NCBI GenBank assembly: GCA_021815445.1 | Contig: JAKAGM010000001.1 | Span: forward strand, 3,447 to 67,446 | Direction: 5' to 3' | Length of the DNA: 64,000 nt | Source: a bacterium | GTDB taxonomy: Bacteria > Patescibacteriota > Patescibacteriia > UBA10025 | In this document: positions 1-64,000 of the stretch, in pieces | Position numbering within the stretch: position 1 is the first letter of the stretch | Layout: each line of letters starts with the position of its first letter | Notes under the pieces: model-generated | Databases searched by the model: none | What the model saw: the letters and a program-made list of their open reading frames with translations, nothing else | What the model was told of the DNA's origin: nothing | Position numbers and translations under genes: made by a program

Positions 1-52
1 AAGACATGCAGACTCAGATTTTGTTCAGTTAGCGGATAAGAATCATGCCCGT

Positions 53-718
53 ATGACAAAAAAAGAAAAAATCATACTTCTCATCCTGGTAGGCGTTACG
101 ATTGTCGCGGCAGCTGTGTTCGTAGGAATCTACAAATATAACCTCGGCGGACTCATACATACCGCTCCCGGAAATAGCAACCGGAACACAGCGAGGATGC
201 CACTGCCTGAATCGAGAACAATCACCCCGCAAGACCGCAAGGATCTCGGCTTGGCGGAAGGTATTGACGGGGTGATCAAGTATGCGTATAAACCGGATGG
301 CAGTGTGATGTCGTACGTGGAGATTACCAAAGATACGCGGCCGGCTGATGACGACGGCGACGGTCTCTCCAACGATCTGGAAGCTAAGCTGGGCACCGAC
401 CCGAAGAACCCGGATACTGATCGCGATGGACTGCTTGATGGCGATGAAGTCAGGATCGGTACCAACCCGAAGAAAGTGGATACCGACGGAGATAAAGTGA
501 ACGACGGAACGGAAGTAAAATATTGTCTCGACCCGCTGAAGCTCGATACTCTGGGAAACGGGAAAGGGGATGCGGCGAACCTGAAGGCTCACCCGGAAGG
601 GTTTTGCAGTACGGCCGCGTCGCCTACAAATTCTGCCACGAATAGTGACAGCAACGCCAGGGTATTTATTGAGAACGTCAATTCCACACCGAGCGTTCAA
701 ACTAACTCGGCGCAGTGA
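53..718 (+). CDS. membrane-anchored protein with thrombospondin type-3-like Ca-binding repeats
   Basis: ATG at 53. An N-terminal hydrophobic anchor (ILLILVGVTIVAAAVFVGI) is followed by repeated DxDxDG..D..E units (DDDGDGLSNDLE, DTDRDGLLDGDE, DTDGDKVNDGTE). Confidence 0.6.
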   Translation: MTKKEKIILLILVGVTIVAAAVFVGIYKYNLGGLIHTAPGNSNRNTARMPLPESRTITPQDRKDLGLAEGIDGVIKYAYKPDGSVMSYVEITKDTRPADDDGDGLSNDLEAKLGTDPKNPDTDRDGLLDGDEVRIGTNPKKVDTDGDKVNDGTEVKYCLDPLKLDTLGNGKGDAANLKAHPEGFCSTAASPTNSATNSDSNARVFIENVNSTPSVQTNSAQ

Positions 719-745
719 TGCATAAGTATGCTATACTGATTCATT

Positions 746-1351
746 ATGGCTGACAAAAACAATATCCACCCCGAAGATATATTTGGAGGGCAAGAAAAGC
801 CGGCGCCTCTGGGGGACGTCGTCCAAAGGAGCGCCCGAAGGACAGCAATCGGGACACAACCGCCTCAAAGAGCGCCGTTGTTGCCGCAGGCGGACAACGT
901 ACCGCCAAACAGGAAATTCATTTACCTCGGGGCCGGTGTCGGGATAATCGTGCTCGTCGCGCTTGCGGTATATTATGTTACGGCGAAACCGTTCGCAAAT
1001 AAAAATGCTCCGGCAAATACGAATTCCGCCACGCCGGCCGAGACGACGATCCTGCCCTCGAAAGTTACCCCTCCCGTCAATGTGGCGCAGGCAGATACCG
1101 ACAAGGACGGGCTTACAGACCAAGAGGAGGCTCAGTTGGGCACGGATCCCAAGAATCCTGACACCGATGGCGACGGATTGTCAGATCATGATGAAGTGAA
1201 AATTTATCACACCAACCCTCTGAAAAAAGACACCGACGGTGACGGCGTCAGCGACGGGGATGAGGTGAGGCAAGGCACAAATCCCAACGGCCCCGGACTC
1301 TTACGCGACCTCCAAAAAGGGATACAGGGAATTTCAAACATCGCCCAGTAA
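746..1351 (+). CDS. membrane-anchored protein with thrombospondin type-3-like repeats (paralog of 53..718)
   Basis: TM segment (IYLGAGVGIIVLVALAVYYV) followed by DTDKDGLTDQEE, DTDGDGLSDHDE and DTDGDGVSDGDE repeats. Confidence 0.6.
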   Translation: MADKNNIHPEDIFGGQEKPAPLGDVVQRSARRTAIGTQPPQRAPLLPQADNVPPNRKFIYLGAGVGIIVLVALAVYYVTAKPFANKNAPANTNSATPAETTILPSKVTPPVNVAQADTDKDGLTDQEEAQLGTDPKNPDTDGDGLSDHDEVKIYHTNPLKKDTDGDGVSDGDEVRQGTNPNGPGLLRDLQKGIQGISNIAQ

Positions 1352-1363
1352 CGCCAAACGAAT

Positions 1364-2494
1364 ATGCCGGATGACACCATGCCCCCGCAAAATAACCAAC
1401 CCGCGTTTCACGCGATGCCTGAGAAGTATTATCTCGGCAAACAGCCAAAGGCAAAATCAAAGCGGCTGCTGGTTACGGTAATCGTGCTGGTAGTCATTGC
1501 GCTCGGGTTAGGAGTCGCGTATTTCTTTACCCGAGGGATGAATAATGGTCGCACAACGAATATAACAGCCAACTCTCTCTCGCCCGTGAATCAGGCAACC
1601 CTTAATCGGAATGCGAATAGGAACATAAATGCTCTGGCGCCGGCAAACGCAAATCTCAATACAAACACTTTGACTTTCCTGAACACCAATAGTACTCAGC
1701 TCAACACCCAGCCGACCAACACCGCGGGGCCTGTTATCAATACTGTGACCAATTCATTGTTTTCCACAAATACGAACACCGCTACGATAACCAACGTCGC
1801 CCGCCTTGCGGATTCGGTAGACACCGACCATGACGGGCTGACTGATGTGGAGGAGCTTCTCTATGGGACAAACAAAAACCTTGCCGATACCGATGGTGAC
1901 GGTTACTCGGATGGTGTCGAAGTCGCCGGAGGCTACAATCCCCGCAGCGCCGGCCTTATCATCTCTACAAATCTGGTAAAAGAATACGTCCATCCCATGT
2001 TCGGTTATAAGATACTCTTCCCGTCGACCTGGATCCAGAATCCGAATCCGCAAACATCGAACGGGGTCATTTTTTCAACGTCTACAGGCGAGTTTGTGGG
2101 AATAGATGTCGAAAATAATACAGCAAAGCTTTCTGCACGAGACTGGTATCTCAAAGCTTCCCCCGGAATAGATTTGCGCTCGGTCACCACTATCCAAAAT
2201 ACTGCGAAAACGCTCGAAGGAGTCCTGAGCCTTGACGGGCAGACGGCATACTATACGGCAGGGGAACGCGCGTATATCATTTCGTACAATACCAATCTTT
2301 TGAGTACGATAAATTTTCGGACGACATTTGAGATGATGTATAAAAGCTTTTCCCTGACTCCCGTAGTCCTCACGAACACAAACTCCGGCGCGAACACGAA
2401 TGCTGGTACTGCAAATACAAACTCAAGCCTCAATTCAAACGCAAATACCAACAGCAGCACGCCGACAAACGTCTCGACCAACACGGGATATTAA
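1364..2494 (+). CDS. membrane-anchored protein with an Asn-rich linker, TSP3-like repeats and a C-terminal globular domain
   Basis: TM anchor (LLVTVIVLVVIALGLGVAYFF), N/T-rich low-complexity stretch, DTDHDGLTDVEE and DTDGDGYSDGVE repeats, and a second N-rich tail. Confidence 0.6.
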   Translation: MPDDTMPPQNNQPAFHAMPEKYYLGKQPKAKSKRLLVTVIVLVVIALGLGVAYFFTRGMNNGRTTNITANSLSPVNQATLNRNANRNINALAPANANLNTNTLTFLNTNSTQLNTQPTNTAGPVINTVTNSLFSTNTNTATITNVARLADSVDTDHDGLTDVEELLYGTNKNLADTDGDGYSDGVEVAGGYNPRSAGLIISTNLVKEYVHPMFGYKILFPSTWIQNPNPQTSNGVIFSTSTGEFVGIDVENNTAKLSARDWYLKASPGIDLRSVTTIQNTAKTLEGVLSLDGQTAYYTAGERAYIISYNTNLLSTINFRTTFEMMYKSFSLTPVVLTNTNSGANTNAGTANTNSSLNSNANTNSSTPTNVSTNTGY

Positions 2495-2507
2495 CGCGAA
2501 AGGCGGT

Positions 2508-2981
2508 ATGCTCGATATAGCGTTTCGCTCAGTACATGGTGTTCGCGGCCCGCGTGAGGCTGTTACCGGAGTGCTGGGATGCGCAGCGCGGGTACCTCTG
2601 GTCAGGAAAAAACTTACACAAAGAACTCAGAACAGTGTCACGGTTATTTTTTGCGGGATATCCACAATTCGCGCATTGAACTTCCGTTATCGCAACGTGC
2701 GGAAACCTACCGATGTTCTGTCATTCTCATACCCGTTTTCGCGCCGAGATTCCCAGCATGGAGATTCAGTATTCCTTGGCGAGATATTTATCTGTGTCCC
2801 GATTGCCCGTCGGCAGGCTCGTGAATACGGACATTCCATGCGCGCGGAGATTGAGTTGTTGGTTGTGCATGGTTTATTACACATTCTTGGCTTTGATCAT
2901 ACCACTCGATCCGGGGCCCGGAAGATGAGGATAATCGAGAATAAAATTCTCCGGCGGACTGTTTCGAGAACCGAACATTAG
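2508..2981 (+). CDS. ybeY: rRNA maturation endoribonuclease YbeY
   Basis: Metal-binding motif HGLLHILGFDH. The start is refined from the track ORF (2400) to the ATG at 2508, which follows aaaggcgg; the upstream part overlaps the previous gene. Confidence 0.85.
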   Translation: MLDIAFRSVHGVRGPREAVTGVLGCAARVPLVRKKLTQRTQNSVTVIFCGISTIRALNFRYRNVRKPTDVLSFSYPFSRRDSQHGDSVFLGEIFICVPIARRQAREYGHSMRAEIELLVVHGLLHILGFDHTTRSGARKMRIIENKILRRTVSRTEH

Positions 2982-3042
2982 GCCCAAGGGTTTGGGGAAA
3001 CGGTTTTCCTCGATGCTATGTACGTTTTGATATCATAATCGT

Positions 3043-3402
3043 ATGTTCCAATTCCAAAAACTGATCAAAAGTTTCCGCTACGCGTTTCGCGGTCTTTGGT
3101 ACGTGACAAAGCACGAACAGAGTTTCAGGCTGCACCTTATTGCCGCAGCTGTCGTTGTGTTTCTTATGCTGTATTTTCATATCACCATTAAAGAAGCCGT
3201 CATCCTGTCGCTCGTTATAGCTGCTGTCCTGGTTTTGGAGCTCATTAACACCATTTTTGAGAGCCTCGTTGATATGCTCCAGCCGAGGATTCATCATCTT
3301 GCCGAAGTAATAAAGAATATCATGGCGGCCACTGTCCTCATAGCCTCACTTGGAGCGCTCATTATAGGCATTCTCATCTTCGCTCCGTATGTTTTCCATT
3401 AG
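3043..3402 (+). CDS. dgkA: diacylglycerol/undecaprenol kinase family protein
   Basis: A 119-aa protein with three TM segments and a LELINTIFESLVD motif, in the classic position after ybeY. Confidence 0.8.
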   Translation: MFQFQKLIKSFRYAFRGLWYVTKHEQSFRLHLIAAAVVVFLMLYFHITIKEAVILSLVIAAVLVLELINTIFESLVDMLQPRIHHLAEVIKNIMAATVLIASLGALIIGILIFAPYVFH

Positions 3403-3533
3403 TATTCGATCACGAGTATGGCCACTCCGACGCTGAACACAAAATCTGGACACCCGTGCCGCCGTTGCGCGCTTTTGCATATTCATTTATACTGTTAGAT
3501 ATCAACATCTGTGCGTATTAAAGCATTCAGACT

Positions 3534-4784
3534 ATGCCACGAGACGAAATAATTACCGGTCTTGATATCGGTTCGATGACTATCCGGGTAGCAATGGGCC
3601 AGCTCGATCCCACGGGGCAGGGCATCCAGATTCTTGGGGCCTCAGAGGCCCAGGCTGACGGCCTGAGCAAAGGAGCAGTTACGAGCATCGAGGATGCGGT
3701 GTCATCTGTCTCAAAAGCTCTAGAGGATGTCGAGCGCATGACGGGCATCCCCGTCGAGAATGCGTTTGTCGGCATTGGCGGAACGCACATTTCAGCGCAG
3801 GAAAGTCATGGCGTTGTTGCGGTTTCCAAAGCCGACGGTGAGATCAAGGAGGAAGATGTTGAGCGTGTCGTCGAAGCGGCGCAAACCGTGGCGACTCCGC
3901 CGAATTACGAGATACTGCACGTGCTCCCGCGAAGCTTCATCGTCGATAACCAAAAGGGGATCAAGGATCCCATCGGTATGACCGGCATCCGACTTGAAGT
4001 CGATGCGCAGATCATTCAGGGGCTCTCGTCACAGATCAAAAATCTTACCAAGTGTGTTTACCGTACCGGCGTCGATATTAACGATGTAGTCGTCGGCGTA
4101 CTCGCGGCGTCGGAATCTGTACTGACCAAACGCCAAAAGGAGCTCGGTGTGGCGCTCGTAAACCTTGGGGGCTCCACGACGAGCGTTTTGGTTTTTGAGG
4201 AGGGCGACGTCATCCACGCGGCGATCCTGCCTGTCGGCGCGTCACATATCACCAATGACATTGCTATAGGACTGCGTACGTCCATAGATGTCGCTGAAAA
4301 AATAAAGCTCGAATACGGTACGGCAATTCCCGGAGATGTAGCCAAACGCGACGAGATCCGTCTCGAGGATATTAGCCAGCAGGAGACTGGTGTCGTCGAG
4401 CGCAAACACGTTGCCGAAATCATCGAGGCACGCTGTGAAGAGATTTTTAAGCTTATTGAAAAAGAACTTGTGAAGGTCGACAGGTCGGGTCTGCTGCCTG
4501 CAGGGGTGGTCCTCACGGGCGGCGGTGCGAAACTTCCCGGGCTTGTCGACATAGCCAAACGCGAATTCAGGCTCCCGGCTGTCGTCGGATTCCCCCAGAA
4601 CATCGCCCACACTCCTGTCGATAAGATCAATGACCCCGCGTGGTCGACTGCCGTAGGGCTTGTCGTCTGGGGAGCTTCGCTCTCCGCCAAGCACAGCGGA
4701 ACCGGATCGTCTCTTCCCCGGTTTTCTTCCGTTGCAGATGTCACCGGAAAGATGCGGAAGTGGTTCAAATCCCTTATCCCCTAA
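3534..4784 (+). CDS. ftsA: cell division protein FtsA
   Basis: Actin-like ATPase N-terminus ([16 protein letters not shown]) and GGGAKLPGL, immediately upstream of ftsZ. Confidence 0.93.
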
Positions 4785-4801
4785 AAATCCATACTGCACG
4801 T

Positions 4802-5977
4802 ATGAAAAGTCGTCTTAACGGAGGAACGAATGTGGAAATAAAACCTGACATAGAAACATTTGCCAAAATCAAGGTGATTGGCGTTGGCGGATCCGGTGGC
4901 GCGGCTATCGACCGCATGATTTCAGAAAAAATTCGCGGCGTTGATTTTATCGCCGTTAATACTGATGCGCAGGCGCTCCATCATTCCCGGGCCCCCCATC
5001 GCATCCACATTGGCAAGATGACGACAAAAGGCCTCGGTGCTGGTATGGATCCTGAGGTTGGGGCGAAGGCGGCCGAAGAGAGCAGGGACGAGATCCATGA
5101 GGCGTTAAAGGGCGCTGACATGGTATTTATCACCTGCGGTTTGGGCGGGGGCACGGGCACGGGCGCCGCTCCGGTGATTTCAGATATCGCCAAAGAGGTC
5201 GGCGCGCTGACAGTCGCCGTTGTCACCAAACCGTTCGCTTTCGAAGGCGCCCAGCGCAAGTCGATTGCGGAATCAGGCTATCATGAACTCTCAGACCGCG
5301 TGGACACGATCATCATGATACCCAACGACAGAATCCTCCAGATTGTGGACAAAAAGACATCCTTGCTCGAGGCGTTCGGGACAGTTGACGATGTGCTTCG
5401 CCAGGGTGTGCAGGGGATTTCCGAGCTTATCACTATCCCCGGCCTCATAAACGTTGACTTTGCAGATGTGAAATCAATCATGGAAGGGGCAGGTTCAGCG
5501 CTCATGGGCATCGGCCGCGGGACAGGGGAGAACAGGGCAGTGGAAGCTGCGAAGGCGGCAATTGACAGCCCGTTGCTCGAGCTCTCTATCGACGGCGCAA
5601 AAGGCATTCTCTTTACCGTTACCGGCGGGCCTAACTTGGGCATGTATGAGGTCAACGAAGCGGCCCGCGTTATTACCGGATCCGCAGATCCGAACGCGCG
5701 AGTTATCTTTGGCACGATTATCGACGAGGATATGAAGGATGAAATCAAGATAACAGTCATTGCGGCCGGTTTTGGCGAACGAAGTAAGACGAAACGCATC
5801 ACCCCTCAAGTATCAATGCAGGAACGAAGGCCGGAAATGCCCGCCCCGCAACCCCGACCGGTCCAGTCAACTCCTCGCGTCATGCCTCCTGTCCGGCCTA
5901 AGACTCCAGAGCAGCAAAAGACGGCCCAGGAAGAAGAGCTTGAGATCCCCGCGTTCATACGGAAGAAAATGATGTAA
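4802..5977 (+). CDS. ftsZ: cell division GTPase FtsZ
   Basis: [13 protein letters not shown] and the [12 protein letters not shown] tubulin signature, with a Pro-rich linker and a C-terminal IPAFIRKK peptide. The start is refined to the ATG at 4802; the track start at 4640 overlaps ftsA. Confidence 0.95.
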
Positions 5978-6472
5978 AACCGGAACATTCGACAGCTTTC
6001 ACACATGCACTCCCAACCCGAGAGTGCATTTTGGTAAGCCGACTTTTCCACAAGCAAAGGTGGCGCGATGCGTTTGCAGAGGATCTATCGACAGAGTATC
6101 CTTATTTTATGTAAATATTTTACAGAATATTTTTTTTACTTTACGATGTACATTGCTACCTCATCATCCGATATGCATGGGAGGTTGTCGGCACTCTTTG
6201 CTGTCTGCCTGGATGCTCGGACGACGGCGAAGTGCCTTGGCGGTTCATCTGTTTTCTTCATGTTTCTTGATATAGACCGCCGGAACTCTCCAGGCATCCG
6301 CCCGATAATCAGGAGGCAGGTTTTTATCTCTGCAAAATGCCTCTACAGGGTCCTTGAGCTCCCGAAATGCAGTTATCCACAGACTTTTTGTCTTCAGTAA
6401 AGCAGGAATCTTTTTTCCGACACTTATTTCTTCCAAGAGGTTAGCGCAAAAAGTTTAATAGACCCCAAAATG

Positions 6473-6500
6473 TTGACAAATCTATATATAGTAGTATAAT
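6473..6500 (+). promoter_or_regulatory. sigma70-type promoter of nrdR-nrdJ (TTGACA-16 nt-TATAAT)
   Basis: TTGACA at 6473-6478 and TATAAT at 6495-6500, about 40 nt upstream of the nrdR ATG. Confidence 0.7.
6479..6494. promoter_or_regulatory. NrdR box 1
   Basis: aatCTATATATAGtag. The core is a perfect palindrome that fits the published NrdR-box consensus acaCwAtATaTwGtgt, and it fills the promoter spacer exactly. Confidence 0.7.
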
Positions 6501-6510
6501 GACAGTTAGG

Positions 6511-6526
6511 GTACTAGATATTGTAC
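6511..6526. promoter_or_regulatory. NrdR box 2
   Basis: gtaCTAGATATTGtac, with one core mismatch to the consensus. Its centre lies 32 bp from the centre of box 1, about three helical turns, as is typical of tandem NrdR boxes. Confidence 0.65.
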
Positions 6527-6538
6527 TAAAATCCGATT

Positions 6539-6988
6539 ATGAATTGCTTATCCTGCGGCAAAGAAGACACGAAGGTCACTGATTCACGGGTAGTAAACGA
6601 TGGAATGGCGATTCGGAGACGTCGAGAATGCCAAAAATGCGGTTTCCGGTTCTCTACCTACGAAGAAGTTGAAATTTTAAATCTTTCAGTGGTCAAAAGG
6701 GACGGGGTCCATGAGCCCTATTCACGCGAGAAGGTTGAGCGCGGACTCAAAAAAGCTCTCGAGAAACGGCCGATAACGCAAGAGAAGTTCCGCATGCTCA
6801 TTGCAAACATTGAGCGGGATATTCAGACCGAGGCGAAATCCGACGAGGTGACCAGCAGCCAGATCGGCGAGATTATCATGCGCCATCTCAAAAAAGCCGA
6901 TAAGGTCGCATATATCAGGTTCGCGTCAGTGTATAAATCTTTTGAGGATATCGATTCTTTTAAACAAGAAATTAAAAAAATCACTTAA
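6539..6988 (+). CDS. nrdR: transcriptional repressor NrdR
   Basis: N-terminal zinc ribbon (CLSCG...CQKCGFRF) followed by an ATP-cone, directly upstream of the ribonucleotide reductase gene. Confidence 0.93.
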   Translation: MNCLSCGKEDTKVTDSRVVNDGMAIRRRRECQKCGFRFSTYEEVEILNLSVVKRDGVHEPYSREKVERGLKKALEKRPITQEKFRMLIANIERDIQTEAKSDEVTSSQIGEIIMRHLKKADKVAYIRFASVYKSFEDIDSFKQEIKKIT

Positions 6989-6999
6989 AAACCATCTTT

Positions 7000-9777
7000 A
7001 TGTCCTCTTCCGACGTATCTCCTACCCAAACAAAGGTTAAGGAGTCGGTGAGTGTGCTGACTCAAGAGCAGACTGCGGGGGCCGCGCACGCACGCGAAGG
7101 ACTCCATATGGATTATTTTTTTTCCCGCAAGGGTGTGCACCCCTATGATGAGATCGAATGGGAACTGCGCGAAGCCAAGATTGTCGGAAGCGACGGGAAA
7201 GTCGTTTTTGAGCAAAAAGATGTTGAATTGCCTAAGACGTGGTCGCAGCTTGCGACGAATGTTGTCGTATCCAAATATTTTCGCGGCAGGCTCGGGAGTC
7301 CCGAGCGCGAAACAAGCGTCAAGCAGATGGTATCGAGGGTAGCCGATACGATTGCCGCATGGGGGAAAGCAGGAGGCTATTTCGCCAGCGACGAGGACGC
7401 GGAGACTTTCCGCATGGAGCTTACGCATCTTCTCGTCTATCAAAAAGCGGCGTTTAACAGTCCCGTGTGGTTTAATGTCGGGGTCAAGGAACATCCGCAA
7501 TGTTCGGCCTGCTTTATCCTCTCCGTCCAGGATTCCATGGAGTCTATTTTAGATTGGATCAGGAAAGAAGGACTCATCTTTAAGGGCGGGTCCGGATCAG
7601 GCGTCAACCTCTCGACGCTCCGGTCATCGCGGGAACAGCTGTCCGGCGGCGGGTACGCGTCCGGTCCGGTCTCGTTCATGCGCGGCGCCGATGCTTCGGC
7701 CGGTTCCATAAAATCCGGCGGCACGACGCGCAGGGCGGCCAAGATGGTTATCCTCAATGTCGACCACCCCGATATCATTGAATTCATACATTGCAAAGAG
7801 GTCGAGGAAAAGAAGGCGTGGGCGCTCGGCGAACAGGGATACGATATGTCGATGAACGGTGAGGCGTGGAAGTCCATCCAATTCCAGAATGCCAACAATT
7901 CAGTGCGCGCGACGGATGAATTCATGCAGGCTGTTGAGAATGACGGTCTCTTTTCTACCCGCTCGGTAGGCAGCCACAACCCCGTAGACCAATACCGTGC
8001 CCGCGACATCCTGCGGCAGATATCCGAGGCGACCTGGGTATGCGGCGATCCCGGTTTGCAGTACGACACTACGATCAATGCGTGGCACACCTGTCCCAAT
8101 ACGGGCAGGATTAACGCCTCGAATCCGTGTTCAGAGTACATGCACCTCGATAATTCAGCGTGCAACCTCTCCTCAATCAACCTGATGAAATTCCTCAAGG
8201 ACGATGATTCTTTCGATGTCGGGGGGTACAAACGGGCGATAGATATCATGATTCTCGCGCAGGAAATACTCGTAGGATTTTCGAGCTATCCGACGGAGGA
8301 AATCTCGCGGAATGCCCATGATTACCGGGAGCTCGGTCTGGGATACGCGAACCTCGGCGCTCTTCTAATGTCATGGGGCCTGCCGTATGATTCAGACGCG
8401 GGCCGCGCGGTGTCTGCGGCTCTCACGGCGTTTCTTACCGGTGAAGCGTATGCGGAATCGGCGCGAGTAGCCGCTGTCGTCGGGCCTTTTGCCGGATACG
8501 AGAAAAATCGCGAGCCCATGCTCAATGTTATCGCAAAACACAAATTTCACCTGGATGATATCAACCGGCACTACGTCCCGGCTGAACTTTTTGCCGCCGC
8601 TGAAACCTCATGGACAGACGCACTGGAGCTTGGCAAGCACAACGGATTCAGAAACTCACAGACGACTGTCCTTGCCCCCACCGGAACGATCAGCTTCCTG
8701 ATGGATTGTGATACGACAGGCATCGAGCCCGACATAGCCCTGGTCAAATACAAGAATCTTGTCGGCGGCGGCGTCATGAAGATTGTCAACCACTCGGTGC
8801 CTCGCGCCCTGCACAGGCTCGGGTACAGCCAGGACCAGGTCGACGCTATCATAAGGTACGTCGACGACAAGGGGACTATCGAAGGAGCTCCGGAACTGAA
8901 AGAGGAACATCTCTCAGTTTTCGACTGCGCGTTCAAACCGGCGAATGGCGTCCGCTTCATCCACTACATGGGCCATATCAGGATGATGGGAGCCGCGCAA
9001 CCGTTTATCTCCGGGGCCATCTCAAAGACGGTAAACCTGCCGAAAGAAGCGACTGTCGATGATATTTCCACTGCGTATACCGAAGGGTGGAAGCAAGGCC
9101 TCAAAGCGCTCGCCATTTATCGCGACGGTTCCAAGCGCACGCAACCGCTCTCGACGGCCGATGATGATACGACCCAAAAGACGCGTGAGACAAAGCAAAA
9201 GTCATTGCGCAGACGGCTGCCGGACGAGCGCAAATCCATCACCCACAAATTCTCCGTCGGCGGCCATGAGGGGTACATCACCGCCGGGCTCTATGACGAC
9301 GGTACGCCCGGAGAAGTGTTCATTACCATGGCGAAAGAAGGCTCGACAATATCGGGGCTCATGGATGCCTTTGCTACCTCAATCTCCATCGGCCTCCAGT
9401 ACGGCGTCCCGCTCAAGACGATGGTCAATAAGTTTTCCCACATGAGGTTCGAGCCCTCAGGATTTACCGGTAACGCTGATATTCCGATAGCAAAGTCGAT
9501 TGTCGATTACATCTTCCGCTGGATGGGCAGGAAATTCCTCCCCCAGGAGGAGCAGGCGGAGGCGACAAAAGAAGCTGTCAAACCGATTGTCGAGAATGGC
9601 AATCATGACAGTGTAAAAGCAGAGACAGCGCCATCTGTTCCGTCCGCGTTCCAGCAAAAGATAACGTTCACCAACCAGGAGGACGCGCCTGCATGCCAGA
9701 CCTGCGGATCAATCATGGTCCGCAACGCGGCCTGCTACAAATGCACCAACTGCGGCGCTACAAGCGGGTGCAGCTAA
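7000..9777 (+). CDS. nrdJ: adenosylcobalamin-dependent (class II) ribonucleotide reductase
   Basis: A 925-aa protein with the NPCSEYMHLDNSACNLSSINL active-site region and a C-terminal Cys cluster (CQTCGS...CYKCTNCG). No separate beta subunit is present. Confidence 0.9.
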   Translation: MSSSDVSPTQTKVKESVSVLTQEQTAGAAHAREGLHMDYFFSRKGVHPYDEIEWELREAKIVGSDGKVVFEQKDVELPKTWSQLATNVVVSKYFRGRLGSPERETSVKQMVSRVADTIAAWGKAGGYFASDEDAETFRMELTHLLVYQKAAFNSPVWFNVGVKEHPQCSACFILSVQDSMESILDWIRKEGLIFKGGSGSGVNLSTLRSSREQLSGGGYASGPVSFMRGADASAGSIKSGGTTRRAAKMVILNVDHPDIIEFIHCKEVEEKKAWALGEQGYDMSMNGEAWKSIQFQNANNSVRATDEFMQAVENDGLFSTRSVGSHNPVDQYRARDILRQISEATWVCGDPGLQYDTTINAWHTCPNTGRINASNPCSEYMHLDNSACNLSSINLMKFLKDDDSFDVGGYKRAIDIMILAQEILVGFSSYPTEEISRNAHDYRELGLGYANLGALLMSWGLPYDSDAGRAVSAALTAFLTGEAYAESARVAAVVGPFAGYEKNREPMLNVIAKHKFHLDDINRHYVPAELFAAAETSWTDALELGKHNGFRNSQTTVLAPTGTISFLMDCDTTGIEPDIALVKYKNLVGGGVMKIVNHSVPRALHRLGYSQDQVDAIIRYVDDKGTIEGAPELKEEHLSVFDCAFKPANGVRFIHYMGHIRMMGAAQPFISGAISKTVNLPKEATVDDISTAYTEGWKQGLKALAIYRDGSKRTQPLSTADDDTTQKTRETKQKSLRRRLPDERKSITHKFSVGGHEGYITAGLYDDGTPGEVFITMAKEGSTISGLMDAFATSISIGLQYGVPLKTMVNKFSHMRFEPSGFTGNADIPIAKSIVDYIFRWMGRKFLPQEEQAEATKEAVKPIVENGNHDSVKAETAPSVPSAFQQKITFTNQEDAPACQTCGSIMVRNAACYKCTNCGATSGCS

Positions 9778-10208
9778 AAGCCGGATTAAAGGCGTAGTGG
9801 CAGACCTGCCCGCCGTATGAGACTACGGCAAGCGGGGCTTGCTCTGCGGCATGATTTTAAGAAACAATCCCAAAAAGCCCCGGAAGCAGTCACGCATCGG
9901 GACTTTTTGAATCATCCGGCGAAATATTATACTTCTTCCGCTGGAGCCGCTTTATCCGACCTGAGTTTATTGAGTTCGCTGCGCATTTTTGCGAGCGATT
10001 CCATCAGTCCCTCGAGGCCGAGATCAACATCTGCGGCTCTGAGGTTTGACAGATGATCCTTGAGTTCTTCCATATTTTTCGGTGTTTTTTACCTGTGAAT
10101 TAAACAGGCCAGTGTAGCAGAAATTGAAGTATTGTCAAGGGCCGCCTTTGCATTTACCGCCCGGGTGCAGTATCCTGAATCTTACCGGGCATTAAACGCA
10201 CGATACCT

Positions 10209-10808
10209 ATGACTTTCAACCAGCGCGACATAGAATTTCTCTACGAAATCGGCTCCCTGCGCAATGTGCAGAGGGGCTGGCGCCAGCATTTGGCAAAAGA
10301 CTGCGCCAACGACCTCGAGCATACGTACCGCGTCATATGGATAGCCCTCATGCTCGCGAGGAAAGAAGGGGTGACGGACGAGAACAAAGTTATTAAGATG
10401 GCGCTGGTGCATGACCTGGCCGAGGCGCGGACCTCTGACTTGAGCTATGTGCAGAAAGTGTACGTGAAAGCCGACGAAGACAAGGCGGCGCACGACACGT
10501 TCGACGGGACGAGCGTAAATGATTTTTACTCCGAGATACTGAGTGAGTTTGAAAAACGAGACTCATTAGAAGCAAAAATAGTCAAAGATGCCGACAATCT
10601 TGATGCGCAGATTGAGCTGAAAGAGCTTGAGGAAACCGGCTCGAAGATTGCCACGAAATGGATGGCCACTTTTCGCAAACTAGTCAGAAAGGAAAAACTC
10701 TACACCCGGGCGGCCAAAGACCTCTGGGATGCTCTCGACGAAGCTGATGTCGCTGACTGGCACATGAAGGCCAATAAATGGCTCAAGATCCCCGGCGCTG
10801 GCAAGTAA
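10209..10808 (+). CDS. HD-domain phosphohydrolase (YfbR-like 5'-deoxynucleotidase family)
   Basis: LEHTYRV...ALVHDLAEARTSD, an H...HD...D metal-ligand pattern. Confidence 0.7.
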   Translation: MTFNQRDIEFLYEIGSLRNVQRGWRQHLAKDCANDLEHTYRVIWIALMLARKEGVTDENKVIKMALVHDLAEARTSDLSYVQKVYVKADEDKAAHDTFDGTSVNDFYSEILSEFEKRDSLEAKIVKDADNLDAQIELKELEETGSKIATKWMATFRKLVRKEKLYTRAAKDLWDALDEADVADWHMKANKWLKIPGAGK

Positions 10809-10818
10809 GAGGCAAGTT

Positions 10819-11250
10819 ATGACAGTTGTCGATAAAAAGAAACGCGTTCTCGATTTCATCAAACGCCAACATGTAGCCGTGTTGGCGACGGTTGACGGCG
10901 TGCGGCGCGTACCCGAGTGCGCTGTCGTTGAATTCTCAGAGACGGATAACCTTGAGATTATTTTTGACACATTTTCCTCGTACCGCAAGTACGGAAATTT
11001 GCAGACGAACCAGCGCGTTGCGCTCGTGATCGGCTGCGAGGACGACGTCACTGTCCAGTACGAGGGCGTCGCCCGCGAGGTGACCGGTGACGAACTGAAA
11101 CGGTGCCAGAAAATTCATACGGCCAAGCTTCCCGGTGCGAAAAAGTTCACGACGATGGAAGACATCAGATTTTTTCGTATTACCCCGGTGTGGATCCGCT
11201 ACGTGAATGTGTCGCTCGATCCGTGGGAAGTCTTCGAGCTTTCATTATGA
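10819..11250 (+). CDS. pyridoxamine 5'-phosphate oxidase-like FMN-binding split-barrel protein
   Basis: A 143-aa protein whose VLDFIKRQHVAVLATVDG N-terminus is typical of the PNPOx-like family. Its stop overlaps the next start (ATGA). Confidence 0.65.
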   Translation: MTVVDKKKRVLDFIKRQHVAVLATVDGVRRVPECAVVEFSETDNLEIIFDTFSSYRKYGNLQTNQRVALVIGCEDDVTVQYEGVAREVTGDELKRCQKIHTAKLPGAKKFTTMEDIRFFRITPVWIRYVNVSLDPWEVFELSL

Positions 11251-11822
11251 AGAGTACTCCCAAAAAGAAGTTTAAAGTCCTGAATCGCGGACTGACCATT
11301 GCCTATATCGGAAACGGGAAAGGGAAGACAACCGCGGCTGTCGGCGCGGCAGTCAGAGCGCGCGGCTGCGGGATGCGAGTGCTTTTTTTGCAGTTCTATA
11401 AAAGTCCCGAATGGCCCTCGGGAGAACGGCAGGCTCTCGTGAAGCTGGGCGTCAAGGTTCACGTTGTCGGCGAGGGGTTTGTCGGCATCCTCGGAGACAG
11501 AAAAAAACTTGCCGTACACAAAAAGGCCGCGGAGCGGGCGCTGAGAGAGAGCCGTAGAGCCCTTGTTTCAGGCGCATACGACCTTATTATCCTCGACGAA
11601 GCTATTTCGTGCCTCGAGCAGAAGCTGTTTACGCCTGCCCGGCTGGCGACACTCCTGAAGCTCAAACAAAAATCCACAAAAGCATCTCATGTCCACTTGA
11701 TTTTGACCGGCCACAAAAGATTTCCGCAGATACTCAAGCTCTGCGACCTGGTCACTGAGATGAAGATGGTGAAGCACCCATATTACCAAGGGTTTTTGGC
11801 GGTAAGGGGAGTGGATTATTAA
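11247..11822 (+). CDS. cobA: ATP:cob(I)alamin adenosyltransferase (CobA/BtuR type)
   Basis: P-loop GNGKGKTTAAVGAAVRA, plus LDE and VTEMKMVKHPY motifs. The start is refined to the ATG at 11247 (ATGA overlap with the previous stop). Confidence 0.85.
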   Translation: MKSTPKKKFKVLNRGLTIAYIGNGKGKTTAAVGAAVRARGCGMRVLFLQFYKSPEWPSGERQALVKLGVKVHVVGEGFVGILGDRKKLAVHKKAAERALRESRRALVSGAYDLIILDEAISCLEQKLFTPARLATLLKLKQKSTKASHVHLILTGHKRFPQILKLCDLVTEMKMVKHPYYQGFLAVRGVDY

Positions 11823-11954
11823 CCACAAAGTACTATGGACACCCCAACACCTCAGCCCACCCCACAATCCTCATCAAGCACAATGATGCGAGTCATTTTG
11901 GTAATCATTCTCATTATCGTCGGCGCGGGCGCTTACTTCTGGTGGCAGAAAGGG
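11815..11954 (+). repeat. 140-bp direct repeat, copy 1 (leader plus first 40 codons)
   Basis: Read base by base, it is identical to 13371..13510. It begins in the last 8 nt of cobA. Confidence 0.95.
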
Positions 11955-13304
11955 CAAGCAAATACGAACAGTGCGAACCTCGTCCTCAATGCCATGAACC
12001 AGAGTACCAATGCGCCCTCCAACATCAATTCGGTTGCCAACGCGAACACCACCTTGAATACCAATATCGCCGTAAATGCCAATACTCCCGCTAATCTCAA
12101 CACGGCAGTAAACACCAATACTGCGGTAAACTCAAATACCAATACCGCAGTGGATACGAGCGGGTGGCTGGCCGAGACGGCGCGATGCAGTCATGAGCCC
12201 GTATCTCAGCAAAAGGAAAGTATCTTAACTGATAACTCTGACTGGCAAGTCATACGGGTATACAGGGGTGAGCTAAAATTCTCGTACGAAGTACCTTCTA
12301 GTGCAACTTTTAATACCGGTCTGGACAGATATACGAAAACTGGGTCAGAAGAGAGGGAAGTAATATCCGAAGTAAATCTAGAAGGTATGGCTATTGATGT
12401 TAGATGGTATAAAAACAACTCTTCGTTTGAGCTGTGGACTAGGGATCATGAGAATGAGATTTATACTTCCTATATTGCCAGCTCACGTGGCGCGGCAATA
12501 TCGGAACCAGAGCAGATAGTTGTTGATGGACGCAAAACAAAAACATATGAAGTTACGAGTCCTTTTGGGTTTAAGGTAATGCTGGTTTTTGTTGAGGATG
12601 GGGATAAAATATATCAAATAGAGGTTCGGGGGCCAGCGGAGAATATGGAAAACTTCAAAGGGGATATCAATAAAGTATTAATGAGTTTTCACTTTGAAAT
12701 CCCTGATCCAGGTGAATTGATATTTACCTATCGCGAAATTGATCTGTCCTTCAGGTATCCTTCATCCGTCGGCACTCCTCAGCTTGCATGGGGTACCCCA
12801 GTGAATAATAAAAATTGGGAGAAAGCTATGATTGAAGTAGGTCAGAAAGGCCAAAGTGCTTTTTCAATAACACGGGAAGCGGATTATTATAGCTCACATG
12901 AAAATGAGTGGCTGTATACTTTTTACGGGAAAGCGGTCGATGCTAAGCAGCCTCTTTCAGATTTAATCCTTTTTATAAGTAGAGATTTCAAAAATATTCT
13001 CGGTATTTCAAATAAATGTGGTTTCGTTGAGATAGTTGAACTAGACCAATATAATACTCAAACAGCGTTAATTTATCGAGCATTTGTTCCTCATCCTGAT
13101 TATAAGGTTGTATTAGCAACTTTCGTGATAAGTACATCTTTTCCTAATCTTGAAAATAGTAATATTGATCCTAATCTTGTGATAGCCAATGATATGCTCA
13201 ATGACATTAAAATGGGTACATTTCAACAAGATATTATTCAGAATTTAGACACATTTCGTGCGATCTTACCAACAATAAAAACTGCAACACCCCTACCCCG
13301 CTGA
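11835..13304 (+). CDS. TM-anchored surface protein with an Asn-rich linker and an AT-rich unique C-terminal domain
   Basis: The N-terminus MDTPTPQPTPQSSSSTMMRVILVIILIIVGAGAYFWWQKG is identical to that of 13391..14113, followed by an N-rich linker that ends in AVDTSGW. Confidence 0.7.
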   Translation: MDTPTPQPTPQSSSSTMMRVILVIILIIVGAGAYFWWQKGQANTNSANLVLNAMNQSTNAPSNINSVANANTTLNTNIAVNANTPANLNTAVNTNTAVNSNTNTAVDTSGWLAETARCSHEPVSQQKESILTDNSDWQVIRVYRGELKFSYEVPSSATFNTGLDRYTKTGSEEREVISEVNLEGMAIDVRWYKNNSSFELWTRDHENEIYTSYIASSRGAAISEPEQIVVDGRKTKTYEVTSPFGFKVMLVFVEDGDKIYQIEVRGPAENMENFKGDINKVLMSFHFEIPDPGELIFTYREIDLSFRYPSSVGTPQLAWGTPVNNKNWEKAMIEVGQKGQSAFSITREADYYSSHENEWLYTFYGKAVDAKQPLSDLILFISRDFKNILGISNKCGFVEIVELDQYNTQTALIYRAFVPHPDYKVVLATFVISTSFPNLENSNIDPNLVIANDMLNDIKMGTFQQDIIQNLDTFRAILPTIKTATPLPR

Positions 13305-13370
13305 CTTCGATGGCGACGGCCTTTCTTAATACTTGCTGCTAGGTTACAATGGATATGTAATCTGACAGTA

Positions 13371-13510
13371 ATTATTAACCACAAAGTACTATGGACACCC
13401 CAACACCTCAGCCCACCCCACAATCCTCATCAAGCACAATGATGCGAGTCATTTTGGTAATCATTCTCATTATCGTCGGCGCGGGCGCTTACTTCTGGTG
13501 GCAGAAAGGG
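13371..13510 (+). repeat. 140-bp direct repeat, copy 2
   Basis: Identical to 11815..11954. Confidence 0.95.
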
Positions 13511-14113
13511 GATACAAAAATAAACACCGCAAACATTGCCATTAATACTACCAATAGGAACACAAATACCGTCTCCAATGCCAATTCGGCTGTGAATACC
13601 AATGTTGCCTCAAATGTCAACACTGCCGCTAATCTCAACACAGCGGTGAATGTGAATGCGGGGGCAAACTTAAACACCAACGCGGCAGTGGATACGAGCG
13701 GGTGGAAGACGTATGAGAATAGCACGTATGGGTACAACATCAAATATCCAACAGACTGGAAGGTAGTTGAGGCCACGGGGATGCTTACAGAATTCTCGCC
13801 CACGAGCAAGGATTATACCGTCGAGGGCTCGATTGCCTACCCCGTGGGGATAACAGGCTATACAGGCGCTGCATCTGATTTCTTAAGTCAGGTGTCGTCA
13901 GATAAGAAGAGTTCAGTAACCATTAATAATCAGGCTGCCACAAAGGTCATAGGATATTCGAATTCAATCTCTTATGTCTTTTCTAATCAGGCGCGAGTGC
14001 AATATCTGGTAATTGGTCCAAATAGCGCGCTGTTAAATAACGTAGATGTTTCAGATCGATCAACAATAGAATCGATGTTTGAGGCAATGCTTCGGACGTT
14101 CACAATTCAATAG
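13391..14113 (+). CDS. TM-anchored surface protein sharing its N-terminal module with 11835..13304
   Basis: Same 40-aa N-terminus and an N-rich linker ending in AVDTSGW, followed by an unrelated C-terminal domain (YENSTYGYNIKYPTDWKV...). Confidence 0.7.
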   Translation: MDTPTPQPTPQSSSSTMMRVILVIILIIVGAGAYFWWQKGDTKINTANIAINTTNRNTNTVSNANSAVNTNVASNVNTAANLNTAVNVNAGANLNTNAAVDTSGWKTYENSTYGYNIKYPTDWKVVEATGMLTEFSPTSKDYTVEGSIAYPVGITGYTGAASDFLSQVSSDKKSSVTINNQAATKVIGYSNSISYVFSNQARVQYLVIGPNSALLNNVDVSDRSTIESMFEAMLRTFTIQ

Positions 14114-14197
14114 GAGGTAAGAATGCACTTTAACAACTGGTCTACCTGAAGGTCAGATAGAAACCACTATCCAACTCCCAAACTAAAGAGGTGTTAC

Positions 14198-16189
14198 ATG
14201 AGAACTGTAATGGTCGCTCTTGTTGCGCTGGTGCTGTCAGCTACCAGCGCTGTAGCAGTCGATCTAACGGAAACTGGATTTTACTACCCAACTGGCAGCC
14301 ACACATTAGGCAGCTATGCCGGATGGTTAGCAGTTCCGCCAGCTTACTTTGACGGCTACTACCATATCGGCAAAGATATTGACACCGGTGAAGTTGCGCC
14401 TGTGTACGCAATTTCGAATGGCATCGTGATCTACATCAGTTCTGGTGGATGGGGGACGAACAACAAGGGGGTGTTTGTGAGGCACACCCTTGTAGATGGG
14501 TCTCAGTTCGTTGCGCTTTACGGACACGTGAGAACAAGCAAGGTGGTGAATGACGCGGTACAAGCTGGTGTTCAATTTGCGACGATTGGGCCGTGGGATC
14601 CGACACATTTGCATTTTGGCATTCATCCTGGAGGGACTATACCCTCCGATCCATACGGTATGCTACCCTTGCCGGTGACATCGCCGTACAATGGCTGGCA
14701 GGATCCAATCGATTGGATTGCAACGCACAGTCCCGCTGGTGCTTACTCCTGCTCCTTCGTCTCCAAGTCTATCTCGCCTGCCGGTCCGTATGTTCCAGGG
14801 CAGACAGTTACCTGCCAGGTGAAGTTCAAGAACGAGGGTACGGCAACGTGGAGTAAGACAGGCGGCCAGTCGAATTACGTCGAATTGGGATCGTGCGACG
14901 GAAACGGAGGCATCGGCTACAGTTTCTTCAACTATCCCTGCACACTCCCCAATGACGGCCAAGTTCCATCATGGCTGAATTGCAAAGTGCCATGCACCTT
15001 CGTAGAATCCAATGTGCCGCATGGCAGTAATGCGACCTTCAACTTCACGGGTAAGATTAGGGACACGTTACCCAGTACATACAGCGTGTATTTCGGACCT
15101 GTCTGGAATAGCGCAATCATGTCTGGCTGGGTCGGGACGCATTACGCCGTCCAAGTCACCATCCCTGAGTCGTTCTCTACCATGACCCTTACCCCCATCG
15201 CAGGTGATTGGAACGGAGATGGAGTCTCCGAGGTCGGGGTCTATGCCGACGAGACGCAAACCTTCTATCTGGACACCAACAATGACGGGTATACGGAGTT
15301 GGAGCTTCATTACAGCTCAGCCGTAGACAAACCTTTGGCCGGCAACTGGGCTGGCGGCGGGTACTACGGCGTTGGTTTTTACCGTCCCGCCTATCGCACC
15401 TTCTGGCTGGATTATGACAACAACGGCCAGATGGACAATGGCATTGTGTTTGGTGACGGTGGAGACACGCCTTTGGCAGGTGACTGGCTTGGGAACGGCT
15501 ATTCCCGAATTGGCCTATACCGCCCTTCAACCAGGACATTCTGGCTGGACTACGACAACAACGGCACTGCAGACTTTAGCCGTGTCTTTGGAGATGCCAC
15601 GGACATTCCTATCACGGGAGACTGGGACTGTGACTTGGACTGGAACATCGGCGTTTACCGCCCGTCTACCAGGACGTTCTGGTTAGACTACAATAATGAC
15701 GGCTCGGCCGATTTCTCCCGAACCTTCGGAGACGCCGGTGATCTTCCCGTTGTCGGAGACTGGACCGGCAACTGCGGCACCAACATCGGCGTATTCCGCC
15801 CCTCCACCCAGGAATTCTGGCTCGATTACAACAACGACGGAACGGCTGACCGAGGGTTCCAGATCCAACGGATTATTCCCGGTTCGCCTAAGATCACGGC
15901 ACATGGAGAAGACAATACTCTGCCTCGGACATTCTCCCTGTCCCAGAATTACCCGAACCCGTTCAACCCGGGCACGACGATCAGGTACACCTTGCCGAGG
16001 AGTACCCACGTCGTTCTTTCCATCTACAATGTTCTGGGGCAGAAGCTGGAGACTCTGATTGATGAGCACCAGTTCGCCGGAGAGTATATCGCTTTCTGGG
16101 ACGGATCGCGCTTCGCATCGGGCATGTACTTCTACCGCCTCGTCACCGATCAGGCGGTGGAGACAAAAAAGATGATTCTTTTGAAGTAA
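14198..16189 (+). CDS. secreted M23 (LytM-type) peptidase-domain protein with tandem repeats and a T9SS C-terminal sorting domain
   Basis: Signal peptide MRTVMVALVALVLSATSAVA. M23 motifs HIGKD (HxxxD) and HLHFGIH (HxH). About five ~47-aa repeats (GDW.G.G...YRPSTRTFWLDY.N.G.AD). C-terminus QNYPNPFNPGTTIRYTLP...GMYFYRLV...ETKKMILLK. Confidence 0.8.
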   Translation: MRTVMVALVALVLSATSAVAVDLTETGFYYPTGSHTLGSYAGWLAVPPAYFDGYYHIGKDIDTGEVAPVYAISNGIVIYISSGGWGTNNKGVFVRHTLVDGSQFVALYGHVRTSKVVNDAVQAGVQFATIGPWDPTHLHFGIHPGGTIPSDPYGMLPLPVTSPYNGWQDPIDWIATHSPAGAYSCSFVSKSISPAGPYVPGQTVTCQVKFKNEGTATWSKTGGQSNYVELGSCDGNGGIGYSFFNYPCTLPNDGQVPSWLNCKVPCTFVESNVPHGSNATFNFTGKIRDTLPSTYSVYFGPVWNSAIMSGWVGTHYAVQVTIPESFSTMTLTPIAGDWNGDGVSEVGVYADETQTFYLDTNNDGYTELELHYSSAVDKPLAGNWAGGGYYGVGFYRPAYRTFWLDYDNNGQMDNGIVFGDGGDTPLAGDWLGNGYSRIGLYRPSTRTFWLDYDNNGTADFSRVFGDATDIPITGDWDCDLDWNIGVYRPSTRTFWLDYNNDGSADFSRTFGDAGDLPVVGDWTGNCGTNIGVFRPSTQEFWLDYNNDGTADRGFQIQRIIPGSPKITAHGEDNTLPRTFSLSQNYPNPFNPGTTIRYTLPRSTHVVLSIYNVLGQKLETLIDEHQFAGEYIAFWDGSRFASGMYFYRLVTDQAVETKKMILLK

Positions 16190-16224
16190 TTCCTTTGTGG
16201 GGGAAAGGATTAACTAGCCATCAA

Positions 16225-16258
16225 CCCTTGCGACAACGGTGCTGCAGGGGATTTTTTT
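16225..16258 (+). terminator. intrinsic terminator
   Basis: cccttgc...gcagggg stem (one mismatch) followed by a T7 run. Confidence 0.6.
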
Positions 16259-16339
16259 ATTTAACCTTCGCGATTCTGCGTTCTGTCTACCTCGGTTTGA
16301 GTTATGCACCATTGACTGGTTGAGCGAAACCCTGGTACA

Positions 16340-16525
16340 CTTCATCCACATTAACAACTCATAACAGGTAAGCCGGTGAGATTCCGGCACGGTCCCGCCA
16401 CGGTAATAAATAGTCCGACACCTTTTCGCCCCCTTACGTAGTAAGGAGCGGATAAAGCCAAATCATTCGAGCTTGAGCTCGAGTCCTTCGGGGAAAGGTC
16501 GGACGATACTTGCCTTAGTTTACAC
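16340..16525 (+). promoter_or_regulatory. cobalamin (B12) riboswitch aptamer
   Basis: aagccGGTGagATTCCggcaCGGTCCCGCCACgGTAA matches the conserved cobalamin-riboswitch core. gtccgac pairs with gtcggac, and a B12-box-like gtcggacgatacttGCC is present. The boundaries are approximate. Confidence 0.8.
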
Positions 16526-16535
16526 TGCAGCGCGG

Positions 16536-16561
16536 CCTTAGAAGGGAACTAAGGTTTTTTT
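16536..16561 (+). terminator. riboswitch expression-platform terminator
   Basis: ccttag-aagggaa-ctaagg hairpin followed by a T7 run. An upstream duplicate gccttag (16512-16518) can pair with ctaagg as an antiterminator. Confidence 0.7.
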
Positions 16562-16583
16562 AATTTAGTAACATCACTTTCAT

Positions 16584-17054
16584 ATGGATAAACCTCCAAT
16601 GGTAGTAGTCAAACAAAAAGCAAAAACGAATTATGCGGCACTCGGAATCATCGCCGTCGTGGCGGCCGGCGTATTATTTTTCGGGAATGCCTATAACAAA
16701 GGAGTAACCAATGACGCCCAGAAAGCGGGCGCAGGCGTTGTTGCCGGAGTAGAGTCAGTCCAGCAGGAAGCGACGCTCACCATCAACAACGGCAAAACCA
16801 CCCGCAGTATGGTCATGACCCTCAATCCGGGCGTCTCTGCGCTTGATCTCGTCATCCGGGCGGGAATGAGGGAAAACTTTACAGTCGAAACGAAGAAATA
16901 TGACTTCGGGACCATCGTCGAATCTATCGACGGCGTGCGCGGCGGCGACCAGAAGAAATACTGGCTGTACTATGTGAACGGCAAACAGGCGACAGTCGGC
17001 GCGGATGCGTACAAAGTGCAATCCGGGGATACCATAGACTTCAGATTCGAATAA
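16584..17054 (+). CDS. DUF4430 (transcobalamin beta-domain-like) putative extracellular cobalamin-binding protein
   Basis: TM anchor followed by ...DGVRGGDQKKYWLYYVNGKQATVGADAYKVQSGDTIDFRFE, typical of DUF4430. It is the first gene after the B12 riboswitch. Confidence 0.7.
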   Translation: MDKPPMVVVKQKAKTNYAALGIIAVVAAGVLFFGNAYNKGVTNDAQKAGAGVVAGVESVQQEATLTINNGKTTRSMVMTLNPGVSALDLVIRAGMRENFTVETKKYDFGTIVESIDGVRGGDQKKYWLYYVNGKQATVGADAYKVQSGDTIDFRFE

Positions 17055-17059
17055 TTTCC

Positions 17060-17584
17060 ATGAAAAAAAAGTACTCCATTGCCGTAGCTCTCGCATTGAT
17101 TCTGGTCGGGATGGCCGTCCGTCTCCTTCCGCATCCGGCCAATTTTACCCCCCTTGCCGCAATAGCGCTTTTTTCCGGCGTGTATCTTCCCCGCAGGTTT
17201 GCTCTCGTTGTGCCTCTCGCCGTGATGGTGGCTTCTGATGCGTTGATTGGCTTTCACAACCTCGTACTCTTTACCTGGGGATCCTTCGCGCTGATCGGAG
17301 TGATCGGCTGGTGGGTACAAAAGCATAAGCACGTCACTACGGTCATCGGCGGGGCGCTTGCCGGGTCTCTGCTCTTTTACCTCGTGACTAACTGGGCCGT
17401 GATGCAATTCGGGACTATGTACCCGCACACCATCTCGGGATTACTTGGCTCGTATGCTGCGGGGATACCTTTTTTCCGCAACATGCTTCTCGGAGACCTT
17501 TTTTACACGTCGACCTTTTTCGGGGCCTATGAATTGGCTGAGCGGCTGGGCGTGCGGATAGGAGCCCGCGCAGAAATTCGGTAA
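17060..17584 (+). CDS. small polytopic membrane protein, putative corrinoid transporter component (ECF-S-like)
   Basis: A 174-aa protein with about 5-6 TM segments and the motif RLLPHPANFTPLAAIALFSG. It starts 5 nt after the DUF4430 gene in the same riboswitch-controlled unit. The function is inferred from context only. Confidence 0.5.
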   Translation: MKKKYSIAVALALILVGMAVRLLPHPANFTPLAAIALFSGVYLPRRFALVVPLAVMVASDALIGFHNLVLFTWGSFALIGVIGWWVQKHKHVTTVIGGALAGSLLFYLVTNWAVMQFGTMYPHTISGLLGSYAAGIPFFRNMLLGDLFYTSTFFGAYELAERLGVRIGARAEIR

Positions 17585-17690
17585 CTCTAGGTCCCTTTCT
17601 AGGGTCCAAAACCCGGATTGAATTCCTGGCATAACTGTTGTTTTTCTTGAGAAATCTTGATATACTTGGGGGGTTCACACATATTGTCGT

Positions 17691-18620
17691 ATGGCTAATT
17701 ATCAAAACTATCGCAGGTACCGCAACCAAGGAGGGGACGGACGCCAGCGGGTGGGAAAGGCGGTACTTCTTTTGGCGGCCTTTCTTTTTATTTACCTGAT
17801 CGCGCGGGCAATCTTTGGCAGCGATAAAAACACCTCGATACTCAATACGCTGAATGAACCGCTTGCCAATGTCGGGTCTGCAAACACGGCAAATAACATA
17901 AATGGCATCGTCAATGGCGCTATCAACGGTAATAACAACAGCAATACCAACACAAACGTCAATGCAAGCCCTTCGGCTTCATCATCGACGTTTTCGGTTG
18001 CAAGCAATTGCGCCGCAGTAAAGTCGCGCGGGAGCGAAACGAAAAAAGCAGTAGCCCTCACCTTTAATGTCGGTACGATCAAAGAGGGAAGCATCGACGC
18101 TGTTTTGACCGGACTGAAAAACGGATCGGTGCCGGCGGCTTTCTTTGCGACAGGTGATGTCGCGTCGGGCAACGCGGCGCTTGTCAAGAAAATAGCCGAT
18201 GCGAATTTCCCGGTCTATAATTTCGGCAACAGCCTCGTGAAGTTTACCGACCTGCAAGAGGCGGGCATTACCGAACAGTTGACGAAAGCCGAAGCAAGCA
18301 TTTCAGCTGTTACCGGCGTGAGCACCAAACCGTTTTTCCGCCCCCCGTACAATGCCGTCGACGATACCGTGCTTGCCACTGTCAAGAAAGACGGGTACTG
18401 TCCCGTGGTCTCGACTTTTGATGCTCTCGACTGGAGCGCTGACAGCACGGCGGCTTCCTCGAAGGAGCGCGTGCTTTCAAAGGCCTCGAACGGGTCTATC
18501 ATCCTGATGCAAGCGTCGAACAGCATTACAGCCGAGATTCTTCCCGATGTGATCAGCGGCCTGAAGGCAAAAGGGTTTACTTTTGTAAGTCTTGATGCGC
18601 TTTTAGCGAGCTCATCATAA
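17691..18620 (+). CDS. polysaccharide deacetylase (CE4) family protein, TM-anchored
   Basis: TM anchor, N-rich linker, ALTFNVGT...FFRPPYNAVDD...ALDWS motifs. Confidence 0.75.
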   Translation: MANYQNYRRYRNQGGDGRQRVGKAVLLLAAFLFIYLIARAIFGSDKNTSILNTLNEPLANVGSANTANNINGIVNGAINGNNNSNTNTNVNASPSASSSTFSVASNCAAVKSRGSETKKAVALTFNVGTIKEGSIDAVLTGLKNGSVPAAFFATGDVASGNAALVKKIADANFPVYNFGNSLVKFTDLQEAGITEQLTKAEASISAVTGVSTKPFFRPPYNAVDDTVLATVKKDGYCPVVSTFDALDWSADSTAASSKERVLSKASNGSIILMQASNSITAEILPDVISGLKAKGFTFVSLDALLASSS

Positions 18621-18648
18621 TGTAACATAAGGAGGTCCTTTTGAGCCT

Positions 18649-19068
18649 ATGGCCGGAGAAGAAAAACAACAGTCTTCCACAGCTTTAAATGCCGGTCTCA
18701 TAGCCCTTGCCGCGCTTGTGATTGCGGGAAGCATCTTTTTTGCATTCCGACACAAGGTTGCGCCTGCGATGAACGCTCCATCAGCGGGGACAAACACCCC
18801 GGCGGCTGCGCAAAATGCCAACACGGGAAAATTTGAAGGCGATTCCATCACCGTGGGATGCTCCAGTAATGACGACTGTGTCGTCTGGGGGTGTTCAAGC
18901 CAGCTCTGCGGGAGAAAGGTGAAAGTGCAAGACTTAACAACGACGTGTGAATATAAGGACGTTTACTCGTGCACAAAGCTGACAACATGCGGATGCTTCG
19001 AAGGGGAATGCCAATGGCAGCAGACGCCCGATTATACTTCCTGCGTGGAGAAAAAGAAGTCTTCATGA
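18649..19068 (+). CDS. TM-anchored small Cys-rich (eight-cysteine-cluster-like) protein
   Basis: An AAGGAGG sequence lies upstream. TM anchor followed by CSSNDDCVVWGCSSQLCG...CEYKDVYSCTKLTTCGCFEGECQW. Confidence 0.55.
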   Translation: MAGEEKQQSSTALNAGLIALAALVIAGSIFFAFRHKVAPAMNAPSAGTNTPAAAQNANTGKFEGDSITVGCSSNDDCVVWGCSSQLCGRKVKVQDLTTTCEYKDVYSCTKLTTCGCFEGECQWQQTPDYTSCVEKKKSS

Positions 19069-19108
19069 AATTTTCAGGAAGCGATTTTATCCTGTATCTA
19101 TTGAGAAG

Positions 19109-19138
19109 TTGACAGTCTTTTTATCGCGAAGGTATACT
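19109..19138 (+). promoter_or_regulatory. sigma70-type promoter (TTGACA-18 nt-TATACT)
   Basis: TTGACA at 19109-19114 and TATACT at 19133-19138, upstream of htrA. Confidence 0.55.
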
Positions 19139-19176
19139 TTTTACCACATCGCGTAATAACGAAATACGAACGTTGT

Positions 19177-20442
19177 ATGGACACAAAACCTCAAGTGCAT
19201 TCAAAACCCCCGGAAATGTCTCTCAGCAAGAATCTGTTTGTAGTGGCGATAATCACCAGTCTCGTTATCGGCGGACTTTCAGGAGGTATTTTTGGCGTTG
19301 TGGCAACACAAAATCCCCAGTTTACCTCATGGATCCAAAAAAATGTCTTAAACTCTTCCCGGGCCTCTTCGACAGCAAATCTCACGGGCACCGGCAGCAC
19401 GCTCCAAGTCCAAGAGGATTCGGCCACTGTCGACGTGGTCAAACAGGCGACGCCGGCTGTCGTGAGCATCGTTGTCAAGCAGGACTTGAGCAAGCTCAAT
19501 AATAACAATACGTTCCCTTTTTTCAATTCGCCTTTCCAATTTAACGTTCCCCAAGGAGAACAGCAGATCGGCGCGGGAACCGGCTTTATCATCACCTCCG
19601 ACGGGCTTATCCTTACCAATAAGCACGTCGTTTCAGCCGGGCAAGACACCACGGGCAGCGCGACGCAATACACGGTCATCATGAATGACGGCAAGCAGTA
19701 TGACGCGACAGTCGTCGATACCGACCCGGTGAACGATTTTGCGCTGATTCGAATCAAGGCCACGGGGCTCCCCAAGCTTGACCTGGGAGATTCCGATACC
19801 GTCCGGGTAGGGCAGACGGTCATAGCCATCGGCAATGCCCTGGGACAATTCAGCAACACGGTGACGAAAGGGGTGATCTCGGGACTGTCCCGGACTATCA
19901 CGGCAGGAGACAGCCAAAACACGTCCGAAAGGCTGGAAAATATCTTTCAGACTGACGCGGCAATAAACTTCGGCAATTCGGGCGGACCGCTTCTCAACCT
20001 GGCCGGCCAGGTCGTCGGTCTCAACACGGCCATCAGCCAGCAAGGCCAGCTCATCGGATTCGCTATCCCTATTAACCAGGCAAAGACCGTTATCGCGAGC
20101 GTGCAAAAGTACGGCAAAATCGTGCGTCCGTACATGGGCGTCAGGTATGTGCAGGTGGATGATGCCGTAGCCGCTGAAAACAAATTAAGTGTCAACTACG
20201 GGGCGCTCCTGCTCAAGGGAAGCTCGGCAAATGAACCAGCGGTGATAGCAGGCAGCCCGGCGGACAAAGCCGGACTCGTGGAGAATGACATTATTCTCGA
20301 GTTTAACGGGAAGAAAATTACCGCTGATAACTCACTTGCGAGCGCCATCCAGAAGCTCAATCCAGGGGATACCGTCCAGCTCAAAGTTCTGCGCCAGGGA
20401 AAAGAAAAAAATATTTCGGTGACTCTCGAGGAGTTTAAATAA
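19177..20442 (+). CDS. htrA: HtrA/DegP-family serine protease with PDZ domain
   Basis: GTGFIITSDGLILTNKHVV (His region), D...ALIRI, and GNSGGPLLN (catalytic Ser), followed by a C-terminal PDZ-like region. Confidence 0.9.
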   Translation: MDTKPQVHSKPPEMSLSKNLFVVAIITSLVIGGLSGGIFGVVATQNPQFTSWIQKNVLNSSRASSTANLTGTGSTLQVQEDSATVDVVKQATPAVVSIVVKQDLSKLNNNNTFPFFNSPFQFNVPQGEQQIGAGTGFIITSDGLILTNKHVVSAGQDTTGSATQYTVIMNDGKQYDATVVDTDPVNDFALIRIKATGLPKLDLGDSDTVRVGQTVIAIGNALGQFSNTVTKGVISGLSRTITAGDSQNTSERLENIFQTDAAINFGNSGGPLLNLAGQVVGLNTAISQQGQLIGFAIPINQAKTVIASVQKYGKIVRPYMGVRYVQVDDAVAAENKLSVNYGALLLKGSSANEPAVIAGSPADKAGLVENDIILEFNGKKITADNSLASAIQKLNPGDTVQLKVLRQGKEKNISVTLEEFK

Positions 20443-20455
20443 TAACAAGAACGTT

Positions 20456-20938
20456 ATGAATATACGGGCAGAGGAAGAACTCGGAAAAACGCATTCCATG
20501 CACGAAGGGCAGGGAGATCAGGGTGCTGATACAGAGCACCAGGATTCCGAGGACGGGCATGAGGAAGAAACGAAACTTTCATGGGGTGAGCTTCATGATG
20601 CGCTCGAGGAGACATGGAAGATCGCGCAGGGCCTTACGGAGGACGAAGCTACCGGTTCAAAAGCGGCTGCAAAGCTCGGACAGCGTCTCCGGATGAAAAG
20701 CCAGGCGCTTTTTGATGTGTTAGAGGGGACATTGGAACTCGCAGGTCTCGACCATACGCGTGTGAGAGAAGCTATGGAGGATCTCGTATCGTTGGCTCGA
20801 AATCACCAAAAGGAATTCTTTGTCCATGGTCTCACGGACTCATCTGCGGCAAGCGGAGAACTGTTAAAAATCCACAACCAGTTCAAAAAAGGGCTTGGCA
20901 GCAAGGCAGAATTGGAAGAGCACCGGAAGGCCGCATAA
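20456..20938 (+). CDS. hypothetical acidic helical protein
   Basis: A 160-aa ORF with no recognisable motif. It is tightly spaced after htrA. Confidence 0.4.
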   Translation: MNIRAEEELGKTHSMHEGQGDQGADTEHQDSEDGHEEETKLSWGELHDALEETWKIAQGLTEDEATGSKAAAKLGQRLRMKSQALFDVLEGTLELAGLDHTRVREAMEDLVSLARNHQKEFFVHGLTDSSAASGELLKIHNQFKKGLGSKAELEEHRKAA

Positions 20939-21007
20939 GAGAACAACTATTTAGGAATAAAAAAACGGGGGCACAACTGTGTGTCCCCGGGGTATTTCGG
21001 TGCTTCT

Positions 21008-22357
21008 TTAGAGCAACGACAGGCACTGGTCGAGCTCATAATTCGTCACCGCTGTGCGGTAGCCGTCCCACTCGTGGCGTTTATTGTCAACCAGCGAGCC
21101 ATGAATGTGCGGGCCAAGCGTCTCCTGCATCAACGTGCTTGCCTCGAAGAGATCCGTTGCTTCGGCCAGACTGCCCGGAAGCGATCCGATGCCATGCTCT
21201 TTCAGCTCCGCTGTAGTCATTTCGAAGATGTTCTGTTCGATGGGCTCCGGCAGCTTATAACCTTTGTCGATTCCATCAAGTCCAGCGGCGAGCATGCAGG
21301 CGAAGGCGAGGTACGGGTTGCACGCCGGGTCGGCTGAACGAAGCTCGATGCGCGTGGCTTTTTCTTTCCCGACACGGTACATCGGCACGCGGACGAGCGA
21401 CGAACGATTTCTGCGTCCCCACGAGATGTAGACGGGCGCCTCATATCCTGCCACAAGGCGCTTATACGAATTCACCCACTGGTTGAGCACAAGCGTCATT
21501 TCGCGGACATGGGTGAGAATCCCGGCCATGAAAGAGCGCGCCAGTGCGGAGAGATTGTAGGGATCATCGGGATCGAAGAAGGCATTCTTGTCGCCTTTGA
21601 AGAGCGACATATGCGTGTGCATCCCGGAGCCGTTCTGGCCGAAGATCGGTTTGGGGATGAAGCTTGCATACGCACCTGCTTCAAGCGCGAGCTCTTTCAC
21701 CACAAACCTGTAGAGCATCGCGAAGTCAGCCATTGTTGATGCCTCCTGATATCGGAGGTCGATCTCGTGCTGGGAAGGGGCGACTTCATGATGAGAACAC
21801 TCGACCGGAATGCCGATTGCCTCCAGAGAAACCACGGCTTTTTTGCGCAGTCTGGTGCCCTCGTCCACTGTCGAGTAATCGAAGTACCCGCCACTGTCGA
21901 GGGGCGTGGTCCCGTGAGCGTCGCGAAAATAGAAGTACTCGATTTCCGGACCGCAATTGAATTTGTAGCCGCGGTCCGAGGCCTTCTTCAGGACACGCCT
22001 CAGAACCTGGCGAGGATCGCCATGGTAAGGAGTGCCGTCGGGATTGCAGATATCGCAGAACATCAAGGCGATCTTTTCCCCGCCGATTTCCCAGGGGATA
22101 ATCCGAAACGAGTGGAGGTCGGGCATTGCCATCAAGTCAGATTCTTCGATGCGGACAAACCCCTCGACGGAAGAGCCGTCAAAACCCTGTCCCTCTTCCA
22201 GAACTGTCTCCATTTCACTGCGAGTGATCGACATTCCCTTCATCTGGCCGAGAATGTCAGTGAACAGAAGGCGCACGTACCTAATCTTGTTCGTGTCGAG
22301 CGCATCGCGCGCCTGCTGCGAGTTGGTCACTTCGCGTTGTTGTGTACCCTGTTCCAT
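21008..22357 (-). CDS. glnA: glutamine synthetase type I
   Basis: A 449-aa protein with IRYVRLLFTDILGQMKGMSI, FDGSSVEGF, GSGMHTHMSLF and NPYLAFA motifs. Confidence 0.93.
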   Translation of the reverse strand: MEQGTQQREVTNSQQARDALDTNKIRYVRLLFTDILGQMKGMSITRSEMETVLEEGQGFDGSSVEGFVRIEESDLMAMPDLHSFRIIPWEIGGEKIALMFCDICNPDGTPYHGDPRQVLRRVLKKASDRGYKFNCGPEIEYFYFRDAHGTTPLDSGGYFDYSTVDEGTRLRKKAVVSLEAIGIPVECSHHEVAPSQHEIDLRYQEASTMADFAMLYRFVVKELALEAGAYASFIPKPIFGQNGSGMHTHMSLFKGDKNAFFDPDDPYNLSALARSFMAGILTHVREMTLVLNQWVNSYKRLVAGYEAPVYISWGRRNRSSLVRVPMYRVGKEKATRIELRSADPACNPYLAFACMLAAGLDGIDKGYKLPEPIEQNIFEMTTAELKEHGIGSLPGSLAEATDLFEASTLMQETLGPHIHGSLVDNKRHEWDGYRTAVTNYELDQCLSLL

Positions 22358-22625
22358 ACGAGCTCCTTTGGGTTAGCGGTTGGTTGCCTATATTGACAAT
22401 GATCCATTTTTCCTCGGAAAACGCGAAAACTCTCCGGTTTGAGCTTCCTTTTTTTACCCCTCCGACTCCGGGAAAAAAGGAAAAAACTCCGTTTGGAGAG
22501 TTTTTTTTATTCTACTTTGAATTGTAGATATAGAGAGTGTAGCAAGATTTTACCAGAGGGTAAAAGAGGGTTATCCACAGGCTCTTATTGCGTAGACAGG
22601 GAAAGCTCATGCCTCCGGCAGGGCT

Positions 22626-22727
22626 TACTTTTTGTGACCAAAAAGTAGGCAAAAAGTCTCGGGGTTTTCGATTCGCGAGAAAGTCAGATCCTTTTTCTAT
22701 CTCGGATTGGCTCAGCGAAAACCCCGA
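22626..22727 (+). repeat. intergenic repeat A with a long hairpin (upstream of prfB)
   Basis: cttttTGTGACc..AAAAAgTCTCGGGGTTTtCGATtcGCGAGA is shared with 23972..24018. tcggggttttcg (22659-22670) pairs perfectly with cgaaaaccccga (22716-22727). Confidence 0.6.
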
Positions 22728-22810
22728 ACCCCATATGTAGGAGTAGTATGGCGGGGTTTACCCCAAGGGCAGCGCTTGTTTGTTCGTCTTTTTTACTATA
22801 CACTTCCCCC

Positions 22811-23909
22811 ATGAACGAGATTATTGGGCAACTCAAAGAGCTTCAAAACAAAATCGCCCAGACCTGGGGGTTTCTTTGACCTGGACCAGACGCGGCAAAA
22901 AATCGGCGAACTGGAAAGTGAAGTAAGCGAACCGGATTTTTGGAAGGACACGAAGCACGCCAAGGCGAAAAGCCAGGAGCTCGACGAGCTCAAGGAAGAA
23001 GTTTCGCGTTGGGAGGCAATCAAAAAAGACGTTGATGACCTTGTCGACCTATCTTCGCTGGCCCACAAAGAGCACGATGAGTCCATACGCGGCGATGTCG
23101 AGAAAAAGTTCGCCGAAGTGACTAAACGCTTCAGGGAGCTTGAGTTTTACATCATGTTTTCCCAGAAGTACGATAAACGGAACGCGATTCTCGCTATCCA
23201 CGCCGGCGCAGGCGGGACGGATTCTCAAGACTGGGTCGCTATGCTTCTTCGGATGTATCTGCGTTTCTGCGAACGCAAGGGGTGGGTGGTAAAAATAGTC
23301 GATGAATCGTTCGGACAGGAAGCGGGCATCAAGAGCGTCACCATGGAAATCCACGGCCGATGGGCGTACGGACATCTGCGTTCTGAAGCGGGTGTACACA
23401 GGCTGGTGCGCATTTCACCGTTCGACGCTGAGAAGATGCGCCACACCTCGTTCGCGCTCGTTGAAATCCTGCCGGAGCTTGAAGAGCTTGAGGAGGTCAA
23501 GATTGACGACAAAGATCTCCGCATAGACACTTTTATGTCGTCGGGGAAGGGCGGACAAAGTGTCAATACGACGTACTCGGCGGTGCGCATCGTCCATATC
23601 CCGACCGGCATCATGGTTTCGTGCCAGAATGAGCGCTCTCAGCTCCAAAACAAAGCAACAGCGATGAAAATCCTCAAAAGCAAGCTGTATAAAATTACTC
23701 TTGAGAAACAGCAGGAAGAAAAACAGCAGTTGCGCGGCGAGTACCAATCGGCCGAGTGGGGGAGCCAGATACGTTCGTACGTGCTCCAGCCCTACCAGAT
23801 GGTGAAAGACCACCGGACAAAATACGAGGAGAATAATCCGGACGAGGTATTGAACGGGAAGCTGGAAGGGTTCATCGAAAGCTACTTGCGCTGGAAGGTG
23901 AAGAAATAG
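22811..23909 (+). CDS. prfB: peptide chain release factor 2, programmed +1 frameshift (join 22811..22876, 22878..23909)
   Basis: Frame-0 ORF MNEIIGQLKELQNKIAQTWGFL ends at an in-frame TGA. The +1 frame continues as DLDQTRQ... and carries the SPF and GGQ motifs. Confidence 0.93.
22866..22880 (+). promoter_or_regulatory. RF2 autoregulatory frameshift site
   Basis: GGGGG-TTT-CTT-TGA-C, an SD-like element 3 nt before CTT TGA C, with the same architecture as E. coli prfB. Confidence 0.9.
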
Positions 23910-23971
23910 CGGCAACACAAAAGCATCGGTTATTCAAAAAAACAACGACATTGCTTTGTCTTCGGCGGAGC

Positions 23972-24018
23972 GCTTTTTTGTGACTGAAAAAATCTCGGGG
24001 TTTGCGATGTGCGAGACG
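23972..24018 (+). repeat. intergenic repeat B (partial copy of 22626..22683)
   Basis: cttttttGTGACtgAAAAAaTCTCGGGGTTTgCGATgtGCGAGAc. It lacks the 3' arm of the hairpin. Confidence 0.55.
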
Positions 24019-24044
24019 GATCGAGGTTTGGGAATTAGAGTAGT

Positions 24045-24070
24045 GTATCAGTGTGTTAACACATTGATAC
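24045..24070. repeat. 26-bp GTTAAC-centred palindrome, copy 1
   Basis: GTATCAGTGTGTTAACACATTGATAC. The right arm overlaps a TTGATA-18 nt-TATAAT promoter (24064-24093). Confidence 0.85.
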
Positions 24071-24239
24071 ATACATAAAACTGTTTTTATAATGCATTGA
24101 CACTTGTGTGGGCGACTGCTACCATTGTCTAACCCTTTCGTACATTCGACATTCAAAAACATAACTACCAATAACAGTGCAGCCCTTTATATGTAGGCAA
24201 CACAAATTCTTAGTCCACGTTCTGAAGAAGGAGGATCAC

Positions 24240-24611
24240 ATGTCTAGAAAAGCGAAGTTCTGGATAACCTTAGTGCTTGGTCTCATCTACACCCTGTTTG
24301 GGTGGATGATGACCCATCATTTGCTGGCGGTCATCCTGACCTACGGCGCGCAGTCGGTGATTGCTGCGATCATCGCCGCGTCGTGCAACGAGCGCAATCA
24401 GCGTATCGGCGGCTGGTGGACGTTTGCCCAGGGTATGGCTTTCTGTGTCGTCGGCGGTTTCATCACTGGATTGCTCTACGTCTGGATCGCCTGCGGTCTC
24501 GCGGCAGTTGTCTACGGCGCTGGGATCGGAGGGATCAAGCTGGAAGAAGAGTTTCAGGAGAATCCTTCGATTCCAAAAGCACAACTGGGCATATGTTCAG
24601 TGTGGTGCTGA
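24240..24611 (+). CDS. small four-TM membrane protein, unknown function
   Basis: ATG at 24240 is preceded by GAAGGAGGA. The protein is hydrophobic and 123 aa long. The track start at 24177 has no RBS. Confidence 0.55.
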   Translation: MSRKAKFWITLVLGLIYTLFGWMMTHHLLAVILTYGAQSVIAAIIAASCNERNQRIGGWWTFAQGMAFCVVGGFITGLLYVWIACGLAAVVYGAGIGGIKLEEEFQENPSIPKAQLGICSVWC

Positions 24612-24733
24612 TGTGACCATCAGTATGTTTCTTTCGACCCGCTTATGAGTGGGTCTTTTTTTATGTGCTTGCCCAGATGAACGTTTTGTGATAGAATACT
24701 CCTGTTAGCAACTTTATTCATCTTACCGCACTT

Positions 24734-26230
24734 ATGGGTCCGGCAAGAGCTTTTTTGTATATTCTCATCAGTTTTATCCTCGGGGTGGGGACTCGTTCTT
24801 TACTGCCTATCCCAACGGTTTTCGCTTTGACTGTCAGTGTGGTGGCGTTTTTGGGCATGATAATTGCGTTTCGTCACGCGACGGCGCGGTTCATATTTCT
24901 CTGCGCGCTTTTGTTTGCTCTCGGCATATTGCGCTTTAACATTTCAGAACCGCGCAATGATTCTACTGCCATTCGGTCGCTGAATAATAAGGGAACTGTG
25001 ACATTTATGGGTGTTGTTGTGCAGGAGCCTGATGTTAGGCAAGACAGCGTTAAGTTGACGGTCTCGGTGCGAAAGGTCCAACTCAAAAAACGTGATGCCG
25101 CCTACCGTGGCAAAGTTCTTGTAACAGCTCCGCTATATCCTGAGATTGCATATGGAGAGGCGCTTCTCATAACCTGTACGTTCAAATCTCCGGAGCCTGT
25201 CCAGGACTTTGCCTATGACCAGTACCTGAGCCGATTCGGCGTGTATTCTCTGTGTTCTTTCCCCCGCATCAAACGTGTCTCATCAGGGCAGGGGAATCCG
25301 ATCATGAACAGTATTCTCAACGTTAAGCGTTTATTCACCAACCGCATCCAAATGGCCGTACCTGAGCCGGAAGCGTCGTTTCTCGGGGGACTTGTGCTTG
25401 GTGCAAAACGCTCAATACCTCAAAAACTTATGGATGCATTCGCTCGGACAGGGACGACGCACGTCGTGGCGTTGTCAGGGTACAATATTACCATCATCGC
25501 AGTATGTATCCAGAATCTCTGCCGAGCTCTGCGAATTCCAAAGCGTAAAGGGTTCTGGGTGGCGCTTGGAGTGATTGCCATATTCATCCTTATGACCGGA
25601 GCTCAGGCATCAGTCGTGCGGGCGGGGATTATGGGTGGTCTTACTTTGCTTGCCAACCGCCTCGGCCGGCTTTCACGGATTACCAACGCGCTCGTACTTG
25701 CCGCATTTTGCATGTTGGCCATCAACCCGCGCATCCTTGCTTTTGACGCCGGCTTCCAGTTATCTTTTTTGTCCACTCTCGGGCTCGTGTACTGTTCGCC
25801 GCTCATAGAGAAATGGTTCGTTAAAGTTCCCGATGTCCTCGGGATGAGGTCGAGCCTTGTTGCCACTCTTTCGGCAATGATGTTCACGCTACCGCTGATT
25901 GTCGCGACTTTCGGGAGGATTTCGCTTATTGCGCCGCTTGTGAACGCGCTCATACTTCCGTTTGTCCCTCTTGCCATGGGTGTCGGATTTGCTACGGGTA
26001 TTGCGGCGTTTGTCTGGCTGCCGCTCGGGAAACTGTGCGGCTGGCTCGCCTGGCTGGTACTACGTTCAATACTTTTGGTTATCGAAACAGGATCATCACT
26101 GCCTTTCACATCATATTCGCTGTCACATATTCACTGGGCGTTGATTATTGCATGCTATGCCGGTATTATTTTTGTCCTTTGGAAAAATAAAAAAAGACCG
26201 CGGGGCGATATCGTGCGCCCTGCGGTATGA
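24734..26230 (+). CDS. comEC: ComEC/Rec2 competence channel protein (DUF4131 plus Competence domains, no MBL domain)
   Basis: A polytopic 498-aa protein with GGLVLGAKRSIPQKLMDAFARTGTTHVVALSGYNITII and QASVVRAGIMGG, typical of ComEC. Confidence 0.85.
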   Translation: MGPARAFLYILISFILGVGTRSLLPIPTVFALTVSVVAFLGMIIAFRHATARFIFLCALLFALGILRFNISEPRNDSTAIRSLNNKGTVTFMGVVVQEPDVRQDSVKLTVSVRKVQLKKRDAAYRGKVLVTAPLYPEIAYGEALLITCTFKSPEPVQDFAYDQYLSRFGVYSLCSFPRIKRVSSGQGNPIMNSILNVKRLFTNRIQMAVPEPEASFLGGLVLGAKRSIPQKLMDAFARTGTTHVVALSGYNITIIAVCIQNLCRALRIPKRKGFWVALGVIAIFILMTGAQASVVRAGIMGGLTLLANRLGRLSRITNALVLAAFCMLAINPRILAFDAGFQLSFLSTLGLVYCSPLIEKWFVKVPDVLGMRSSLVATLSAMMFTLPLIVATFGRISLIAPLVNALILPFVPLAMGVGFATGIAAFVWLPLGKLCGWLAWLVLRSILLVIETGSSLPFTSYSLSHIHWALIIACYAGIIFVLWKNKKRPRGDIVRPAV

Positions 26231-26260
26231 ATTCCTTGATAAAACATTGACACTTGACTG

Positions 26261-27190
26261 TCAGGTTTTCTCGGCCCAGATGGCCTCGGCTTCCTCAAGA
26301 AGTTGGATTCCTTCATTCTCGGGGCGCTGGAAGATATTGCGTCCAATGATGCTTCCAAACCCTCCGCCATCTCTGATGGCACGGATTTCCGAGAGAACCG
26401 CGGCCTTGTCTTTTGCTTCGCCCCCCGAGAAGAGGACGATCCTCCGGCCGCCGAAAGCGGACTGTATAACGTGTTTGATACTGTCGACGAGCGCAGTATG
26501 AGGGATGTCCAGATCTTCGTAGAGTTTCGATCCCTCTTGCTTACCGGCGAAGTACAGACTTCCTCGCGGCGGCTTCACCTTGACGATGTGCGCCCCAAGC
26601 TGGCAGGCGATGTGCGCGGCGTAGGCGATCACATCCGTAGCCTCCTGTTTCGCCTTGGTGTCGAGGTTGCCGCCTCGCGGATACGACCATACGACGACGA
26701 CCAGCCCGGCTGCCTTGGCCTCTGCGGCGATCTCGCGAAGCTGCTCATACATTTCACGCGAACGCGGAGATCCGGGGTAGATCGTAAATCCCACGGCGCG
26801 ACAGCCCAGGCGCAGCGCATCTTGGACTGAAGCCGTTACGGCAGGGCACGGATCGCCGGTGGAGAGCAGGTCGCTGTTGTTGAGTTTGAGTATCAAGGGG
26901 ATTCCCCCTTTGAATTCTTCGAATCCGGCTTCCAGAGCACCGAGAGGAGCAGCGTGGGCGTTACACCCCGCCTCGATGGCAAGATGGAAATGGTATCTGG
27001 GGTCGTATCCTGCCGGGTTCTTTGCGAAACTGGCTCCCGGACCATGCTCAAAACCCTGGTCAACGGGCAGGATGACCAATTTGCCGGTGCCCGCCAGCCT
27101 GCCGTGGTTGAGAATCTGTGCAAGATTCGCCAGCACTTGCTTATTTTCTCCCCGGTACCACGAGAGAATTTTATCAACTGGTTCTGACAT
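26261..27190 (-). CDS. fbaB: class I fructose-bisphosphate aldolase (FbaB/DhnA type)
   Basis: GRLAGTGKLVILPVDQGFEHGPGASFAKNP...AIEAGCNA...VKVKPP is collinear with E. coli FbaB. The start is refined to the ATG at 27190, 6 nt after AGGAGG. Confidence 0.85.
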   Translation of the reverse strand: MSEPVDKILSWYRGENKQVLANLAQILNHGRLAGTGKLVILPVDQGFEHGPGASFAKNPAGYDPRYHFHLAIEAGCNAHAAPLGALEAGFEEFKGGIPLILKLNNSDLLSTGDPCPAVTASVQDALRLGCRAVGFTIYPGSPRSREMYEQLREIAAEAKAAGLVVVVWSYPRGGNLDTKAKQEATDVIAYAAHIACQLGAHIVKVKPPRGSLYFAGKQEGSKLYEDLDIPHTALVDSIKHVIQSAFGGRRIVLFSGGEAKDKAAVLSEIRAIRDGGGFGSIIGRNIFQRPENEGIQLLEEAEAIWAEKT

Positions 27191-27339
27191 ACTCTTCCTC
27201 CTGTTACGTGGTGGTTTTGGTGAGCGATGTTGTTTCATGTTATTGCGAGATCACTCTATCATGTACCGTCTTGAGCGTCAATATAAGAAAAACGACCGCG
27301 GATTAATGCGGTCGTGACGTATTCAGAGTGTGCCGAGGG

Positions 27340-28293
27340 TCAGCAGTTGTTCCTTCCAAACTGATGTTTGGTTTCCATGAAGCGGATAGTGCCTGAAGCC
27401 GAGCGTCCCATGATTGAGTAGGTCACGTCTCCGTGAGGAGTGGTGCGTACACCGCGGAGCAGATCGCCGTCAGTGACCCCGGTGGCAGCAAAGATCACAT
27501 CCTCACCGCTGGCCAATTCCTTTGCCGTGTAGATCCGATCGGGATCCGTGATGCCCATTTCACGCGCTCGTTCTTTCTGGGCATCATCTTTCCACTGGAG
27601 CTGGCCGAGTATCTCGCCGCCCATGCAGCGAAGCGCCGCGGCGGCAAGCACCCCTTCAGGCGCGGCACCGATACCCATGAGCACATCAACGGGACTGTCA
27701 GGGAGCGCTGTCGCTATAGCCCCTGCGACGTCGCCGTCCTGGATGAAGTGGATGCGGGCGCCCGTAGAGCGGATCTCAGCCACCAGATCGTTATGTCGAT
27801 CGCGCTTCAAGACGACCACTACCAGGTCGCGCATCGGTTTACCAAGGGCCTTGGAAATCCTCTGAAGGTTCCAGGTGGGGGACTCTCGCAGATTGATGAC
27901 TCCGCATGCTTTGGGCCCGACAGCAAGTTTCCGCATGTAGCCGTCGGGAGCATGGAGCAGAGTGCCGGGATTGCCTGCGGCTATCACGGACATTGCGTTC
28001 TCGCCGCCCTCGGCAGTCCGGTCCGTACACTCGAGAGGATCGACAGCGATGTCGAGCTCGAGGCCATGTCCGGATCCAACCTTCTCGTCGATGAAGAGCA
28101 TGGGAGCTTCATCACGCTCTCCCTCGCCGATGACGATAGTGCCTCGGATGTCGATGAAGTTAAATTCACTCCGCATGGCTTCGACAGCGGCACTATCAGC
28201 GGCATGTTTATCGCCCCGACCAATCCAACCCGCGGCGGCTCGTGCAGCCGCCTCGGTGACTCTGACAAATTCAAGTGCAATGTTTTTATCCAT
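27340..28293 (-). CDS. glpX: class II fructose-1,6-bisphosphatase GlpX
   Basis: LEFVRVTEAAARAAAGWIGRGDKHAADSAAVEAMR and GEGERDEAPML motifs. The start is refined to the ATG at 28293, after AGGAGG. Confidence 0.88.
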   Translation of the reverse strand: MDKNIALEFVRVTEAAARAAAGWIGRGDKHAADSAAVEAMRSEFNFIDIRGTIVIGEGERDEAPMLFIDEKVGSGHGLELDIAVDPLECTDRTAEGGENAMSVIAAGNPGTLLHAPDGYMRKLAVGPKACGVINLRESPTWNLQRISKALGKPMRDLVVVVLKRDRHNDLVAEIRSTGARIHFIQDGDVAGAIATALPDSPVDVLMGIGAAPEGVLAAAALRCMGGEILGQLQWKDDAQKERAREMGITDPDRIYTAKELASGEDVIFAATGVTDGDLLRGVRTTPHGDVTYSIMGRSASGTIRFMETKHQFGRNNC

Positions 28294-28394
28294 TCCTTTG
28301 CCTCCTGTTCTCGTGTTTGTAGGTTTGTTTTCCATAGTTCAGTCGTATTAAAATCATCTCATTTTTCGAAAGGTTTTGTCAACATCTGTAATGT

Positions 28395-29243
28395 ATGCGC
28401 TATATAAAAAAATACATTTACCTTGTGCCTATCGTCATACTGTTAATGCTCGCAGTAGGTTTTTTCGTATTTCGAGGCGACGGAATGCTCGTCGTCACCT
28501 TCCTCGATGTCGACCAAGGAGACAGTATCCTTATCCAAAGCCCTTCAAGCGCCACTGTCCTTATCGATTGCGGGCCGGACAGATCAGTGCTCTCGGAGCT
28601 CGGCCGCAGTGTGCCGTTTTATGACCGGACAATTGATCTTCTCGTCATCACGCATCCCGATGCCGACCATATCACCGGATGCATTGATGTCGTCGAGCGG
28701 TATCGCATTTCACGGGTGCTGATCACAGGCATTGCCTCAACAAGCAACCTGTGGTCAATTTTGGACGATGCCATAGAACGAAAACACATTCCCGCCACTG
28801 TAGCGCGGGCTGGTGAATCATTTATGTTTGATAGGGCTGTGCTGCGCGTCCTGTTTCCTCTTGAGGACGTTTCCGGCCAAACGTTTAAAAACACGAACGA
28901 CAGCTCGATAGTTGCGATGCTTGAGTATGGCGATGAAAGATTCCTTTTCACGGGCGATGCGAATGTCAGTGTTGAGCAGAAACTTCTCCAAGTGGGAACC
29001 AACGTGTCCGCCCAAGTGCTCAAAGTCGGGCATCACGGGAGCAGGACATCGTCATCACGGGAGTTTCTCGAAAAGGTGCATCCGGCTTATGCCGTCATCC
29101 AAGTAGGTGAGAAAAATAAATACGGACATCCGACTCAGGATGTTCTCGAAAGGTTGCGGCACATTGGAGCCAAAGTGTTGAGAACGGACAGAGACGGACG
29201 GTTAGAGATGAAGAGTGATGGAAGACAGGTGCGGGTTAAGTAG
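28395..29243 (+). CDS. MBL-fold hydrolase, ComEC C-terminal-domain-like, TM-anchored
   Basis: FLDVDQGDSILI...LVITHPDADHITG...KVGHHGS, as found in the beta-lactamase domain of full-length ComEC. Confidence 0.8.
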   Translation: MRYIKKYIYLVPIVILLMLAVGFFVFRGDGMLVVTFLDVDQGDSILIQSPSSATVLIDCGPDRSVLSELGRSVPFYDRTIDLLVITHPDADHITGCIDVVERYRISRVLITGIASTSNLWSILDDAIERKHIPATVARAGESFMFDRAVLRVLFPLEDVSGQTFKNTNDSSIVAMLEYGDERFLFTGDANVSVEQKLLQVGTNVSAQVLKVGHHGSRTSSSREFLEKVHPAYAVIQVGEKNKYGHPTQDVLERLRHIGAKVLRTDRDGRLEMKSDGRQVRVK

Positions 29244-29253
29244 ACTCTGAACT

Positions 29254-29784
29254 ATGTCGCGGCCCTTTCACTTACACGTAGAAGAAGGATATTATTTTCT
29301 TACTGCTCGGACTCAGCAAGGATACCCGTTTTTACATAGCCAAAATGCCAAAAGAATTCTCTTAGGATCAATTGAACAATCGGTTCAACAATGCACGATT
29401 AAACTTTTTGCGTGGGTAATAATGGATAATCATTACCACATTCTTATCGGTACCGATAGGGGGCAAAGAATACAACAGCTTATGCAGCTGATTCATGGAA
29501 GAAGCTCAAGACGTCTACGAAAGTTTAATCAAACGGAGGGCAGACTGATCAGTCTGCCCTCCACGGGGTGGAAAGTCTGGCAAAATTACTGGGACATATG
29601 TATCCGTGATGAGGCAGATTTCTTTACCCACCTGAACTATATCCACCACAACCCGGTCAAGCACGGATTAGTGAGAAGGATGGAGGACTACCCATTTTCA
29701 AGCTATAGACAATACGTTCAAACAGAGGGTTCTCAGTGGCTCGACAGCTCCTTTGAGACTTATCCCGTCATTGACTTTACATAG
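29254..29784 (+). CDS. IS200-like Y1 HUH transposase / REP-associated tyrosine transposase (RAYT)-like
   Basis: HUH motif NHYHILI, downstream YIHHNPVKHGLV with the catalytic-Tyr region, 176 aa. I saw no flanking terminal hairpins. Confidence 0.75.
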   Translation: MSRPFHLHVEEGYYFLTARTQQGYPFLHSQNAKRILLGSIEQSVQQCTIKLFAWVIMDNHYHILIGTDRGQRIQQLMQLIHGRSSRRLRKFNQTEGRLISLPSTGWKVWQNYWDICIRDEADFFTHLNYIHHNPVKHGLVRRMEDYPFSSYRQYVQTEGSQWLDSSFETYPVIDFT

Positions 29785-29820
29785 TAGTAACCTTTCAGCT
29801 GCCTGACCATTACGTCCGCC

Positions 29821-29849
29821 TTGACAAAAGTTTACAGTTCATGTACGGT
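29821..29849 (+). promoter_or_regulatory. sigma70-type promoter (TTGACA-17 nt-TACGGT)
   Basis: TTGACA at 29821-29826, followed by a 57-nt leader to the SPFH gene (RBS aaagagagg). Confidence 0.5.
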
Positions 29850-29906
29850 ATGGGGAATTTCTAAATCACAAACTGTTCATCACATTCAACAGAAAGAGAG
29901 GTTTGT

Positions 29907-30974
29907 ATGGCCGCGGATCCAAGCGCTGAAAACACAGGATCCCGCCCGGGGCGACTCAGTGCGCTTCGAGATTTTACTTCGCGTTTTAAACCCACATTCA
30001 AAGCCGATGATAAGGCAATGCTCTTACTTCGGCTGGTCCTCTTCGTCGCGTGGGTCGGAGCCACCCTGGCTCTAGCTTTCACGCACCCGTTTCTGGCCGT
30101 CACCTTGTTTGGCACGGTTATGTTCTTCTTCGGCACCGTCAAGGTGGACGAAGGCAACCGTGGACTTCCATCTCTGCTTGGCGGGCGCAAACCCGTAAGT
30201 TTGCCTGAGGGCCTGAAGCCAGTCCTACCATTTTTGATCACGGTGCGCAGTATTGATATCCGTGATCATCTGACGATGGTAACTGTCAGGCATCAATCCG
30301 CGGACGGTTTCTTTCATGATGTGCAGGTTGCCGTGCAGTGGCATGCCCCTCGACGAAATGATGAGTCTGGTCGATGGTTCGACGGTCGTCAGCTTCTGGC
30401 GTTCGACAACCTTGAACCAGGGGTTGCTGAGCGGCAAGTGATCGCGCTGACCGAACAGGCTACAGAGCCCACCATAGCTTCCTATGCCCACGATCAGCTG
30501 TCCGGCATTAATGTCTACCAGTTGGTGGACAAGCTCAAGGATGCTCTGGAAAATGGGGTCAGCCTTGACCTGGGCGCAATCTTCTCCCGGGACTCGGCAA
30601 TCGCCCTGAAAACCCGGGCGGACATGGCTCGCCAAATCCGCGATGTCATTTCCGTCCAGCTGAAGTCTGTCGGGATTGTTGTCTCGATGGTCGCTATGGC
30701 CGTCGTGAATCCCGACAAGACCATTGTTGACCTCCTGGAGGAAATCCAAAGGCAGTTTGTCGAGAAGTCCTCCCAGGCGCTCGATACCGCGGGTGACATT
30801 CAGAAAGCGCTTCAGTTTGTCGAGGCGGCTAAGAGGCGCGGCCAGGAAGTTACGCTGCTTGACGCGTATCGAACGATTCGCGACCTCGATAACCGGGAAG
30901 TTGCAGCGAAGCAGGGCCTCTCAAGTGCCCTCATTGAAAGTCTTGCGAGGGCGGTCAGCAGTCAGGCAGCATGA
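29907..30974 (+). CDS. divergent SPFH/Band-7 domain membrane protein
   Basis: Two N-terminal TM helices, then VKVDEGNRGLPSLLGG..PEGLKPVLPFLITVRSIDIRDH (the SPFH core pattern) and a long helical C-terminus. Confidence 0.6.
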   Translation: MAADPSAENTGSRPGRLSALRDFTSRFKPTFKADDKAMLLLRLVLFVAWVGATLALAFTHPFLAVTLFGTVMFFFGTVKVDEGNRGLPSLLGGRKPVSLPEGLKPVLPFLITVRSIDIRDHLTMVTVRHQSADGFFHDVQVAVQWHAPRRNDESGRWFDGRQLLAFDNLEPGVAERQVIALTEQATEPTIASYAHDQLSGINVYQLVDKLKDALENGVSLDLGAIFSRDSAIALKTRADMARQIRDVISVQLKSVGIVVSMVAMAVVNPDKTIVDLLEEIQRQFVEKSSQALDTAGDIQKALQFVEAAKRRGQEVTLLDAYRTIRDLDNREVAAKQGLSSALIESLARAVSSQAA

Positions 30975-31023
30975 TCTTTCAACTTCTTCGGGTGTGAGCG
31001 GCCCAAGGGTGTTCACCTCCCAC

Positions 31024-31053
31024 GGACTCGTGTATTTTGCGGGTCCTTTTTTT
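31024..31053 (+). terminator. intrinsic terminator after the SPFH gene
   Basis: ggactcg...cgggtcc stem (one mismatch) followed by a T7 run. Confidence 0.55.
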
Positions 31054-31095
31054 GTTCAAGTGGGATTACGAATCCCACCTACACGTGAGGCGGTC

Positions 31096-31125
31096 TTGAC
31101 AAGATCATGGTAAATGTGGTAAGGT
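31096..31125 (+). promoter_or_regulatory. promoter with extended -10 (TTGACA-...-TGgTAAGGT)
   Basis: TTGACA at 31096-31101 and TGgTAAGGT at 31117-31125. Confidence 0.5.
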
Positions 31126-31275
31126 GGGGTGCTTTTTATGATGCACAAAGTGTGTCTTAGGAAGCTTGTCAGGAGGGTAGTATTTGAATGCTCTTTGACA
31201 ATTGAATGAACAATCAACTTAAGTTCTCATAACTCATAGCTCACCCCAGATGCGGGTGGAAAGGAGTAATTCCTT

Positions 31276-31380
31276 ATGAACGCGCATGCGTTCAAAGTGT
31301 CTTTTGGCACTTGGTGCGCCAGGGCACCCGCAAATTCCTGGACGTTTCCACTTCCAACGCGGGAGGTGAGCGATGGTTGA
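31276..31380 (+). CDS. candidate small ORF (34 aa) in the operon leader
   Basis: GAAAGGAG lies 9 nt upstream of the ATG. The peptide is MNAHAFKVSFGTWCARAPANSWTFPLPTREVSDG. It is absent from the ORF track because it is shorter than 60 aa. There is no homology evidence. Confidence 0.3.
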   Translation: MNAHAFKVSFGTWCARAPANSWTFPLPTREVSDG

Positions 31381-31431
31381 GCAGTATCTTGGAATGGCGC
31401 AAGTTGTTGAAGCGGGAGGAGGTGATCCTTC

Positions 31432-32355
31432 GTGAGGGAAAATCCAGCTTTACCCTTCGGCACATTAATTCGATGGGGAATTTCTGCTGCCAGACGGCAC
31501 AGCGAAGGTGAATTTAAGGATGGCATCCACTTCCTACATGAAGCCGACCACATGCTCTTTGCTTTTTTGCGAGAGCTAACCGACCGCACACAAAGTCCAG
31601 AACTTCGAGCACTTTTGAATTCCGTCGTCGAAGAACTGGGCCATTCCATTGGAGACAGCGAAATGGTACAGCAGCGGAGAGACAGAGGCAGGGGACAGCC
31701 CCAAGGAGCCTCTGTACAGAAAGATCGTCAACAGAATGTTAAAGTTGGCGATTCAGCACGAGGCAGAGTAAAGGTGAACGATCTTTCGGGCGCCGGCGGA
31801 GACCGTCTCAGACATATTCTGCAAGTAATTGATACCAAGGATGCGGAGCGAGCTTCATTGGTTTGCGAGAAGCTTGATGAGCACAGTCAATCGGGGCTGC
31901 TGCATCTTGGTCAAAGTCTGATCGCAGCGGGTGGTACGGATAATGAACAAAAGGACCTGCTGCTGAGACTCCTCGGCATCGGTGTTGGTGAAGAAAAACA
32001 AGCACACTCGAACACCGAAGTGATTACGAGAGCCGCGGAAGTTCTTTCGTGGCTTTCACCCGAGACTAAGCTGAAACTTCACGCAGCTAAGGCAAGCAAT
32101 GAAGCGCTCGCTGCTTTGCATCCTCTGGGAGAAGATCGCGTGCGCAAGTTGCTTGACGAAATGGCGCAAGATCTGGAGTTTCTCGAACAGCTCGTTGCGG
32201 CTAAACACGGGAGAATCCAGAAGGGTTTTTCTTGGATAGGCCGCATGTTTCAAAACTTGCGCGGAACACCGGCAAGCACAGATCAAGTGGAGGCCGCGCG
32301 CGCAAGCAACCTTGCAGCATGGGCAGCGGTCGAAGCACAACGCAATGCGAGTTAA
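31432..32355 (+). CDS. hypothetical all-helical protein (307 aa)
   Basis: GTG start preceded by GGAGGAGGTGAT, an almost full anti-SD complement. No recognisable motif. Confidence 0.55.
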   Translation: MRENPALPFGTLIRWGISAARRHSEGEFKDGIHFLHEADHMLFAFLRELTDRTQSPELRALLNSVVEELGHSIGDSEMVQQRRDRGRGQPQGASVQKDRQQNVKVGDSARGRVKVNDLSGAGGDRLRHILQVIDTKDAERASLVCEKLDEHSQSGLLHLGQSLIAAGGTDNEQKDLLLRLLGIGVGEEKQAHSNTEVITRAAEVLSWLSPETKLKLHAAKASNEALAALHPLGEDRVRKLLDEMAQDLEFLEQLVAAKHGRIQKGFSWIGRMFQNLRGTPASTDQVEAARASNLAAWAAVEAQRNAS

Positions 32356-32408
32356 CTGCAACCAATCCCCGGTGACGACAATTGTCCCGGTGCAAACTGG
32401 AGAAATAC

Positions 32409-33023
32409 ATGGCTGATAAAAGTGATGAAAGGGAAAAGCGTCCCGACAAGGACGAAAGGCCGAAATCAACCGCCGAAAAGGTGGCTGAGATAGCGGCTGA
32501 TCCTGTCACAGGGATGCTCGAAGGATTCGCCCAGGCGTTCCGCGAAATCGTGATGGACAGATCCGTCGCGGAGCTTGTGGTTCTGTGGCTGATGGGACTC
32601 GTGACTACGAAGATTGTAGTTAACGGGATCTCAAACTTCATTCGCAATGATGCAAACCTCGTGGACATGAAACACCAGCACAAGATGGAGCTTCTTGGCC
32701 GCCTCACCGGGAACACTGAATGGTTCCTGAAGCAGTGCAAGAAGACTCTGATTGAATGCAAGGACTTCGTGTTCGACAGAGCGAGTAAGTATTACCAGTT
32801 CCTCAAGACCAAGGACACCGAAAGTGCGGCATGGATCACGACCCACGCAGATCGTTTTGCAGCGGATGCGGAACGGATCCGTTTGGGGAGGAAGCAGGTA
32901 AGCTTTCTTCACCCACTCAGTGTGTTCAACCGGAGATTGGTATGGCGTCGTCGCTTGTGGCCAATCTCAATCCAGACGATCACCGTACCAACAACAGCAG
33001 TCAATGCTCAGGAGGTAAACTAG
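32409..33023 (+). CDS. hypothetical single-TM protein (204 aa)
   Basis: ATG at 32409 lies 7 nt after GGAG. Acidic N-terminus and a TM segment (VVLWLMGLVTTKIVV). The R/W-rich C-terminal tail could reflect a frame problem, because ORF 32831..33283 overlaps it in another frame. Confidence 0.45.
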   Translation: MADKSDEREKRPDKDERPKSTAEKVAEIAADPVTGMLEGFAQAFREIVMDRSVAELVVLWLMGLVTTKIVVNGISNFIRNDANLVDMKHQHKMELLGRLTGNTEWFLKQCKKTLIECKDFVFDRASKYYQFLKTKDTESAAWITTHADRFAADAERIRLGRKQVSFLHPLSVFNRRLVWRRRLWPISIQTITVPTTAVNAQEVN

Positions 33024-33024
33024 C

Positions 33025-34995
33025 ATGTCGGATGCAAATTCGACTTCAACTGGCCCGGAAGACGGCGCTGATACCATTTCTAAAAAGCGCGGTCTCTTCA
33101 AGTGGCTGTTACACTTGTTTGACAAGGAAAAGATGGATCCGGCAGCTCGTGGCCTCCTCAACGAGATTGACACTGAGGAAGGCACCAAACCGGTATGGCT
33201 CCTATGGGGTGCGTTGGCGGGAATGTTCTTCGCCTTCACTCAAACCGGCCGGTCTGGCGTCGACGCTGGCTACCAGTTCGTGAATCGCGAGCTGCAGCGT
33301 TTTCTGGATTTCACAAAACGCATCGCAGTGTTTACGGTATGGTGCGTGCTTCCAGGAGCGTTCTCGTACGTATTCTGGCTCTTGATGGCGACATGGCTGC
33401 AATTCGATCCGTCGTTTTGGCTGTTCTGGTCGGGGATCCTGGTTGCTCTCGGATGGACTGTGTTCTTCACCTATTTGGTGGTCATCCAGAGCATCATTCG
33501 GCTTCTCAAAGTTCAGGAAGACCTGTCGACAATCGACACCAAAACTCCGGAAGGAAAGAGGCTGAAGGAAGAGCGACGTGCGGCACGTTTTGCTCTCGCT
33601 GGCGCGTTCTCGAAATCGATCCTGTGGTGTTGCCTCTATATCCTGTTCGGTATGCTGTTGCGGCCGTGGGAACATCTCCTCACGTTCGTTATCTTCAACC
33701 TTTCCCTCTTTGTGACGCTCTTGACGAAAGACTCGTCACAGCGGGGGCGTGAAGGTAAGTGGACGATCGGACATCTCATGGAAGCTGTGCAAATCGGCAG
33801 CATAGCCGCGGTATGCATTTTCCTGACGATTCACTACTGGAATGTTGGTCTTCGGCGCGCGGGTGGTCCCCAGGTTGCAAAAGTCCTCGATGCCCTTGCT
33901 GACGTGGGTATTGTCACTTCGGACCAAGTTCTCGGTTGGGCACCGGTGAAGAGACAGGTCGACTCACTGAAAGTCGTCCGTTCAAAAGCAGAAGATCGGA
34001 ACAAGGACGGTTTTGTCGATGCTCTCGATACCGCATTTGCCGTCATGGATATCGACGGTCGCGGCGGGATGCCAAATCTCGCCGATCTGAGAGCTTTCCC
34101 GCTGTATTTCAGGTCAACCGCTGACACCACCATCAGTGAGCTCGGTGACGGTACGATGGATACCACAATTGTACGTGGCCCGCGCGAGTGGACTCTTCAT
34201 GCCACTGTCGGACCCTACAAGCAGCCGGTCGGCGACTTCAACGGCGATTTCCATGTCAACATGGAGGACTCCCTAGATTTCGCAAATTATCTGCTTATGG
34301 GTGGACACCCGCCAATCTACCAGACCGATCCGGATATGATCCCCGCCGGCGACAGACCTCTCACATCCGAGCCTCCAAAGAAGGACACTCTCGTGCTTTA
34401 CGGATCCTTGGAGAAACCTGAGGCTCGCTATCCGTCAGCCGATGTGAGGGATCGCGCTGACAGAATCCGCCAGCTCGCGGAACGCCAAGTAGAGGGAGAA
34501 CAGCAGCGTGCGGTGGTCGTACCGTCGGTATCTGAAGTGCCGATGGCATACTCACCGCAAACGGTGAATTACAACGTGGATGCGAAGAATCCCGAGCCCC
34601 TCTCCATAGGGCGATTCCCCAGCGGTTCTGTGATTCACATCCTGGCCACGGGCAAGATCAGGTACGATAATTTACTCGCCCAAAGGTTCACGATCGGTCC
34701 CATCGGAGATCCCGAGCAGGGGCCGGTATGGAAGGCCAATGTTGCCGGCGAAGACTTACCGATCTGGCATGGAGCACTATGCATCGTGGTCCCGCCAGAT
34801 AAGTCCATCAAAGGATTCGTACCCCCGTCGCAACACATGCCCTTGAATTGGATAAGGGATGGTGGCGGCGTATGGATTGCCGACTTCCCTGTCTCAATCG
34901 ACGGGGAGTATGAGCTTGTCGTCGCAGACGGAGGATACGGCGACAATGACGGGTATTACGTGGCTACGGTCAAGTGGTCACGTCAGTCAAGTTAG
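33025..34995 (+). CDS. polytopic membrane protein with dockerin/EF-hand-like loops and a C-terminal PA-IL (LecA)-like beta-sandwich domain
   Basis: AGGAGG RBS. About 7 TM segments. DRNKDGFVDALD and GDFNGDFHVNMEDSLDFANYLL Ca-loop motifs. The C-terminal pattern ILATGKIRY...HGALCIVVP...YELVVADGGYGDNDGYYVATVKW resembles LecA. Confidence 0.6.
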   Translation: MSDANSTSTGPEDGADTISKKRGLFKWLLHLFDKEKMDPAARGLLNEIDTEEGTKPVWLLWGALAGMFFAFTQTGRSGVDAGYQFVNRELQRFLDFTKRIAVFTVWCVLPGAFSYVFWLLMATWLQFDPSFWLFWSGILVALGWTVFFTYLVVIQSIIRLLKVQEDLSTIDTKTPEGKRLKEERRAARFALAGAFSKSILWCCLYILFGMLLRPWEHLLTFVIFNLSLFVTLLTKDSSQRGREGKWTIGHLMEAVQIGSIAAVCIFLTIHYWNVGLRRAGGPQVAKVLDALADVGIVTSDQVLGWAPVKRQVDSLKVVRSKAEDRNKDGFVDALDTAFAVMDIDGRGGMPNLADLRAFPLYFRSTADTTISELGDGTMDTTIVRGPREWTLHATVGPYKQPVGDFNGDFHVNMEDSLDFANYLLMGGHPPIYQTDPDMIPAGDRPLTSEPPKKDTLVLYGSLEKPEARYPSADVRDRADRIRQLAERQVEGEQQRAVVVPSVSEVPMAYSPQTVNYNVDAKNPEPLSIGRFPSGSVIHILATGKIRYDNLLAQRFTIGPIGDPEQGPVWKANVAGEDLPIWHGALCIVVPPDKSIKGFVPPSQHMPLNWIRDGGGVWIADFPVSIDGEYELVVADGGYGDNDGYYVATVKWSRQSS

Positions 34996-35022
34996 TTGAT
35001 TGTGTCATTTCAATTGTTCAAC

Positions 35023-35055
35023 GGGGGACGAGTCTTTACGATTCGCCCCCTTTTT
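35023..35055 (+). terminator. intrinsic terminator
   Basis: GGGGG...CCCCC stem followed by a T5 run. Confidence 0.6.
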
Positions 35056-35224
35056 ATTTAGCGGCATCAGATGTTTGCATAATGGGTCATGCAGACATTT
35101 TTTAAGTTGAAATAAATTTTCGAGCGGCGATAGCATGTAAAAAACTTGGAAGAATTCTCACTTGAAATAATATGCGTTCCATGGTATACTGAGTCAGGAA
35201 ATAAAAAACCAAAACCATTATCCC

Positions 35225-38200
35225 ATGCTACGACGGTATCTCTTTTTTACCGCAGTGTTTGGCGCGATAGCCATCGCGATAAGCATTTTTGCTGTGCCTG
35301 TCGGCCATGCTGCTTACGGTGATACGTCAACATTTATAGGTCAAATCTATGCCGGGGATGGCGGTCAGGTGCTGGACGCGTACTTTGATTTTCCTGATGA
35401 CATGATCCTTGATGCATCCGGAAATTTTCTCATCGCCGATACGTATAACAATGTCGTTCGGAAAGTGGACGGCTCGGGTATCGTGAGCACGATGGCCGGC
35501 ACGGGGTCGACGGGATTCATTAACGGTGCGAGCGGGTCAGCCGAATTTTATCAGCCGCGGGCGCTTGTCGCCGCTGCGAACGGCGATATCTACGTTGCTG
35601 ATTCCGCGAACAACGCCGTGCGAAAAATAAGCGGAGGAATTGTTTCCACCGTAGTTTCATCGGGGCTGAATTCGCCTCTGGGGCTCGCACTTGCCGGTAC
35701 GGCACTCTATATCTCTGATTCAGGAAACAATGCAATCAAGTACGTGAGCACGAGCGGAGGCGCCGTCACTACGTTGGCGACTGGCGTGAATGATCCCCGT
35801 AAACTTATCGTCAGCGCCGACGGTTCAAAACTTTATGTTGCTGATAACGGGAATCACCGTGTTGTTTCCATTGCACTGCCCGGAGGAGCCGTCACGGTTG
35901 TCGCCGGGTCGGGAACGTCAGGGTATGTCGAAGGAACCGGCACGGCTGCCCAATTCCAAAATGTCTGGGGGCTTGTCCAGGATGGAACGACACTCTACGT
36001 CACCGATCATGACGGGCTGGTGACTGACAGGATTCGCACTATTAATTTAAATACCGGGACGACCGGCCTTTTTGCCTTTGACCAGTACCAGCGCACAATG
36101 CTCTACCCCGGGGCCCTTGTCATAAAAGATGGTTACCTCTACGCGATGATGACCGGTAGAGGCACCATTCAACGATTTCTCCTTACTGATTCCGCTACGA
36201 CAGACCACTTCGGAGGTGTGGAGGCCTTCAGCGACACGATAGGCACCAACGCATTGGTGGGCAGGCCGCTTGATTTGACGTTGTCTCCCGACGGGAAGTA
36301 CGTGTACTTTTCCGAGAACAACAAGGTACGGAAGTTTGATGCGACCACGGGCGAGGTGCTCACCGTGCTTGGCTCCATTACTGACGGGTACCGTGAAGGC
36401 ACGGATGCGTACCCGAGTCCCATGAGATTCAGCGGGCCTTTTGGCATCACCGTGAACTCCACAGGCACGCGGCTGTATGTCGCCGACAGGAACAATAACA
36501 GGATCCGGGGAGTGCTTCTTGACGCGACTCCAATTTCTTCGTTCCTGGTGAGCGGAGCCGGGTTGACGAATACGACCGGCACGCAGGACAACGGCTACCA
36601 GGAGGGCGTGAAGTGCGAAGGAGAACTTGCCCAAGGGGTGTCAGGATGCGCGTATTTCAAAAATCCTGCGGGTATAGTCATTGACCCGACAAACACGTAT
36701 CTCTATGTCACCGATACGGGGAATAACCGCGTGAGGAGAGTCCGCATCTCCGACGGCCAAACTTCACTCATAGCCGGATCCGGGACAGCGGGATTTGCCG
36801 ACGGCGCCGGTTCCGCGGCAAAATTCAACCGGCCATTCGGGATAGCGATTGATTCGGCGGGCAAATTCCTCTATATCGCCGATTCAAACAATCATCGCAT
36901 TCGCAAGATTGACCTTGCTACCAATACAGTCTCGACATTGATCGGAACCGGGGCCCTCGGCTACGCCAATGCAACCCCGTTGAATTCAGTGCTCTCGTAT
37001 CCCGAATATGTCGATGTCACCAGTAATGGCAATGTGTATTTTACCGAAGCGGGCTCCCAGCGCATCCGTGTGTTTGATATTGCCGCAAACGCAGTCAAGC
37101 TTGTCGCCGGCTCCGGCACCCGCGGCTTCCTCAATGGCGCCGCGTCGGTGGCGAAGTTTAACAATCTCAAGGGGCTCGCAGTAGATACTCAAAAGAACAA
37201 GATTTTTGTCGCAGATTCCTGGAACGACCTCATTCGCGCCGTCAATATTACCGGAGATATTCCGTATACTGACCCGGCTCCCGAGGTTGCGGCTGTATCA
37301 CCGAAAAACGTCAATCCCGCGTGGAACACCGGGTCGGGCCTTAAAGTCCAAATCACGGGAAAAAACTTTCGGTATAACGCGACTGTATTGTTTGGAAACT
37401 TCACTGCTGAGAAGACATGGGTAGTGTCGGGGACTGCGATAGTTGCGCAGCTCCCGCTTTCAAAGATGTCCCCTGGAATCTATGACGTCACCGTTCGTGA
37501 AGCTGACGGGCAGGAAGCGACGCTGGAAAAAGGGTTCAATCTTACGCAGACAAATAATGCTCTCTCAACCACCTACTTTGCCTATGCGGGAAAGAAGCAG
37601 GCGAACATTGCCGTGGCGCCGGGAAGTTCTTTCTTTGCTTTCTCCTCAACGTTGAGAGGAGGTTTCAATGTTACCTCGGGAAATGTGGCCGGGGACAGCA
37701 AAAGCGAAATCATTGTCGGGACGGGAAACGGTATGAATCCCGAAATCCGTGTTTTCACGAATGGAGGAAAACTTCTCAGCGCGTTTGCACCGTATAGCCC
37801 CTCCATTAAGTCGGGCGTGCGCCTCTATGTCTGCGATGTGAATGGCGACGGGGCGAAGGATATAGTCACAGTCCCCGGGCCGGGCGCTGCACCGCTCGTC
37901 AAAGTATTTTCGGGCGAGGGAAAATTGGAGTCAAGTTTTTCCGCGCTCGACGGAAAGTTTAAAGGCGGCGCGTTCTTGGCCTGCGGAGATGTGAATGGCG
38001 ACGGTGTCAGCGATATAGTCGTATCCGCGGGAAAAGGCGGGGGGCCACATGTCACCGCGCATTCGTCCTCCGGCAAAATCATAGCGAACTTTTTCGCTTA
38101 TGATAAAAATTTCCGAGGAGGCATCAGGGTCGCTACGGCAGATATTGACGGTGACGGCAAGGAAGAAATCATTACCGGGCCCGACAACGGCGCGCCGCAC

Positions 38201-38551
38201 ATACAGACATTCCAGTTCCGTTCAGGGATCGTCAAGCGCCTCAATCCCGGGTGGTTCGTATTTTCCCGTGATTATCGCGGAGGGGTTTCAGTCGCGGGAG
38301 CCGATGTCGACGGAGACGGGTCAAAAGAAATCATCGTCGGGGTAGGGGACAATGCGACGCCCCTGGTGAAAGTGCTCAACAAGAGCGGTACGCTTGTGAA
38401 ACAATTCTATGCTTTTGCCACGACCTTCTTGGGCGGTGTCAATATAGGCGGTGGCGATGTCGACGGTGACGGGCTGGACGAAGTTCTTGTGCTTCCTAGA
38501 AGCGGGGGAGGGCCGAATCTCCGGATTATCAATGTCGAACAGTTGAAGTAA
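35225..38551 (+). CDS. large secreted NHL-repeat / IPT-TIG / FG-GAP(VCBS)-repeat protein
   Basis: Signal/anchor sequence. At least 8 NHL units (YVADSANNAVRKI, YVTDTGNNRVRRV...). An IPT-like segment (VSPKNV...ITGKNF). Five or more FG-GAP units (GDVNGDGVSDIVV, ADIDGDGKEEIIT...). Confidence 0.8.
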   Translation: MLRRYLFFTAVFGAIAIAISIFAVPVGHAAYGDTSTFIGQIYAGDGGQVLDAYFDFPDDMILDASGNFLIADTYNNVVRKVDGSGIVSTMAGTGSTGFINGASGSAEFYQPRALVAAANGDIYVADSANNAVRKISGGIVSTVVSSGLNSPLGLALAGTALYISDSGNNAIKYVSTSGGAVTTLATGVNDPRKLIVSADGSKLYVADNGNHRVVSIALPGGAVTVVAGSGTSGYVEGTGTAAQFQNVWGLVQDGTTLYVTDHDGLVTDRIRTINLNTGTTGLFAFDQYQRTMLYPGALVIKDGYLYAMMTGRGTIQRFLLTDSATTDHFGGVEAFSDTIGTNALVGRPLDLTLSPDGKYVYFSENNKVRKFDATTGEVLTVLGSITDGYREGTDAYPSPMRFSGPFGITVNSTGTRLYVADRNNNRIRGVLLDATPISSFLVSGAGLTNTTGTQDNGYQEGVKCEGELAQGVSGCAYFKNPAGIVIDPTNTYLYVTDTGNNRVRRVRISDGQTSLIAGSGTAGFADGAGSAAKFNRPFGIAIDSAGKFLYIADSNNHRIRKIDLATNTVSTLIGTGALGYANATPLNSVLSYPEYVDVTSNGNVYFTEAGSQRIRVFDIAANAVKLVAGSGTRGFLNGAASVAKFNNLKGLAVDTQKNKIFVADSWNDLIRAVNITGDIPYTDPAPEVAAVSPKNVNPAWNTGSGLKVQITGKNFRYNATVLFGNFTAEKTWVVSGTAIVAQLPLSKMSPGIYDVTVREADGQEATLEKGFNLTQTNNALSTTYFAYAGKKQANIAVAPGSSFFAFSSTLRGGFNVTSGNVAGDSKSEIIVGTGNGMNPEIRVFTNGGKLLSAFAPYSPSIKSGVRLYVCDVNGDGAKDIVTVPGPGAAPLVKVFSGEGKLESSFSALDGKFKGGAFLACGDVNGDGVSDIVVSAGKGGGPHVTAHSSSGKIIANFFAYDKNFRGGIRVATADIDGDGKEEIITGPDNGAPHIQTFQFRSGIVKRLNPGWFVFSRDYRGGVSVAGADVDGDGSKEIIVGVGDNATPLVKVLNKSGTLVKQFYAFATTFLGGVNIGGGDVDGDGLDEVLVLPRSGGGPNLRIINVEQLK

Positions 38552-38579
38552 AAAGCGTTGAAAAAGGAATAGCGTGGGT

Positions 38580-38605
38580 ATATCAACGTGTTAACACATT
38601 AATAC
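38580..38605. repeat. 26-bp GTTAAC-centred palindrome, copy 2
   Basis: ATATCAACGTGTTAACACATTAATAC followed by ATTTCG, 24 nt upstream of the 38630 ATG. Confidence 0.8.
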
Positions 38606-38629
38606 ATTTCGAAAGACAAGAACAGATCC

Positions 38630-39280
38630 ATGAAAGCAAAAATACCGCTCACAAACACCACGGTTGCGGTCGTATGGTCGTTTGTTGCTGTCTTTTACGC
38701 CATAATCTTCACTACATCAAAGTATTTATTCTGGCAGAAACTTGGTGAAACAAGCATTTTGTTTGCTTTTATCATTATACTTTTACCATACTTTGTCGTA
38801 CTCTTTTTTATTGTTCGTTTTGTGAGAGAAGGGGTAGAAATAACGCGCAGAATTCGGGCAGACCTAGGGGAAGCGGCAGAATACGCCTCAGGTGACACGA
38901 TTACTTCACGGATGTATTTTATTATTCCTGCGCTCCAGGGCAAGTATGCAATCCCTGAGGAAAACGTGCTGACGTATTATCAAACCCATATCCAGGATAT
39001 CAAAACGCAAGCCGCAGGGTTTATGCATTTTGCTATTCTTCTGACCGTTTCAGGTGTGGCGATATCTCTTCGGGTAAATTCAGTTTCAGGAACTCTATTC
39101 GCGATTCTTATCGCTGTCATTGCTCTAGGTATGTGGGGGTGGGCCTTTGATTATCGCAGTATCGAGGCATTGCGTACAAGGCGATTCACGGGATTTTTGA
39201 GAAAGAATCCTAAACTCTTTGCTGTTGGGTTTCTGAGTTTAGTATGCGCGATGGTTTTACTGGCTGTAGTCGGGTATTAG
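38630..39280 (+). CDS. hypothetical membrane protein (216 aa)
   Basis: Four to five hydrophobic segments and no recognisable motif. Palindrome copies 2 and 3 flank the gene. Confidence 0.5.
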   Translation: MKAKIPLTNTTVAVVWSFVAVFYAIIFTTSKYLFWQKLGETSILFAFIIILLPYFVVLFFIVRFVREGVEITRRIRADLGEAAEYASGDTITSRMYFIIPALQGKYAIPEENVLTYYQTHIQDIKTQAAGFMHFAILLTVSGVAISLRVNSVSGTLFAILIAVIALGMWGWAFDYRSIEALRTRRFTGFLRKNPKLFAVGFLSLVCAMVLLAVVGY

Positions 39281-39320
39281 TGTACTTTGAGGGCCATGAT
39301 GTAGCGTCGCATATGTTAGT

Positions 39321-39346
39321 GTTCCGATGTGTTAACACACTAGTAC
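39321..39346. repeat. 26-bp GTTAAC-centred palindrome, copy 3
   Basis: GTTCCGATGTGTTAACACACTAGTAC followed by ATTTCG. The left arm is degenerate. Confidence 0.75.
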
Positions 39347-39508
39347 ATTTCGTAAATAAAAAATTCCAGCCAGCCTTTTATGTGCAAACAGGGGTTGTTT
39401 TTGTTTCAGTAAGCGTATAAACTACCGGCGGTAGAGATGGTATCGCGATGTAGTGTTTTGAGAATACATCAAGGGGTCATGAGCAATGTTTTATGCTAAC
39501 ATGATAAT

Positions 39509-40990
39509 ATGAAAACACGCCGATCAGGCATTCTCCTCCACCCGACTTCGCTCCCCAGTCCGTACGGCATTGGGGACTTTGGGCCGGAGGCGTACAGTTT
39601 CGTGGATTTTCTGAGAAAAGCCGGGCAAAAGTTCTGGCAGGTTTTGCCGCTCAGAATACCCGATGAAACCGGCTCCCCGTACGCGTCGTCGTCTGCGTTT
39701 GCCGGTAACTGGCTCTTGGTCAGTCCGGATCTTTTGGTCGCGCAAGGGCTGTTGCCTGAATCAGAACTCCCGCGCGAACGAAAGGTCGGTTTTGTGAATT
39801 ATGACAACCTGATTCACGACAGGAAAAATATGCTTGACCGTTCTCTGCGGTATTTCGACGATTCGGTATCCGAACGGCTTAAAAAAGCCTTCTGGGAATT
39901 TAAAAAGCGCGAGTCGTGGTGGCTGAGGGATTTTTCCCTTTTTATGGCCATAAAGGATTTTTTTGGAGGCAGATCGTGGCATCGATGGTCCGACGGTTTG
40001 GCGCGAAGAAATCCAGATACGCTCCGGTTATGGGCAAAAACTCTTGGAAATGGAATGAGAATATACGAGTACGGGCAGTGGCTTTTTTTCAGGCAGTGGG
40101 AGAGTTTGCGGGCGTATGCAAATCGTCGCGGAATCCAGATCATCGGTGACGTGCCGTTTTTTGTGCGTCACGACAGCGTGGATGTGTGGAGCCATCGCAG
40201 GTTGTTCATGCTTGATAAGAGGAATCTCCCGCGGGTCGTTTCCGGCGTCCCGCCCGACTATTTCAGTTCCCGAGGACAGATATGGCGCGACCCCCAGTAT
40301 GACTGGAAGGCGATGGAACAGGGGCAATTCACATGGTGGGTACAGCGTCTCGGGATGGTGCTGCGGCTGTATGATAAAGTCAGGCTTGACCATTTCCGCG
40401 GGTATGAAGCAGTCTGGCACATCAGACGGGGGAGTCTGACAGCGCGAAACGGGCACTGGTCTCCCGTGCCTGGCGATAAACTCTTTACTCGCATGTGCAA
40501 ATTTTCGAAACATATGCCGTTTATTGCGGAAGATCTCGGATTGATAACTGACGACGTAACCGCATTGCGGAAAAAATTCGGCTTTCCTTCAATGCGCGTC
40601 CTCCAGTTCGGTTTCTCGCTCAATGCCGGAAATCCGCACGCCATCAAAAACCTGCCTCTGAACGCGGTGGTCTACACAGGGACGCATGATAACAATACCG
40701 CGCAAGGGTGGATTCTCGATGATGCGCCCGCAAATATTCGACGGCACGCTCTCGCCGTGCTTAAAGCCGACAAGCGCACTTTCGCATGGAAGCTTATCCA
40801 AGCAGGGATGAAGTCCCGGGCTGATACGTTCATTGCGCCGCTCCAAGATGTGCTCGGTCTGGGCTCGGAGGCACGCATGAATACCCCATCGACAAAACGA
40901 AAAAATTGGCGGTGGAGACTCAAGCCCGCAGTCCTGACGGACCAGATTGCAAAGAAATTAAGGAAACTCAGCACAGATTCGGGCAGGTAA
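39509..40990 (+). CDS. malQ: 4-alpha-glucanotransferase (amylomaltase, GH77)
   Basis: RRSGILLHPTSLPSPYGIGDFG N-terminus, plus DHFRG, AEDLG and YTGTHDN catalytic-region motifs. Confidence 0.92.
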   Translation: MKTRRSGILLHPTSLPSPYGIGDFGPEAYSFVDFLRKAGQKFWQVLPLRIPDETGSPYASSSAFAGNWLLVSPDLLVAQGLLPESELPRERKVGFVNYDNLIHDRKNMLDRSLRYFDDSVSERLKKAFWEFKKRESWWLRDFSLFMAIKDFFGGRSWHRWSDGLARRNPDTLRLWAKTLGNGMRIYEYGQWLFFRQWESLRAYANRRGIQIIGDVPFFVRHDSVDVWSHRRLFMLDKRNLPRVVSGVPPDYFSSRGQIWRDPQYDWKAMEQGQFTWWVQRLGMVLRLYDKVRLDHFRGYEAVWHIRRGSLTARNGHWSPVPGDKLFTRMCKFSKHMPFIAEDLGLITDDVTALRKKFGFPSMRVLQFGFSLNAGNPHAIKNLPLNAVVYTGTHDNNTAQGWILDDAPANIRRHALAVLKADKRTFAWKLIQAGMKSRADTFIAPLQDVLGLGSEARMNTPSTKRKNWRWRLKPAVLTDQIAKKLRKLSTDSGR

Positions 40991-41305
40991 ATAAAAAAAG
41001 CCCCTCGCCTCAATGGTGGGTCTCATCGAGTACTCAAAGGGGCTTCTCGGGCAGCCGCGCAGGGTACGGAGTTTCATACCCACTAACGTCGCCAACGTTC
41101 TTCGCGACACCCGGTCGTTTCCAGGGAAAACCTGGTTCTGCTTGTTCTTGTCGGATAAAATAAATGTACCAATTACAAGCCTACCTTCGGTTGCCATTAA
41201 GGTCAAGTGGAATTTTTGAAATTAGTCGGACTTCTTTGTGGATCCACGTCAAACTCGCTAAGCACGACGGTACGGGCAGGCGGGGAGACTGTTTTCAGAA
41301 GTAAG

Positions 41306-41432
41306 CGGACCCAACCCCGTCATTCGCGAATGACGGGGTGGTCTTCTCCGTGATCCCGCACCATGTCGCTTCGCTCCAGATGCGGGACTTCGCAGGGAGG
41401 CATTTTCCTCAAACCGGACCCAAGGGGATTTG
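41306..41432 (-). pseudogene. degenerate partial tRNA-Asp copies
   Basis: 41410-41432 repeats 23 nt of the T-loop/acceptor/trailer segment (identical to 41568-41590). 41306-41399 carries TTGGGTCCG plus TCACGGAGAAGACCA and CTCCCTG, with a 39-nt hairpin inserted in the anticodon loop and the T-arm replaced by a 9-bp hairpin. Confidence 0.6.
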
Positions 41433-41572
41433 GTTCCGGGGTCTCGCTGTTCCTTCGGAACATCGCTCGACCCGTCTCGTCCCGCGCGAAGCAAAACTAT
41501 TTGCTTCGCTTGTTGACTCAACCCCCTGATCTTCTCGGGGATCTGTGCAAGTTAGGCGCATTGTTTCCAAAC

Positions 41573-41647
41573 CGGACCCAAGGGGATTTGAACCCCTGGT
41601 CTTCTCCGTGACAGGGAGACGTGTTAACCGGGCTACACCATGGGTCC
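41573..41647 (-). tRNA. tRNA-Asp (GTC)
   Basis: Manual cloverleaf: GGACCCA/TGGGTCC acceptor, GTGT/ACAC D-stem, TCTCC-CTGTCAC-GGAGA anticodon arm, AGGGG-TTCAAAT-CCCCT T-arm, discriminator G. No CCA is encoded. Confidence 0.9.
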
Positions 41648-41757
41648 GGTTTGGAAACAATATGTTAATGTGACGTTCACTACTTTACCAAGCGAAATGG
41701 GAAATGTACAGGGATAGCACAAAGAACTGTCACTGTCCGCCGGAGGGGCGGTTTTTC

Positions 41758-42105
41758 CTATTTTTTTGCGGCTTTCTCAACCACTGCGGCAAAGATTTGA
41801 GGATGGAATTCAGCAAGGTCAGCCAATATTTTTCTATTGAGCTCAATCTTGGCAATCTTCAGGAGATGAATTAATTTAGAATAACTCATCTTGTTCTGGC
41901 GAGCAGCGGCGTTGACTTGCATCGTCCATTGAGAGCGAAAGTCGCCTTTTTTCATCTTGCGATGCTTGTACGCGAAGGATCCCGCTTTTAGGTGAGCGAC
42001 TTTGGCAAGCCGGGGTATATTTTTCCTGCCCCACCTGTAGCCTTTTACTTTGCGCAGGAGGCGTTTTCTTTTTTTTGCCCTAATTGTTCCACGTTTGACG
42101 CGCAT
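41758..42105 (-). CDS. rplT: 50S ribosomal protein L20
   Basis: MRVKRGTIRAKKRKRLLRKVKGYRWGR... Confidence 0.95.
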   Translation of the reverse strand: MRVKRGTIRAKKRKRLLRKVKGYRWGRKNIPRLAKVAHLKAGSFAYKHRKMKKGDFRSQWTMQVNAAARQNKMSYSKLIHLLKIAKIELNRKILADLAEFHPQIFAAVVEKAAKK

Positions 42106-42110
42106 AGATA

Positions 42111-42308
42111 TTATCGGTAGGGGGTTACACGGCGAACAATCTTTTCGAATGAATGGTCAACATTTTTATCACGACGTTTCCGGCGTGTAACAATGCTCGA
42201 CTCTCGGGCGTTGAAATGGTCTTGGCCCGCTTTTCGCCTGATGAGCTTTCCGCGTTTGGTGACCCTGAAGCGTTTCGCAGTTGCTTTATGTGTTCTGAGC
42301 TTTGCCAT
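42111..42308 (-). CDS. rpmI: 50S ribosomal protein L35
   Basis: MAKLRTHKATAKRFRVTKRGKLIRRKAGQDH... Confidence 0.93.
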   Translation of the reverse strand: MAKLRTHKATAKRFRVTKRGKLIRRKAGQDHFNARESSIVTRRKRRDKNVDHSFEKIVRRVTPYR

Positions 42309-42313
42309 AGAAA

Positions 42314-42829
42314 TTATTTCTTTTTCATGAGAAGCATAGTCAGCCTGCCGCCCATTTTTGATACGTCCTGTTCTATCTGTACCGTGTCGCCGAATGAACG
42401 GGCAAACTCATGCATTTGGTCGATTGCCCGGCGCACATGTGCGCGTTCCCGTCCCCGTAAAATCATTTCCACCTGAACCTTATCTCCCTTTTCAAAAAAT
42501 TTCTCCGACTGGGCATGTCTCATCTCAAGATCGTGCTTGCCGATATTGATAGAGATACGGATGCCCTTTATCTCAACCCGTTTCTGTCTGGCCTTGTTTT
42601 TCCGTTCCAACTTCTCCTGCCGAAATTGGTAGGCGCCATAGTCCATAATACGGACCACCGGCGGATTCGCCAGGGGGGAAACCTCGATAAGGTCAAGCCC
42701 ACGCTCTTGTGCCATCTGGAGAGCGTCGCGAATAGAAACGACACCTATTTGGGCATCTTTTTCGTCGATCAACCTTACTTCCGGTACTCGAATCTGATGG
42801 TTCAGCCGATAGCGCTTAGTAGTACTAAT
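42314..42829 (-). CDS. infC: translation initiation factor IF-3 (probable ATT start)
   Basis: LDLIEVSPLANPPVVRIMDYG and other IF-3 motifs. The reading frame is open upstream of the track's TTG start and encodes ISTTKRYRLNHQIRVPEVRLIDEKD. ATT at 42829-42827 is the likely initiator, as in other infC genes. Confidence 0.85.
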   Translation of the reverse strand: MSTTKRYRLNHQIRVPEVRLIDEKDAQIGVVSIRDALQMAQERGLDLIEVSPLANPPVVRIMDYGAYQFRQEKLERKNKARQKRVEIKGIRISINIGKHDLEMRHAQSEKFFEKGDKVQVEMILRGRERAHVRRAIDQMHEFARSFGDTVQIEQDVSKMGGRLTMLLMKKK

Positions 42830-42840
42830 TGTTCTATGAA

Positions 42841-43110
42841 TTAATGATTAACTTTCTTGTAGGGGTGACCAAATTCGATCAAATTGAGTTTTTTGTCTCG
42901 CCGCCAGCCTTTAATCTGTCTTTCTCGGTTTCTTGCTTCTCGAAGAGTATCAAATTGTTCTTGATATACCAACTTTACTGGAAGCCTTTTTCTCGTATGT
43001 TCGGGACCCAACCCGAGATTGTGTATCTTAACTCTTACTTTAAGGTGGCTACTAGTTCCTGTATACAGCGAGTTATCAGAGCAAAGAAGGATGTAAAGAT
43101 AGTACTTCAT
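42841..43110 (-). CDS. GIY-YIG nuclease family protein (UPF0213-like, 89 aa)
   Basis: YYLYILLCSDNSLYTGTS...REARNRERQIKGWRRDKK. The start is refined to the ATG at 43110, because the longer track ORF runs into the tmRNA gene. Confidence 0.8.
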   Translation of the reverse strand: MKYYLYILLCSDNSLYTGTSSHLKVRVKIHNLGLGPEHTRKRLPVKLVYQEQFDTLREARNRERQIKGWRRDKKLNLIEFGHPYKKVNH

Positions 43111-43231
43111 ACTCTTGGTGCCCTTCGGTATGCTCAGGGCACCATTCGATTCAAGGCTGCCTTGACTTAAGGGGTTGTCGATCCTCCTATTGGTCGAAGA
43201 CCATGAGTGAGGAGCGTAGCGACGAATCGAA

Positions 43232-43631
43232 TGGTGGAGATGAGGGGAATTGCACCCCTGTCCAATATACGAACCAGTCAACGTCTCCAAGCTATCCTAT
43301 TTTAGCGTGGTCGATGGCAGAAGTCAAAATAGGAAAAAGGTCCTGCCATCCGAGTCTCGTGGTACGGCCGGGAGCAAGAGACACGCTCGTCGGTCGTCCT
43401 CCGTTTGTGACACCTCCGACCTTCTCAGGAGGAATCAGAAGGGGAGATGGTTATCGGTTTTTACGCGACAACAGGCGCAAAGGAAGGCGCAAATACGCTT
43501 GCAAGTGCGGTCTTCGCTTTGCTTACAAATGATTTGGCATTTGTCTAATTGGAGCCAGTTTAACGTCATGAACTGCCGTGGACGGCTTGCAGTTGAGATG
43601 GCAATGTACACTGTCGATTATAAGCATCCCC
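43232..43631 (-). ncRNA. ssrA: tmRNA (SsrA)
   Basis: 5' GGGGATGCTTATAATCGACAG... and 3' ...GGACAGGGGTGCAATTCCCCTCATCTCCACCA. The acceptor GGGGAUG/CAUCUCC includes a G3:U pair (alanine identity). It lies directly downstream of smpB. A candidate tag frame ends ...FAPVVA-UAA. Confidence 0.88.
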
Positions 43632-43665
43632 ATGATGCGCCTGATTGCGGAAAGGTTGAAAATGA

Positions 43666-44109
43666 TCAGTAGTCCAGCGCTTGCCTGATCCGCCGGTCAA
43701 CCTCGCGTTTCTTAATGGTTTCGCGCTTATCCTGTTTCTTCTTCCCGCGCGCCAAACCCAGCTCAACCTTGATCAAGCTACCCTTAGTATAGACAGAAAG
43801 CGGAATAAGTGTCAAGCCTGCCGAAGCCATCTTCCCGATCAATGATTTGATGTCCTCACGCTTCACAAGCAGCTTCTTTTCTCGGTCAGGATCCTCGTGG
43901 GATTCTTTCGAAGCACGCTGGTATCTCGCTATATGGCAGCCGATCAGCCAGAGTTCATTGCCGCGCATGCTCACATAACTTCCCATCAGAGTACAGTTGC
44001 CCAGCTTGACCGACTTTACCTCTGCGCCTCTCAATACAATACCGGCCTCAATTTTTTCGAGGATTGTGTAGTTGAAATAGCCTTTTTTGTTCTTAGCGAG
44101 GGTAGGCAT
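43666..44109 (-). CDS. smpB: SsrA-binding protein SmpB
   Basis: KNKKGYFNYTILEKIEAGIVLRGAEVKS...GLARGKKKQDKRE. Confidence 0.93.
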   Translation of the reverse strand: MPTLAKNKKGYFNYTILEKIEAGIVLRGAEVKSVKLGNCTLMGSYVSMRGNELWLIGCHIARYQRASKESHEDPDREKKLLVKREDIKSLIGKMASAGLTLIPLSVYTKGSLIKVELGLARGKKKQDKRETIKKREVDRRIRQALDY

Positions 44110-44184
44110 AGGAATATGAGTAGTATACAGGATTTTTGAACTGTGGATAATCGGGGTTGACGTCCGAAGTTGTTTGGGTGTAGT

Positions 44185-44210
44185 GTATCAATGTGTTAAC
44201 ACACTAATAC
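44185..44210. repeat. 26-bp GTTAAC-centred palindrome, copy 4
   Basis: GTATCAATGTGTTAACACACTAATAC, preceded by GTAGT as in copy 1, 22 nt upstream of the yerC-like ATG. Confidence 0.85.
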
Positions 44211-44232
44211 ACCTCAGCATGTACCCCATTTT

Positions 44233-44586
44233 ATGCCAAAGCGTTCGATAGACTGGAACAAAAGAAAAACAAGCGATCTCTTTGAAGCGGTTCTCGCGCT
44301 TAAAACGCAGGATGAGTGCAGGCGTTTTTTCCGTGACCTGTGCACGCTTGAGGAAATTGCCGCACTTGCCGACAGGTGGCAGATGGTCAAAATGATGGTC
44401 CAAGGATATTCATACCGCGATATATCGGCGAAACTCAAAGTGAGCACAACGACTGTTGCCCGTGTCGCGCAGTGGTTCACACGAGGCGAAGAGGGTTATC
44501 GGCTCGTGGTTAAGAGACTGGGGCTCACCAGACTGCCTGAAGCAAAAATTTCTTCAAATCATTATCACCACGCTTCTCTTCACTGA
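44233..44586 (+). CDS. TrpR-related YerC/YecD-family DNA-binding protein
   Basis: ECRRFFRDLCTLEEIAALADRWQMVKMMVQGYSYRDISAKLKVSTTTVARV, a Trp-repressor-like HTH. Confidence 0.8.
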   Translation: MPKRSIDWNKRKTSDLFEAVLALKTQDECRRFFRDLCTLEEIAALADRWQMVKMMVQGYSYRDISAKLKVSTTTVARVAQWFTRGEEGYRLVVKRLGLTRLPEAKISSNHYHHASLH

Positions 44587-44628
44587 AGAGGTGTCGTGAT
44601 GTGGTAGACATTTCACCGCATCCGGAGA

Positions 44629-44656
44629 AACCCCTTCAGTGCAAGAGGTTTTTTTT
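44629..44656 (+). terminator. intrinsic terminator after the yerC-like gene
   Basis: aacccctt-cagtgc-aagaggtt stem (7 of 8 bp) followed by a T8 run. Confidence 0.65.
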
Positions 44657-44874
44657 GATACATGCGTACCTTGAGAAAATCTTGAGACACGATGGGACGT
44701 GATGACAACCGTTCGCACCGAGAGAGGTGTATGTTGATGCGACAACATAAACATACCCCCTTCTCGTCATTGAGAAGAGCTTGTCGGACTGCTCCTGCAA
44801 TCCGAGACTGTCACCGTCCGGTGGCCGCCCTCACTCTCGAGCTTGCTCATGTTCATTTCATTTGGAGGTGTACC

Positions 44875-45972
44875 GTGTCAAAGCACGAAGCCAGCACGCA
44901 AACAGTGTTCGATCCAATCGGCCAGCGCTATGAAGGCCTCGCCAGGCCGTCAGGACTTCGATACGGCATTATTGAGGTAACAACCCGGTGCCAACTCGCT
45001 TGCCCAGGATGCTACATGGTTCGACGTGGCGCGCTCAATCACGGCAGTTTGTCTTTTGACCAGGCGGTCGGCGTACTTGACCGGTGCTGCGAATATACTG
45101 GCCGAGAGCTCGAAACAATGGACATCCTCGGCGGCGAGCCGCTCCTGTGGCCGCCGCTCAAAGAATACATCGTCGAGCTACTCAATCGCGGCATCAAACC
45201 TTGGCTTTTTACCAACATGCTGACGATCACGCCGTCACTGGCCCGGTGGCTCTTTGAGCGGAAGGTGCATATCACCGGCAAGCTGAACGTGGATCCGTCT
45301 GATCCTGCTCAGCTCTCTGTCCAAGCGGCGATGATTGGCCGGAACGAGCGCGTAGCCCGCCGAATGGCCGCGGCAATTTCTGTTTGGCTTGGAGTCGGAT
45401 ATCGCAACCCATTATTCCGGCTCCAAAATCTGGTTCGTCAGGCAAACATCGGATTTGTGCCCGATTACTACCGCTGGTGCCTCGAACAAGGGATTGGGAC
45501 GGATCTTGAACTCATGGGTTCCGGCGAAACGGTAGGCGCGGAGTACTATGCGGTGGCGCCGACTCCGAAACAAGTCGCCCGCATGATAGAAGCGATCCAT
45601 GCGGTTCGGCGCGAGTACGGTTTGCCGGAAGCTGAAGTGCTGATGCCCCACGTCTTTGGATCCTGCCCTTTTTATGACAAGGGGCTCTACTTCGCCGCCG
45701 ACTGTTCAATCCGTGCCTGTTCCAACTCCACGGTCACGCTTGCACACTTAAGCGACCAGGATCCGATCCGGAAAGCCTATGAGTCGCCGCTCATCTGCCG
45801 CCGGCTCAGCCTGTGCCGTGAGGTGGTAGGAGAGCCATGCCGTTCGTGCGATCGGTGGGAACGGTGCCGCGGTGGCTGCCGGGCAACCGTGGAAGGGATG
45901 GGCGACCCGTACGGCGGATATACGCTTTGTCCGCTTCCTTACCTCGGCAATGGTAAGCCCAAAGTCGGCTAG
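44875..45972 (+). CDS. radical SAM enzyme with C-terminal SPASM domain
   Basis: CQLACPGC (CX3CX2C) and the C-terminal CRSCDRWERCRGGC (CX2CX5CX3C) plus additional Cys residues. GTG at 44875 follows GGAGGTG. Alternative in-frame ATG starts exist at 44731 and 44737. Confidence 0.8.
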   Translation: MSKHEASTQTVFDPIGQRYEGLARPSGLRYGIIEVTTRCQLACPGCYMVRRGALNHGSLSFDQAVGVLDRCCEYTGRELETMDILGGEPLLWPPLKEYIVELLNRGIKPWLFTNMLTITPSLARWLFERKVHITGKLNVDPSDPAQLSVQAAMIGRNERVARRMAAAISVWLGVGYRNPLFRLQNLVRQANIGFVPDYYRWCLEQGIGTDLELMGSGETVGAEYYAVAPTPKQVARMIEAIHAVRREYGLPEAEVLMPHVFGSCPFYDKGLYFAADCSIRACSNSTVTLAHLSDQDPIRKAYESPLICRRLSLCREVVGEPCRSCDRWERCRGGCRATVEGMGDPYGGYTLCPLPYLGNGKPKVG

Positions 45973-46045
45973 GCAGCACGCAATAGTAGCGGGGGGCTGG
46001 AATAATGAACTTCTAAAGTTCCGGCCCCCCTATTTTCTCTCGACT

Positions 46046-46588
46046 ATGCGTCAAAAAATTATTACAACAGCTCAAAAGAAATTACTAGAGCTTAACCGCC
46101 GATACAACGGGTTCATGGCAGTCATCCTTGATAACTGGCGCGGTTATCGTTTTATTTACGACACTGTCGATGTTCGACGATGCCAGAATAATTGCACGCA
46201 GTGTCCGCTTTTCCGATTGTTAGCAAATGAAAAAGACGGCGCTTTTACAGCTCGCCTTCTCCGGGCGTCGCCTGCCGACCGCAGACTGTTCGGTCCCCAA
46301 AAGTATCTCAATTGTAAAACAATTTCGCAGTACCGAATGTGTTATAAGAATTTTATTGCTCAAAAAATAGCAACGCAAAAAGAATTGACGGCCGAATTAC
46401 GGCTTGTTCAAGGACTCAGGGTGCTCTACGCCAAAGAGCGAGATCCCTTGCTTGTCGAACAAGAGATAAAAAGGAATATTATCAACTTTTCTGCTCGATG
46501 GTCGCCACTCTCAGCAGCAGCCGGCAAGAGCCGGCGCAAATCATTTGACAGCTTGTTGAAAAAGGATTACACTTTATCCACATTATGA
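46046..46588 (+). CDS. hypothetical protein (180 aa), unknown family
   Basis: ORF refined to the ATG at 46046. It follows a GGGGGGCTGG...CCGGCCCCCC hairpin (45991-46030). CQNNCTQC motif. Confidence 0.5.
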   Translation: MRQKIITTAQKKLLELNRRYNGFMAVILDNWRGYRFIYDTVDVRRCQNNCTQCPLFRLLANEKDGAFTARLLRASPADRRLFGPQKYLNCKTISQYRMCYKNFIAQKIATQKELTAELRLVQGLRVLYAKERDPLLVEQEIKRNIINFSARWSPLSAAAGKSRRKSFDSLLKKDYTLSTL

Positions 46589-46689
46589 ATCTAACTTCAC
46601 TCCAACAGAAAAACCTGAAGATGTTCCGCTGGAACTTTCGTCACTATGGCGGCAGGGTTTCTTTACTGTTTGGAGTAGATATGGCGTAA
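46585..46689 (+). CDS. candidate small ORF (34 aa), possible modified-peptide precursor
   Basis: Its ATG overlaps the upstream stop (ATGA). The peptide is MNLTSLQQKNLKMFRWNFRHYGGRVSLLFGVDMA. An intrinsic terminator lies 30 nt downstream. It is absent from the ORF track because it is shorter than 60 aa. Confidence 0.35.
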   Translation: MNLTSLQQKNLKMFRWNFRHYGGRVSLLFGVDMA

Positions 46690-46719
46690 TAACGAATTCC
46701 AAAATATTCCACAGAAAGA

Positions 46720-46747
46720 AACCTCAAGCTGCCGCTCGAGGTTTTTT
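46720..46747 (+). terminator. intrinsic terminator closing the radical-SAM operon
   Basis: aacctcaag-ctgccg-ctcgaggtt stem followed by a T6 run. Confidence 0.65.
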
Positions 46748-46772
46748 GGTAAATAATTAATTTTAAGAAAGT

Positions 46773-47663
46773 ATGAACACACGCACGATTTTCATCGGAA
46801 CTATCGGCACATTCCGCGTCGAGATCCCGGTTATAGAAATAGGCTCAGGAGAGCCGAAAGGTTTGATTGTGGCCGTTCAACACGGGGGTGAGCTAAGCCC
46901 GTTATGGATTATCAAAGAACTTATCAACGCTCCCCCACGTTCGGGCGCCATGACGCTAATTCCCGTAGCAAATCCATTCGGATTCGTGTTTGGGGAGCGA
47001 AATGAGGTCATCGAACAGAAAGATCCGAACCGCCAATATCCGGGGAGGGCAAGCGGTGATTTCTCAGCCAGGATCGCGGATAAAATTTTTTCCCTGGCAA
47101 AGGAGGCTGACTTCGTTGTCGACCTGCACACGTTTACGCGCCAAGCTCCATTCCTTGTCGGCTATGAACGGGGCGGGATATCAGACGGTAACGATGTGGA
47201 AAAACTCATCCAACTGCTAGGGCCGGATGTCGTATGGACGGTTGATGAAAAGCAAGGAGAGGATAGGCGGTTTGCCGGAAGTTTTGACGGCGCTCTGGGG
47301 CGGGAGGGCGTCCCGTCGGTATTCATTGAAATGCCGAACTACCAGATGATTTCACAGGATCTCATTGTCCGTATCGCTTCCGGTATCAGAAACGTATTCG
47401 AAGGGTACTCGTCGCCTTTTCAAAAAGGGAAGGAGATCAAAAGGTTCTCGGCAAAGTATCTGTACGCGGATGATGCTGGGATCTTTGATCCGACGGTGAA
47501 ACCGCTTGAAACAGTTGTTGCGGGACAGGAGATTGGCACGCTTTATCTTCTGCCAAATTTCAAAAAGCAAAAGGTGATCACGCCCATCGGAGGGACGGTA
47601 CTCACGGTAAAAGGAAAGGATGTGATAAGGACAGGGACAAAACTTGCCAGTATCGGAGTGTAA
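46773..47663 (+). CDS. succinylglutamate desuccinylase/aspartoacylase (AstE/AspA) family Zn-hydrolase
   Basis: VQHGGE (H..E metal site), NRQYPG, VVDLHT, and a C-terminal hybrid-barrel-like tail. Confidence 0.7.
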   Translation: MNTRTIFIGTIGTFRVEIPVIEIGSGEPKGLIVAVQHGGELSPLWIIKELINAPPRSGAMTLIPVANPFGFVFGERNEVIEQKDPNRQYPGRASGDFSARIADKIFSLAKEADFVVDLHTFTRQAPFLVGYERGGISDGNDVEKLIQLLGPDVVWTVDEKQGEDRRFAGSFDGALGREGVPSVFIEMPNYQMISQDLIVRIASGIRNVFEGYSSPFQKGKEIKRFSAKYLYADDAGIFDPTVKPLETVVAGQEIGTLYLLPNFKKQKVITPIGGTVLTVKGKDVIRTGTKLASIGV

Positions 47664-47720
47664 ACCGCACGAAACAGAAAACAACAGAGAACGTTCACAA
47701 TTCACGAAAGGGGAGTGGTC

Positions 47721-49097
47721 ATGAGACCAACTCAAGAGCTGTTCAGCGATTTGCTGGCACAGGGATGCTCGTTTCGGTATCAGCCCGAGCGTTTCTGCGA
47801 ACTCGAAGGCGGAGGGCATCCGTATCCTTCACTCACACGTACAGTTTCCACACCTTCCGGCGACATGATCGAGGAGCTTATCCAGCCGGTGCTGCAACCG
47901 ATTGTCCTCGACCAACGTCTTGTCGCCAATGTACGGAAAGCTTCGGCGGCGTGGCCAACGTTTCTCGGGGTCCAACTCGAGCTTTTCCGCGCGGCGCAAA
48001 AAGGCGAGCTCAGCGGATCGGACGTCGCACTCATTAGGGGTATGTGCACCGAGCGGGAATGGAAGTGCGGACTCGTAGAGCCCGGCTACCGGACGATTCA
48101 CCCGTTTATCCGCCTGGACGCCGTGTTGACCGATGACGGTTTTAAAGTCATCGATATCAATTCGACGCGTCCGGCCGGCGTAGGGGACCTGCTCGGTTTC
48201 CACGTGGCGATGAACGGCAGTGATGGTTCGGGCATCAAACCGTTTCCCATCGGGTGCTCATTCAGCCGCATCGTGTCTTCGTGCGTGGGCGACTGGGCCT
48301 CGGCAAAACATCTGCCGGGCGAGTCGATTCCCGTTGATATTGTCGTGCGGCACACGGACGGTGACTGGAACAATTTCCGGAACCTGAGCCGCCAGCTGGC
48401 ACGTTCAGGCCTGAATACCCGGCTCATCGAACCAGATGAACTGAGGAGCGGAGAGCCAAGCGCCATTGTGCGGGGTCGCATCAAGGAAGGCGACCCGGCG
48501 TATGCCATCTTGCAGCAGGGTTACCCGAATGAGCGCTGCGTGATGTCTCCGCTCTATCGCCGTTTCCTCGGAAACAAAGTGTGGATGTATCTTTTCCGGA
48601 TTCCGCCGTTCTCCGAGCATTTCAAGCGGGTAATGGGCGAGGCATACCAGCTTTTTGACCGTCTGTTCCCGCCCATAGGGCTCTTTTCCGGCACCTCCGT
48701 TCGTTTCCCGGAAGGCTTCCTGGATATCGCGAAACTCGATCGGCAAGAATGGGTCCTCAAAGATCCGGCGAGCTCGTCAGGGCGCAGGATGTATCTCGGG
48801 TACCTGATGGGAAAGAAAAAATGGGCCGATGCGCTTGCGCAGATGCAGGACGGCTGGATCGTGCAGCGTTTCTACCGCGCGACCGAAAAACTTGCAGTTG
48901 CCGGTCCGTGTGGCGAGCCGATTGAAGAATCGCTCTTCACGAAGTACGGCATCTACATTTTCGGTTCGGAGCTTGCCGGACTGGAATTCAACGCCCGGAA
49001 AATGCCCGTTGTCCATGGTGCGCGGAATACATACTGCAACGCCGTGTACGAAACCGCAGGCCCCTCATCGTGCGCAGGAGAATTGGGGGCTCAATGA
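47721..49097 (+). CDS. glutathionylspermidine-synthase-like ATP-grasp amidoligase
   Basis: ATG lies 6 nt after GGGGAG. FKVIDINSTRPAGVGD, LGNKVWMYLF (compare LSNKAILPLLW in the GSP-synthase family), and EWVLKDPASSSGRRMYLG. Confidence 0.6.
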   Translation: MRPTQELFSDLLAQGCSFRYQPERFCELEGGGHPYPSLTRTVSTPSGDMIEELIQPVLQPIVLDQRLVANVRKASAAWPTFLGVQLELFRAAQKGELSGSDVALIRGMCTEREWKCGLVEPGYRTIHPFIRLDAVLTDDGFKVIDINSTRPAGVGDLLGFHVAMNGSDGSGIKPFPIGCSFSRIVSSCVGDWASAKHLPGESIPVDIVVRHTDGDWNNFRNLSRQLARSGLNTRLIEPDELRSGEPSAIVRGRIKEGDPAYAILQQGYPNERCVMSPLYRRFLGNKVWMYLFRIPPFSEHFKRVMGEAYQLFDRLFPPIGLFSGTSVRFPEGFLDIAKLDRQEWVLKDPASSSGRRMYLGYLMGKKKWADALAQMQDGWIVQRFYRATEKLAVAGPCGEPIEESLFTKYGIYIFGSELAGLEFNARKMPVVHGARNTYCNAVYETAGPSSCAGELGAQ

Positions 49098-49483
49098 TCC
49101 CCATGGTCAGCAAGTATTGGCTTGTCCGCGTTTGGGATATTAAAGATGTCCTGAGCGACTACGGGTTGACACCTGAGCAGACTGCGACTGTATGCGGTAC
49201 TATCGTGAACAACACGTGCATCCGCTTTACAATACAGTCGCAGTATCAGTGCGGAGTTGGCGAACCTCACGTAGTACCTTTTACCGGCGAGTACGTGGGT
49301 GTGTTTCCCGCCTTGATCCGATCGTCGCTCCTCGAGCACCATGTCATCCTCCGGCGATACAGGAGAATGATATTCCGACTCTGGAATCGGAAAGTCGCTA
49401 CTATGTATCTCGGGACGCTGGTGTGCGCGGAGCACTTTACGTACGTTAAGTCTATTCCCCTGGACTATTGGGGACCATGGTAA
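49094..49483 (+). CDS. hypothetical protein (129 aa) translationally coupled to the ATP-grasp gene
   Basis: ATGA overlap with the upstream stop. No recognisable motif. Confidence 0.45.
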   Translation: MIPMVSKYWLVRVWDIKDVLSDYGLTPEQTATVCGTIVNNTCIRFTIQSQYQCGVGEPHVVPFTGEYVGVFPALIRSSLLEHHVILRRYRRMIFRLWNRKVATMYLGTLVCAEHFTYVKSIPLDYWGPW

Positions 49484-49600
49484 CGCAAAGCAGAGTGGCA
49501 GTGGAACCTGATCGAAAGATTTGGGTCTGTAAGATCAGTAGGTTCCTCTGCACACTCTGCAGAATGCAGGCTAGGCGATCCGTCTCGGATTGTCAAGCCG

Positions 49601-49637
49601 ACAGGCAGAGCTTTTTTGAGCTATCTGCCTGTTTTTC
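49601..49637 (+). terminator. intrinsic terminator
   Basis: acaggcaga...tctgcctgt perfect 9-bp stem followed by a T5 run. Confidence 0.6.
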
Positions 49638-49666
49638 TTGACAACTTTTTACACGCAGTATACAGT
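49638..49666 (+). promoter_or_regulatory. sigma70-type promoter of the argS leader (TTGACA-17 nt-TACAGT)
   Basis: TTGACA at 49638-49643 and TACAGT at 49661-49666. Confidence 0.55.
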
Positions 49667-49683
49667 GCTCACAAACGCAGATT

Positions 49684-49740
49684 CCCCCCGTAGTGCAGTC
49701 TGGTAGCACGCTCGGTTCGGGACCGAGAAGTCGCTAGTTC
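49684..49740 (+). pseudogene. tRNA-Pro(CGG)-like 5' fragment inside the argS leader
   Basis: CCCCCCG-TA-GTGC-AGTCTGGTA-GCAC-G-CTCGG-TTCGGGA-CCGAG-AAGTC-GCTAG-TTC has canonical D and anticodon arms, but the sequence diverges inside the T-loop. I found no 3' acceptor strand. Confidence 0.55.
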
Positions 49741-49883
49741 TCCGCCACCTAAATATCCAAAGAGGCGGATCCGCCTCTGGCGGAAAATCCGGCTGGTGGC
49801 CCTCACTTTTTTCCCAATGATCGTTGCAGGACGGTCTTTTTTTCTTACCTCTTTCTCGATTCCTTGATATACTGTACACATCT

Positions 49884-51536
49884 ATGACGCTCAAAGGATT
49901 GATAGCGAGACAACTCACCAAAGATATTCTGGCGCTCTGGCCGGATGCTCGAGAAGCCCTCGAACAGGGTTCCTTTGTTGTTGATATCAGCTATCCGCCC
50001 GATTCGAAGTTCGGCCACTATACCACGAACATTGCCCTCCGGCTTAGCGCTGTTGCTAAAATGGCTCCCCAGGAGACTGCAAAAAAGATTGCTGATCGCT
50101 TCTCGCTTCCCGCTGTGCAAAAAACCGAGGTGGCGGGCCCCGGCTTCGTGAACTTTTTCCTCAAAGAATCCTGGCTTTCACGCCAGCCGGAAAAGATTAT
50201 CAAGGAAAAGAAAGCATTCGGTAAAAGCGTGCTCGGCAAAGGCCAGCGCGTTGACGTCGAGTTCATCTCAGCCAACCCCACGGGTCCGCTGACGCTCGGC
50301 AATGGCAGGGGAGCATTCATGGGCGATACATTGGCAAACGTTCTCTCGGCCGCAGGATATGTCGTGAAGCGGGATTATTATGTCAACGACATGGGCAACC
50401 AGGTCAATATCCTCGCAGAATCAGTCCTGCGCAGGTATTGGATTTCTCAGGGCATCCGCATGGAATATCCCGCATACTGTTATCAGGGGGAGTACATCGA
50501 CGATATAGCAAAAAGCCTCTACCTCCCAAATTACAATCTGGGGAAAACGTCGCTTTCCGACATTCGGGACAAGATCAAGGGGAGAATCCTCAAGCGAATG
50601 CTTGGCGGTATCCAACGTTTTGTCACGAAGCGGCTCGGGATCAAGTTCGATATGTGGTTTTCTGAACGGAGCCTCTATGTCTCGGGAAAAATGGACAAGA
50701 TGCTCGACACGCTCCGCTCGCTCGACCTCATTTTTGAGAAGGAAGATGCGATCTGGTTCCGTACGACTCAGTTCGGCGACGACAAAGACCGCGTATTGAT
50801 CCGCGCTAACAGCGAACCGACATATTTTCTCCCAGACATTGCCTACCATCACGATAAGTTCACCCGGAGGAAATTCAACAGAGTGATTAACTTCCTCGGC
50901 GCCGACCACGCGGGGTACGCGCCGAGACTGCAGGCGGCTATGAAGGCGCTCGGGCACGGCGGCAAGCTGGATATTATCGTATTCCAGCTCGTGAAGCTTA
51001 TCTCCGGCGGCAAGGAGGTCCGCATGTCGAAACGCAAAGGCATGTTTGTCACTTTCGAGGAGCTTATCGACGATGTGGGGCCTGATGCGGCGCGATACTT
51101 TTTCCTCATGCACGCGCCGAACACGCACATGGACTTCGATCTTGATTTAGCCAAGAAAAAAACGCAGGATAATCCCGTGTATTACGTCCAGTATGCTCAC
51201 GCGCGTATTTGTAGTATACTCAGGAATGCGAAAGGACTGCCGGTACTTCAAAAAGCAACGGTGGAAAGCAGCGTCCACCCAAGCCAGTTCAATCTGATGG
51301 TCAAACTTGCCCAGTGGCCTGAGATAGTCGAAGATATCGCCCAGACCTATGCGATGCACCAGCTGCCCACGTACGCGTATGAGCTTGCAACCCTTTTCCA
51401 TGAGTTTTATACTCATGTACGCGTGATTGACCAGGGTGCTGTAGCGAAAATGCCTTTTGAGCTTATCCAAGCAGCAAAAATCGTGCTCGCCAACGTGCTT
51501 ACCATGATGGGCATTTCAGCGCCTGAAAAAATGTAA
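49884..51536 (+). CDS. argS: arginine--tRNA ligase
   Basis: Start refined to the ATG at 49884. SANPTGPLTLGNGRG (HIGH region) and MSKRKG (KMSK). Confidence 0.93.
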   Translation: MTLKGLIARQLTKDILALWPDAREALEQGSFVVDISYPPDSKFGHYTTNIALRLSAVAKMAPQETAKKIADRFSLPAVQKTEVAGPGFVNFFLKESWLSRQPEKIIKEKKAFGKSVLGKGQRVDVEFISANPTGPLTLGNGRGAFMGDTLANVLSAAGYVVKRDYYVNDMGNQVNILAESVLRRYWISQGIRMEYPAYCYQGEYIDDIAKSLYLPNYNLGKTSLSDIRDKIKGRILKRMLGGIQRFVTKRLGIKFDMWFSERSLYVSGKMDKMLDTLRSLDLIFEKEDAIWFRTTQFGDDKDRVLIRANSEPTYFLPDIAYHHDKFTRRKFNRVINFLGADHAGYAPRLQAAMKALGHGGKLDIIVFQLVKLISGGKEVRMSKRKGMFVTFEELIDDVGPDAARYFFLMHAPNTHMDFDLDLAKKKTQDNPVYYVQYAHARICSILRNAKGLPVLQKATVESSVHPSQFNLMVKLAQWPEIVEDIAQTYAMHQLPTYAYELATLFHEFYTHVRVIDQGAVAKMPFELIQAAKIVLANVLTMMGISAPEKM

Positions 51537-51611
51537 ATAATCTGTAGGTGCAGAGCTTGCTCTGCGAGATGGCATTCAGGCGAGCAAGCTCGCCACCTAC
51601 GCGCCTATACT

Positions 51612-52751
51612 ATGAAAATAGGTATCGACAGCCGAACAATTCTGAATCCCGCATCCGGCGAGCGCGCCGGGGTGGGGCATTATACCTATTATTTAGTTAA
51701 AAACCTCCTCAAGATAGACACAAAGAACCAGTACGTGTTGTTTTTTGACTATCGCACGCAAAACACGAATGAGTTTCGCCAGAAGAACGTAATCATCCGC
51801 CACTTCCCGTTTTCGCAATACAAGTCATTCCTGCCTTTTGCGTATTCACACATGCTCATCTCAGCGTATCTGGTGAAATTCGGACTCGACGTGTACCATT
51901 CGCCGATCACCGCCTTGCCGCTGACCTATCCCCGGAAATCAGTCGTCACTGTCCACGACCTCGCTATTTACAAGAACCCGGGCTGGTTTCCTTCGCAGAT
52001 TTTTTCCACGAGACTCCTTGTCCCGCAGGCTTTGCGTAGCGCCGATAAGATTATCGCCGTGTCGGAGAGCACAAAAAAAGATCTCAAAGAACTCTTTAAC
52101 GTTTCAGACAAGAAAATCAGCGTGATATACGAGGGCGTCCGCGTCGAAAAGATACGCTTAAAGAAGCAGAAAGAAAACATTGCCAGGTTTAAGCTGGGCC
52201 CCAAGTTTATCCTTTTTATCGGCACGCTCGAACCGCGAAAAAATCTCGTGACACTTGTGCGTGCGTATAAGAAGCTCCTCACTTGGCACAAAGAATTTGT
52301 CAGGTACCCGCTGGTCATCGCCGGTCATCCCGCGTATAAATCGGAAGAGGTGTACGACGAAGTGAAGGAACTAAAGCTCGGCAAGCTCGTCAAGTTCATT
52401 GGATATATTACGCACAATGAGAAAGTAGACCTCCTCAAAGCGTGTTCCTGTTTCATTAATCCCTCAAGTTATGAGGGATTCGGACTGACGCTGGTCGAGG
52501 CAATGGCGCTGGGAGCTCCCGTCATCACGAGCGGCATTTCCTCAATGCCCGAGATTGTCGGCAAGGCCGGCGTGCTAATTGACCCTGAAAAAGAATACGA
52601 GATTGCCGCGGCGATGAAAGAAGTTCTTTCGAACACCCGTCTGCGGAGCAAGCTCAAAAAGCTCGGCATCGAGCAGGCGGCAAAGTTCTCTTGGGAAAAA
52701 TGCGCACGCCAGACACTCGCCGTCTACAAGGACGCGGGGAAGAAAAAGTAA
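51612..52751 (+). CDS. glycosyltransferase family 4 (GT-B, group 1)
   Basis: EGFGLTLVEAMALGAPVITS motif in a 379-aa protein. Confidence 0.85.
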   Translation: MKIGIDSRTILNPASGERAGVGHYTYYLVKNLLKIDTKNQYVLFFDYRTQNTNEFRQKNVIIRHFPFSQYKSFLPFAYSHMLISAYLVKFGLDVYHSPITALPLTYPRKSVVTVHDLAIYKNPGWFPSQIFSTRLLVPQALRSADKIIAVSESTKKDLKELFNVSDKKISVIYEGVRVEKIRLKKQKENIARFKLGPKFILFIGTLEPRKNLVTLVRAYKKLLTWHKEFVRYPLVIAGHPAYKSEEVYDEVKELKLGKLVKFIGYITHNEKVDLLKACSCFINPSSYEGFGLTLVEAMALGAPVITSGISSMPEIVGKAGVLIDPEKEYEIAAAMKEVLSNTRLRSKLKKLGIEQAAKFSWEKCARQTLAVYKDAGKKK

Positions 52752-52847
52752 CTGGAATTGCGCAGGCGTGATGTTTAGTCCATTGTTCAAAAACTATGGG
52801 GTTAGTTTGGTATGGTATACTAGAAATAAGAGGATAAAAAACTTCCT

Positions 52848-53468
52848 ATGAGCGCCGACCAACTCAGGTCAACGTACAACACCATCGCAGCCGACTACCA
52901 CAAGGAACACATCACAGATGCCTGGAACAATGATTACATCGTGCTTTTTTGCTCGTTATTACCCGCAGGTGCGCATGTCCTTGACCTAGGGTGCGGGCCG
53001 GGCACTGACACGAGTACATTGGTGAATGCAGGGTTCAAGCTGGACGGATTTGACCTTTCAGATGAACTCTTAGCTATTGCGAGAACAAAAAATCCCTCCG
53101 TGGCATTTACACAGGGAGACATGCGCAAACTACCCTATACGCCAGGTATGTTTGATGGTGTTTTTGCTAAAGCATCGCTCCTCCATATCCCAAAGAAAGA
53201 ACTTCCTGCAGTCCTCCAAGAAATTTGGAGAGTCCTGAAGCCAGGTGGAATAGTGCAGATCTCGGTAAAGAAAGGAGAAGGGGAAAGCGAGCTCACCGAA
53301 GACGACTACGGGTATTCCTACACACGTTTTTTTGCCTACTGGACGAGTGAAGAAATGCGGTCAGCATTGAATCTTGCGGGGTTCAGCGTCGAACATGGCA
53401 CGGAGACTCCGATACCAGGCAAAAAGACTGTCTGGATCAAGCTGGTTGCTAGGAAAAAAGCGGGATAA
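52848..53468 (+). CDS. class I SAM-dependent methyltransferase
   Basis: VLDLGCGPGTDT (motif I) and LKPGGIV. Confidence 0.8.
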   Translation: MSADQLRSTYNTIAADYHKEHITDAWNNDYIVLFCSLLPAGAHVLDLGCGPGTDTSTLVNAGFKLDGFDLSDELLAIARTKNPSVAFTQGDMRKLPYTPGMFDGVFAKASLLHIPKKELPAVLQEIWRVLKPGGIVQISVKKGEGESELTEDDYGYSYTRFFAYWTSEEMRSALNLAGFSVEHGTETPIPGKKTVWIKLVARKKAG

Positions 53469-53469
53469 C

Positions 53470-54009
53470 ATGCTCACCATCATTTTCGAATCTCACGGTA
53501 CGACGTTAGACAATGAGGCCGGCCTTTCCTCGGGTATTTTTGACGTACAATTGTCTGAGCTTGGCAAACGCCAGGCGCGGGAGTTGGGCGACCGGTACCG
53601 CACCACCGACCTCGCCGCTGTCTATTGTTCAGATTTACAACGCTCGTATAAGACTGCCGAAATAGCGTTCAAAGGAAAGAGCATCCCTATCATCCATGAT
53701 GCGCGGCTCCGCGAGTGCGATTACGGAACGTTCACACGGCGTTCGGTCAAAGAGGTTGAAGCACTCAGGGGCGCTCATGTCCATAACCCGTTTCCCAATG
53801 GAGAAAGCTATGAACAGACGACGGCTCGAATGAAAGATTTCTTACGCGACGCGTTGCGCGCCTATGACGGCAAGACAGTCATGATTATCGGTCACCGGGC
53901 GACCCAGTACGGACTTGAACATTGGATTCGCCAAGTTCCTCTGGAAGAAGCTGTCATCGCGTCATGGAAGTGGCAACCTGGGTGGACGTATCAGCTTGAA
54001 GAAATTTAG
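53470..54009 (+). CDS. histidine phosphatase (phosphoglycerate-mutase-like) family protein
   Basis: Start refined to the ATG at 53470. ESHGTTLDNE N-terminal motif and IIGHRAT. Confidence 0.7.
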   Translation: MLTIIFESHGTTLDNEAGLSSGIFDVQLSELGKRQARELGDRYRTTDLAAVYCSDLQRSYKTAEIAFKGKSIPIIHDARLRECDYGTFTRRSVKEVEALRGAHVHNPFPNGESYEQTTARMKDFLRDALRAYDGKTVMIIGHRATQYGLEHWIRQVPLEEAVIASWKWQPGWTYQLEEI

Positions 54010-54122
54010 CGCAGGCCCGCTTCGCCGGATTTCAGCGAGGCGAGCAGAGCCGCCTGCGCTACGTGGTTAAAATAACCGAGCGCGCCCGGCCCTGGGTGCG
54101 CGAGAAAAAATAAGGACAAGAC

Positions 54123-55112
54123 CTAGGAAATAGTTTTTACCAATAAATAGACAGCACCTCCGACGAGCGCGGCGCCGGGGATAGTAAGAAGCCAGGCCCA
54201 GACAATCCTCACCGTAATATCCCATCTCACCGCGGAGATCCGTTTTGCCGCGCCCACTCCGGAAATGGCGCCGGTGATGACGTGCGTCGTGCTGACCGGC
54301 GCGCCGAGAGCAGTGGCGACAAAAATGCTTATCGCGCTCGCGGTCTCGGCGCAGAATCCGTCTAGCGGCCGCAGCTTGGTAATTTTCTGTCCCATCGTTT
54401 TCACGATGCGCCAGCCTCCCGAGAGTGTACCGAGTGCGATAGCCGTGTGAGCACTGAGAACAACCCATAGCGGGACGTGGAAACTTTTGAGAAATCCAGC
54501 TGTGACAAGAAGGCTCGTGATGATACCCATGGTTTTTTGCGCATCATTCCCGCCGTGGCCTAAACTGTAGAGCGCGGCGGAAACCAGCTGGAATCGCCGG
54601 GACCATTTCGTGATGACCGCGGGACGCCTGTTCCGCACCATCCACATCGTGATAACCATAAAGAGGAGGCCCAGAACGAGGCCAATGCCCGGCGCCAGGA
54701 CAAGGAAAACCAGCGTTTTTATCCACCCGCTGGCAATAATAACGCCGAATCCGCCTTTTACGATAGCCGCTCCCGCGTATCCTCCTATCAACGCGTGGGA
54801 TGAGCTTGTCGGGAGCCCGAGATACCAGGTGAAAAGGTTCCAACTGATCGCGCCAAGGAGCCCGCCGAAGATGACCTTAGGCGTGACGAGGGAGATATCA
54901 ATAAGTCCCTTGCCTATTGTCGCCGCGACGGCAGTGCCGAAGATAAGAAAAGCGACGAAATTGAAAAATGCCGCCCACGCGACAGCCTGCCGGGGGGTGA
55001 GGACGCGCGTGGAGACAATTGTAGCTATCGAGTTCGCCGCATCGTGGAGGCCGTTTGTGTAATCAAACGCTAGCGCGATCAGGATGATGATGACCACGAA
55101 GATGAGGTTCAT
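54123..55112 (-). CDS. pitA: inorganic phosphate transporter, PiT family
   Basis: FDYTNGLHDAANSIAT and GHGGNDAQKTMG repeats in a polytopic protein. Confidence 0.9.
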   Translation of the reverse strand: MNLIFVVIIILIALAFDYTNGLHDAANSIATIVSTRVLTPRQAVAWAAFFNFVAFLIFGTAVAATIGKGLIDISLVTPKVIFGGLLGAISWNLFTWYLGLPTSSSHALIGGYAGAAIVKGGFGVIIASGWIKTLVFLVLAPGIGLVLGLLFMVITMWMVRNRRPAVITKWSRRFQLVSAALYSLGHGGNDAQKTMGIITSLLVTAGFLKSFHVPLWVVLSAHTAIALGTLSGGWRIVKTMGQKITKLRPLDGFCAETASAISIFVATALGAPVSTTHVITGAISGVGAAKRISAVRWDITVRIVWAWLLTIPGAALVGGAVYLLVKTIS

Positions 55113-55128
55113 GCTCGTTGTCGCTCCG

Positions 55129-55755
55129 CTACGCTGTCTTAATTACGATGCCCTCAATAACGTTCGCCACATCCTCGCAGCGGTCTGACGCAATCTCGAG
55201 CCGACCGTAGATTTCTTTGAGCCTGATCAGGTCTTTCAACTGCTCTACCGTTTCCGCATGTTCAAAAAGGGAAGCTGTTGCAGACTGACAGATGAGGTCG
55301 GCCCGGTTTTCAAGCGTGTTGATCTCCTCGCAAAACGAGTGGACGTGTTCAAGCGTTTTGAGCCGGGCAATCGCCTCGTAAATCTGGCATACCGCCTTGT
55401 TGATTATCGTTACGAGTTCTACCAGCTGGGGTGTCGGCTCTTTGATGCCAAAAAAATTCAGTCTGCTCGCCACTCCCTCAATGCAGTCGAGCACATCGTC
55501 GAGTCCGCTGGCAAGCTCGTGGATATCTTCCCGGTCAAACGGGGTGATAAACGTTTCGCGCAGACGGGTAAAAATATCATGGGTGATGGCGTCCCCCTCG
55601 TGCTCGATGTGTTCGATTTTCCTATATTTTTTCTCGATGTCGACATAGTTGTTCACCATCTCGTCGAGCGCTTCAATCCCTTCTTTGACTTTATTCGCTT
55701 GCAATTTAAAAAGCTCAAAGAATTTTTCCTCCTTTGGCAAAAGATTAAATTTCAT
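55129..55755 (-). CDS. DUF47/PhoU-like phosphate transport regulator
   Basis: A 208-aa helical protein in the usual pairing upstream of pit. DREDIHELASGLDDVLD motif. Confidence 0.8.
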   Translation of the reverse strand: MKFNLLPKEEKFFELFKLQANKVKEGIEALDEMVNNYVDIEKKYRKIEHIEHEGDAITHDIFTRLRETFITPFDREDIHELASGLDDVLDCIEGVASRLNFFGIKEPTPQLVELVTIINKAVCQIYEAIARLKTLEHVHSFCEEINTLENRADLICQSATASLFEHAETVEQLKDLIRLKEIYGRLEIASDRCEDVANVIEGIVIKTA

Positions 55756-55845
55756 AGGTGCCCGAGAATATTGAATAATTCTACATTCTTTATATCATAC
55801 TTTTTGACCTCAGGTCAAAGCAAAAAAAGAACCTCACCAGGAGGT

Positions 55846-56343
55846 TCATGGCCAAGGTTCGATGTGTTCGGGAAGCTCAGTAACTTCTTCGAGATGATAC
55901 CAGAGAATTGTTTTCTCGCTGGTATTGTCGAGATGAAAATGTCCGACGAATCGCTCACCGAGCAGGAGCATAGGCAGGAAGTAGCTGTCGTTCGACCACA
56001 TGTCCGGGTAAGGGATTCCGTCGAGGGAAAACCAGCCAGGAATCATCTCGTCGGTCTCGCGGGGTTCACCGGAGAATTCCCGGCTCGAGAACACGTGGAG
56101 CTCGACTTCGAGCGGACTCTCGGCGTAGGTGATGAGTACCACGCCGTGCTTTGTGAGATTCCGGGGGCGTATTCCGCTTTCGTCGAATGTCTCACGCACT
56201 GCTGTCTGTTCGATAGTCTCGCCGCTTTCATTGTGGCCTCCGTACCCCGTCCAGAGACCGGCTCCAAGGCGGACTTTCTTATGTCCCAGCAAAATGTGCG
56301 TCTCCGTGAGGAGGAAGCACAGTGTCATTGCAGTTGGCGGCAT
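55846..56343 (-). CDS. NUDIX hydrolase (MutT-like)
   Basis: Nudix box GGHNESGETIEQTAVRETFDESGI. GGAGG lies 4 nt upstream of the ATG. Confidence 0.85.
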   Translation of the reverse strand: MPPTAMTLCFLLTETHILLGHKKVRLGAGLWTGYGGHNESGETIEQTAVRETFDESGIRPRNLTKHGVVLITYAESPLEVELHVFSSREFSGEPRETDEMIPGWFSLDGIPYPDMWSNDSYFLPMLLLGERFVGHFHLDNTSEKTILWYHLEEVTELPEHIEPWP

Positions 56344-56553
56344 GCACCCTCCTTTTCAGAGAATTGTGTGATGGATCTTTATAAAGATCAAATCGTACAG
56401 GTTCTTTTAACCACGGGCTGGAGAATGTGTCAATATCTTCCTTTTTCGTAGCAAGGACCTTTAGGTCCGACGCCCCAACTACATTGTTGCTGTGGGTCTA
56501 AAGACCCTTGCTACACAGTCGATGTTCCGCTACACTGAGTGTACTTCCCTGAT

Positions 56554-59553
56554 ATGGAAGCACCACAAAAGCCCGTAAAAACCCGCGCGTCTGTTCCAAA
56601 CTTCCCCAAACTTGAGGAAGGCGTTTTAGATTTTTGGGATAAAGAGCGGATTTTCCAAAAGACGCTCGAAAAGACGGCCGGCGGAAAACGGTTTGTTTTC
56701 TTTGAAGGCCCGCCGACAGCGAACGGATTGCCCGGCATCCACCATGTGATTGCGCGTGCGTTTAAAGATATTATCGTCCGGTACAAAGCGCTCCGCGGTT
56801 TTTTTGTCGAGCGCAAAGCCGGCTGGGACACGCACGGCCTGCCTGTGGAAATCCAAGTCGAGAAAGCGCTGAAACTTTCCGGGAAAAAACAGATCGAGGA
56901 CTACGGGATAGAAAAGTTTAACGCGAAATGCAAAGAGAGCGTTCTGGAATACAAAAAAGAGTGGGAAACGCTCACCAAGCGCATCGGATTTTGGCTCGAT
57001 ATGGAGCATCCATACATGACCTATACGAATGATTACATCGAATCGCTCTGGTGGCTTATCAGGCAGATTTGGAGCAAAGGGCTGCTCTATAAAGGACACA
57101 AGGTAGTCCCGCACTGTCCGCGTTGCGGTACGGCGTTATCGAGCCACGAAGTGGCGCAGGGATATAAGGATGTGACTGAAGATTCTGTCTTTGTGAAATT
57201 CGAGGTAAAAAATCCAGAAAGGGTTGGGATGAAGGGCCCATTATTTATTCTTTCATGGACGACTACACCGTGGACACTGCCGGGGAATGTTGCGCTTGCG
57301 GTGGGAGCGGATATTAAATATGTTGCAGTCACGATTGGTAGTGAAACATATATTCTTGCTGAGGACAGGGTTAGTTCGGTAATTGAATTTCCACTTGGGA
57401 AAAAACTTGAGTCAGAAAAACCCTTAGACCCGAGCACAAAAATACAAAAGGGCTTAAAAGGAAAAGATCTCGTCGGACTGGAGTATGAACCCCTCTATCC
57501 AGTAATCCCCCTCGAAGGAAAAAAAGCCTATTACGTCGCTCCGGCAGACTTTGTAACCACTGATGAGGGAACGGGCGTGGTGCATACCGCTGTCATGTAC
57601 GGCGAAGATGACTACACTCTCGGAGAAAAGCTTGATTTGCCTAAGCATCATACAGTTCACCGCGACGGTACATTCACCGACGAATTGCCAAAATGGAAAG
57701 GCATGTTTGTCAAAGATGCCGAGAAAGATATTATTGAGGATCTCCGTTCACGAGGCCTACTTTATAATGCGGTTTCGCATACACATTCATACCCCTTTTG
57801 CTGGCGATGCGGCACGCCGCTTCTCTATTACGCGAAAGACAGCTGGTTTATCGCGATGTCAAAGCTTCGTGAACAACTGGTGGCGAATAACCAGCAGATC
57901 AACTGGGTTCCGTCACATATTAAAGATGGCCGGTTCGGAGAATGGCTCAAAGAGGTGAAAGATTGGGCATTCTCGCGCGAACGGTATTGGGGGACACCAT
58001 TACCTATTTGGGAGTCAGCTAACGGCGAAAAAATCTGTGTCGGTTCATACGAGGAACTCCGTTCCTTAGCGAAAGACAAATCATTGGTGGGGGAGACATT
58101 TGACCCTCATAGGCCGTTTGTCGATAACATAACTCTCGTCAAAAATGGTAAAGAATATACACGCGTGAACGAAGTCATCGACGTGTGGTTTGATTCGGGA
58201 TCGATGCCGTTTGCCCAGTGGCACTACCCGTTCGAAAACGCTGAGCGGGTTGACGGCGGACTCAGTTTTCCCGCCGACTATATTTCAGAAGCGATTGACC
58301 AGACGCGGGGATGGTTTTATACCCTTCTCGCAATTTCCACATTACTCGGCAAGGGCGCTCCGTATAAAAACGTCATCTGCCTCGGGCATATTTTAGATGA
58401 AAAAGGCCAGAAGATGTCGAAGTCAAAAGGAAACATCTTGAAACCGTACGACGTGATTGATACATACGGGGCTGACCCGCTCCGCATGTATCTCGCCACG
58501 ATGAACCCGCCGGGCGAACCGAAGCGGTTCGATACCAAAGGACTTGATGAAGTGGTCAAAAAATATTTCTTTACGCTCTGGAATGTCACTGAGTTCTATT
58601 TGCTGTATGCTAGCCATGGTCCGGCAGCCGAGATTAAGCCGGTGGACGTTCTCGACAGGTATATCCTTGCGCGGCTGGCACAGCTCGTGGAGCAGGCGAC
58701 ACGGGCATTTGACGCGTTCGATGTCTATACAGTCGGCCGGAAACTGATGGAGTTCGCCACGGAGCTGTCCACGTGGTACGTGAGACGGTCGCGGGAACGG
58801 TTCAAACATGGCGGCGAGGAAGCCCAGCAGGCTGTCAGCACATTGGGGAAGGTGCTCAAAACCCTCGCGCAACTTATGGCCCCATTAACGCCGATGTACG
58901 CCGATATTATCTGGAAAAAACTCGATCCACAGGCAGTTTCCGTGCACTTGAGTTCGTGGCCGGAAAGCGGGGGAGACGCAGATGAGGATTTACTCGATGC
59001 CATGGAAACAGTGCGCCTCGTCAGCGAGCTTGGGCATGCCCTGAGAGCCGAACACGCTTTGCGCGTACGCCAGCCATTGCCGCAGTGCGTGCTCATCGGC
59101 AAACGGATTCCCGACGCATTTATCCGCCTCGTGGCAGAAGAGCTTAATGTAAAAGAGGTTAACTTTGGCACCAAGGCTCCTACAGGCACAGAGTTCGCCA
59201 AAAAAGAATCTGGCGGACTCACCGTGGTTCTCGATACCACCATCACTGACGAACTGCTCCAGGAAGGGATGCTGCGAGACATCATTCGCCATATCAATGC
59301 CCAACGCAAAGCACTCGGTTTTACACTTGCAGACACCGCGTGTATCACGTACGTTACGGAAGATGAAGATATTGTGAAACTCCTCGAACACTTTACCGAT
59401 GTATTACTCAAAGACACGCTGTCGTCTACGCTGCAGCATGCCGAGTCCGAGGAAAAGCTCGCCGGCGCCGGTGAGCCGCTCAAGGTGAAATACGGCACTG
59501 TGCGTTTTGGGTTGGAGAAAATTGCCGAAGCTTCATCCCGCTCAAACAGCTGA
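56554..59553 (+). CDS. ileS: isoleucine--tRNA ligase
   Basis: PPTANGLPGIHH (HIGH-type) and KMSKSKGN. ATG at 56554 is preferred over the track's GTG at 56539, but the start is uncertain. Confidence 0.92.
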   Translation: MEAPQKPVKTRASVPNFPKLEEGVLDFWDKERIFQKTLEKTAGGKRFVFFEGPPTANGLPGIHHVIARAFKDIIVRYKALRGFFVERKAGWDTHGLPVEIQVEKALKLSGKKQIEDYGIEKFNAKCKESVLEYKKEWETLTKRIGFWLDMEHPYMTYTNDYIESLWWLIRQIWSKGLLYKGHKVVPHCPRCGTALSSHEVAQGYKDVTEDSVFVKFEVKNPERVGMKGPLFILSWTTTPWTLPGNVALAVGADIKYVAVTIGSETYILAEDRVSSVIEFPLGKKLESEKPLDPSTKIQKGLKGKDLVGLEYEPLYPVIPLEGKKAYYVAPADFVTTDEGTGVVHTAVMYGEDDYTLGEKLDLPKHHTVHRDGTFTDELPKWKGMFVKDAEKDIIEDLRSRGLLYNAVSHTHSYPFCWRCGTPLLYYAKDSWFIAMSKLREQLVANNQQINWVPSHIKDGRFGEWLKEVKDWAFSRERYWGTPLPIWESANGEKICVGSYEELRSLAKDKSLVGETFDPHRPFVDNITLVKNGKEYTRVNEVIDVWFDSGSMPFAQWHYPFENAERVDGGLSFPADYISEAIDQTRGWFYTLLAISTLLGKGAPYKNVICLGHILDEKGQKMSKSKGNILKPYDVIDTYGADPLRMYLATMNPPGEPKRFDTKGLDEVVKKYFFTLWNVTEFYLLYASHGPAAEIKPVDVLDRYILARLAQLVEQATRAFDAFDVYTVGRKLMEFATELSTWYVRRSRERFKHGGEEAQQAVSTLGKVLKTLAQLMAPLTPMYADIIWKKLDPQAVSVHLSSWPESGGDADEDLLDAMETVRLVSELGHALRAEHALRVRQPLPQCVLIGKRIPDAFIRLVAEELNVKEVNFGTKAPTGTEFAKKESGGLTVVLDTTITDELLQEGMLRDIIRHINAQRKALGFTLADTACITYVTEDEDIVKLLEHFTDVLLKDTLSSTLQHAESEEKLAGAGEPLKVKYGTVRFGLEKIAEASSRSNS

Positions 59554-59558
59554 ACGCC

Positions 59559-60314
59559 ATGGCAACTTTTTCTACTGAAGGCGTCGTGCTCTCCCATTCG
59601 TCGCCTACCGATTCAGGAAGGCTAGTGACGCTGTATACCTGGGGGCACGGCAAGCTCCAAGCGCGCCTCCGTGGAAGCCATAAGACACTCAGTAAGCTCG
59701 CAGGGAACATGGAGCCGTTTTGCGACGGGCTTTTTTTCCTTGCCCACGGGCCGGGCGGGTACACTGTTATCGGCGTCGATGCCGCCTCGCCGCGGAGCGC
59801 GCTCAAGCGAAAGCTCCAGACGACGGCCGCTGCAAGCATCGTTGCGGAAGCTGTCATACGCCTTACGCATGACCAGCAGCCTGACCGCAGGCTTTTTGCC
59901 GTCGTACAGTCCGTCTTTTCTTTTCTTGACCAGAAAGCGCTTCGGACAGGATCTCTCTTGCTCCTCATCACATGGTTTTTCCTCCGTTTCTTTTCTTTGC
60001 AGGGAAGCGGACTCGAGTTTTCACAATGCGTGCGCTGCAGGAAAAAGCTCACCCCCGGGACGCTCAGCATTAGTTTCTCGCTTGGCGGCGCTCTCTGCGG
60101 AGAATGCGGGAGACTGACTTCCGATGCGCAAGCTTTGCGGGCTGATACGCTCAAGCTTTTTCGCCTCCTCAACGAGGCTCCGCTCGCTGACGTCCTTCGT
60201 GTAAAGACTTCGACAGCCAGCCTTGTCCAGGCGCTCAACGTCGTTTCACGGCTGTATCGCTATCACCTCGAGGATAGCTCGCCGGCGCAACAATTCTTTC
60301 AGGCGCTCTCCTGA
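59559..60314 (+). CDS. recO: DNA repair protein RecO
   Basis: OB-fold N-terminus (EGVVLSHSSPTDSGRLVTLYT) and a CVRC...CGEC zinc motif. Confidence 0.85.
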   Translation: MATFSTEGVVLSHSSPTDSGRLVTLYTWGHGKLQARLRGSHKTLSKLAGNMEPFCDGLFFLAHGPGGYTVIGVDAASPRSALKRKLQTTAAASIVAEAVIRLTHDQQPDRRLFAVVQSVFSFLDQKALRTGSLLLLITWFFLRFFSLQGSGLEFSQCVRCRKKLTPGTLSISFSLGGALCGECGRLTSDAQALRADTLKLFRLLNEAPLADVLRVKTSTASLVQALNVVSRLYRYHLEDSSPAQQFFQALS

Positions 60315-60349
60315 GCAGTTGTTTATGGCACCGCTCCCTGCTATACTTT

Positions 60350-62335
60350 ATGCGTACCGAGCGTATGAAAAAAAACTATAAACCATTCACTCCCCCCAAG
60401 CGCCAGGCTTCGGAGGAGGAAGATGCAGACAAGGAACAACATATCCCGATACGCGATGTCCGCACTGATGACGTTCCCCGATCCGGCGTGAGGAAATTTT
60501 CAGTCAAGCGCATCGCTGAGATTTACCAGGACGACGGCAAGCTTCCTGACATGTCAAAAATAGTCCGCAAGGATCCGCACAGAAAGCGGACAGTATTCAC
60601 TTTGATCATCGTCGCGCTTGTGGTACTTCTCGGAGCTTCACTCGGGGGTTTTTATCTTTTTAACCAGAGTCGCAATACGTTCTCGGGAAACAACATTAAT
60701 GTGACCGTCAAGGGGCCGCAACTGGCGACATCAGGTGATGACATGACGCTCACTGTTACCATCCACAATGGCGAGAAGATCTCCCTCACGCATGGGGAGC
60801 TCACTGTGCTGTATCCTACGAATTTCCAGTTTGGCTCCGCCCAGCCGTCTCCTCTGGCTGACCGCCAGAATATCTGGGAGGTCGGGGATGTCGGTGCAGG
60901 GAAAGATATACAAATTGTGTTGCGCGGATCTCTTGTCGGGGAAGTGGGGGACAAGAAGCTTTTCTCTCTCACATTCGCCTATGTCCCGCAGAATTTCAAT
61001 TCCGAGTTTCAGGAATCCGTTAATTTTACCGTTACGCTCGGCTCATCAATCATCAGCTTGAAGCTTGATGCCCCTTTGCGGGTCGGTGTAGGGAAAGACA
61101 GCGAATTTAAAATTACTTACCGCAACGAGTCAGATAAAGATATTGATCGTGTCCGCATCCAGGCGACCTATCCTGACGGGTTTTCTGTCATCAGCAGCGC
61201 ACCGCAAGCCAAAGAGGGGACAAACGTCTGGGATATCGACAAGCTGAAAAGCGGGGAGAGCGGCACCATCTCCATCCACGGCACGTTGGCGGGCAACGGA
61301 GGGGAAAATAAGGAGTTTAAAGTACAGGCAGGTCTACTCGCCCAGGACAATACCTTCCGCCTCCAAGTGGAAAAATCCGCGCTTATTCTCCTGCTCAAGC
61401 CGGAGCTTTCGCTCACCCTTACGGCGGGCGGCAGTGAAAAAGGCGGTATCGCCGCACTTGGGGATCTCATTTCATATTCCCTCGCGTACACTAATAACGG
61501 CGATGTCGAGGTGAAAAATGTCGAAATCACCGTCACGCTCGCGTCTCCTATTGTCGACTGGGATCATATCATCGACCCGCAGAAAGGCAAAATGGATGCT
61601 ACGACGATTACCTGGACATCCGACCAAATTGCCGCGCTGGCTTCAGTGAAACCGAACGAAGGCAGTACAATTACTTTTTCGGTGCCAGTCATGTCCGCGC
61701 TGACCGCCAAGACGCTTGCGAAAAACCTTTCACTTATCGCGAGCGCCAAGGCAAAGTCGCAGAAGGTCACTGACCTCGAGGGGCAGGCATTTGAGACCGA
61801 GAGCAACACGACGGTGACGAAGATAGCCAGTACCTTCACGTTCAAGGCCGAGGCGCGGTATTACAATGACGAATTTCTCCAGGTGGGTTACGGTCCGCTC
61901 CCGCCCACTGTCGGTCAAAAAACCACCTACAGGATTTTTTGGAACCTTGCGAATACGAGCAACGAAGTGACTGACGTTGTGGTAAAGACGACGTTGCCGG
62001 ATAATGTCATCTGGACGGGGACGACATCGGTGTCTGCGGGCGAGAAGCTTGTCTATGACGATGCCGCGCGCACAGTAACGTGGAAAATCAACAGAATCCC
62101 TGTCGGCGTAGGGATTACTCTCCCCGAGCTTGAGGCGTACTTCGATCTGACGGTGACGCCCACCTCAGCGGATGTCGGCAAAATACTCGTCTTGAGCGAA
62201 AAGTCCGAGGCGACGGGCGTCGATTCATATACCGAGCAGAAGCTCGATATCACGAAGGAGCTTCTCACCACTGACTTAAGCTCAGACCCCAACGCCAAGG
62301 GAAAGGGGATAGTCGCCGAGGCAAAGACGCCGTAG
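60350..62335 (+). CDS. TM-anchored large surface protein with DUF11/CARDB-like beta-sandwich repeats
   Basis: TM segment (VFTLIIVALVVLLGASLGGFYLF) followed by repeated units of the form ...ITYRNESDKDIDRVRIQATYPDGF... and ...YTNNGDVEVKNVEITVTL... Confidence 0.6.
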   Translation: MRTERMKKNYKPFTPPKRQASEEEDADKEQHIPIRDVRTDDVPRSGVRKFSVKRIAEIYQDDGKLPDMSKIVRKDPHRKRTVFTLIIVALVVLLGASLGGFYLFNQSRNTFSGNNINVTVKGPQLATSGDDMTLTVTIHNGEKISLTHGELTVLYPTNFQFGSAQPSPLADRQNIWEVGDVGAGKDIQIVLRGSLVGEVGDKKLFSLTFAYVPQNFNSEFQESVNFTVTLGSSIISLKLDAPLRVGVGKDSEFKITYRNESDKDIDRVRIQATYPDGFSVISSAPQAKEGTNVWDIDKLKSGESGTISIHGTLAGNGGENKEFKVQAGLLAQDNTFRLQVEKSALILLLKPELSLTLTAGGSEKGGIAALGDLISYSLAYTNNGDVEVKNVEITVTLASPIVDWDHIIDPQKGKMDATTITWTSDQIAALASVKPNEGSTITFSVPVMSALTAKTLAKNLSLIASAKAKSQKVTDLEGQAFETESNTTVTKIASTFTFKAEARYYNDEFLQVGYGPLPPTVGQKTTYRIFWNLANTSNEVTDVVVKTTLPDNVIWTGTTSVSAGEKLVYDDAARTVTWKINRIPVGVGITLPELEAYFDLTVTPTSADVGKILVLSEKSEATGVDSYTEQKLDITKELLTTDLSSDPNAKGKGIVAEAKTP

Positions 62336-62532
62336 GAACATTGAGCGTAGAAGTATTTATTTATCCCACCACTCCGAGCTTGCCTGCCCGCCCCTGGAGG
62401 GACCCGGAGTCCCGTTGTCGTACTTCGGAATGCTGAGCCCAATAGACAGTCTTTGCTGCGGGAAAAAAGTGTGTGTAACAAGGACCTTTAGGTTCGTAAG
62501 CCAGCGGCCATTTTCGCCAGCTCTTGGCAGTC

Positions 62533-62561
62533 TTGACAAAAACCCCAGGATATGATAGTAT
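62533..62561 (+). promoter_or_regulatory. promoter with extended -10 (TTGACA-...-TGaTAGTAT)
   Basis: TTGACA at 62533-62538 and TGaTAGTAT at 62553-62561, followed by a leader of about 140 nt. Confidence 0.55.
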
Positions 62562-62708
62562 ACGCGGTTACGCTAGTACTTCTTTATGTTCTTTGATAAC
62601 TCGCTTACGCAGTTAGTTCGCAGTTAACGCACAGCAGTAATTGGACATAACGTCCATCGTCTCCAACAAACGGTCTTCACCGCATGGTGCAAGGCTAAGG
62701 GAGGTCCC

Positions 62709-63731
62709 GTGGAAAGCAAGAGTCACGTAGTTGTGGTCCCCAACGAGCTGACCATTGACAAGATGTTTTCACTCTTTGTGTACACGAGGGAGGTTCTTGG
62801 GTTTACCCTCGAACAAATGGACATCCACTTCGAGGATGAATATCTCGGGAAGGGTATTCCTGAAGGCATCCCTGACATTGACGTCAGGCAAAAGTACAAC
62901 AAGCGCGGGTTCGGATCCGCGCTGGAGTGCCTCGCCAGGGTATTTCCGAAACTCCACCGGGTACTCGGCATGGATCACCTCATTGATATCCTGAACAGGA
63001 ACAACAAGACAGGATATCTCAAATCTGACTCGTTGAGCCTCGTATGGCTTATTCGCCAAATGCCCCGCCTGGCTCACAACTGCTCACCACGGCAGCACCG
63101 GCTGTACATCATCGGACTATTCTGGTCGGTGTGCGAGATCTACTTCGCTGCCGCACAGAACGACGAAAACTGTGGTCTTGATACCGTAACCTCGCTTCAA
63201 AACCCTTTCACGATGGAGGGGTACATGAAGATGTGGGACACCATCGAGTCGGCGTATGAGGGCGATCCGCGCTTCAGTGAGTTCGACGAACTGTTCACTC
63301 GGGCTGACGCACGCGAGGAGCAGGCCCAGGAGCGAGCGATCGCAATCCAGCCGACGCACACCTTCGAGGTGAGATCCATCAACGGCGGCAAGGTTGTCGG
63401 TCACTACATCGAGAGCGATGACGATCGCGTCCCGCGCCGGTATTTTCACCTACATCCTGAAGTTCTGGTGCTGTTGGCGCGGAAACCGGAAAAGCGGAAC
63501 TACGCCGTGTTTACTCGCGGCAGTCAGAACCTCAATCCGTTGTTCCAGGCTCTCTCGAACCAGGAGCCGGATCGCTGGGATCTGGTTCCCGGAGGAGGCA
63601 GTGCAATGCTGCTCAACGGATCCAGCACTCGTGCGCGCCAGGCTTCGGACTTGAAGCCATTGGAGCTGATTGAGCTCGTCACCACTCATCTCCGGTATCG
63701 GTCGCGCAGTGAGGCAAGGCGGCGCAAGTAG
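62709..63731 (+). CDS. hypothetical soluble protein (340 aa), no recognisable family
   Basis: GTG start 4 nt after AAGGGAGG. The gene has its own promoter and terminator. Confidence 0.55.
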   Translation: MESKSHVVVVPNELTIDKMFSLFVYTREVLGFTLEQMDIHFEDEYLGKGIPEGIPDIDVRQKYNKRGFGSALECLARVFPKLHRVLGMDHLIDILNRNNKTGYLKSDSLSLVWLIRQMPRLAHNCSPRQHRLYIIGLFWSVCEIYFAAAQNDENCGLDTVTSLQNPFTMEGYMKMWDTIESAYEGDPRFSEFDELFTRADAREEQAQERAIAIQPTHTFEVRSINGGKVVGHYIESDDDRVPRRYFHLHPEVLVLLARKPEKRNYAVFTRGSQNLNPLFQALSNQEPDRWDLVPGGGSAMLLNGSSTRARQASDLKPLELIELVTTHLRYRSRSEARRRK

Positions 63732-63757
63732 CGTCGCGCGTAAGCAAGTTGGACATG

Positions 63758-63804
63758 GCCCGGGGTCACGAGACATTTCGTCTTTGTGACCGCCGGGCTT
63801 TTTT
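63758..63804 (+). terminator. intrinsic terminator
   Basis: gcccggggtcac...gtgaccgccgggc stem followed by a T6 run. Confidence 0.65.
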
Positions 63805-64000
63805 CTTATTTATTAAGTCCACCAGTTTGAGCTGGTGAATTAGTTTTTATAGTATTAGACTGTGAGCGTCGCTGTGACTTGGAAGAAAGAAAATAACTGC
63901 CCCTCCGGGGCGGGCTCCACTTTTCTTTGCTCGTCCAAAAAAAAGTGGAGAGAAAAGAAAAGACGTCGCGGCGCAAACTCGGCCGTTTGGTCTATATCAT

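Follow-up and report, generated by a model that had tools for sequence, protein, structure and literature searches.

Two tandem genes for predicted anchored envelope proteins of a Patescibacteria bacterium share an identical 140-nt 5′ segment, probably through recent gene conversion

In Mycoplasma, a genus of small-genome, host-dependent bacteria, the vsa and vlp genes join a common 5′ signal or anchor sequence to varying surface-exposed 3′ parts; vsa of M. pulmonis varies by site-specific inversion through a dedicated recombinase together with silent 5′-less cassettes, and vlp of M. hyorhinis by slippage of a promoter poly-A tract. Diversity-generating retroelements (DGRs) are common in CPR bacteria. 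In the babA, babB and babC genes of Helicobacter pylori, 5′ homologous recombination (~60–240 bp from the start codon) swaps the 5′ part of the gene along with its expression properties (PMC4552749). In the lpl cluster of Staphylococcus aureus, a highly conserved nucleotide block inside the ORFs is the homologous recombination site that reshuffles the variable parts (PMC2568036). Our literature search found no paper linking Patescibacteria to gene conversion, or CPR bacteria to PsbP.

Here we describe two adjacent genes in a 64-kb window (the whole stretch of DNA that was analysed), which, to judge from sequence, encode envelope proteins with an N-terminal anchor. The source is a Patescibacteria (CPR) bacterium whose genome measures ~0.88 Mb. 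The reading that we consider probable for the locus as a whole is a tandem pair of anchored-protein genes that arose by an old duplication, with a recent conversion of 140 nt and a chimeric gene 1. The features, in window coordinates, are as follows.

11247–11822, + strand: cobA, ATP:corrinoid adenosyltransferase gene (Pfam CobA_CobO_BtuR, E = 5e-49; NCBIfam cobA)
11815–11954, + strand: repeat copy 1, a 20-nt leader and codons 1–40 of gene 1, identical over 140 nt to 13371–13510
11835–13304, + strand: gene 1, an ORF of 489 aa, equal to database protein P0004 from Met17, with distant relatives P0006–P0012
11955–12167, + strand: linker 1 and AVDTSGW junction, homologous by alignment to 13511–13705 (72% overall), with a genome-typical GC3 of 0.62
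12231–12749 (boundaries approximate), + strand: domain A of gene 1, divergent PsbP-like, matching P0006, P0007, P0010 and P0012 in phmmer
12750–13304, + strand: domain B of gene 1, a conserved C-terminal domain of ~185 aa, from alignment with P0006–P0011
13305–13370, + strand: spacer of 66 nt between gene 1 and repeat copy 2, without homology to the sequence upstream of copy 1
13371–13510, + strand: repeat copy 2, a copy of the cobA tail (8 nt), a 12-nt spacer and codons 1–40 of gene 2
13391–14113, + strand: gene 2, an ORF of 240 aa (P0001), with homologues P0002 and P0003
14198–16189, + strand: gene for an M23-peptidase-like secreted protein with repeats and a Por_Secre_tail (Pfam, NCBIfam)

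The first-pass annotation had reported 11815–11954 and 13371–13510 to be the same base for base, and direct comparison bore this out: the two copies, spaced 1556 nt apart, agree at exactly 140 of 140 positions, and mismatches follow directly on either side (left g/a, right c/g). Its division of each copy into a 20-nt leader and identical codons 1–40 was also correct for both ORFs. Copy 1 encodes a predicted cytoplasmic tail, MDTPTPQPTPQSSSST, and a hydrophobic helix, MMRVILVIILIIVGAGAYFWWQKG, and its GC3 of 0.625 is genome-typical. Database gene calls begin both genes at Met17 (P0001 and P0004), which is why exact look-up of the Met1-start proteins found neither; the Met1 start assumed earlier for both ORFs is supported by an MDTP/MDNP-type N-terminus that relatives have kept. 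A 25-mer scan showed the 140-nt pair to be the sole exact direct repeat of at least 25 nt in the window, a 14-mer scan found no third copy of this module on either strand of the window, and no tandem repeats were detected in 11–16.5 kb. A degenerate pattern for GAGAYFWWQKG had 0 matches among GTDB species representatives, a set that evidently does not include the source genome.

Homology between gene 1 and gene 2 is limited to 11815–12167 and 13371–13705, running from the 20-nt leader to codon 111 of gene 1 and codon 105 of gene 2, where AVDTSGW ends it. Along this shared segment identity drops from 100% to 61%, is interrupted by an 18-nt indel, rises to 80% and then gives way to no homology. 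The homologous remainder beyond the 140 nt is identical at 140 of 195 positions (72%). At that level a perfect run of 140 nt has a chance probability of 0.72^140, or ~7e-21 (~3e-14 at 80% identity), and the observed identity is far beyond chance. A second identical block, of 21 nt (12147–12167 and 13685–13705), was present as described before; it encodes the conserved AVDTSGW motif, chance alone would give ~0.09 runs of this kind at 77% identity, and by itself the block is unremarkable and within chance. The earlier designation of AVDTSGW as the junction was accurate, all homology between the two genes stopping exactly there.

The proposal that perfect identity next to diverged sequence reflects recent gene conversion was supported, recent intrachromosomal recombination being the simplest cause of perfect identity beside 72% sequence. 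As a conversion tract should, the repeat stands out from the flanking homology by its higher identity and sharp borders (140/140 vs 72%). Of the homology expected on both sides of such a tract, we found only the right-hand part, in the linker; on the left, homology ends at 11815/13371. A left end at the limit of homology would result if conversion had run to the border of an old duplication; a junction left by duplication or integration would account for it equally well. The repeat opens with the final 8 nt of cobA, stop codon TAA included: ATTATTAA (Asp-Tyr-stop) forms the beginning of copy 1, and cobA matches its Pfam profile through the last position. Since copy 2 also carries these 8 nt, the shared segment was copied from the position adjoining cobA. 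A left limit that coincides with the limit of homology is unusual for a classical conversion tract.

The history that we favour would start with an older duplication, which would have produced the shared 5′ segment that is now ~72–80% identical. More recently, RecA-type intrachromosomal recombination (gene conversion) would have erased all differences in the first 140 nt, reaching the very border of the duplicated segment. The two-domain ectodomain of gene 1 would have been acquired from a low-GC relative and joined just past the conserved domain-start motif. As a result, the two proteins are predicted to share a translation start region and a membrane anchor and to display different ectodomains.

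The identical tract spans the translation start region of both genes, as it would if selection on the nucleotides themselves, for an RNA element, an overlapping gene or a regulatory site in the leader and the first 120 coding bases, had kept the copies the same. This explanation is barely credible. The RNA folds worse than shuffled controls (z = +1.45), and the Rfam search of 11000–14500 returned only mir-1000, at 22 bits vs a gathering score of 50 (E = 0.11); the positive z and the lack of any Rfam match at the gathering score ruled out an RNA element or riboswitch in the module. Reverse-strand ORFs over the module are short and extend into unrelated sequence, and the same region in the relative L002 contains many synonymous differences. 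In the promoter and terminator scan, counts equalled the shuffled background; the sole strong promoter-like site lies at 13027–13055, inside gene 1, and is uninterpretable alone.

A different concern is the assembly. The ENA record with this sequence, k141_1660939, is identical to the window over 20,675 nt, and the repeat length of 140 equals k − 1 of a MEGAHIT k = 141 assembly; for a genuine repeat, such a match would come up by coincidence about once in 100 cases. The assembler, or a mixture of strains, might have produced the tandem layout or influenced the exact extent of identity: 140 nt is the longest perfect repeat that a MEGAHIT k = 141 graph can pass, and every record with these proteins stems from NCBI or ENA, and a single pipeline may lie behind them all. 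We hold such a distortion to be quite improbable. In a de Bruijn graph with explicit (k + 1)-mer edges, every 142-mer across each copy should exist in the reads, and the 142-mers that consist of a flank base, the 140 nt and the other flank base would thus make both junction pairs directly read-supported. We found no way in which an assembler would make diverged copies uniform or join the spacer to the module. The flanking sequences are genuinely unlike each other, and not a near-identical pair set apart by a single error. P0001 and P0004 recur together on the same 7–8 long contigs (0.05–0.9 Mb) with mostly the same reported neighbouring proteins, six of these places having been judged by the reported neighbours and not by DNA. 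Finally, a contig from another assembler (SPAdes NODE contig L004) shows a like tandem pair with similar anchors. A practical lesson is that a perfect repeat of exactly k − 1 in a de Bruijn contig should be confirmed in the reads before evolutionary conclusions are drawn from it.

Gene 1 consists, in order, of the module, the Asn-rich linker, AVDTSGW, a 21-aa spacer, the PsbP-like domain A and the C-terminal domain B; domain A begins with a DNSDW motif of its own, 21 residues past AVDTSGW. GC3 is 0.62 in module plus linker, 0.37 in domain A and 0.27 in domain B, with 0.59 ± 0.07 for the 43 ORFs of the window. Gene 1 has the lowest GC among these ORFs, and domain B is the lowest-GC stretch of the gene. 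The only relatives of gene 1 are 27–34% identical, and the contig that carries the best of them, P0006, has 38% GC. Gene 1 is thus a chimera, in which anchor and linker are genome-like and the two-domain ectodomain looks foreign. A phage source was rejected for both the low-GC cassette and the module, which had no relatives among viral contigs. Domain A has no Pfam match; in phmmer, residues ~216–321 of the gene-1 protein matched P0012, itself a tandem PsbP_2 protein (95 bits), with E = 1.5e-5 in 1.8e9 proteins. Domain B carries the motifs ..YY..E..W..TFY.K and ..E..YRA.VPH and matched neither Pfam nor the PDB, and a profile of the gene-1 ectodomain family had 0 matches among PDB sequences. 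AlphaFold models of gene 1 (pLDDT 36, from a single sequence) and gene 2 (pLDDT 45, from a 3-sequence alignment) were too poor for fold use.

A compositionally foreign insert is also what one would see after recent cassette integration or segmental copy-paste, as opposed to conversion within a long-standing duplicate. Related strains would then have had either gene 1 or gene 2 behind cobA, as alternative alleles with a common anchor, and a fragment consisting of module, gene-1 body and spacer, circularised or copied in tandem, would have entered by Campbell-type recombination via the module, leaving a module on both sides of the insert. The repeat-insert-repeat layout with the cobA tail in copy 2 and the hard homology boundary at the left repeat end agree with this scenario, and the linker identity of 61–80% could be allelic divergence that arrived with the fragment. 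However, linker 1 is genome-like (GC3 0.62) and the foreign part starts only at ~12.2 kb, so the incoming piece itself would have had to be chimeric; the scenario further requires illegitimate circularisation or a junction at 13370/13371; and no single-gene variant is on record, both proteins being found on the same 7–8 contigs. We regard integration as rather unlikely and prefer conversion of an old duplicate.

Gene 2 follows the order module, Asn-rich linker, AVDTSGW and one PsbP-like ectodomain (13706–14113), and its best homologue in the collections is 47% identical. The first-pass annotation had called the C-terminal domains of the two proteins unrelated, a view that we had to revise: AVDTSGW opens a PsbP-like domain, and both ectodomains have relatives that match PsbP_2 (P0003 and P0012). 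The two ectodomains are probably distant superfamily relatives, not recent paralogues. Gene 2 itself had no Pfam match at E ≤ 0.1, and its NCBIfam PsbP match (E = 0.0027) reached 17 bits vs a cut-off of 60. PsbP_2 (PF18933, cut-off 27) scored 31.0 bits with P0003 and 27.3 bits with a 213-aa protein of L009. A profile of the gene-2-type domain found its best PDB match, a weak one (E = 0.008), in the cyanobacterial CyanoP structure 2xb3, and an hhalign comparison between the domain profiles of gene 1 and gene 2 gave an alignment over the first 25 columns only (94% probability).

Both proteins can be assigned, on sequence features, to a Patescibacteria-wide family characterised by an MDxP tail, a TM helix with GxGxY, an Asn/Thr-rich linker and at least one PsbP-like domain. 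Each of the family's PsbP-like domains begins DTS(G/D)W...YP..W; AVDTSGW/DTSDW is the conserved start of the domain throughout this large family, and the DTSGW motif was found again, with the overall layout, in 20 genome loci and 35 metagenome loci. The anchor is conserved between lineages, with IVGAGAYF here, ILGAGAYF in L025 and AAGYGVYAY in L002: anchors are identical within the source genome, match at 28/29 residues within L002 and differ between these two distant genomes. In L002/L004, the adjacent paralogues have those 28/29 identical anchor residues at 85% nucleotide identity and are highly diverged in the remainder; the L002 anchors contain 12 synonymous differences, and protein-level constraint, not recent conversion, explains their likeness. 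L016 shares 84% over 168 nt, and in L009, with the same gene block, the two N-termini are unlike each other. Across the 55 related loci surveyed, adjacent pairs with homogenised anchors were seen in L002/L004 and, more loosely, in L016 only, showing that anchor homogeneity between neighbours is recurrent, not general. In L060, 33–34 nt are 88–91% identical between domain starts.

The genes in the neighbourhood code for NrdJ, HD, PNPOx, CobA, M23, DUF4430, DUF6580 and deacetylase proteins. Two anchored PsbP-like genes with an M23/Por_Secre_tail gene after them also form a block in L002/L004 and in L009, which represent two other Patescibacteria lineages. On the basis of this neighbourhood, seen in only three lineages, both proteins probably work jointly with the secreted M23-peptidase-like protein encoded downstream. 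The M23 protein has the C-terminal sorting domain that marks type IX secretion cargo (PF18962, 31.1 bits, cut-off 27; TIGR04183, 42.9 bits, cut-off 23), and the domain occurs in L002 and L009 as well. As Patescibacteria are not known to possess a T9SS, this Por_Secre_tail may simply be a beta-sandwich tail.

Recombination between the two direct copies had been calculated to remove 1556 bp, so that the module and the gene-2 ectodomain would follow cobA, and the arithmetic is correct. The 140-nt direct repeat would in this way allow homologous recombination to delete what is unique to gene 1. Such deletability is a by-product of the repeat, not a designed switch. The more far-reaching suggestion of a shufflable anchor-plus-variable-ectodomain system was not supported, as the locus has two direct copies and lacks a recombinase and silent or promoterless cassettes. 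Programmed surface variation, in which the module and the DTSGW junction would be kept as recombination sites for the exchange, deletion and re-insertion of ectodomain cassettes, draws on the family-wide conservation of anchor and junction motifs (partly in nucleotides, as in L060), on the foreign ectodomain of gene 1 joined just past the junction, and on tandem arrays of such genes in other CPR genomes. Against it, there are just two copies, both complete genes of the expressed type; recombination between direct repeats yields irreversible deletion only; the neighbouring genes include no recombinase, invertase or reverse transcriptase; the 64 kb hold no third module; the contigs on record, compared by reported neighbouring proteins, have no variant arrangement; and the junction identity of 21 nt lies within chance. 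We consider programmed variation very unlikely. Shufflons and other invertible cassettes do not fit a locus with direct repeats and two complete genes, and no significant inverted repeats pair the two genes. A diversity-generating retroelement was rejected as well: the 66 linker mismatches are spread over all substitution classes and codon positions without adenine bias (C/T 29, C/G 13, A/G 15), and no reverse transcriptase was found within 10 kb on either side.

Most likely, the identity of the two modules is a product of ordinary gene-family evolution, recombination between neighbouring paralogues being well known, and for the union of a resident anchor with an ectodomain of horizontal origin, domain shuffling of the ordinary kind suffices. 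A bolder idea, unlikely in our estimate, is that in this protein family the resident 5′ segment, made up of tail, helix, spacer and DTSGW junction, is a docking platform on which ectodomain cassettes from horizontal transfer are captured; the identical modules would then make these cassettes excisable and re-insertable. If so, gene 1 would be a freshly captured cassette, and host-dependent bacteria would renew their cell surface by recombination. The locus documents, at base resolution, the rebuilding of envelope proteins in a Patescibacteria genome of <1 Mb, and hardly anything has been learnt so far of the cell surface in this group. The locus further outlines a widespread family, as yet uncharacterised, that adjoins an M23/Por_Secre_tail gene in three lineages and includes a conserved C-terminal domain without a Pfam or PDB match.

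Among described proteins, the ectodomains most resemble PsbP-like proteins (PF18933 PsbP_2, PF01789 PsbP; CyanoP 2xb3 and 2lnj), with which they have in common the start motif W.TY.N....F...YP..W and the domain length. Relatives of both ectodomains score above the PsbP_2 cut-off, whereas the window proteins stay below the Pfam cut-offs; compared with PsbP proteins, the latter add an N-terminal anchor and an Asn-rich spacer, their hosts are non-photosynthetic Patescibacteria, and an M23-like gene adjoins. A likeness to DGRs lies in the Asn-codon-rich variable stretch between conserved blocks of a CPR surface protein, but here that stretch is a low-complexity spacer and not a C-terminal ligand-binding fold. 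Neither of the Mycoplasma devices, inversion with silent cassettes (vsa) or poly-A slippage (vlp), is present at this locus. With the lpl cluster it shares tandem paralogous envelope-protein genes (Tsuru and Kobayashi 2008; PMC2568036), though lpl has many copies and a central block, and its shuffling was demonstrated by comparing >10 genomes, against two copies and a 5′ block here. The bab loci differ in being dispersed, in their documented strain chimeras and alternative genotypes and in a 5′ swap that is regulatory, via CT-repeat phase variation (PMC4552749). What bab and the present pair have in common is paralogous surface-protein genes with divergent middles behind near-identical 5′ parts, and in bab intragenomic gene conversion creates chimeric adhesin genes (PMC4552749).

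The stretches 11815-11954 and 13371-13510 are identical base for base over exactly 140 nt at a spacing of 1556 nt, and both edges of the repeat are sharp, the flanking bases (g/a on the left, c/g on the right) being already mismatched. As the first-pass annotation had described, this module provides an identical 5′ part to two neighbouring genes for anchored envelope proteins:

Gene 1, 11835-13304, ORF of 489 aa; 20-nt leader and first 40 codons in repeat copy 1.
Gene 2, 13391-14113, ORF of 240 aa; 20-nt leader and first 40 codons in repeat copy 2.

No second exact direct repeat was detected in a 25-mer scan of the whole 64-kb window, and no third module copy in a 14-mer scan of both its strands. 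The second identical block also named in that annotation (21 nt, 12147-12167 and 13685-13705) is present; taken alone it is unremarkable (at 77% identity, ~0.09 such runs would arise by chance), and its translation is a conserved peptide. Nucleotide alignment confined the homology between the genes to 11815-12167 versus 13371-13705, with unrelated sequence beyond these limits on the left and right alike:

Module, 140/140 identical.
Asn-rich linker, first part, 50/82 identical (61%).
18-nt indel, between the first linker part and the stretch ending in AVDTSGW.
Stretch after the indel through AVDTSGW, 90/113 identical (80%).

The chance of a run of 140 identities is ~7e-21 at 72%, the identity outside the module, and 3e-14 at 80%. 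The repeat opens with 8 nt (ATTATTAA) that form the final codons and stop codon of cobA, and the CobA protein aligned with its Pfam model through the last profile position. Copy 2 contains this piece of cobA, and the shared segment therefore arose beside cobA. On its left, the repeat ends at a duplication breakpoint rather than at an arbitrary tract end, and the locus carries a partial 5′ duplication with its left breakpoint within cobA.

The sharp step from 100% identity in the module to 72% in the rest supports the gene conversion originally proposed. An older duplication would have put the anchor-linker-junction segment before two different ectodomains, and recent RecA-type non-reciprocal recombination would have homogenised the first 140 nt of that segment, up to the duplication edge. 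As a consequence, the same translation start region and membrane anchor would serve to display different PsbP-like ectodomains. The unique part of gene 1 could be deleted via the repeat at the low frequency expected of any 140-nt direct repeat; the further proposal of a shufflable system gained no support, and an invertible or cassette system was rejected, since the two copies run in the same direction, the neighbourhood contains no recombinase and both genes are full-length. The main rival, recent Campbell-type or copy-paste insertion of a gene 1 cassette via the module, would predict single-gene alleles in related strains, and we consider it improbable. A diversity-generating retroelement was rejected, as the 66 linker mismatches involve every substitution type and codon position, and the neighbourhood encodes no reverse transcriptase. 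Selection on an RNA element was rejected as well: shuffled controls fold better than the module (z = +1.45), and Rfam gave nothing at gathering score, the sole listing being mir-1000 at 22 bits versus 50.

The window matches ENA contig k141_1660939 (877,264 nt) across 20,675 nt without a base difference, and the name k141 marks it as a MEGAHIT assembly whose final k was 141. In the MEGAHIT graph, vertices are k-mers and edges are (k+1)-mers, and perfect repeats can be threaded only up to 140 nt at k=141. The repeat length thus equals k-1, exactly the threading limit of the assembler, a coincidence that has to be flagged as an explicit caveat on the repeat. We could construct no mechanism whereby the graph would invent the tandem arrangement or homogenise diverged copies; each 142-mer (the 140 nt plus one flanking base on either side) would have to occur in the reads, and the flanks of the two copies are genuinely distinct in sequence. 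Records of both proteins exist on 7-8 contigs of 0.05-0.9 Mb with neighbours reported as mostly the same, and we regard an assembly artefact as very unlikely.

Neither protein had a Pfam match. Among 5.8 billion proteins, gene 2 had three homologues, namely itself (from Met17), P0002 (47%) and P0003 (41%), annotated as Patescibacteria. Gene 2, these two homologues and an adjacent paralogue at L002, a locus from another Patescibacteria species, share a layout in which an N-terminal tail of the MD(T/N)P... type leads into a hydrophobic helix containing invariant G..G.Y; next come a spacer rich in Asn and Thr, the sequence (V/I)DTSGWKTY...Y.YP..W and a domain of ~140 aa. The N-terminus is conserved in relatives, favouring the Met1 start of the first-pass annotation over the Met17 start in the database. 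P0003 (31.0 bits) and the homologue at locus L009 (27.3 bits) both passed the Pfam PsbP_2 cut-off of 27, and an 8-domain profile searched against PDB sequences placed cyanobacterial PsbP first, weakly (2xb3, E = 0.008; 2lnj, E = 0.023). This evidence suggests a PsbP-like gene 2-type ectodomain. The motif [VI][DE]T[SA][GE]WK[TS]Y occurred at 20 genome and 35 metagenome loci, mostly of Patescibacteria.

Seven distant relatives at 27-34% identity emerged when the gene 1 sequence 3′ of the linker was run in a full HMMER scan against 1.8 billion representatives. They combine an N-terminal helix, an N/T-rich spacer, 2-4 domains that each open with DTS(D/G)W, and a ~190-aa conserved domain at the C-terminus; viral contigs yielded no relatives. 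Gene 1 has AVDTSGW in common with gene 2, followed by a 21-residue spacer and its own DNSDW, at which similarity to the relatives starts. One of the relatives, P0012 (E = 1.5e-5), has PsbP_2 domains in tandem (95 bits). Both genes belong to the Patescibacteria family of anchored proteins with this layout. In profile-profile comparison, gene 2-type domains aligned with gene 1 domain A over the first 25 columns only (94% probability). The two ectodomains, as judged from these profiles, are distant members of one superfamily; to call them unrelated had been too strong, but they are indeed not recent paralogues. Predicted structures of the two proteins were poor (pLDDT 36 and 45). Domain B (12750-13304) had no match in Pfam or PDB sequences and corresponds to the conserved ~190-aa domain of homologues P0006-P0011, always last in multi-domain anchored PsbP-like proteins, with the motif NYYGRYE..W.NTFYSK...EFYEL..YG..AL.YRV.IPH in relatives. 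GC3 revealed a compositional break within gene 1:

Module, 0.625.
Linker 1 and junction, 0.62.
Gene 1 domain A, 0.37.
Gene 1 domain B, 0.27.
The window's 43 ORFs, 0.59 +/- 0.07.

No other of these 43 ORFs is as low in GC as gene 1. Its best relative, P0006, is encoded on a contig of 38% GC, as part of a series of three anchored genes that all begin with MDQQ. Gene 1 is a chimera, evidently of a resident anchor and linker joined to an ectodomain acquired from a low-GC relative. Three further low-GC ORFs (38630-39280, 29254-29784 and 45950-46588; GC 0.43-0.46 versus 0.525 +/- 0.04) may be horizontally acquired.

At L002/L004 (one further Patescibacteria species, L004 being a SPAdes NODE contig), two paralogues, 240 and 255 aa long, stand side by side ahead of an M23/Por_Secre_tail gene in a different context, after murE. 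Their anchors are identical at 28/29 residues and 85% identical over 87 nt, and the remainder of the proteins is highly diverged; the 12 synonymous differences therefore point to protein-level constraint or old, not recent, conversion. L009 has the same three-gene block with N-termini unlike each other, and at L016 (Saccharibacteria) neighbouring genes have 168 nt in common at 84%. The anchor is recognisable across lineages (IVGAGAYF in the window, ILGAGAYF at locus L025, AAGYGVYAY at L002) and is thus a constrained functional module of the PsbP-like family; nucleotide-level homogenisation as in the window is an occasional extra on top of this constraint, not a rule. On L060, a 38% GC CPR contig (1275-6187), three adjacent anchored genes of 551, 319 and 728 aa all have MDQQ starts, and the DTSDWLTYEN-coding starts of different domains in the 728-aa gene are 88-91% identical over 33-34 nt. 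L004 has 120-250-nt tandem repeats (8840-9523; 94-100% identity) ~1.1 kb downstream of its PsbP-like pair. At L009, a stretch of 49 nt before the start codons of both anchored PsbP-like genes (5725-5773 and 7165-7213) is 84% identical, their N-termini differing, and may be a common promoter or leader.

The pair is embedded in the following neighbourhood:

Upstream of gene 1: FtsA, FtsZ, NrdR, B12-dependent NrdJ, HD hydrolase, PNPOx-like protein, CobA.
7000-9777, NrdJ, B12-dependent ribonucleotide reductase.
Downstream of gene 2: M23/Por_Secre_tail protein, DUF4430, DUF6580, polysaccharide deacetylase.
14198-16189, M23-peptidase-like secreted protein with Por_Secre_tail (T9SS-type) C-terminal domain.
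16584-17054, DUF4430.
17060-17584, DUF6580, membrane protein.

A cobalamin theme flanks the pair (6539-11822, NrdR to CobA; 16584-17584, DUF4430 and DUF6580), and the gene 1-gene 2-M23 block (11835-16189), between CobA and DUF4430, may be an insertion in a corrinoid salvage/uptake cluster. The M23/Por_Secre_tail gene follows an anchored PsbP-like pair here (14198-16189), at L002 (10858-12381) and at L009 (7982-10018); these are three Patescibacteria lineages, and the genomic context differs in each. The gene 1 and gene 2 proteins probably work with this co-located protein. Patescibacteria are not known to have a T9SS, and the Por_Secre_tail may here be no more than a beta-sandwich tail. The M23 gene also contains internal repeats (~15325-15849; 138-nt offset, ~66% identical) whose units, e.g. 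FWLDYDNNG..ADFSR.FGD..D.P..GDW, look FG-GAP/VCBS-like. The products of 1364-2494 (function unknown) and 17691-18620 (polysaccharide deacetylase) likewise have a low-complexity spacer rich in Asn and Thr after an N-terminal helix, and this spacer type is therefore a general envelope-protein feature of the source genome. Perfect palindromes at 29536-29563 (GGAGGGCAGACTGATCAGTCTGCCCTCC, 28 nt) and 41313-41340 (ACCCCGTCATTCGCGAATGACGGGGT, 26 nt) could function as hairpin terminators or as binding sites.

Our literature search found no paper on gene conversion in Patescibacteria or on PsbP in CPR bacteria; the event is of a known kind, so far undescribed in this lineage. The closest parallel is provided by the H. 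pylori bab paralogues, in which gene conversion within the first 60-240 bp yields chimeric adhesin genes (PMC4552749). Also close is the S. aureus lpl tandem cluster, where a conserved in-ORF block is the recombination site and the variable parts are reshuffled (PMC2568036). The locus in the window is the same kind of case as bab and lpl, but with two copies.

Follow-up and report, generated by a model that had tools for sequence, protein, structure and literature searches.

A reduced cobalamin riboswitch candidate and a putative two-gene corrinoid uptake unit in a patescibacterium

The DNA analysed here is a stretch of 64,000 nucleotides from a patescibacterial contig, called the window below. 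It encodes a leader RNA that resembles a reduced cobalamin riboswitch, followed by a gene for a DUF4430 protein and a gene for a DUF6580 membrane protein. It is likely, in our judgment, that the four elements belong together as a reduced riboswitch, a switch that works through hairpin P13, a DUF4430 binder and a DUF6580 corrinoid carrier. On the basis of fold and gene neighbours, DUF6580 is probably a new family of B12 importers. We infer the substrate, the transport direction and the energy coupling of the two-gene unit. The first-pass annotation suggested a minimal corrinoid importer, and this may reasonably be supposed.

The genes of the unit, and an upstream block (6539..11822) of B12-user and salvage genes identified with tblastn using the proteins of relatives, Pfam and the list of open reading frames, are as follows.

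6539-6985, forward strand: NrdR
7000-9777, forward strand: class II (B12-dependent) ribonucleotide reductase
10209-10808, forward strand: HD-domain protein
10819-11250, forward strand: PNPOx-like protein
about 11247-11822, forward strand: corrinoid adenosyltransferase CobA/BtuR
16584..17054, forward strand: DUF4430 gene (Pfam PF14478); the start may be 16599
17060..17584, forward strand: DUF6580 gene (Pfam PF20221), 174 aa, with a PHPxNFxP loop motif

The DUF4430 gene, which encodes 151 aa according to the gene callers, matches PF14478 with 63.5 bits against a gathering score of 23.8 (E 2.5e-17). Its product has an N-terminal transmembrane anchor followed by a transcobalamin-beta-like domain. 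A comparison of the DUF4430 profile with the PDB matched the entries 4KKI, 3KQ4, 2PMV and 5NO0. The E-values are 6.8e-5 for the beta domain of transcobalamin-1 (4KKI), 0.004 for intrinsic factor and 0.0096 for the TC2 beta domain alone. This agrees with the relation to the transcobalamin/intrinsic-factor beta domain that was proposed for this membrane-anchored protein from the sequence. By profile search, DUF4430 is a homologue of the beta domains found in transcobalamin, haptocorrin and intrinsic factor (4KKI, 2PMV, 5NO0; E from 6.8e-5 to 0.01), but the window protein consists of the beta domain only, is anchored in the membrane and lacks the alpha6/alpha6 barrel. As the counterpart of CbrS, it may bind B12 at the surface while held by its membrane anchor.

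The product of the second gene matches PF20221 with 170 bits against a gathering score of 27 (E 6.3e-50). No other Pfam family was found in it, the CbrT-family models PF12822 and PF07155 included, and NCBIfam returned no family for DUF6580. The description of a 174-aa protein with several membrane helices and the motif HPANFTP (residues 25-31) holds, and the structure model (pLDDT 92.6) predicts the S-component fold, in which six membrane helices form a small bundle. In sequence, the comparison with ECF S-components that the first-pass annotation had suggested gives a marginal similarity to CbrT and none to BtuM. CbrT (6FNP_A) is the only PDB match of the DUF6580 family profile, a marginal one (E 0.21). 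The hhalign alignment with CbrT, also marginal (54% probability, E 1.3e-4, 62 columns), runs across TM1-TM3 and aligns the motifs R..P.P.N..P and SD/N..GF. A weak match to PF07155 (E 0.003) does occur in one other DUF6580 protein, P0160. The BtuM structures 6FFV and 8OVV were not found by the profile search of the PDB up to an E-value of 10. The window protein contains no cysteine, nor do 96 of the 270 family members, and the highest fraction of cysteine in any alignment column is 46%. We therefore rejected membership in the BtuM family, there being neither a conserved cysteine nor sequence similarity; membership in the CbrT family is not supported by Pfam.

At 50% identity, the family falls into 6598 clusters. 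The DUF6580 loci that we fetched belong mainly to Patescibacteria, Ignavibacteriota, Bacteroidota and Omnitrophota. Literature searches returned nothing relevant on DUF6580, on cobalamin riboswitches of Patescibacteria or on cobalamin transporters of the Candidate Phyla Radiation. Among 81 DUF6580 loci, a DUF4430 gene occurs in 43, a TonB-dependent receptor in 22, NrdJ in 19, CobA in 15 and PduO in 11, and one natural protein, P0184, is a fusion of DUF6580 with DUF4430. A large DUF4430 protein is found in 17/81 loci; the larger DUF4430 paralogues in related loci also carry a cyclase-like helical domain. In the window, the corrinoid would be carried across the membrane by the S-component-type DUF6580 protein, as by CbrT and BtuM, adenosylated by the nearby CobA and would then serve the class II ribonucleotide reductase of the upstream block.

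Two known transport systems can be compared with this unit. The proven ECF-CbrT transporter of Lactobacillus delbrueckii (PDB 6FNP) is encoded in an nrdJ-cbrS-cbrT-pduO cluster, away from which the ECF module is encoded (PMC5997447). The gene order of a CbrT-type locus is RNR-II, DUF4430, DUF4430, ECF_trnsprt protein and PduO, and the gene logic is common to both systems, which combine a B12-dependent class II reductase with at least one DUF4430 protein, a small membrane protein of the S-component fold and a corrinoid adenosyltransferase. There are three differences. CbrT relatives carry PF12822/PF07155, whereas the window protein carries PF20221 only; CbrT works with an ECF module, whereas motif searches of the window and of the 5 kb around the gene in the 81 loci show none near DUF6580; and the paper on L. 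delbrueckii CbrT mentions no riboswitch (PMC5997447), whereas the two-gene unit of the window follows one. The second system, BtuM of Thiobacillus denitrificans (PDB 6FFV, 8OVV), is a solitary S-component-like B12 transporter that co-localises with btuB and btuR and has an invariant cobalt-binding cysteine, Cys80 (PMC6072759). It is mostly proteobacterial (131 matches reported), and its hosts lack ECF modules (PMC6072759). The window protein differs from BtuM in having no cysteine, and the fetched DUF6580 loci differ in their taxonomy.

A tentative reading that goes further places DUF6580 beside CbrT and BtuM as a third, distinct family of S-component-fold cobalamin transporters, which would need no ECF module. 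The vitamin would be trapped inside the cell once CobA or PduO had adenosylated it, B12 would be handed over by a surface binder or a BtuB-like receptor, and the riboswitch would be a distinct architectural variant with Px in place of P1/P2. The transcobalamin-beta-like binder would then serve Patescibacteria, and the BtuB-like receptor lineages with an outer membrane. The common view is that Patescibacteria have no outer membrane.

A rival explanation of the unit, which we regard as rather unlikely, treats DUF6580 as an ordinary group-II ECF S-component that is not self-sufficient as an importer and needs a shared EcfA-EcfA'-EcfT module encoded elsewhere, like CbrT. The S-component fold, the weak but specific similarity to CbrT and the parallel with the nrdJ-cbrS-cbrT-pduO cluster, whose ECF module is also elsewhere, all fit this explanation. 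Other observations speak against it. No ABC ATPase motif lies within 5 kb of DUF6580 in any of the 81 loci, none of the open reading frames in the 64-kb window combines a Walker A motif with an LSGGQ-type signature, and Pfam found no ABC or ECF component among the flanking genes. Within this search, the earlier statement that no ATPase or T-component is nearby stands. Many DUF6580 genes of Gram-negative lineages adjoin TonB-dependent receptors, which is the pattern of BtuM, and BtuM hosts have no ECF modules. An AxxxA motif in TM1 is the contact of S-components to EcfT. It is present in the window protein (A8xxxA12), but the position is not conserved in the family alignment and just 30 of 181 family members have such a motif in TM1.

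It is improbable that the DUF6580 protein carries something other than a complete corrinoid, for instance cobalt as CbiM does, a precursor such as cobinamide, or the lower ligand as CblT does, or that it is no more than a membrane dock of the DUF4430 protein. The genes that accompany it, for a transcobalamin-beta-like binder, for BtuB-like receptors, for adenosyltransferases and for a B12-dependent reductase, all point to the salvage of complete corrinoids. Moreover, no cobalamin biosynthesis genes were found in the fetched DUF6580 loci, and the host contig is only ~0.88 Mb long. Patescibacteria would not be expected to make B12 de novo.

The proposed role in B12 uptake also draws on the leader RNA that precedes the two genes. 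Its promoter and aptamer region contains the following elements.

16225..16258, forward strand: intrinsic terminator of the upstream M23-peptidase gene (read from the sequence)
16312..16341, forward strand: promoter found by promoter scan (-35 TTGACT, 18-nt spacer with TG, -10 TACACT)
16366..16423, forward strand: cobalamin aptamer core, a four-way junction (RF00174 alignment and compensatory changes)
16366-68 with 16421-23, forward strand: P3
16372-76 with 16384-88, forward strand: P4
16391-92 with 16398-99, forward strand: P5, with loop L5 UCCCG at 16393-97
16401-03 with 16415-17, forward strand: P6 (3 bp, 11-nt loop, no P6 extension)
about 16410-16425, forward strand: B12 box AUAGUCCGACACCUU (covariance-model alignment)
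16425..16452, forward strand: hairpin Px directly 3' of P3 (covaries among relatives)
16425-29 with 16448-52, forward strand: outer stem of Px, UUCGC with GCGGA
16432-36 with 16442-46, forward strand: inner stem of Px, CCUUA with UAAGG

The upstream terminator has the stem CCCUUGC/GCAGGGG, a 12-nt loop and a U7 run; the pattern scan missed it, as its loop exceeds 8 nt. It would insulate the riboswitch operon from the upstream gene. Both promoter boxes are kept at the matching position in the aligned leaders L084, L085, L001 and L083. Transcription probably starts near 16347-16350, and only ~18 nt of the leader lie upstream of P3.

The conserved core GGTGAGATTCCGGCACGGTCCCGCCACGGTAA, which had been noticed from the sequence, can be read directly at 16375-16406. 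The RF00174 model aligns with the whole core in a match at 16309-16443 (30.7 bits, E 4.9e-6, local search). This is 0.8 bit below the gathering score of 31.5 bits; a search of the whole window at that score gives no match, and the expected above-threshold hit did not materialise. Two syntenic leaders do exceed the gathering score, L002 with 36.2 bits and L084 with 32.2 bits. The P6 extension, a peripheral element of AdoCbl class I, is absent from the alignment, where its site has 1 nt in the window leader and 66 in the model. The segment GTCGGACGATACTTGCC at 16499-16515 had been taken for a B12-box-like element. In the covariance-model alignment, however, the box lies at ~16410-16425, and we rejected the segment as the box: it is the reverse complement of part of the true one, and its positions 16499-16504 lie within the element 16494..16504 described below.

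The structure of the core is supported by compensatory changes in P3, P4 and P6, both in six related leaders and in 49 model matches. In the six-sequence alignment, whose manual trimming was guided by the structure, 99.4% of the structure cells are paired and 6 pairs show compensatory changes; neither value was reached by any of 500 shuffles. In the 49-sequence alignment, which was fitted to the model, 92.7% of cells are paired and 22/23 pairs show compensatory changes. The model built for this lineage gives the window 62.6 bits, the window being among the sequences that built it. Minimum-energy folding of whole leaders as single sequences was uninformative: the window leader folds no better than its shuffled sequence (z = -0.88). 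A metagenome scan for GGTCCCGCCAC-N60-90-TCCTTCGGGGA returned 5 loci, among which L089, nearly identical to L084, is the sole real relative.

The association of the membrane protein family with B12 riboswitches, on which the first-pass annotation had made its reading depend, is supported by Rfam: clan CL00101 is represented in 16 of 37 DUF6580 loci, several of which have RF01689 matches. Matches of the lineage model in loci oriented by DUF6580 lie on the DUF6580 strand in 47 of 48 cases.

The helix that Rfam would call P1 (16322-29 with 16424-31) was rejected. It falls within the promoter spacer, between the -35 and -10 boxes, so that it is probably not transcribed, and it is not conserved in relatives. 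Part of the 30.7-bit score comes from this pairing. Directly 3' of P3 stands Px, whose stem reads CCGCC/GGCGG in L002 and L084, CCUCC/GGAGG in L001 and CUUUUUUUCC/GGGGUAGAAG in L083, with compensatory changes in 6/6 pairs of the 49-sequence alignment. It appears that Px replaces the usual 5'/3' closing helices P1/P2 in the window leader. The leader can be described as a candidate reduced cobalamin riboswitch, in which the P3-P6 four-way junction is kept and may bind the ligand.

The closest described architecture is presumably that of RF01689 (clan CL00101), which we take to be the AdoCbl-II/env8 type that lacks the P6 extension and regulates through an L5-L13 kissing loop. This type would share its four-way junction with the window leader, along with the GGUCCCGCCAC L5 region, a B12 box, the missing P6 extension and, further downstream, a hairpin whose loop is complementary to L5. 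The window leader would differ in having Px where the closing helix normally stands, and in a P13 that is separate from the terminator and is proposed to act via an antiterminator.

The expression platform consists of the following elements.

16466..16483, forward strand: extra small hairpin UUCGAGC..GCUCGAG (alignment, fold)
16485..16498, forward strand: P13 hairpin CCUU-CGGGGA-AAGG, invariant in six relatives
16494..16504, forward strand: AAAGGUCGGAC, the P13 3' arm plus UCGGAC (read from the sequence; folds)
16512..16561, forward strand: intrinsic terminator (terminator scan, energy evaluations, homologous terminators)
16512-20, forward strand: conserved 5' arm of the terminator, GCCUUAGUU
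16534-41, forward strand: second, window-specific 5' arm, GGCCUUAG
16547-56, forward strand: 3' arm, AACUAAGGUU
16555-61, forward strand: U7 run

The extra hairpin lies between the conserved linker AAAGCCAAAU and P13 and occurs only in the window and L085. The loop of P13 is complementary to L5 (UCCC/GGGA or CCCG/CGGG), which makes P13 a candidate kissing-loop partner and switching element. As the L5 and P13-loop bases are invariant in the six leaders, covariation speaks neither for nor against the contact. In L011, a leader left out of model building, the P13 loop is CGGGAA, fully complementary to UCCCG (5 bp). As read from the sequence and from minimum-energy and nascent-transcript folds, the element AAAGGUCGGAC can pair with either of two alternative partners: GCCUU of the terminator 5' arm, or the B12 box together with the P3 3' strand (16413-16425), where 11 bp form around a 2-nt bulge.

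The scan reported a terminator-like site at 16534-16556 followed by a T run, and homologous terminators are present in the aligned leaders L002, L085, L083, L001 and L084. The first-pass annotation had read a transcription attenuator from GCCTTAG at 16512-16518 and 16535-16541, CTAAGG at 16549-16554 and T7 at 16555-16561. These sequences are where it placed them, and the cobalamin riboswitch, the intrinsic terminator and the two-gene unit all stand. We do not retain the idea that the two GCCTTAG copies form the terminator and the antiterminator. They are alternative 5' arms of one terminator with nearly equal energy: CTAAGG pairs with either copy in a hairpin followed by U7, at -8.0 and -7.9 kcal/mol. 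In relatives, the position of the 5' arm is conserved for the first copy only. The 5' half of P13 has a complement within the terminator loop, the segment CCUU-A-GAAGG (16536-45).

Folding of the nascent platform suggests a different switch. In the six leaders and L011, the predicted structure in which the P13 arms pair with the terminator 5' arm is better by 5-15 kcal/mol than the structure with P13 locked, and the terminator appears when P13 is locked. For the full-length window leader, the terminator structure is predicted at -17.7 to -20.4 kcal/mol and the antiterminator at -15.2 to -16.5 kcal/mol; with the terminator slightly more stable, read-through would depend on kinetics. According to our model, binding of a corrinoid would let P13 (16485-16498) dock onto L5 (16393-97) through the kissing loop. 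The GCCUUAG arms would then be free to pair with AACUAAGG, and the terminator at 16512-16561 would stop transcription before the genes. Without ligand, P13 would be unlocked, and its two G-rich halves would pair with the GCCUU copies and GAAGG (16512-16, 16536-45). This pairing in the nascent transcript would be the antiterminator and lead to read-through. Ligand binding, the kissing loop and the antiterminator are what we infer from these folds and alignments.

The view that this RNA is a remnant, either decayed or unable to switch, with a terminator that attenuates constitutively or regulation at translation and an antiterminator that is a folding artefact, would suit the sub-threshold Rfam score, the minimal P6, the two redundant 5' arms, which would make termination robust, and the full-length minimum-energy structure, which forms the terminator whether or not P13 is locked; but we hold it to be very improbable, since the core, linker and P13 are kept nearly base for base though the adjacent DUF6580 proteins are 58-68% identical to that of the window, the stems have compensatory changes, and the alternative pairing of P13 with the terminator recurs in seven independent leaders despite differing terminator sequences.

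According to the BtuM paper (PMC6072759), most B12-dependent prokaryotes still have no identified inner-membrane B12 transporter. The Rfam cobalamin models miss divergent riboswitches in the organisms considered here, four clearly homologous leaders being below the gathering score. The patescibacterium of the window has a tiny genome and depends on a ribonucleotide reductase that requires B12; a candidate entry route for the vitamin would help explain how Patescibacteria rely on their neighbours. The DUF6580 family is large and widespread, so an assignment of function would improve genome annotation and the prediction of B12 sharing in communities. If the reading of DUF6580 as a third, ECF-independent transporter family is true, it would be the main B12 entry route of Patescibacteria and of many Ignavibacteriota, Bacteroidota and Omnitrophota.

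Judged by its sequence, the leader of the DUF4430-DUF6580 gene pair is a genuine cobalamin riboswitch with a reduced architecture. The core GGTGAGATTCCGGCACGGTCCCGCCACGGTAA is read directly at 16375-16406, where the first-pass annotation had placed it. A local Rfam run gave a match to the cobalamin riboswitch model RF00174 at 16309-16443 (30.7 bits, E 4.9e-6). This is 0.8 bit short of the gathering score of 31.5, and the above-threshold hit on which the annotation had staked its claim was formally not obtained. No cobalamin riboswitch was reported by the whole-window Rfam run at gathering thresholds, where the sole matches were a tmRNA (43232-43631, reverse strand, 86.7 bits), which carries an insertion of ~45 nt 3' of the tag-coding region, and a tRNA gene (41573-41647, reverse strand). 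The sub-threshold score is outweighed by the remaining evidence.

A promoter, TTGAC-N17/18-TACACT, is conserved in the six-leader alignment and was also found by a promoter scan; its position in the window (16312-16341) places the probable transcription start near 16348. We regard the Rfam-aligned "P1" (GAGCGAAA at 16322-29 with UUUCGCCC at 16424-31) as fortuitous, because it sits in the promoter spacer between -35 and -10 and is absent from the relatives. The conserved RNA comprises the following elements.

16366-68 with 16421-23: P3, AGG with CCU
16372-76 with 16384-88: P4
16393-97: loop L5, UCCCG, carried by P5
16401-03 with 16415-17: minimal P6, CGG with CCG, extension absent (1 nt vs 66 in the RF00174 model)
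about 16410-16425: B12 box
16425-16452: Px hairpin, directly 3' of P3
between Px and P13: linker AAAGNCAAAU, conserved in the leaders
16485-98: invariant P13 hairpin, CCUU-CGGGGA-AAGG

In the six-leader core alignment, trimmed by hand, 99.4% of cells are paired and six pairs, in P3, P4, P6 and Px, have compensatory changes; neither value was matched by any of 500 shuffles, and slid controls dropped to 41-68% paired. A covariance model made from this alignment and run on 86 sources gave 49 matches. For 48 of these the DUF6580 gene sets the orientation of the locus, and 47 of the 48 lie on the strand of that gene. Locus L011, outside the building set, scored 71.1 bits. Over the 49 matches, in an alignment fitted to the model, compensatory changes occur in 22 of 23 pairs. 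The P13 loop complements L5; since the bases of both are invariant, an L5-P13 kissing loop is plausible rather than established. Four clearly homologous leaders (L001, L083, L085 and the window) are under every Rfam gathering score, and thus Rfam-based censuses undercount B12 riboswitches of Patescibacteria.

The annotated GCCTTAG copies (16512-18 and 16535-41), CTAAGG (16549-54) and T7 run (16555-61) are all in place. The segment described as B12-box-like proved to be something else: its start (16499-16504), taken together with 16494-98, is the reverse complement of 16413-25, in the B12 box proper and the P3 3' strand, and 16494-16504 can form an alternative helix of 11 bp with that stretch. 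Rather than forming a terminator/antiterminator pair, as had been proposed, the GCCTTAG copies can each serve as 5' arm to one and the same 3' arm (-8.0 and -7.9 kcal/mol). Homology marks the first copy as the conserved terminator 5' arm (L085 GCCUUAGC/GCUAAGGU, L002 GCCUUAAC/GUUAAGG); in the leader alignment the second sits inside an enlarged terminator loop.

We folded the nascent platform, i.e., the stretch from P13 to just 5' of the terminator's 3' arm, for the six leaders and L011. In all of them the free platform is predicted to form an alternative structure from the P13 arms and the terminator 5' arm, favoured by 5-15 kcal/mol over the fold with locked P13. The terminator is predicted to form when P13 is locked and its loop unavailable. 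For the window transcript at 16546, the predicted fold pairs CCUUCGGGG (16485-93) with CCUU-A-GAAGG (16536-45) and AAGGU (16495-99) with GCCUU (16512-16), at -16.2 kcal/mol vs -8.9 with P13 locked. Both GCCUU copies would be sequestered because the halves of P13 pair with these segments, and on this model the duplicated motif makes sense, each half having a target of its own. For the full-length leaders of the window and L085, the terminator state is predicted to have a slight advantage in stability, therefore read-through would be under kinetic control. The whole scheme (alternative P13 pairing, terminator, kinetic read-through) is built on thermodynamically predicted folds. Most likely the riboswitch works by ligand-dependent termination of transcription, in which P13, as a candidate kissing-loop hairpin, would be the switch.

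Both downstream ORFs were correctly placed: DUF4430 at 16584-17054 (E 2.5e-17) and DUF6580 at 17060-17584 (E 6.3e-50). The DUF4430 protein has an N-terminal hydrophobic anchor, and the DUF4430 profile matches the beta domains of transcobalamin-1 (E 6.8e-5), intrinsic factor (0.004) and transcobalamin-2 (0.0096). CbrT is the sole PDB match of the DUF6580 family profile (E 0.21); hhalign against a CbrT alignment gave 54% probability and put the motifs R..P(H)P.N..P and SD/N..GF in register. DUF6580 is itself neither BtuM nor CbrT, since the family is without the invariant cysteine of BtuM and does not match the Pfam families of CbrT.

The window DUF6580 protein is identical to one encoded on contigs as long as 881 kb. 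Its relatives are mostly labelled Patescibacteria, and six share a local gene order. In L001, L002, L083, L084 and L085, CobA is followed by the leader, DUF4430, DUF6580 and a polysaccharide deacetylase; the order is unchanged in L011 except that a gap of roughly 600 nt separates CobA from DUF4430. In five of the six, the exception being L011, a gene for an HtrA-type protease follows. The following window genes keep the order of the relatives.

6539-6985: NrdR
7000-9777: NrdJ
about 11247-11822: CobA

The window has three extra genes (11835-16189) between CobA and the leader, an insertion compared with these loci. Two are tandem paralogues (11835-13304 and 13391-14113; region 11815-14113) whose starts form a 299-nt direct repeat (78% identity between the copies). 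The first 40 residues of the two products are identical and include a membrane anchor; low-complexity linkers rich in Asn and Thr come next, and neither product matches a Pfam family. The third (14198-16189) encodes a 663-residue protein with Peptidase_M23, five "FWLDYDNNG"-type repeats and, at the C-terminus, a sorting domain for type IX secretion (Por_Secre_tail), unexpected for a Patescibacteria genome. The order from DUF6580 through the deacetylase to the HtrA-type protease is kept at 17585-20442 and in L001, L002 and L083-L085, with a Heavy_Cys_CGP protein between the latter two where gene calls with Pfam existed. There is no clear terminator 3' of DUF6580, so riboswitch control might extend to these genes. 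The interval from the B12-dependent reductase to CobA contains genes for an HD-domain protein (YfbR-like 5'-deoxynucleotidase) and a PNPOx-like flavoprotein (10209-11250); that the flavoprotein is a corrinoid reductase feeding CobA is speculation.

The association of the family with B12 riboswitches, on which the annotation also depended, is borne out: Rfam finds riboswitches of clan CL00101 in 16 of 37 DUF6580 loci, 13 times upstream on the same strand and three times a short way downstream, in front of the following gene. Gene clustering over 81 loci found DUF4430 directly upstream in 43, a TonB-dependent receptor in 22, NrdJ in 19, a large DUF4430-plus-cyclase-like protein in 17, CobA in 15, NrdR in 12 and PduO in 11; none of the 81 had an ORF with ABC ATPase motifs. 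In protein P0184, DUF6580 (residues 5-165) and DUF4430 (255-329) are naturally fused. In Omnitrophota-type loci (L019, L022, L040, L053, L066) the riboswitch is 3' of DUF6580, ahead of a TonB-dependent receptor, and DUF6580 is usually preceded by CobA and/or Sm_multidrug_ex.

ECF-CbrT, a transporter proven by experiment, is encoded in an nrdJ-cbrS-cbrT-pduO cluster (PMC5997447). One CbrT-type locus has the order RNR-II, DUF4430, DUF4430, ECF_trnsprt protein, PduO. BtuM is encoded alongside btuB and btuR and functions without an ECF module (PMC6072759). DUF6580 loci show both neighbour patterns. Among the papers in the library searched, none mentions DUF6580; a transport role has already been guessed in the NCBI label "DUF6580 family putative transport protein", which does not include the substrate. 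The controlled genes are probably a CbrS/CbrT-like pair for B12 capture and uptake, the putative uptake protein being a member of a large uncharacterised family (6598 clusters at 50% identity).

Follow-up and report, generated by a model that had tools for sequence, protein, structure and literature searches.

A lineage-specific operon for a possible membrane-anchored surface lectin complex in a small clade of Parcubacteria

We describe a three-gene operon, HEL-STM-BIG, in a 64,000-nucleotide stretch of DNA (the window). Our tentative reading is that it belongs to one small clade of Parcubacteria only and encodes a lectin complex anchored in the membrane at the cell surface. The operon is probably a cell-surface attachment module of a tiny symbiotic-type bacterium, and the complex is probably translated conditionally and serves host contact. 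About six helices would anchor BIG, while a double calcium loop and a Ca-dependent lectin domain would be exposed outside the cell. The most likely ligands of BIG would be glycans of a surface or of a partner (host) cell.

Two transcription units and their distribution

The block contains two transcription units with the following promoters, genes and terminators:
29821-29849, + strand: SPFH promoter (TTGACA, 17 nt, TACGGT)
29907-30974, + strand: SPFH/Band-7 ORF, 355 aa
31024-31056, + strand: SPFH intrinsic terminator (stem 31024-31046, 9 bp with 5 G-C pairs, then TTTTTTTGTT)
31096-31125, + strand: operon promoter (TTGACA, 18 nt, TG-extended TAAGGT)
31432-32355, + strand: HEL ORF, soluble protein, GTG start, 307 aa
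32409-33023, + strand: STM ORF, bitopic protein, 204 aa
33025-34995, + strand: BIG ORF, polytopic membrane protein, 656 aa
35023-35055, + strand: operon intrinsic terminator (GGGGGACGAGTC...GATTCGCCCCC, then TTTTT)

A previous sequence-only reading had proposed these two units with four ORFs and strong SDs, and both promoters and both terminators were located where it had placed them. The HEL-STM-BIG operon has a single promoter and a single terminator. Its genes are spaced by 53 nt and 1 nt, which can be read directly in the sequence, as can the SD GGAGGAGGTGAT positioned 5 nt upstream of the HEL GTG and the AGGAGGT that precedes the ATG of BIG.

The pattern TTGACA-N16-19-TAnGGT occurs at two sites only in the 64 kb (29821 and 31096), against 0.05 expected, and this promoter form was seen nowhere else in the window or in the compared loci. 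Equivalent sites upstream of both the SPFH gene and the operon are present in L001, L005, L008, L009 and L011. The SPFH-slot equivalent lies 80–90 nt upstream of the gene in these five loci and in L010, where the strict pattern is found only at that slot and the operon site reads TTGACA...TAGGTT. The operon promoter, CTTGACAA...TGTGGTAnnGT, forms conserved alignment columns (7–8 loci), whereas the downstream proteins are merely 16–40% identical. The SPFH terminator is recognisable in L011 too.

Clustered at 50% identity, the BIG family accounts for just 7 clusters out of 1.84 billion representatives, and 7/7 belong to Patescibacteria. HEL, STM and BIG occur together at each region-covering locus, i.e. 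the window, L001, L005, L006, L008, L009, L010 and L011. The trio, which the earlier reading had suggested seeking elsewhere, thus co-occurs in seven genomes besides the window. Since all of them come from one clade and are syntenic over more than 20 kb, co-occurrence by itself is no proof of functional linkage. The gene order in the clade is ComEC, GlpX, MBL, (RAYT), (SPFH), HEL, STM, BIG, (GT-C-like), NHL, with the bracketed genes not at every locus, and the chromosomal position between the ComEC/MBL and NHL genes is fixed. Directly 3′ of the locus lies an NHL/FG-GAP protein of 1108 aa, counted as a surface-protein neighbourhood. A GT-C-like protein (531–559 aa, ~12–14 TM segments) follows BIG in 7/8 loci; its gene is not present in the window. 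A RAYT adjoins the locus. The block had also appeared GC-richer than its surroundings, which holds marginally (0.534 vs 0.516 for the window), but about 5% of equal-sized windows reach this value and the neighbouring GlpX and aldolase genes, at 0.57–0.58, exceed it; the block has no real anomaly in composition.

In line with the earlier failure to match the combination to a described system, the trio has no match in PADLOC, NCBIfam or PHROGs, and Rfam gave no match. A PADLOC search with all four proteins returned nothing significant, only chance-level matches (E 0.003–0.008). No nuclease, NTPase or toxin-like domain was found in domain and family searches.

The SPFH protein, rightly described before as divergent, matches Pfam Band_7 (PF01145) above the cut-off (E 7.4e-8, 33.1 bits vs 23.6). 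Its family profile retrieved HflC from the PDB (2.7e-4), then prohibitin, HflK and stomatin, and hydropathy indicates an N-terminal hydrophobic hairpin at aa 38–75. With its own promoter and terminator, the SPFH gene is a transcription unit of its own, and it is dispensable: L006 lacks it, and in L010 it is truncated and degenerate. Identity to the window protein is 73–76% in L011 and 57% in L008, but 19% in L009, where it is barely recognisable. This evolution rate is quite unlike that of the trio, which is 16–20% identical between the window and L011. SPFH and trio could well be adjacent through descent only, without joint function. Against this, both units carry the same promoter form, and their adjacency has been maintained in 7/8 loci over deep divergence. 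A link to the trio is plausible, and SPFH, under the same conserved promoter type, may scaffold the surface complex.

BIG, its operon partners and their divergence

Two modules were delimited in BIG:
33982-34314, + strand: dockerin-like module; calcium loops DxNxDGxxxxxD at aa 324-335 and aa 404-415, separated by a long insert
34558-34983, + strand: C-terminal PA-IL/LecA-type lectin domain (aa ~512-653)

BIG is polytopic as previously noted, but hydropathy gives about six hydrophobic helices rather than about seven. The K/R-rich loops 74–99, 159–188 and 235–247 share one side, and by the positive-inside rule residues 271–656 would lie outside the cell. The topology relies on this rule because, apart from the lectin domain, BIG was modelled poorly by AF2 (mean pLDDT 48.8).

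The calcium-loop and lectin-like modules that had been suspected are real. Dockerin_1 scored just below the Pfam cut-off of 22.9 bits in the window protein (2.9e-4, 21.4 bits); for the L011 homologue the match is significant (7.4e-10, 39.3 bits). Alignments A1 and A7 show no variation in the calcium loops, and 55/56 library matches outside the seven family members fall on them. The lectin domain conserves the Ca-ligand pattern D...[DN]-N-x-G with an invariant Asn, which agrees with the Asp/Asp/Asn ligands of EclA-N (PMC11875179). Its Ca loop is two residues shorter than that of LecA in the window protein and three homologues, and the Pfam PA-IL model matched 2/7 family members, weakly. The domain is a PA-IL/LecA-type lectin with predicted sugar binding. 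The sequence-only reading had left the choice between a surface complex that contacts host or prey and an abortive-infection module. The dockerin-type loops and the LecA-type lectin favour the surface branch, and nothing favours the other.

STM has a charged N-terminus, one TM segment (aa ~55–75), as noted before, and a coiled-coil-like C-terminal part; against the PDB it gave coiled-coil matches only, all insignificant. HEL, read earlier as all-helical, has no TM segment by hydropathy and no family or PDB match, and it forms an orphan family with positional homologues at seven loci, linked via L006 and L009. The public annotation of HEL (P0066, 267 aa) starts 40 codons downstream, a discrepancy absent from the earlier reading, but homologue N-termini back the GTG start. 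Operon structure and co-inheritance suggest that both proteins are accessory subunits. STM would be the membrane subunit of the complex and HEL a cytoplasmic subunit at its inner face, roles that are guesses because neither protein has detectable relatives or folds.

The locus diverges unevenly. Between the window and L011, MBL is 59% and SPFH 73% identical, compared with 16% for HEL and 20% for both STM and BIG; between L003 and L009 the GT-C-like protein is 89% and BIG 42% identical. For L001 vs L005, dS is 0.24 for the GT-C-like gene, 0.25–0.4 and 1–2 for the C- and N-terminus of BIG, 1.1 for STM and 0.95 for SPFH. It peaks mid-cassette at 2.2 in HEL, the most divergent gene at the locus. 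In the same pair the locus ORFs have dN/dS values of 0.11–0.27 and are therefore real genes. The trio is under purifying selection (0.13–0.27; HEL 0.21, STM 0.27). The trio diverges far faster than its neighbours yet is under purifying selection, and synonymous divergence peaks mid-cassette. This speaks for alleles that are old and recombine, which is what diversifying pressure on a recognition structure would produce. HEL, which evolves fastest, is cytoplasmic; this counts against a host-recognition reading, as host-surface recognition alone does not explain it.

The lectin could equally target the cell's own wall glycans. As a housekeeping envelope module, the operon would bind wall or surface-layer glycans and anchor or organise envelope assembly with its GT-C-like neighbour, rather than serve host contact. 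The conserved GT-C-like gene 3′ of BIG, the fixed chromosomal position and the purifying selection on all genes fit this view, which we nevertheless consider unlikely: the GT-C-like gene is missing from the window, its product is well conserved (40–94%) in contrast to the hypervariable trio, and envelope housekeeping parts are rarely 80% different where adjoining genes are 60–75% identical. It is very improbable that the genes form an anti-phage or abortive-infection module that acts on the membrane and is organised by SPFH. The case for it would be the high divergence of the trio with a recombination-like dS pattern, membrane proteins without assigned function and the adjoining RAYT. However, the same homologous genes recur in each genome, unlike the changing content of a defence island, and the locus is inherited strictly vertically and in synteny. 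None of the scanned defence models offers a parallel to the outward-facing lectin and dockerin-like modules. The empty PADLOC and domain searches argue in the same direction.

A structured leader with small ORFs

Between the operon promoter and the HEL GTG lies a conserved structured leader of 335 nt with two hairpins, a 133-nt domain and small ORFs, which the sequence-only reading had not mentioned:
31131-31201, + strand: two 5′ leader hairpins, with conserved GCTCTTTGACAA in the 3′ arm of the second
31239-31371, + strand: structured leader domain, closing helix GCUCACC/GGUGAGC
31276-31380, + strand: sORF1, 34 codons (MNAHAFKVSFGTWCARAPANSWTFPLPTREVSDG), SD GGAAAGGAG
31373-31435, + strand: sORF2, 20 codons, start overlapping the sORF1 stop and stop overlapping the HEL GTG

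The two hairpins were predicted independently at the same place in 7/8 loci (only the first in L008), with arms that differ in sequence (CTTTGTGATG/CATCATAAAG in L001 vs CTTTGTGGTG/CATCACAAGG in L009). The domain encloses SD1, the start of sORF1 and a tandem of three hairpins, and in its closing helix the SD of sORF2 is base-paired to CUCACC, an anti-SD-like strand. The leader helices have covariation support. The strong SD and ATG of sORF1 are invariant at 8/8 loci, and its frame is open for 22–44 codons at all of them despite varied lengths and frames. It ends inside the closing helix or just past it; in L006 it stops 2 nt short of the HEL start codon. The motif C-x-R-A-(G)-P is retained, with AGG or CGA/CGG as the Arg codon. 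In 6/8 loci sORF2 (17–20 codons) bridges to HEL, while in L006 and L010 sORF1 itself abuts the HEL start, so that an unbroken stop/start overlap chain leads into HEL at all eight loci.

We infer the following regulatory logic. Expression of HEL-STM-BIG would begin at the conserved promoter and then run through the folded leader. Since the anti-SD-like CUCACC pairs with the SD of the next frame, downstream translation would require that ribosomes translate the enclosed sORF1, perhaps with a pause there, and would then pass along the overlapping chain to HEL. It is possible, though rather doubtful, that the leader acts as an RNA element alone (a switch that binds a ligand or a protein, or a 5′ structure with a stabilising role) with the small ORFs as by-products. 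Besides the covariation, this would account for the codons TGG TGC GCC AGG GCA CC[CT], whose third positions are identical in four deeply diverged loci, and for the W-C...A-P vs A-C...A-G peptides, which are explained by a hairpin stem in which GG/CC has changed to CC/GG in a compensatory manner. The RAP/RAGP motif of sORF1 may be a by-product of an RNA hairpin. Speaking for translated sORF1, however, are its invariant SD and ATG, its open frames, the intact overlap chain at every locus and the retention of Arg through non-adjacent synonymous codons.

Comparison with known systems

SecM-secA, MifM-yidC2 and ErmCL-ermC likewise place an upstream small ORF within a stem that masks a downstream SD; unlike in SecM and MifM, the genes regulated here are not sec or yidC. 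The sORF1 motif, which reads R-A-P-x at four loci and R-A-G-P at two, resembles RAPP-like arrest peptides (SecM RAGP, ApdA/ApdP RAPP, ApcA RAPG), and published query motifs include RAGP and the ApcA-cluster variants RAPA, RAPS and RAPD (PMC10987492). However, the sORF1 peptides are short (22–44 residues), lack a signal or TM segment and carry the motif mid-peptide rather than near the C-terminus, and therefore cannot be force-sensing monitoring substrates.

The SPFH protein has HflC, HflK and prohibitin as its closest solved relatives. As in HflK/HflC and in stomatin or flotillin with NfeD, a membrane-anchored SPFH protein stands beside other membrane-protein genes. Unlike in SPFH/NfeD or FtsH systems, the cluster has no NfeD or FtsH partner; in contrast to known SPFH operons, the gene is separately transcribed, dispensable in some genomes and next to members of no known SPFH-partner family.

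With type I dockerins (PF00404, including non-cellulosomal ones) BIG shares two EF-hand-like 12-residue DxNxDGxxxxxD loops, with a helix after each. In those dockerins the loops are adjacent, but about 70 residues separate them in the window protein, which is membrane-bound, has no known cohesin partner and comes from a CPR bacterium that is not cellulolytic. Its C-terminus is closest to the PA-IL/LecA family (PF07828), i.e. P. aeruginosa LecA, Photorhabdus PllA and the Enterobacter EclA N-domain. EclA was the first LecA domain described as fused to anything else (PMC11875179). Whereas known members of the family are soluble and, at 121 aa, small, BIG is a 656-aa polytopic membrane protein in which the LecA-type domain is terminal and preceded by a dockerin-like module.

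Gene content and neighbourhood of the two units

The sequence-only reading had described two adjacent transcription units, and the four ORFs, promoters, terminators, intergenic gaps and Shine-Dalgarno (SD) sequences that it listed were all found at the window locus. Unit 1 consists of an SPFH (Band-7) gene, and unit 2 is an operon of three genes, here called the trio: HEL, a putatively helical protein, STM, a protein with a single transmembrane (TM) segment, and BIG, a large membrane protein.

Features of the two units (window coordinates)
29907-30974, plus strand: SPFH gene, ORF of 355 aa
31024-31056: terminator-like hairpin and T run after the SPFH gene
31432-32355, plus strand: HEL gene, ORF of 307 aa with a GTG start
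32409-33023, plus strand: STM gene, ORF of 204 aa
33025-34995, plus strand: BIG gene, ORF of 656 aa
35023-35055: terminator-like hairpin and T run after the BIG gene

The gaps within unit 2, read from the sequence, are 53 nt and 1 nt. Strong SD sequences are present 5 nt upstream of the HEL GTG (GGAGGAGGTGAT) and before the BIG ATG (AGGAGGT). Both promoters match the pattern TTGACA-N16-19-TAnGGT and are its sole two matches in 64 kb, where 0.05 would be expected. Hydropathy analysis detected zero TM segments in HEL and the single proposed segment in STM; for BIG it yielded about six segments instead of the proposed seven or so. The block had also been thought to be GC-richer than its surroundings. 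This holds only marginally (0.534 compared with 0.516 for the window), and the GlpX and aldolase genes alongside are richer still. Horizontal acquisition, considered because of the GC remark, was ruled out by the ordinary composition and the syntenic locus. The public gene call for HEL (P0066, 267 aa) starts 40 codons 3′ of the GTG (window 31432-31551); the longer form is backed by the N-termini of homologues, which have a G-T-x-I-R motif in common. The public call of the homologue in locus L009 likewise starts late, the true ATG being L009:8481.

The SPFH assignment is borne out by a match to Band_7 (PF01145) over residues 79-292 that scores 33.1 bits (cut-off 23.6; E 7.4e-8), and homologues in L008 and L009 match the same model (6e-13 and 9e-8). 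Searched against the PDB, the family profile retrieved HflC, prohibitin, HflK and stomatin at 3e-4 to 0.08. Hydropathy places an N-terminal membrane anchor before the SPFH domain: residues 38-75 are hydrophobic, have a THP turn at their centre and may form either a hairpin or a single span. NfeD-type operon partners of SPFH proteins are common, though not obligatory; no protein neighbouring the SPFH gene matched NfeD.

Word-indexed homologue searches gave one to three relatives each (three for BIG), and only when profiles were searched exhaustively against 1.84 billion representatives did the BIG family reach 7 clusters. Among the 56 remaining matches of this search, 55 cover only the two calcium loops of BIG. 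All named BIG relatives are labelled Patescibacteria or Parcubacteria. For comparison of the neighbourhood, we used eight additional contigs from seven other genomes (L001, L002/L005, L003, L006, L008, L009, L010 and L011; L002 and L005 come from one genome). The common frame begins with ComEC, GlpX and aldolase on the opposite strand, MBL and, where present, RAYT and SPFH; it continues with HEL, STM, BIG, a multi-TM protein (531 aa; not always present), an NHL/FG-GAP giant protein and GH77. Wherever the region is covered, in the window and in 7 further loci, the trio is complete. L006 has no SPFH gene, L010 a truncated one and L009 one that is hardly recognisable, and the multi-TM gene is missing solely from the window among the loci compared. 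The expectation that the genes occur together was thus borne out in seven other genomes. Since synteny in the clade extends over more than 20 kb, co-occurrence is by itself no proof of functional linkage. It is quite possible, if somewhat short of an even chance, that the SPFH gene has no functional link to the trio, which would be compatible with the surface-lectin reading developed below.

In seven other loci the multi-TM protein (531-559 aa, about 12-14 TM segments) is encoded between BIG and NHL (L001:5942-7537 and equivalents). It has no Pfam match and is GT-C-glycosyltransferase-like by appearance only. At its slot in the window there are only 170 nt (35056-35224). The window RAYT (29254-29784) matches the NCBIfam model REP_Tyr_transpos at 5.6e-37. 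Its slot between MBL and SPFH is kept in L005, L006, L009, L010 and L011 and missing in L008, and the loci carry two deeply different RAYT types with about 47% and about 20% identity to the window copy. With this constant slot and two deep types, the RAYT seems to be a domesticated gene kept by vertical descent and not a mobile one. A near-perfect palindrome of 32 nt, GTAGTGTATCAnTGTGTTAACACAnTGATACA, occurs in four copies (24040-24071, 38575-38606, 39316-39347 and 44180-44211), at least three of which directly follow gene ends; they could be REP elements that belong to the RAYT, or bidirectional terminators. Two further repeats were noted in the window. A 45-nt direct repeat, 80% identical (41400-41444 and 41558-41602), has one copy overlapping tRNA-Asp (41572-41648) and could be a remnant of integration there. 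A 299-nt direct repeat with 78% identity and copies 1.5 kb apart (11815-12113 and 13371-13669) spans the starts of the adjacent ORFs 11835-13304 and 13391-14113 and may be a partial gene duplication.

A predicted lectin in BIG and the divergence of the trio

Scans of the four proteins and their homologues against Pfam, NCBIfam, PHROGs and PADLOC returned only SPFH and a weak dockerin match, the latter being the one signal within the trio. This signal is located in two DxNxDGxxxxxD loops of BIG.

Dockerin-like calcium loops of BIG
aa 324-335: loop 1, DRNKDGFVDALD
aa 404-415: loop 2, DFNGDFHVNMED

The residues of both loops do not vary across the BIG family, and the pair corresponds to the duplicated calcium-binding loop-helix segments of a type I dockerin. 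The window protein scores 21.4 bits with the type I dockerin model (PF00404) against a gathering threshold of 22.9, and the L011 homologue reaches 39.3 bits (E 7.4e-10). The dockerin signal appears genuine.

AlphaFold2 models of BIG were poor overall, with a pLDDT of 40.6 from 4 sequences and 48.8 from 8, and only the C-terminal domain was usable (60-86 over the last 145 residues). From the poorer model, Foldseek retrieved generic beta-sandwich matches only. The C-terminal domain was then modelled as a PA-IL jelly-roll beta-sandwich, with Foldseek E-values of about 1e-4 to three PA-IL/LecA-type structures. Aligning the BIG family with LecA in hhalign gave a probability of 91% (E 1.1e-6), and the family profile searched against the whole PDB matched PA-IL lectins exclusively (best 2.2e-5). 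The Pfam PA-IL model (PF07828) matched two of the seven BIG members at E 0.016 or weaker, under the curated threshold, and we therefore treat the domain as a remote PA-IL member or relative. The family retains G-x-[YF]-x-[DN]-N-x-G-x-[FY]-x-V as a terminal motif, along with an Asp upstream of it. The resulting ligand pattern (D635...D640-N641 in the window protein) is kept in 7/7 aligned members with an invariant Asn and a loop of varying length. The calcium ligands of EclA-N are Asp/Asp/Asn (PMC11875179), to which the Asp and [DN]-N residues of BIG correspond. Taken together, the profiles and the model identify the C-terminal domain as a predicted PA-IL/LecA-type lectin, remote member or relative, with predicted sugar binding. 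The 'Ca-loop and lectin-like modules' earlier seen in the 656-aa protein were borne out, as dockerin-like loops and a predicted PA-IL/LecA-type domain.

The K/R-rich loops of BIG (74-99, 159-188 and 235-247) lie on one side of the membrane, which by the positive-inside rule puts residues 271-656 outside the cell; the extracellular placement is accordingly a prediction. The short loop at aa 235-247 (window 33727-33765), with the sequence KDSSxRGRxGKWTIGH between two TM helices, is the best-conserved stretch of a membrane part that otherwise diverges fast. Its predicted location is the cytoplasm, where the partner proteins may contact it. We consider it rather likely that BIG is an outward-facing lectin. 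The predicted outward-facing lectin and dockerin-like modules strengthen the surface-contact interpretation, and contact with a partner cell is probably the function. Such contact fits the episymbiotic biology usually inferred for Patescibacteria and Parcubacteria.

For HEL and STM, family profiles searched against PDB sequences gave nothing significant, and both remain true orphans. The STM gene of L005 (L005:9566-9986, GW2011_GWA2_48_9) begins within the TM segment, so that about 57 aa of charged N-terminal sequence found in L001 and others are missing. A defence role had also been suggested. With PADLOC-DB 2.0, SPFH and BIG had zero matches and HEL and STM only chance-level ones (E 0.003-0.008), and we regard a defence module as very improbable.

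The trio genes diverge far more than their neighbours. Between the window and L011, identity is 59% for MBL and 73-76% for SPFH, as opposed to 16% for HEL, 20% for STM and 20% for BIG; between L003 and L009 it is 89% for the multi-TM gene and 42% for BIG. The NHL protein keeps 60-68% throughout, and HEL homologues are linked only via intermediate sequences. The trio genes are nevertheless constrained, with dN/dS values between L001 and L005 of 0.21 (HEL), 0.27 (STM) and 0.13 (BIG). For the same pair, dS is 0.24 for the multi-TM gene, 0.25-0.4 for the BIG C-terminus and 1-2 for its N-terminus, 1.1 for STM, 2.2 for HEL and 0.95 for SPFH. Such a dS peak within a syntenic frame argues for recombining old, divergent alleles, not simple fast evolution. 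A diversity-generating retroelement was rejected, as 64 kb contain no template/variable repeat pair and the divergence covers all three genes. That BIG outpaces its neighbours is typical of recognition molecules. We think it unlikely that the lectin instead binds the cell's own wall or that the complex serves envelope housekeeping. The most variable gene is the one for cytoplasmic HEL, which neither partner-cell contact nor its rivals account for.

A structured leader with small ORFs

The spacer between SPFH and HEL measures 330-580 nt in 7/7 SPFH-bearing loci, which is unusual for such compact genomes. In the window it holds a 335-nt leader, which the sequence-only reading had not noted, between the operon promoter (31096) and the HEL GTG, and L006 retains the leader without an SPFH gene. 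Alignments showed conserved elements although the downstream proteins are just 16-40% identical.

Conserved elements of the leader region
operon promoter, CTTGACAA...TGTGGTAnnGT
two leader hairpins, the second ending in GCTCTTTGACAA
leader element CTCACCCC
leader element GGAAAGGAG, followed by ATG
leader element GGAGGTGAG
the SD of HEL itself

A second TTGACAA at 31195 was rejected as a promoter: it has no conserved -10 downstream and forms part of a conserved hairpin, on the 3′ arm. The leader element occurs once per locus with no second copy in 165 kb, and Rfam gave zero covariance-model matches at E<=1 in 29700-35300.

All eight leader sequences folded independently to one design. Within a closing helix, CUCACC/GGUGAG, lie an inner helix and a hairpin at the SD/start codon, followed by two to three tandem hairpins whose sequences differ among loci. 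The 5′ strand of the closing helix is anti-SD-like, and its 3′ strand is formed by the SD of the ORF that follows. As read from the sequences only, a local hairpin, CACCC...GGGUG, competes for the 5′ strand. For five leaders placed on a covariance model, 89% of cells paired, compared with 37-48% when the alignment was slid as a control. In seven pairs both partners change, and covariation scored 0.159 versus 0.094 (0/500), which we take as moderate support because the alignment was fitted to the structure and the sequences are few. The model from five leaders missed the L001/L005/L008 subgroup. For one hairpin the two subgroups have different sequences, GGUGC[GCCAGG]GCACC and CCUGC[UUCCGA]GCAGG.

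The fold encloses a small ORF, sORF1, of 22-44 codons. It ends in or just past the closing helix in 7/8 loci and 2 nt before the HEL start codon in L006. In six loci a second ORF, sORF2 (17-20 codons), starts at the end of sORF1 and overlaps or abuts the HEL start; in L006 and L010, sORF1 directly abuts that start. We conclude that operon translation is coupled to the leader and probably regulated through it. sORF1 encodes a motif C-x-R-A-(G)-P, found as RAPA, RAPD, RAPL or RAPS in four loci, RAGP in two and RAGF in one, and absent from L010; its Arg codons are AGG or CGA/CGG. Arrest peptides of the SecM/ApdA/ApcA type are characterised by RAGP, RAPP, RAPG and RAPx variants (PMC10987492), and we hypothesize that ribosomes arrest at the motif. 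It speaks against this that the Cys and Ala codons form the two arms of the hairpin, since RNA pairing may then account for part of the motif. A leader that acts as RNA only, to which the peptide motif would be incidental, appears somewhat unlikely and would also be compatible with the surface-lectin reading.

Overall reading and comparison with known systems

Our tentative overall reading, to which we give slightly less than an even chance, is a lineage-specific surface lectin complex behind a translationally gated leader. BIG would be the membrane-anchored binding subunit, STM and HEL would be accessory subunits, and expression would pass through the leader. In its most specific form, which we think unlikely, the operon would be a host-specificity determinant of episymbiotic Parcubacteria, a recombining and allelically ancient surface-lectin complex gated by a leader of a new kind. 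Here, the short RAP/RAGP peptide would pause the ribosome within the folded RNA domain, and the pause would unmask the downstream SD, so that ribosomes would be handed along the overlapping small-ORF chain. If true, the Candidate Phyla Radiation (CPR) would gain its first described arrest-type translational switch, one that controls adhesion, not secretion genes. The leader itself, a structured RNA that carries coupled small ORFs and had no annotation, makes translational control testable in organisms whose regulation is essentially unexplored. Almost nothing is known of partner recognition and attachment in CPR/Patescibacteria, and a LecA-type lectin that is anchored in the membrane and bears a dockerin-like module would be a concrete, expressible candidate for glycan arrays.

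The sequence-only reading had found the combination of genes unmatched to any known system, and literature searches on Parcubacteria dockerins, Patescibacteria SPFH proteins and CPR hypervariable surface proteins likewise returned no description of it. Compared with RAPP-like arrest peptides, sORF1 is 22-44 aa long, has no hydrophobic segment or signal sequence and carries the motif mid-chain (residues 10-18). It thereby departs from the monitoring-substrate design, in which an N-terminal localisation signal is combined with a motif near the C-terminus, and this counts against the arrest hypothesis. The anchor/dockerin-like/lectin architecture and the two partners, HEL and STM, have not been described before. 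Published PA-IL/LecA members are small soluble proteins and the two-domain EclA (PMC11875179), whereas BIG would join a polytopic anchor, a dockerin-like module and a lectin, an architecture that is new for the PA-IL lectin family and found in a phylum new to it.
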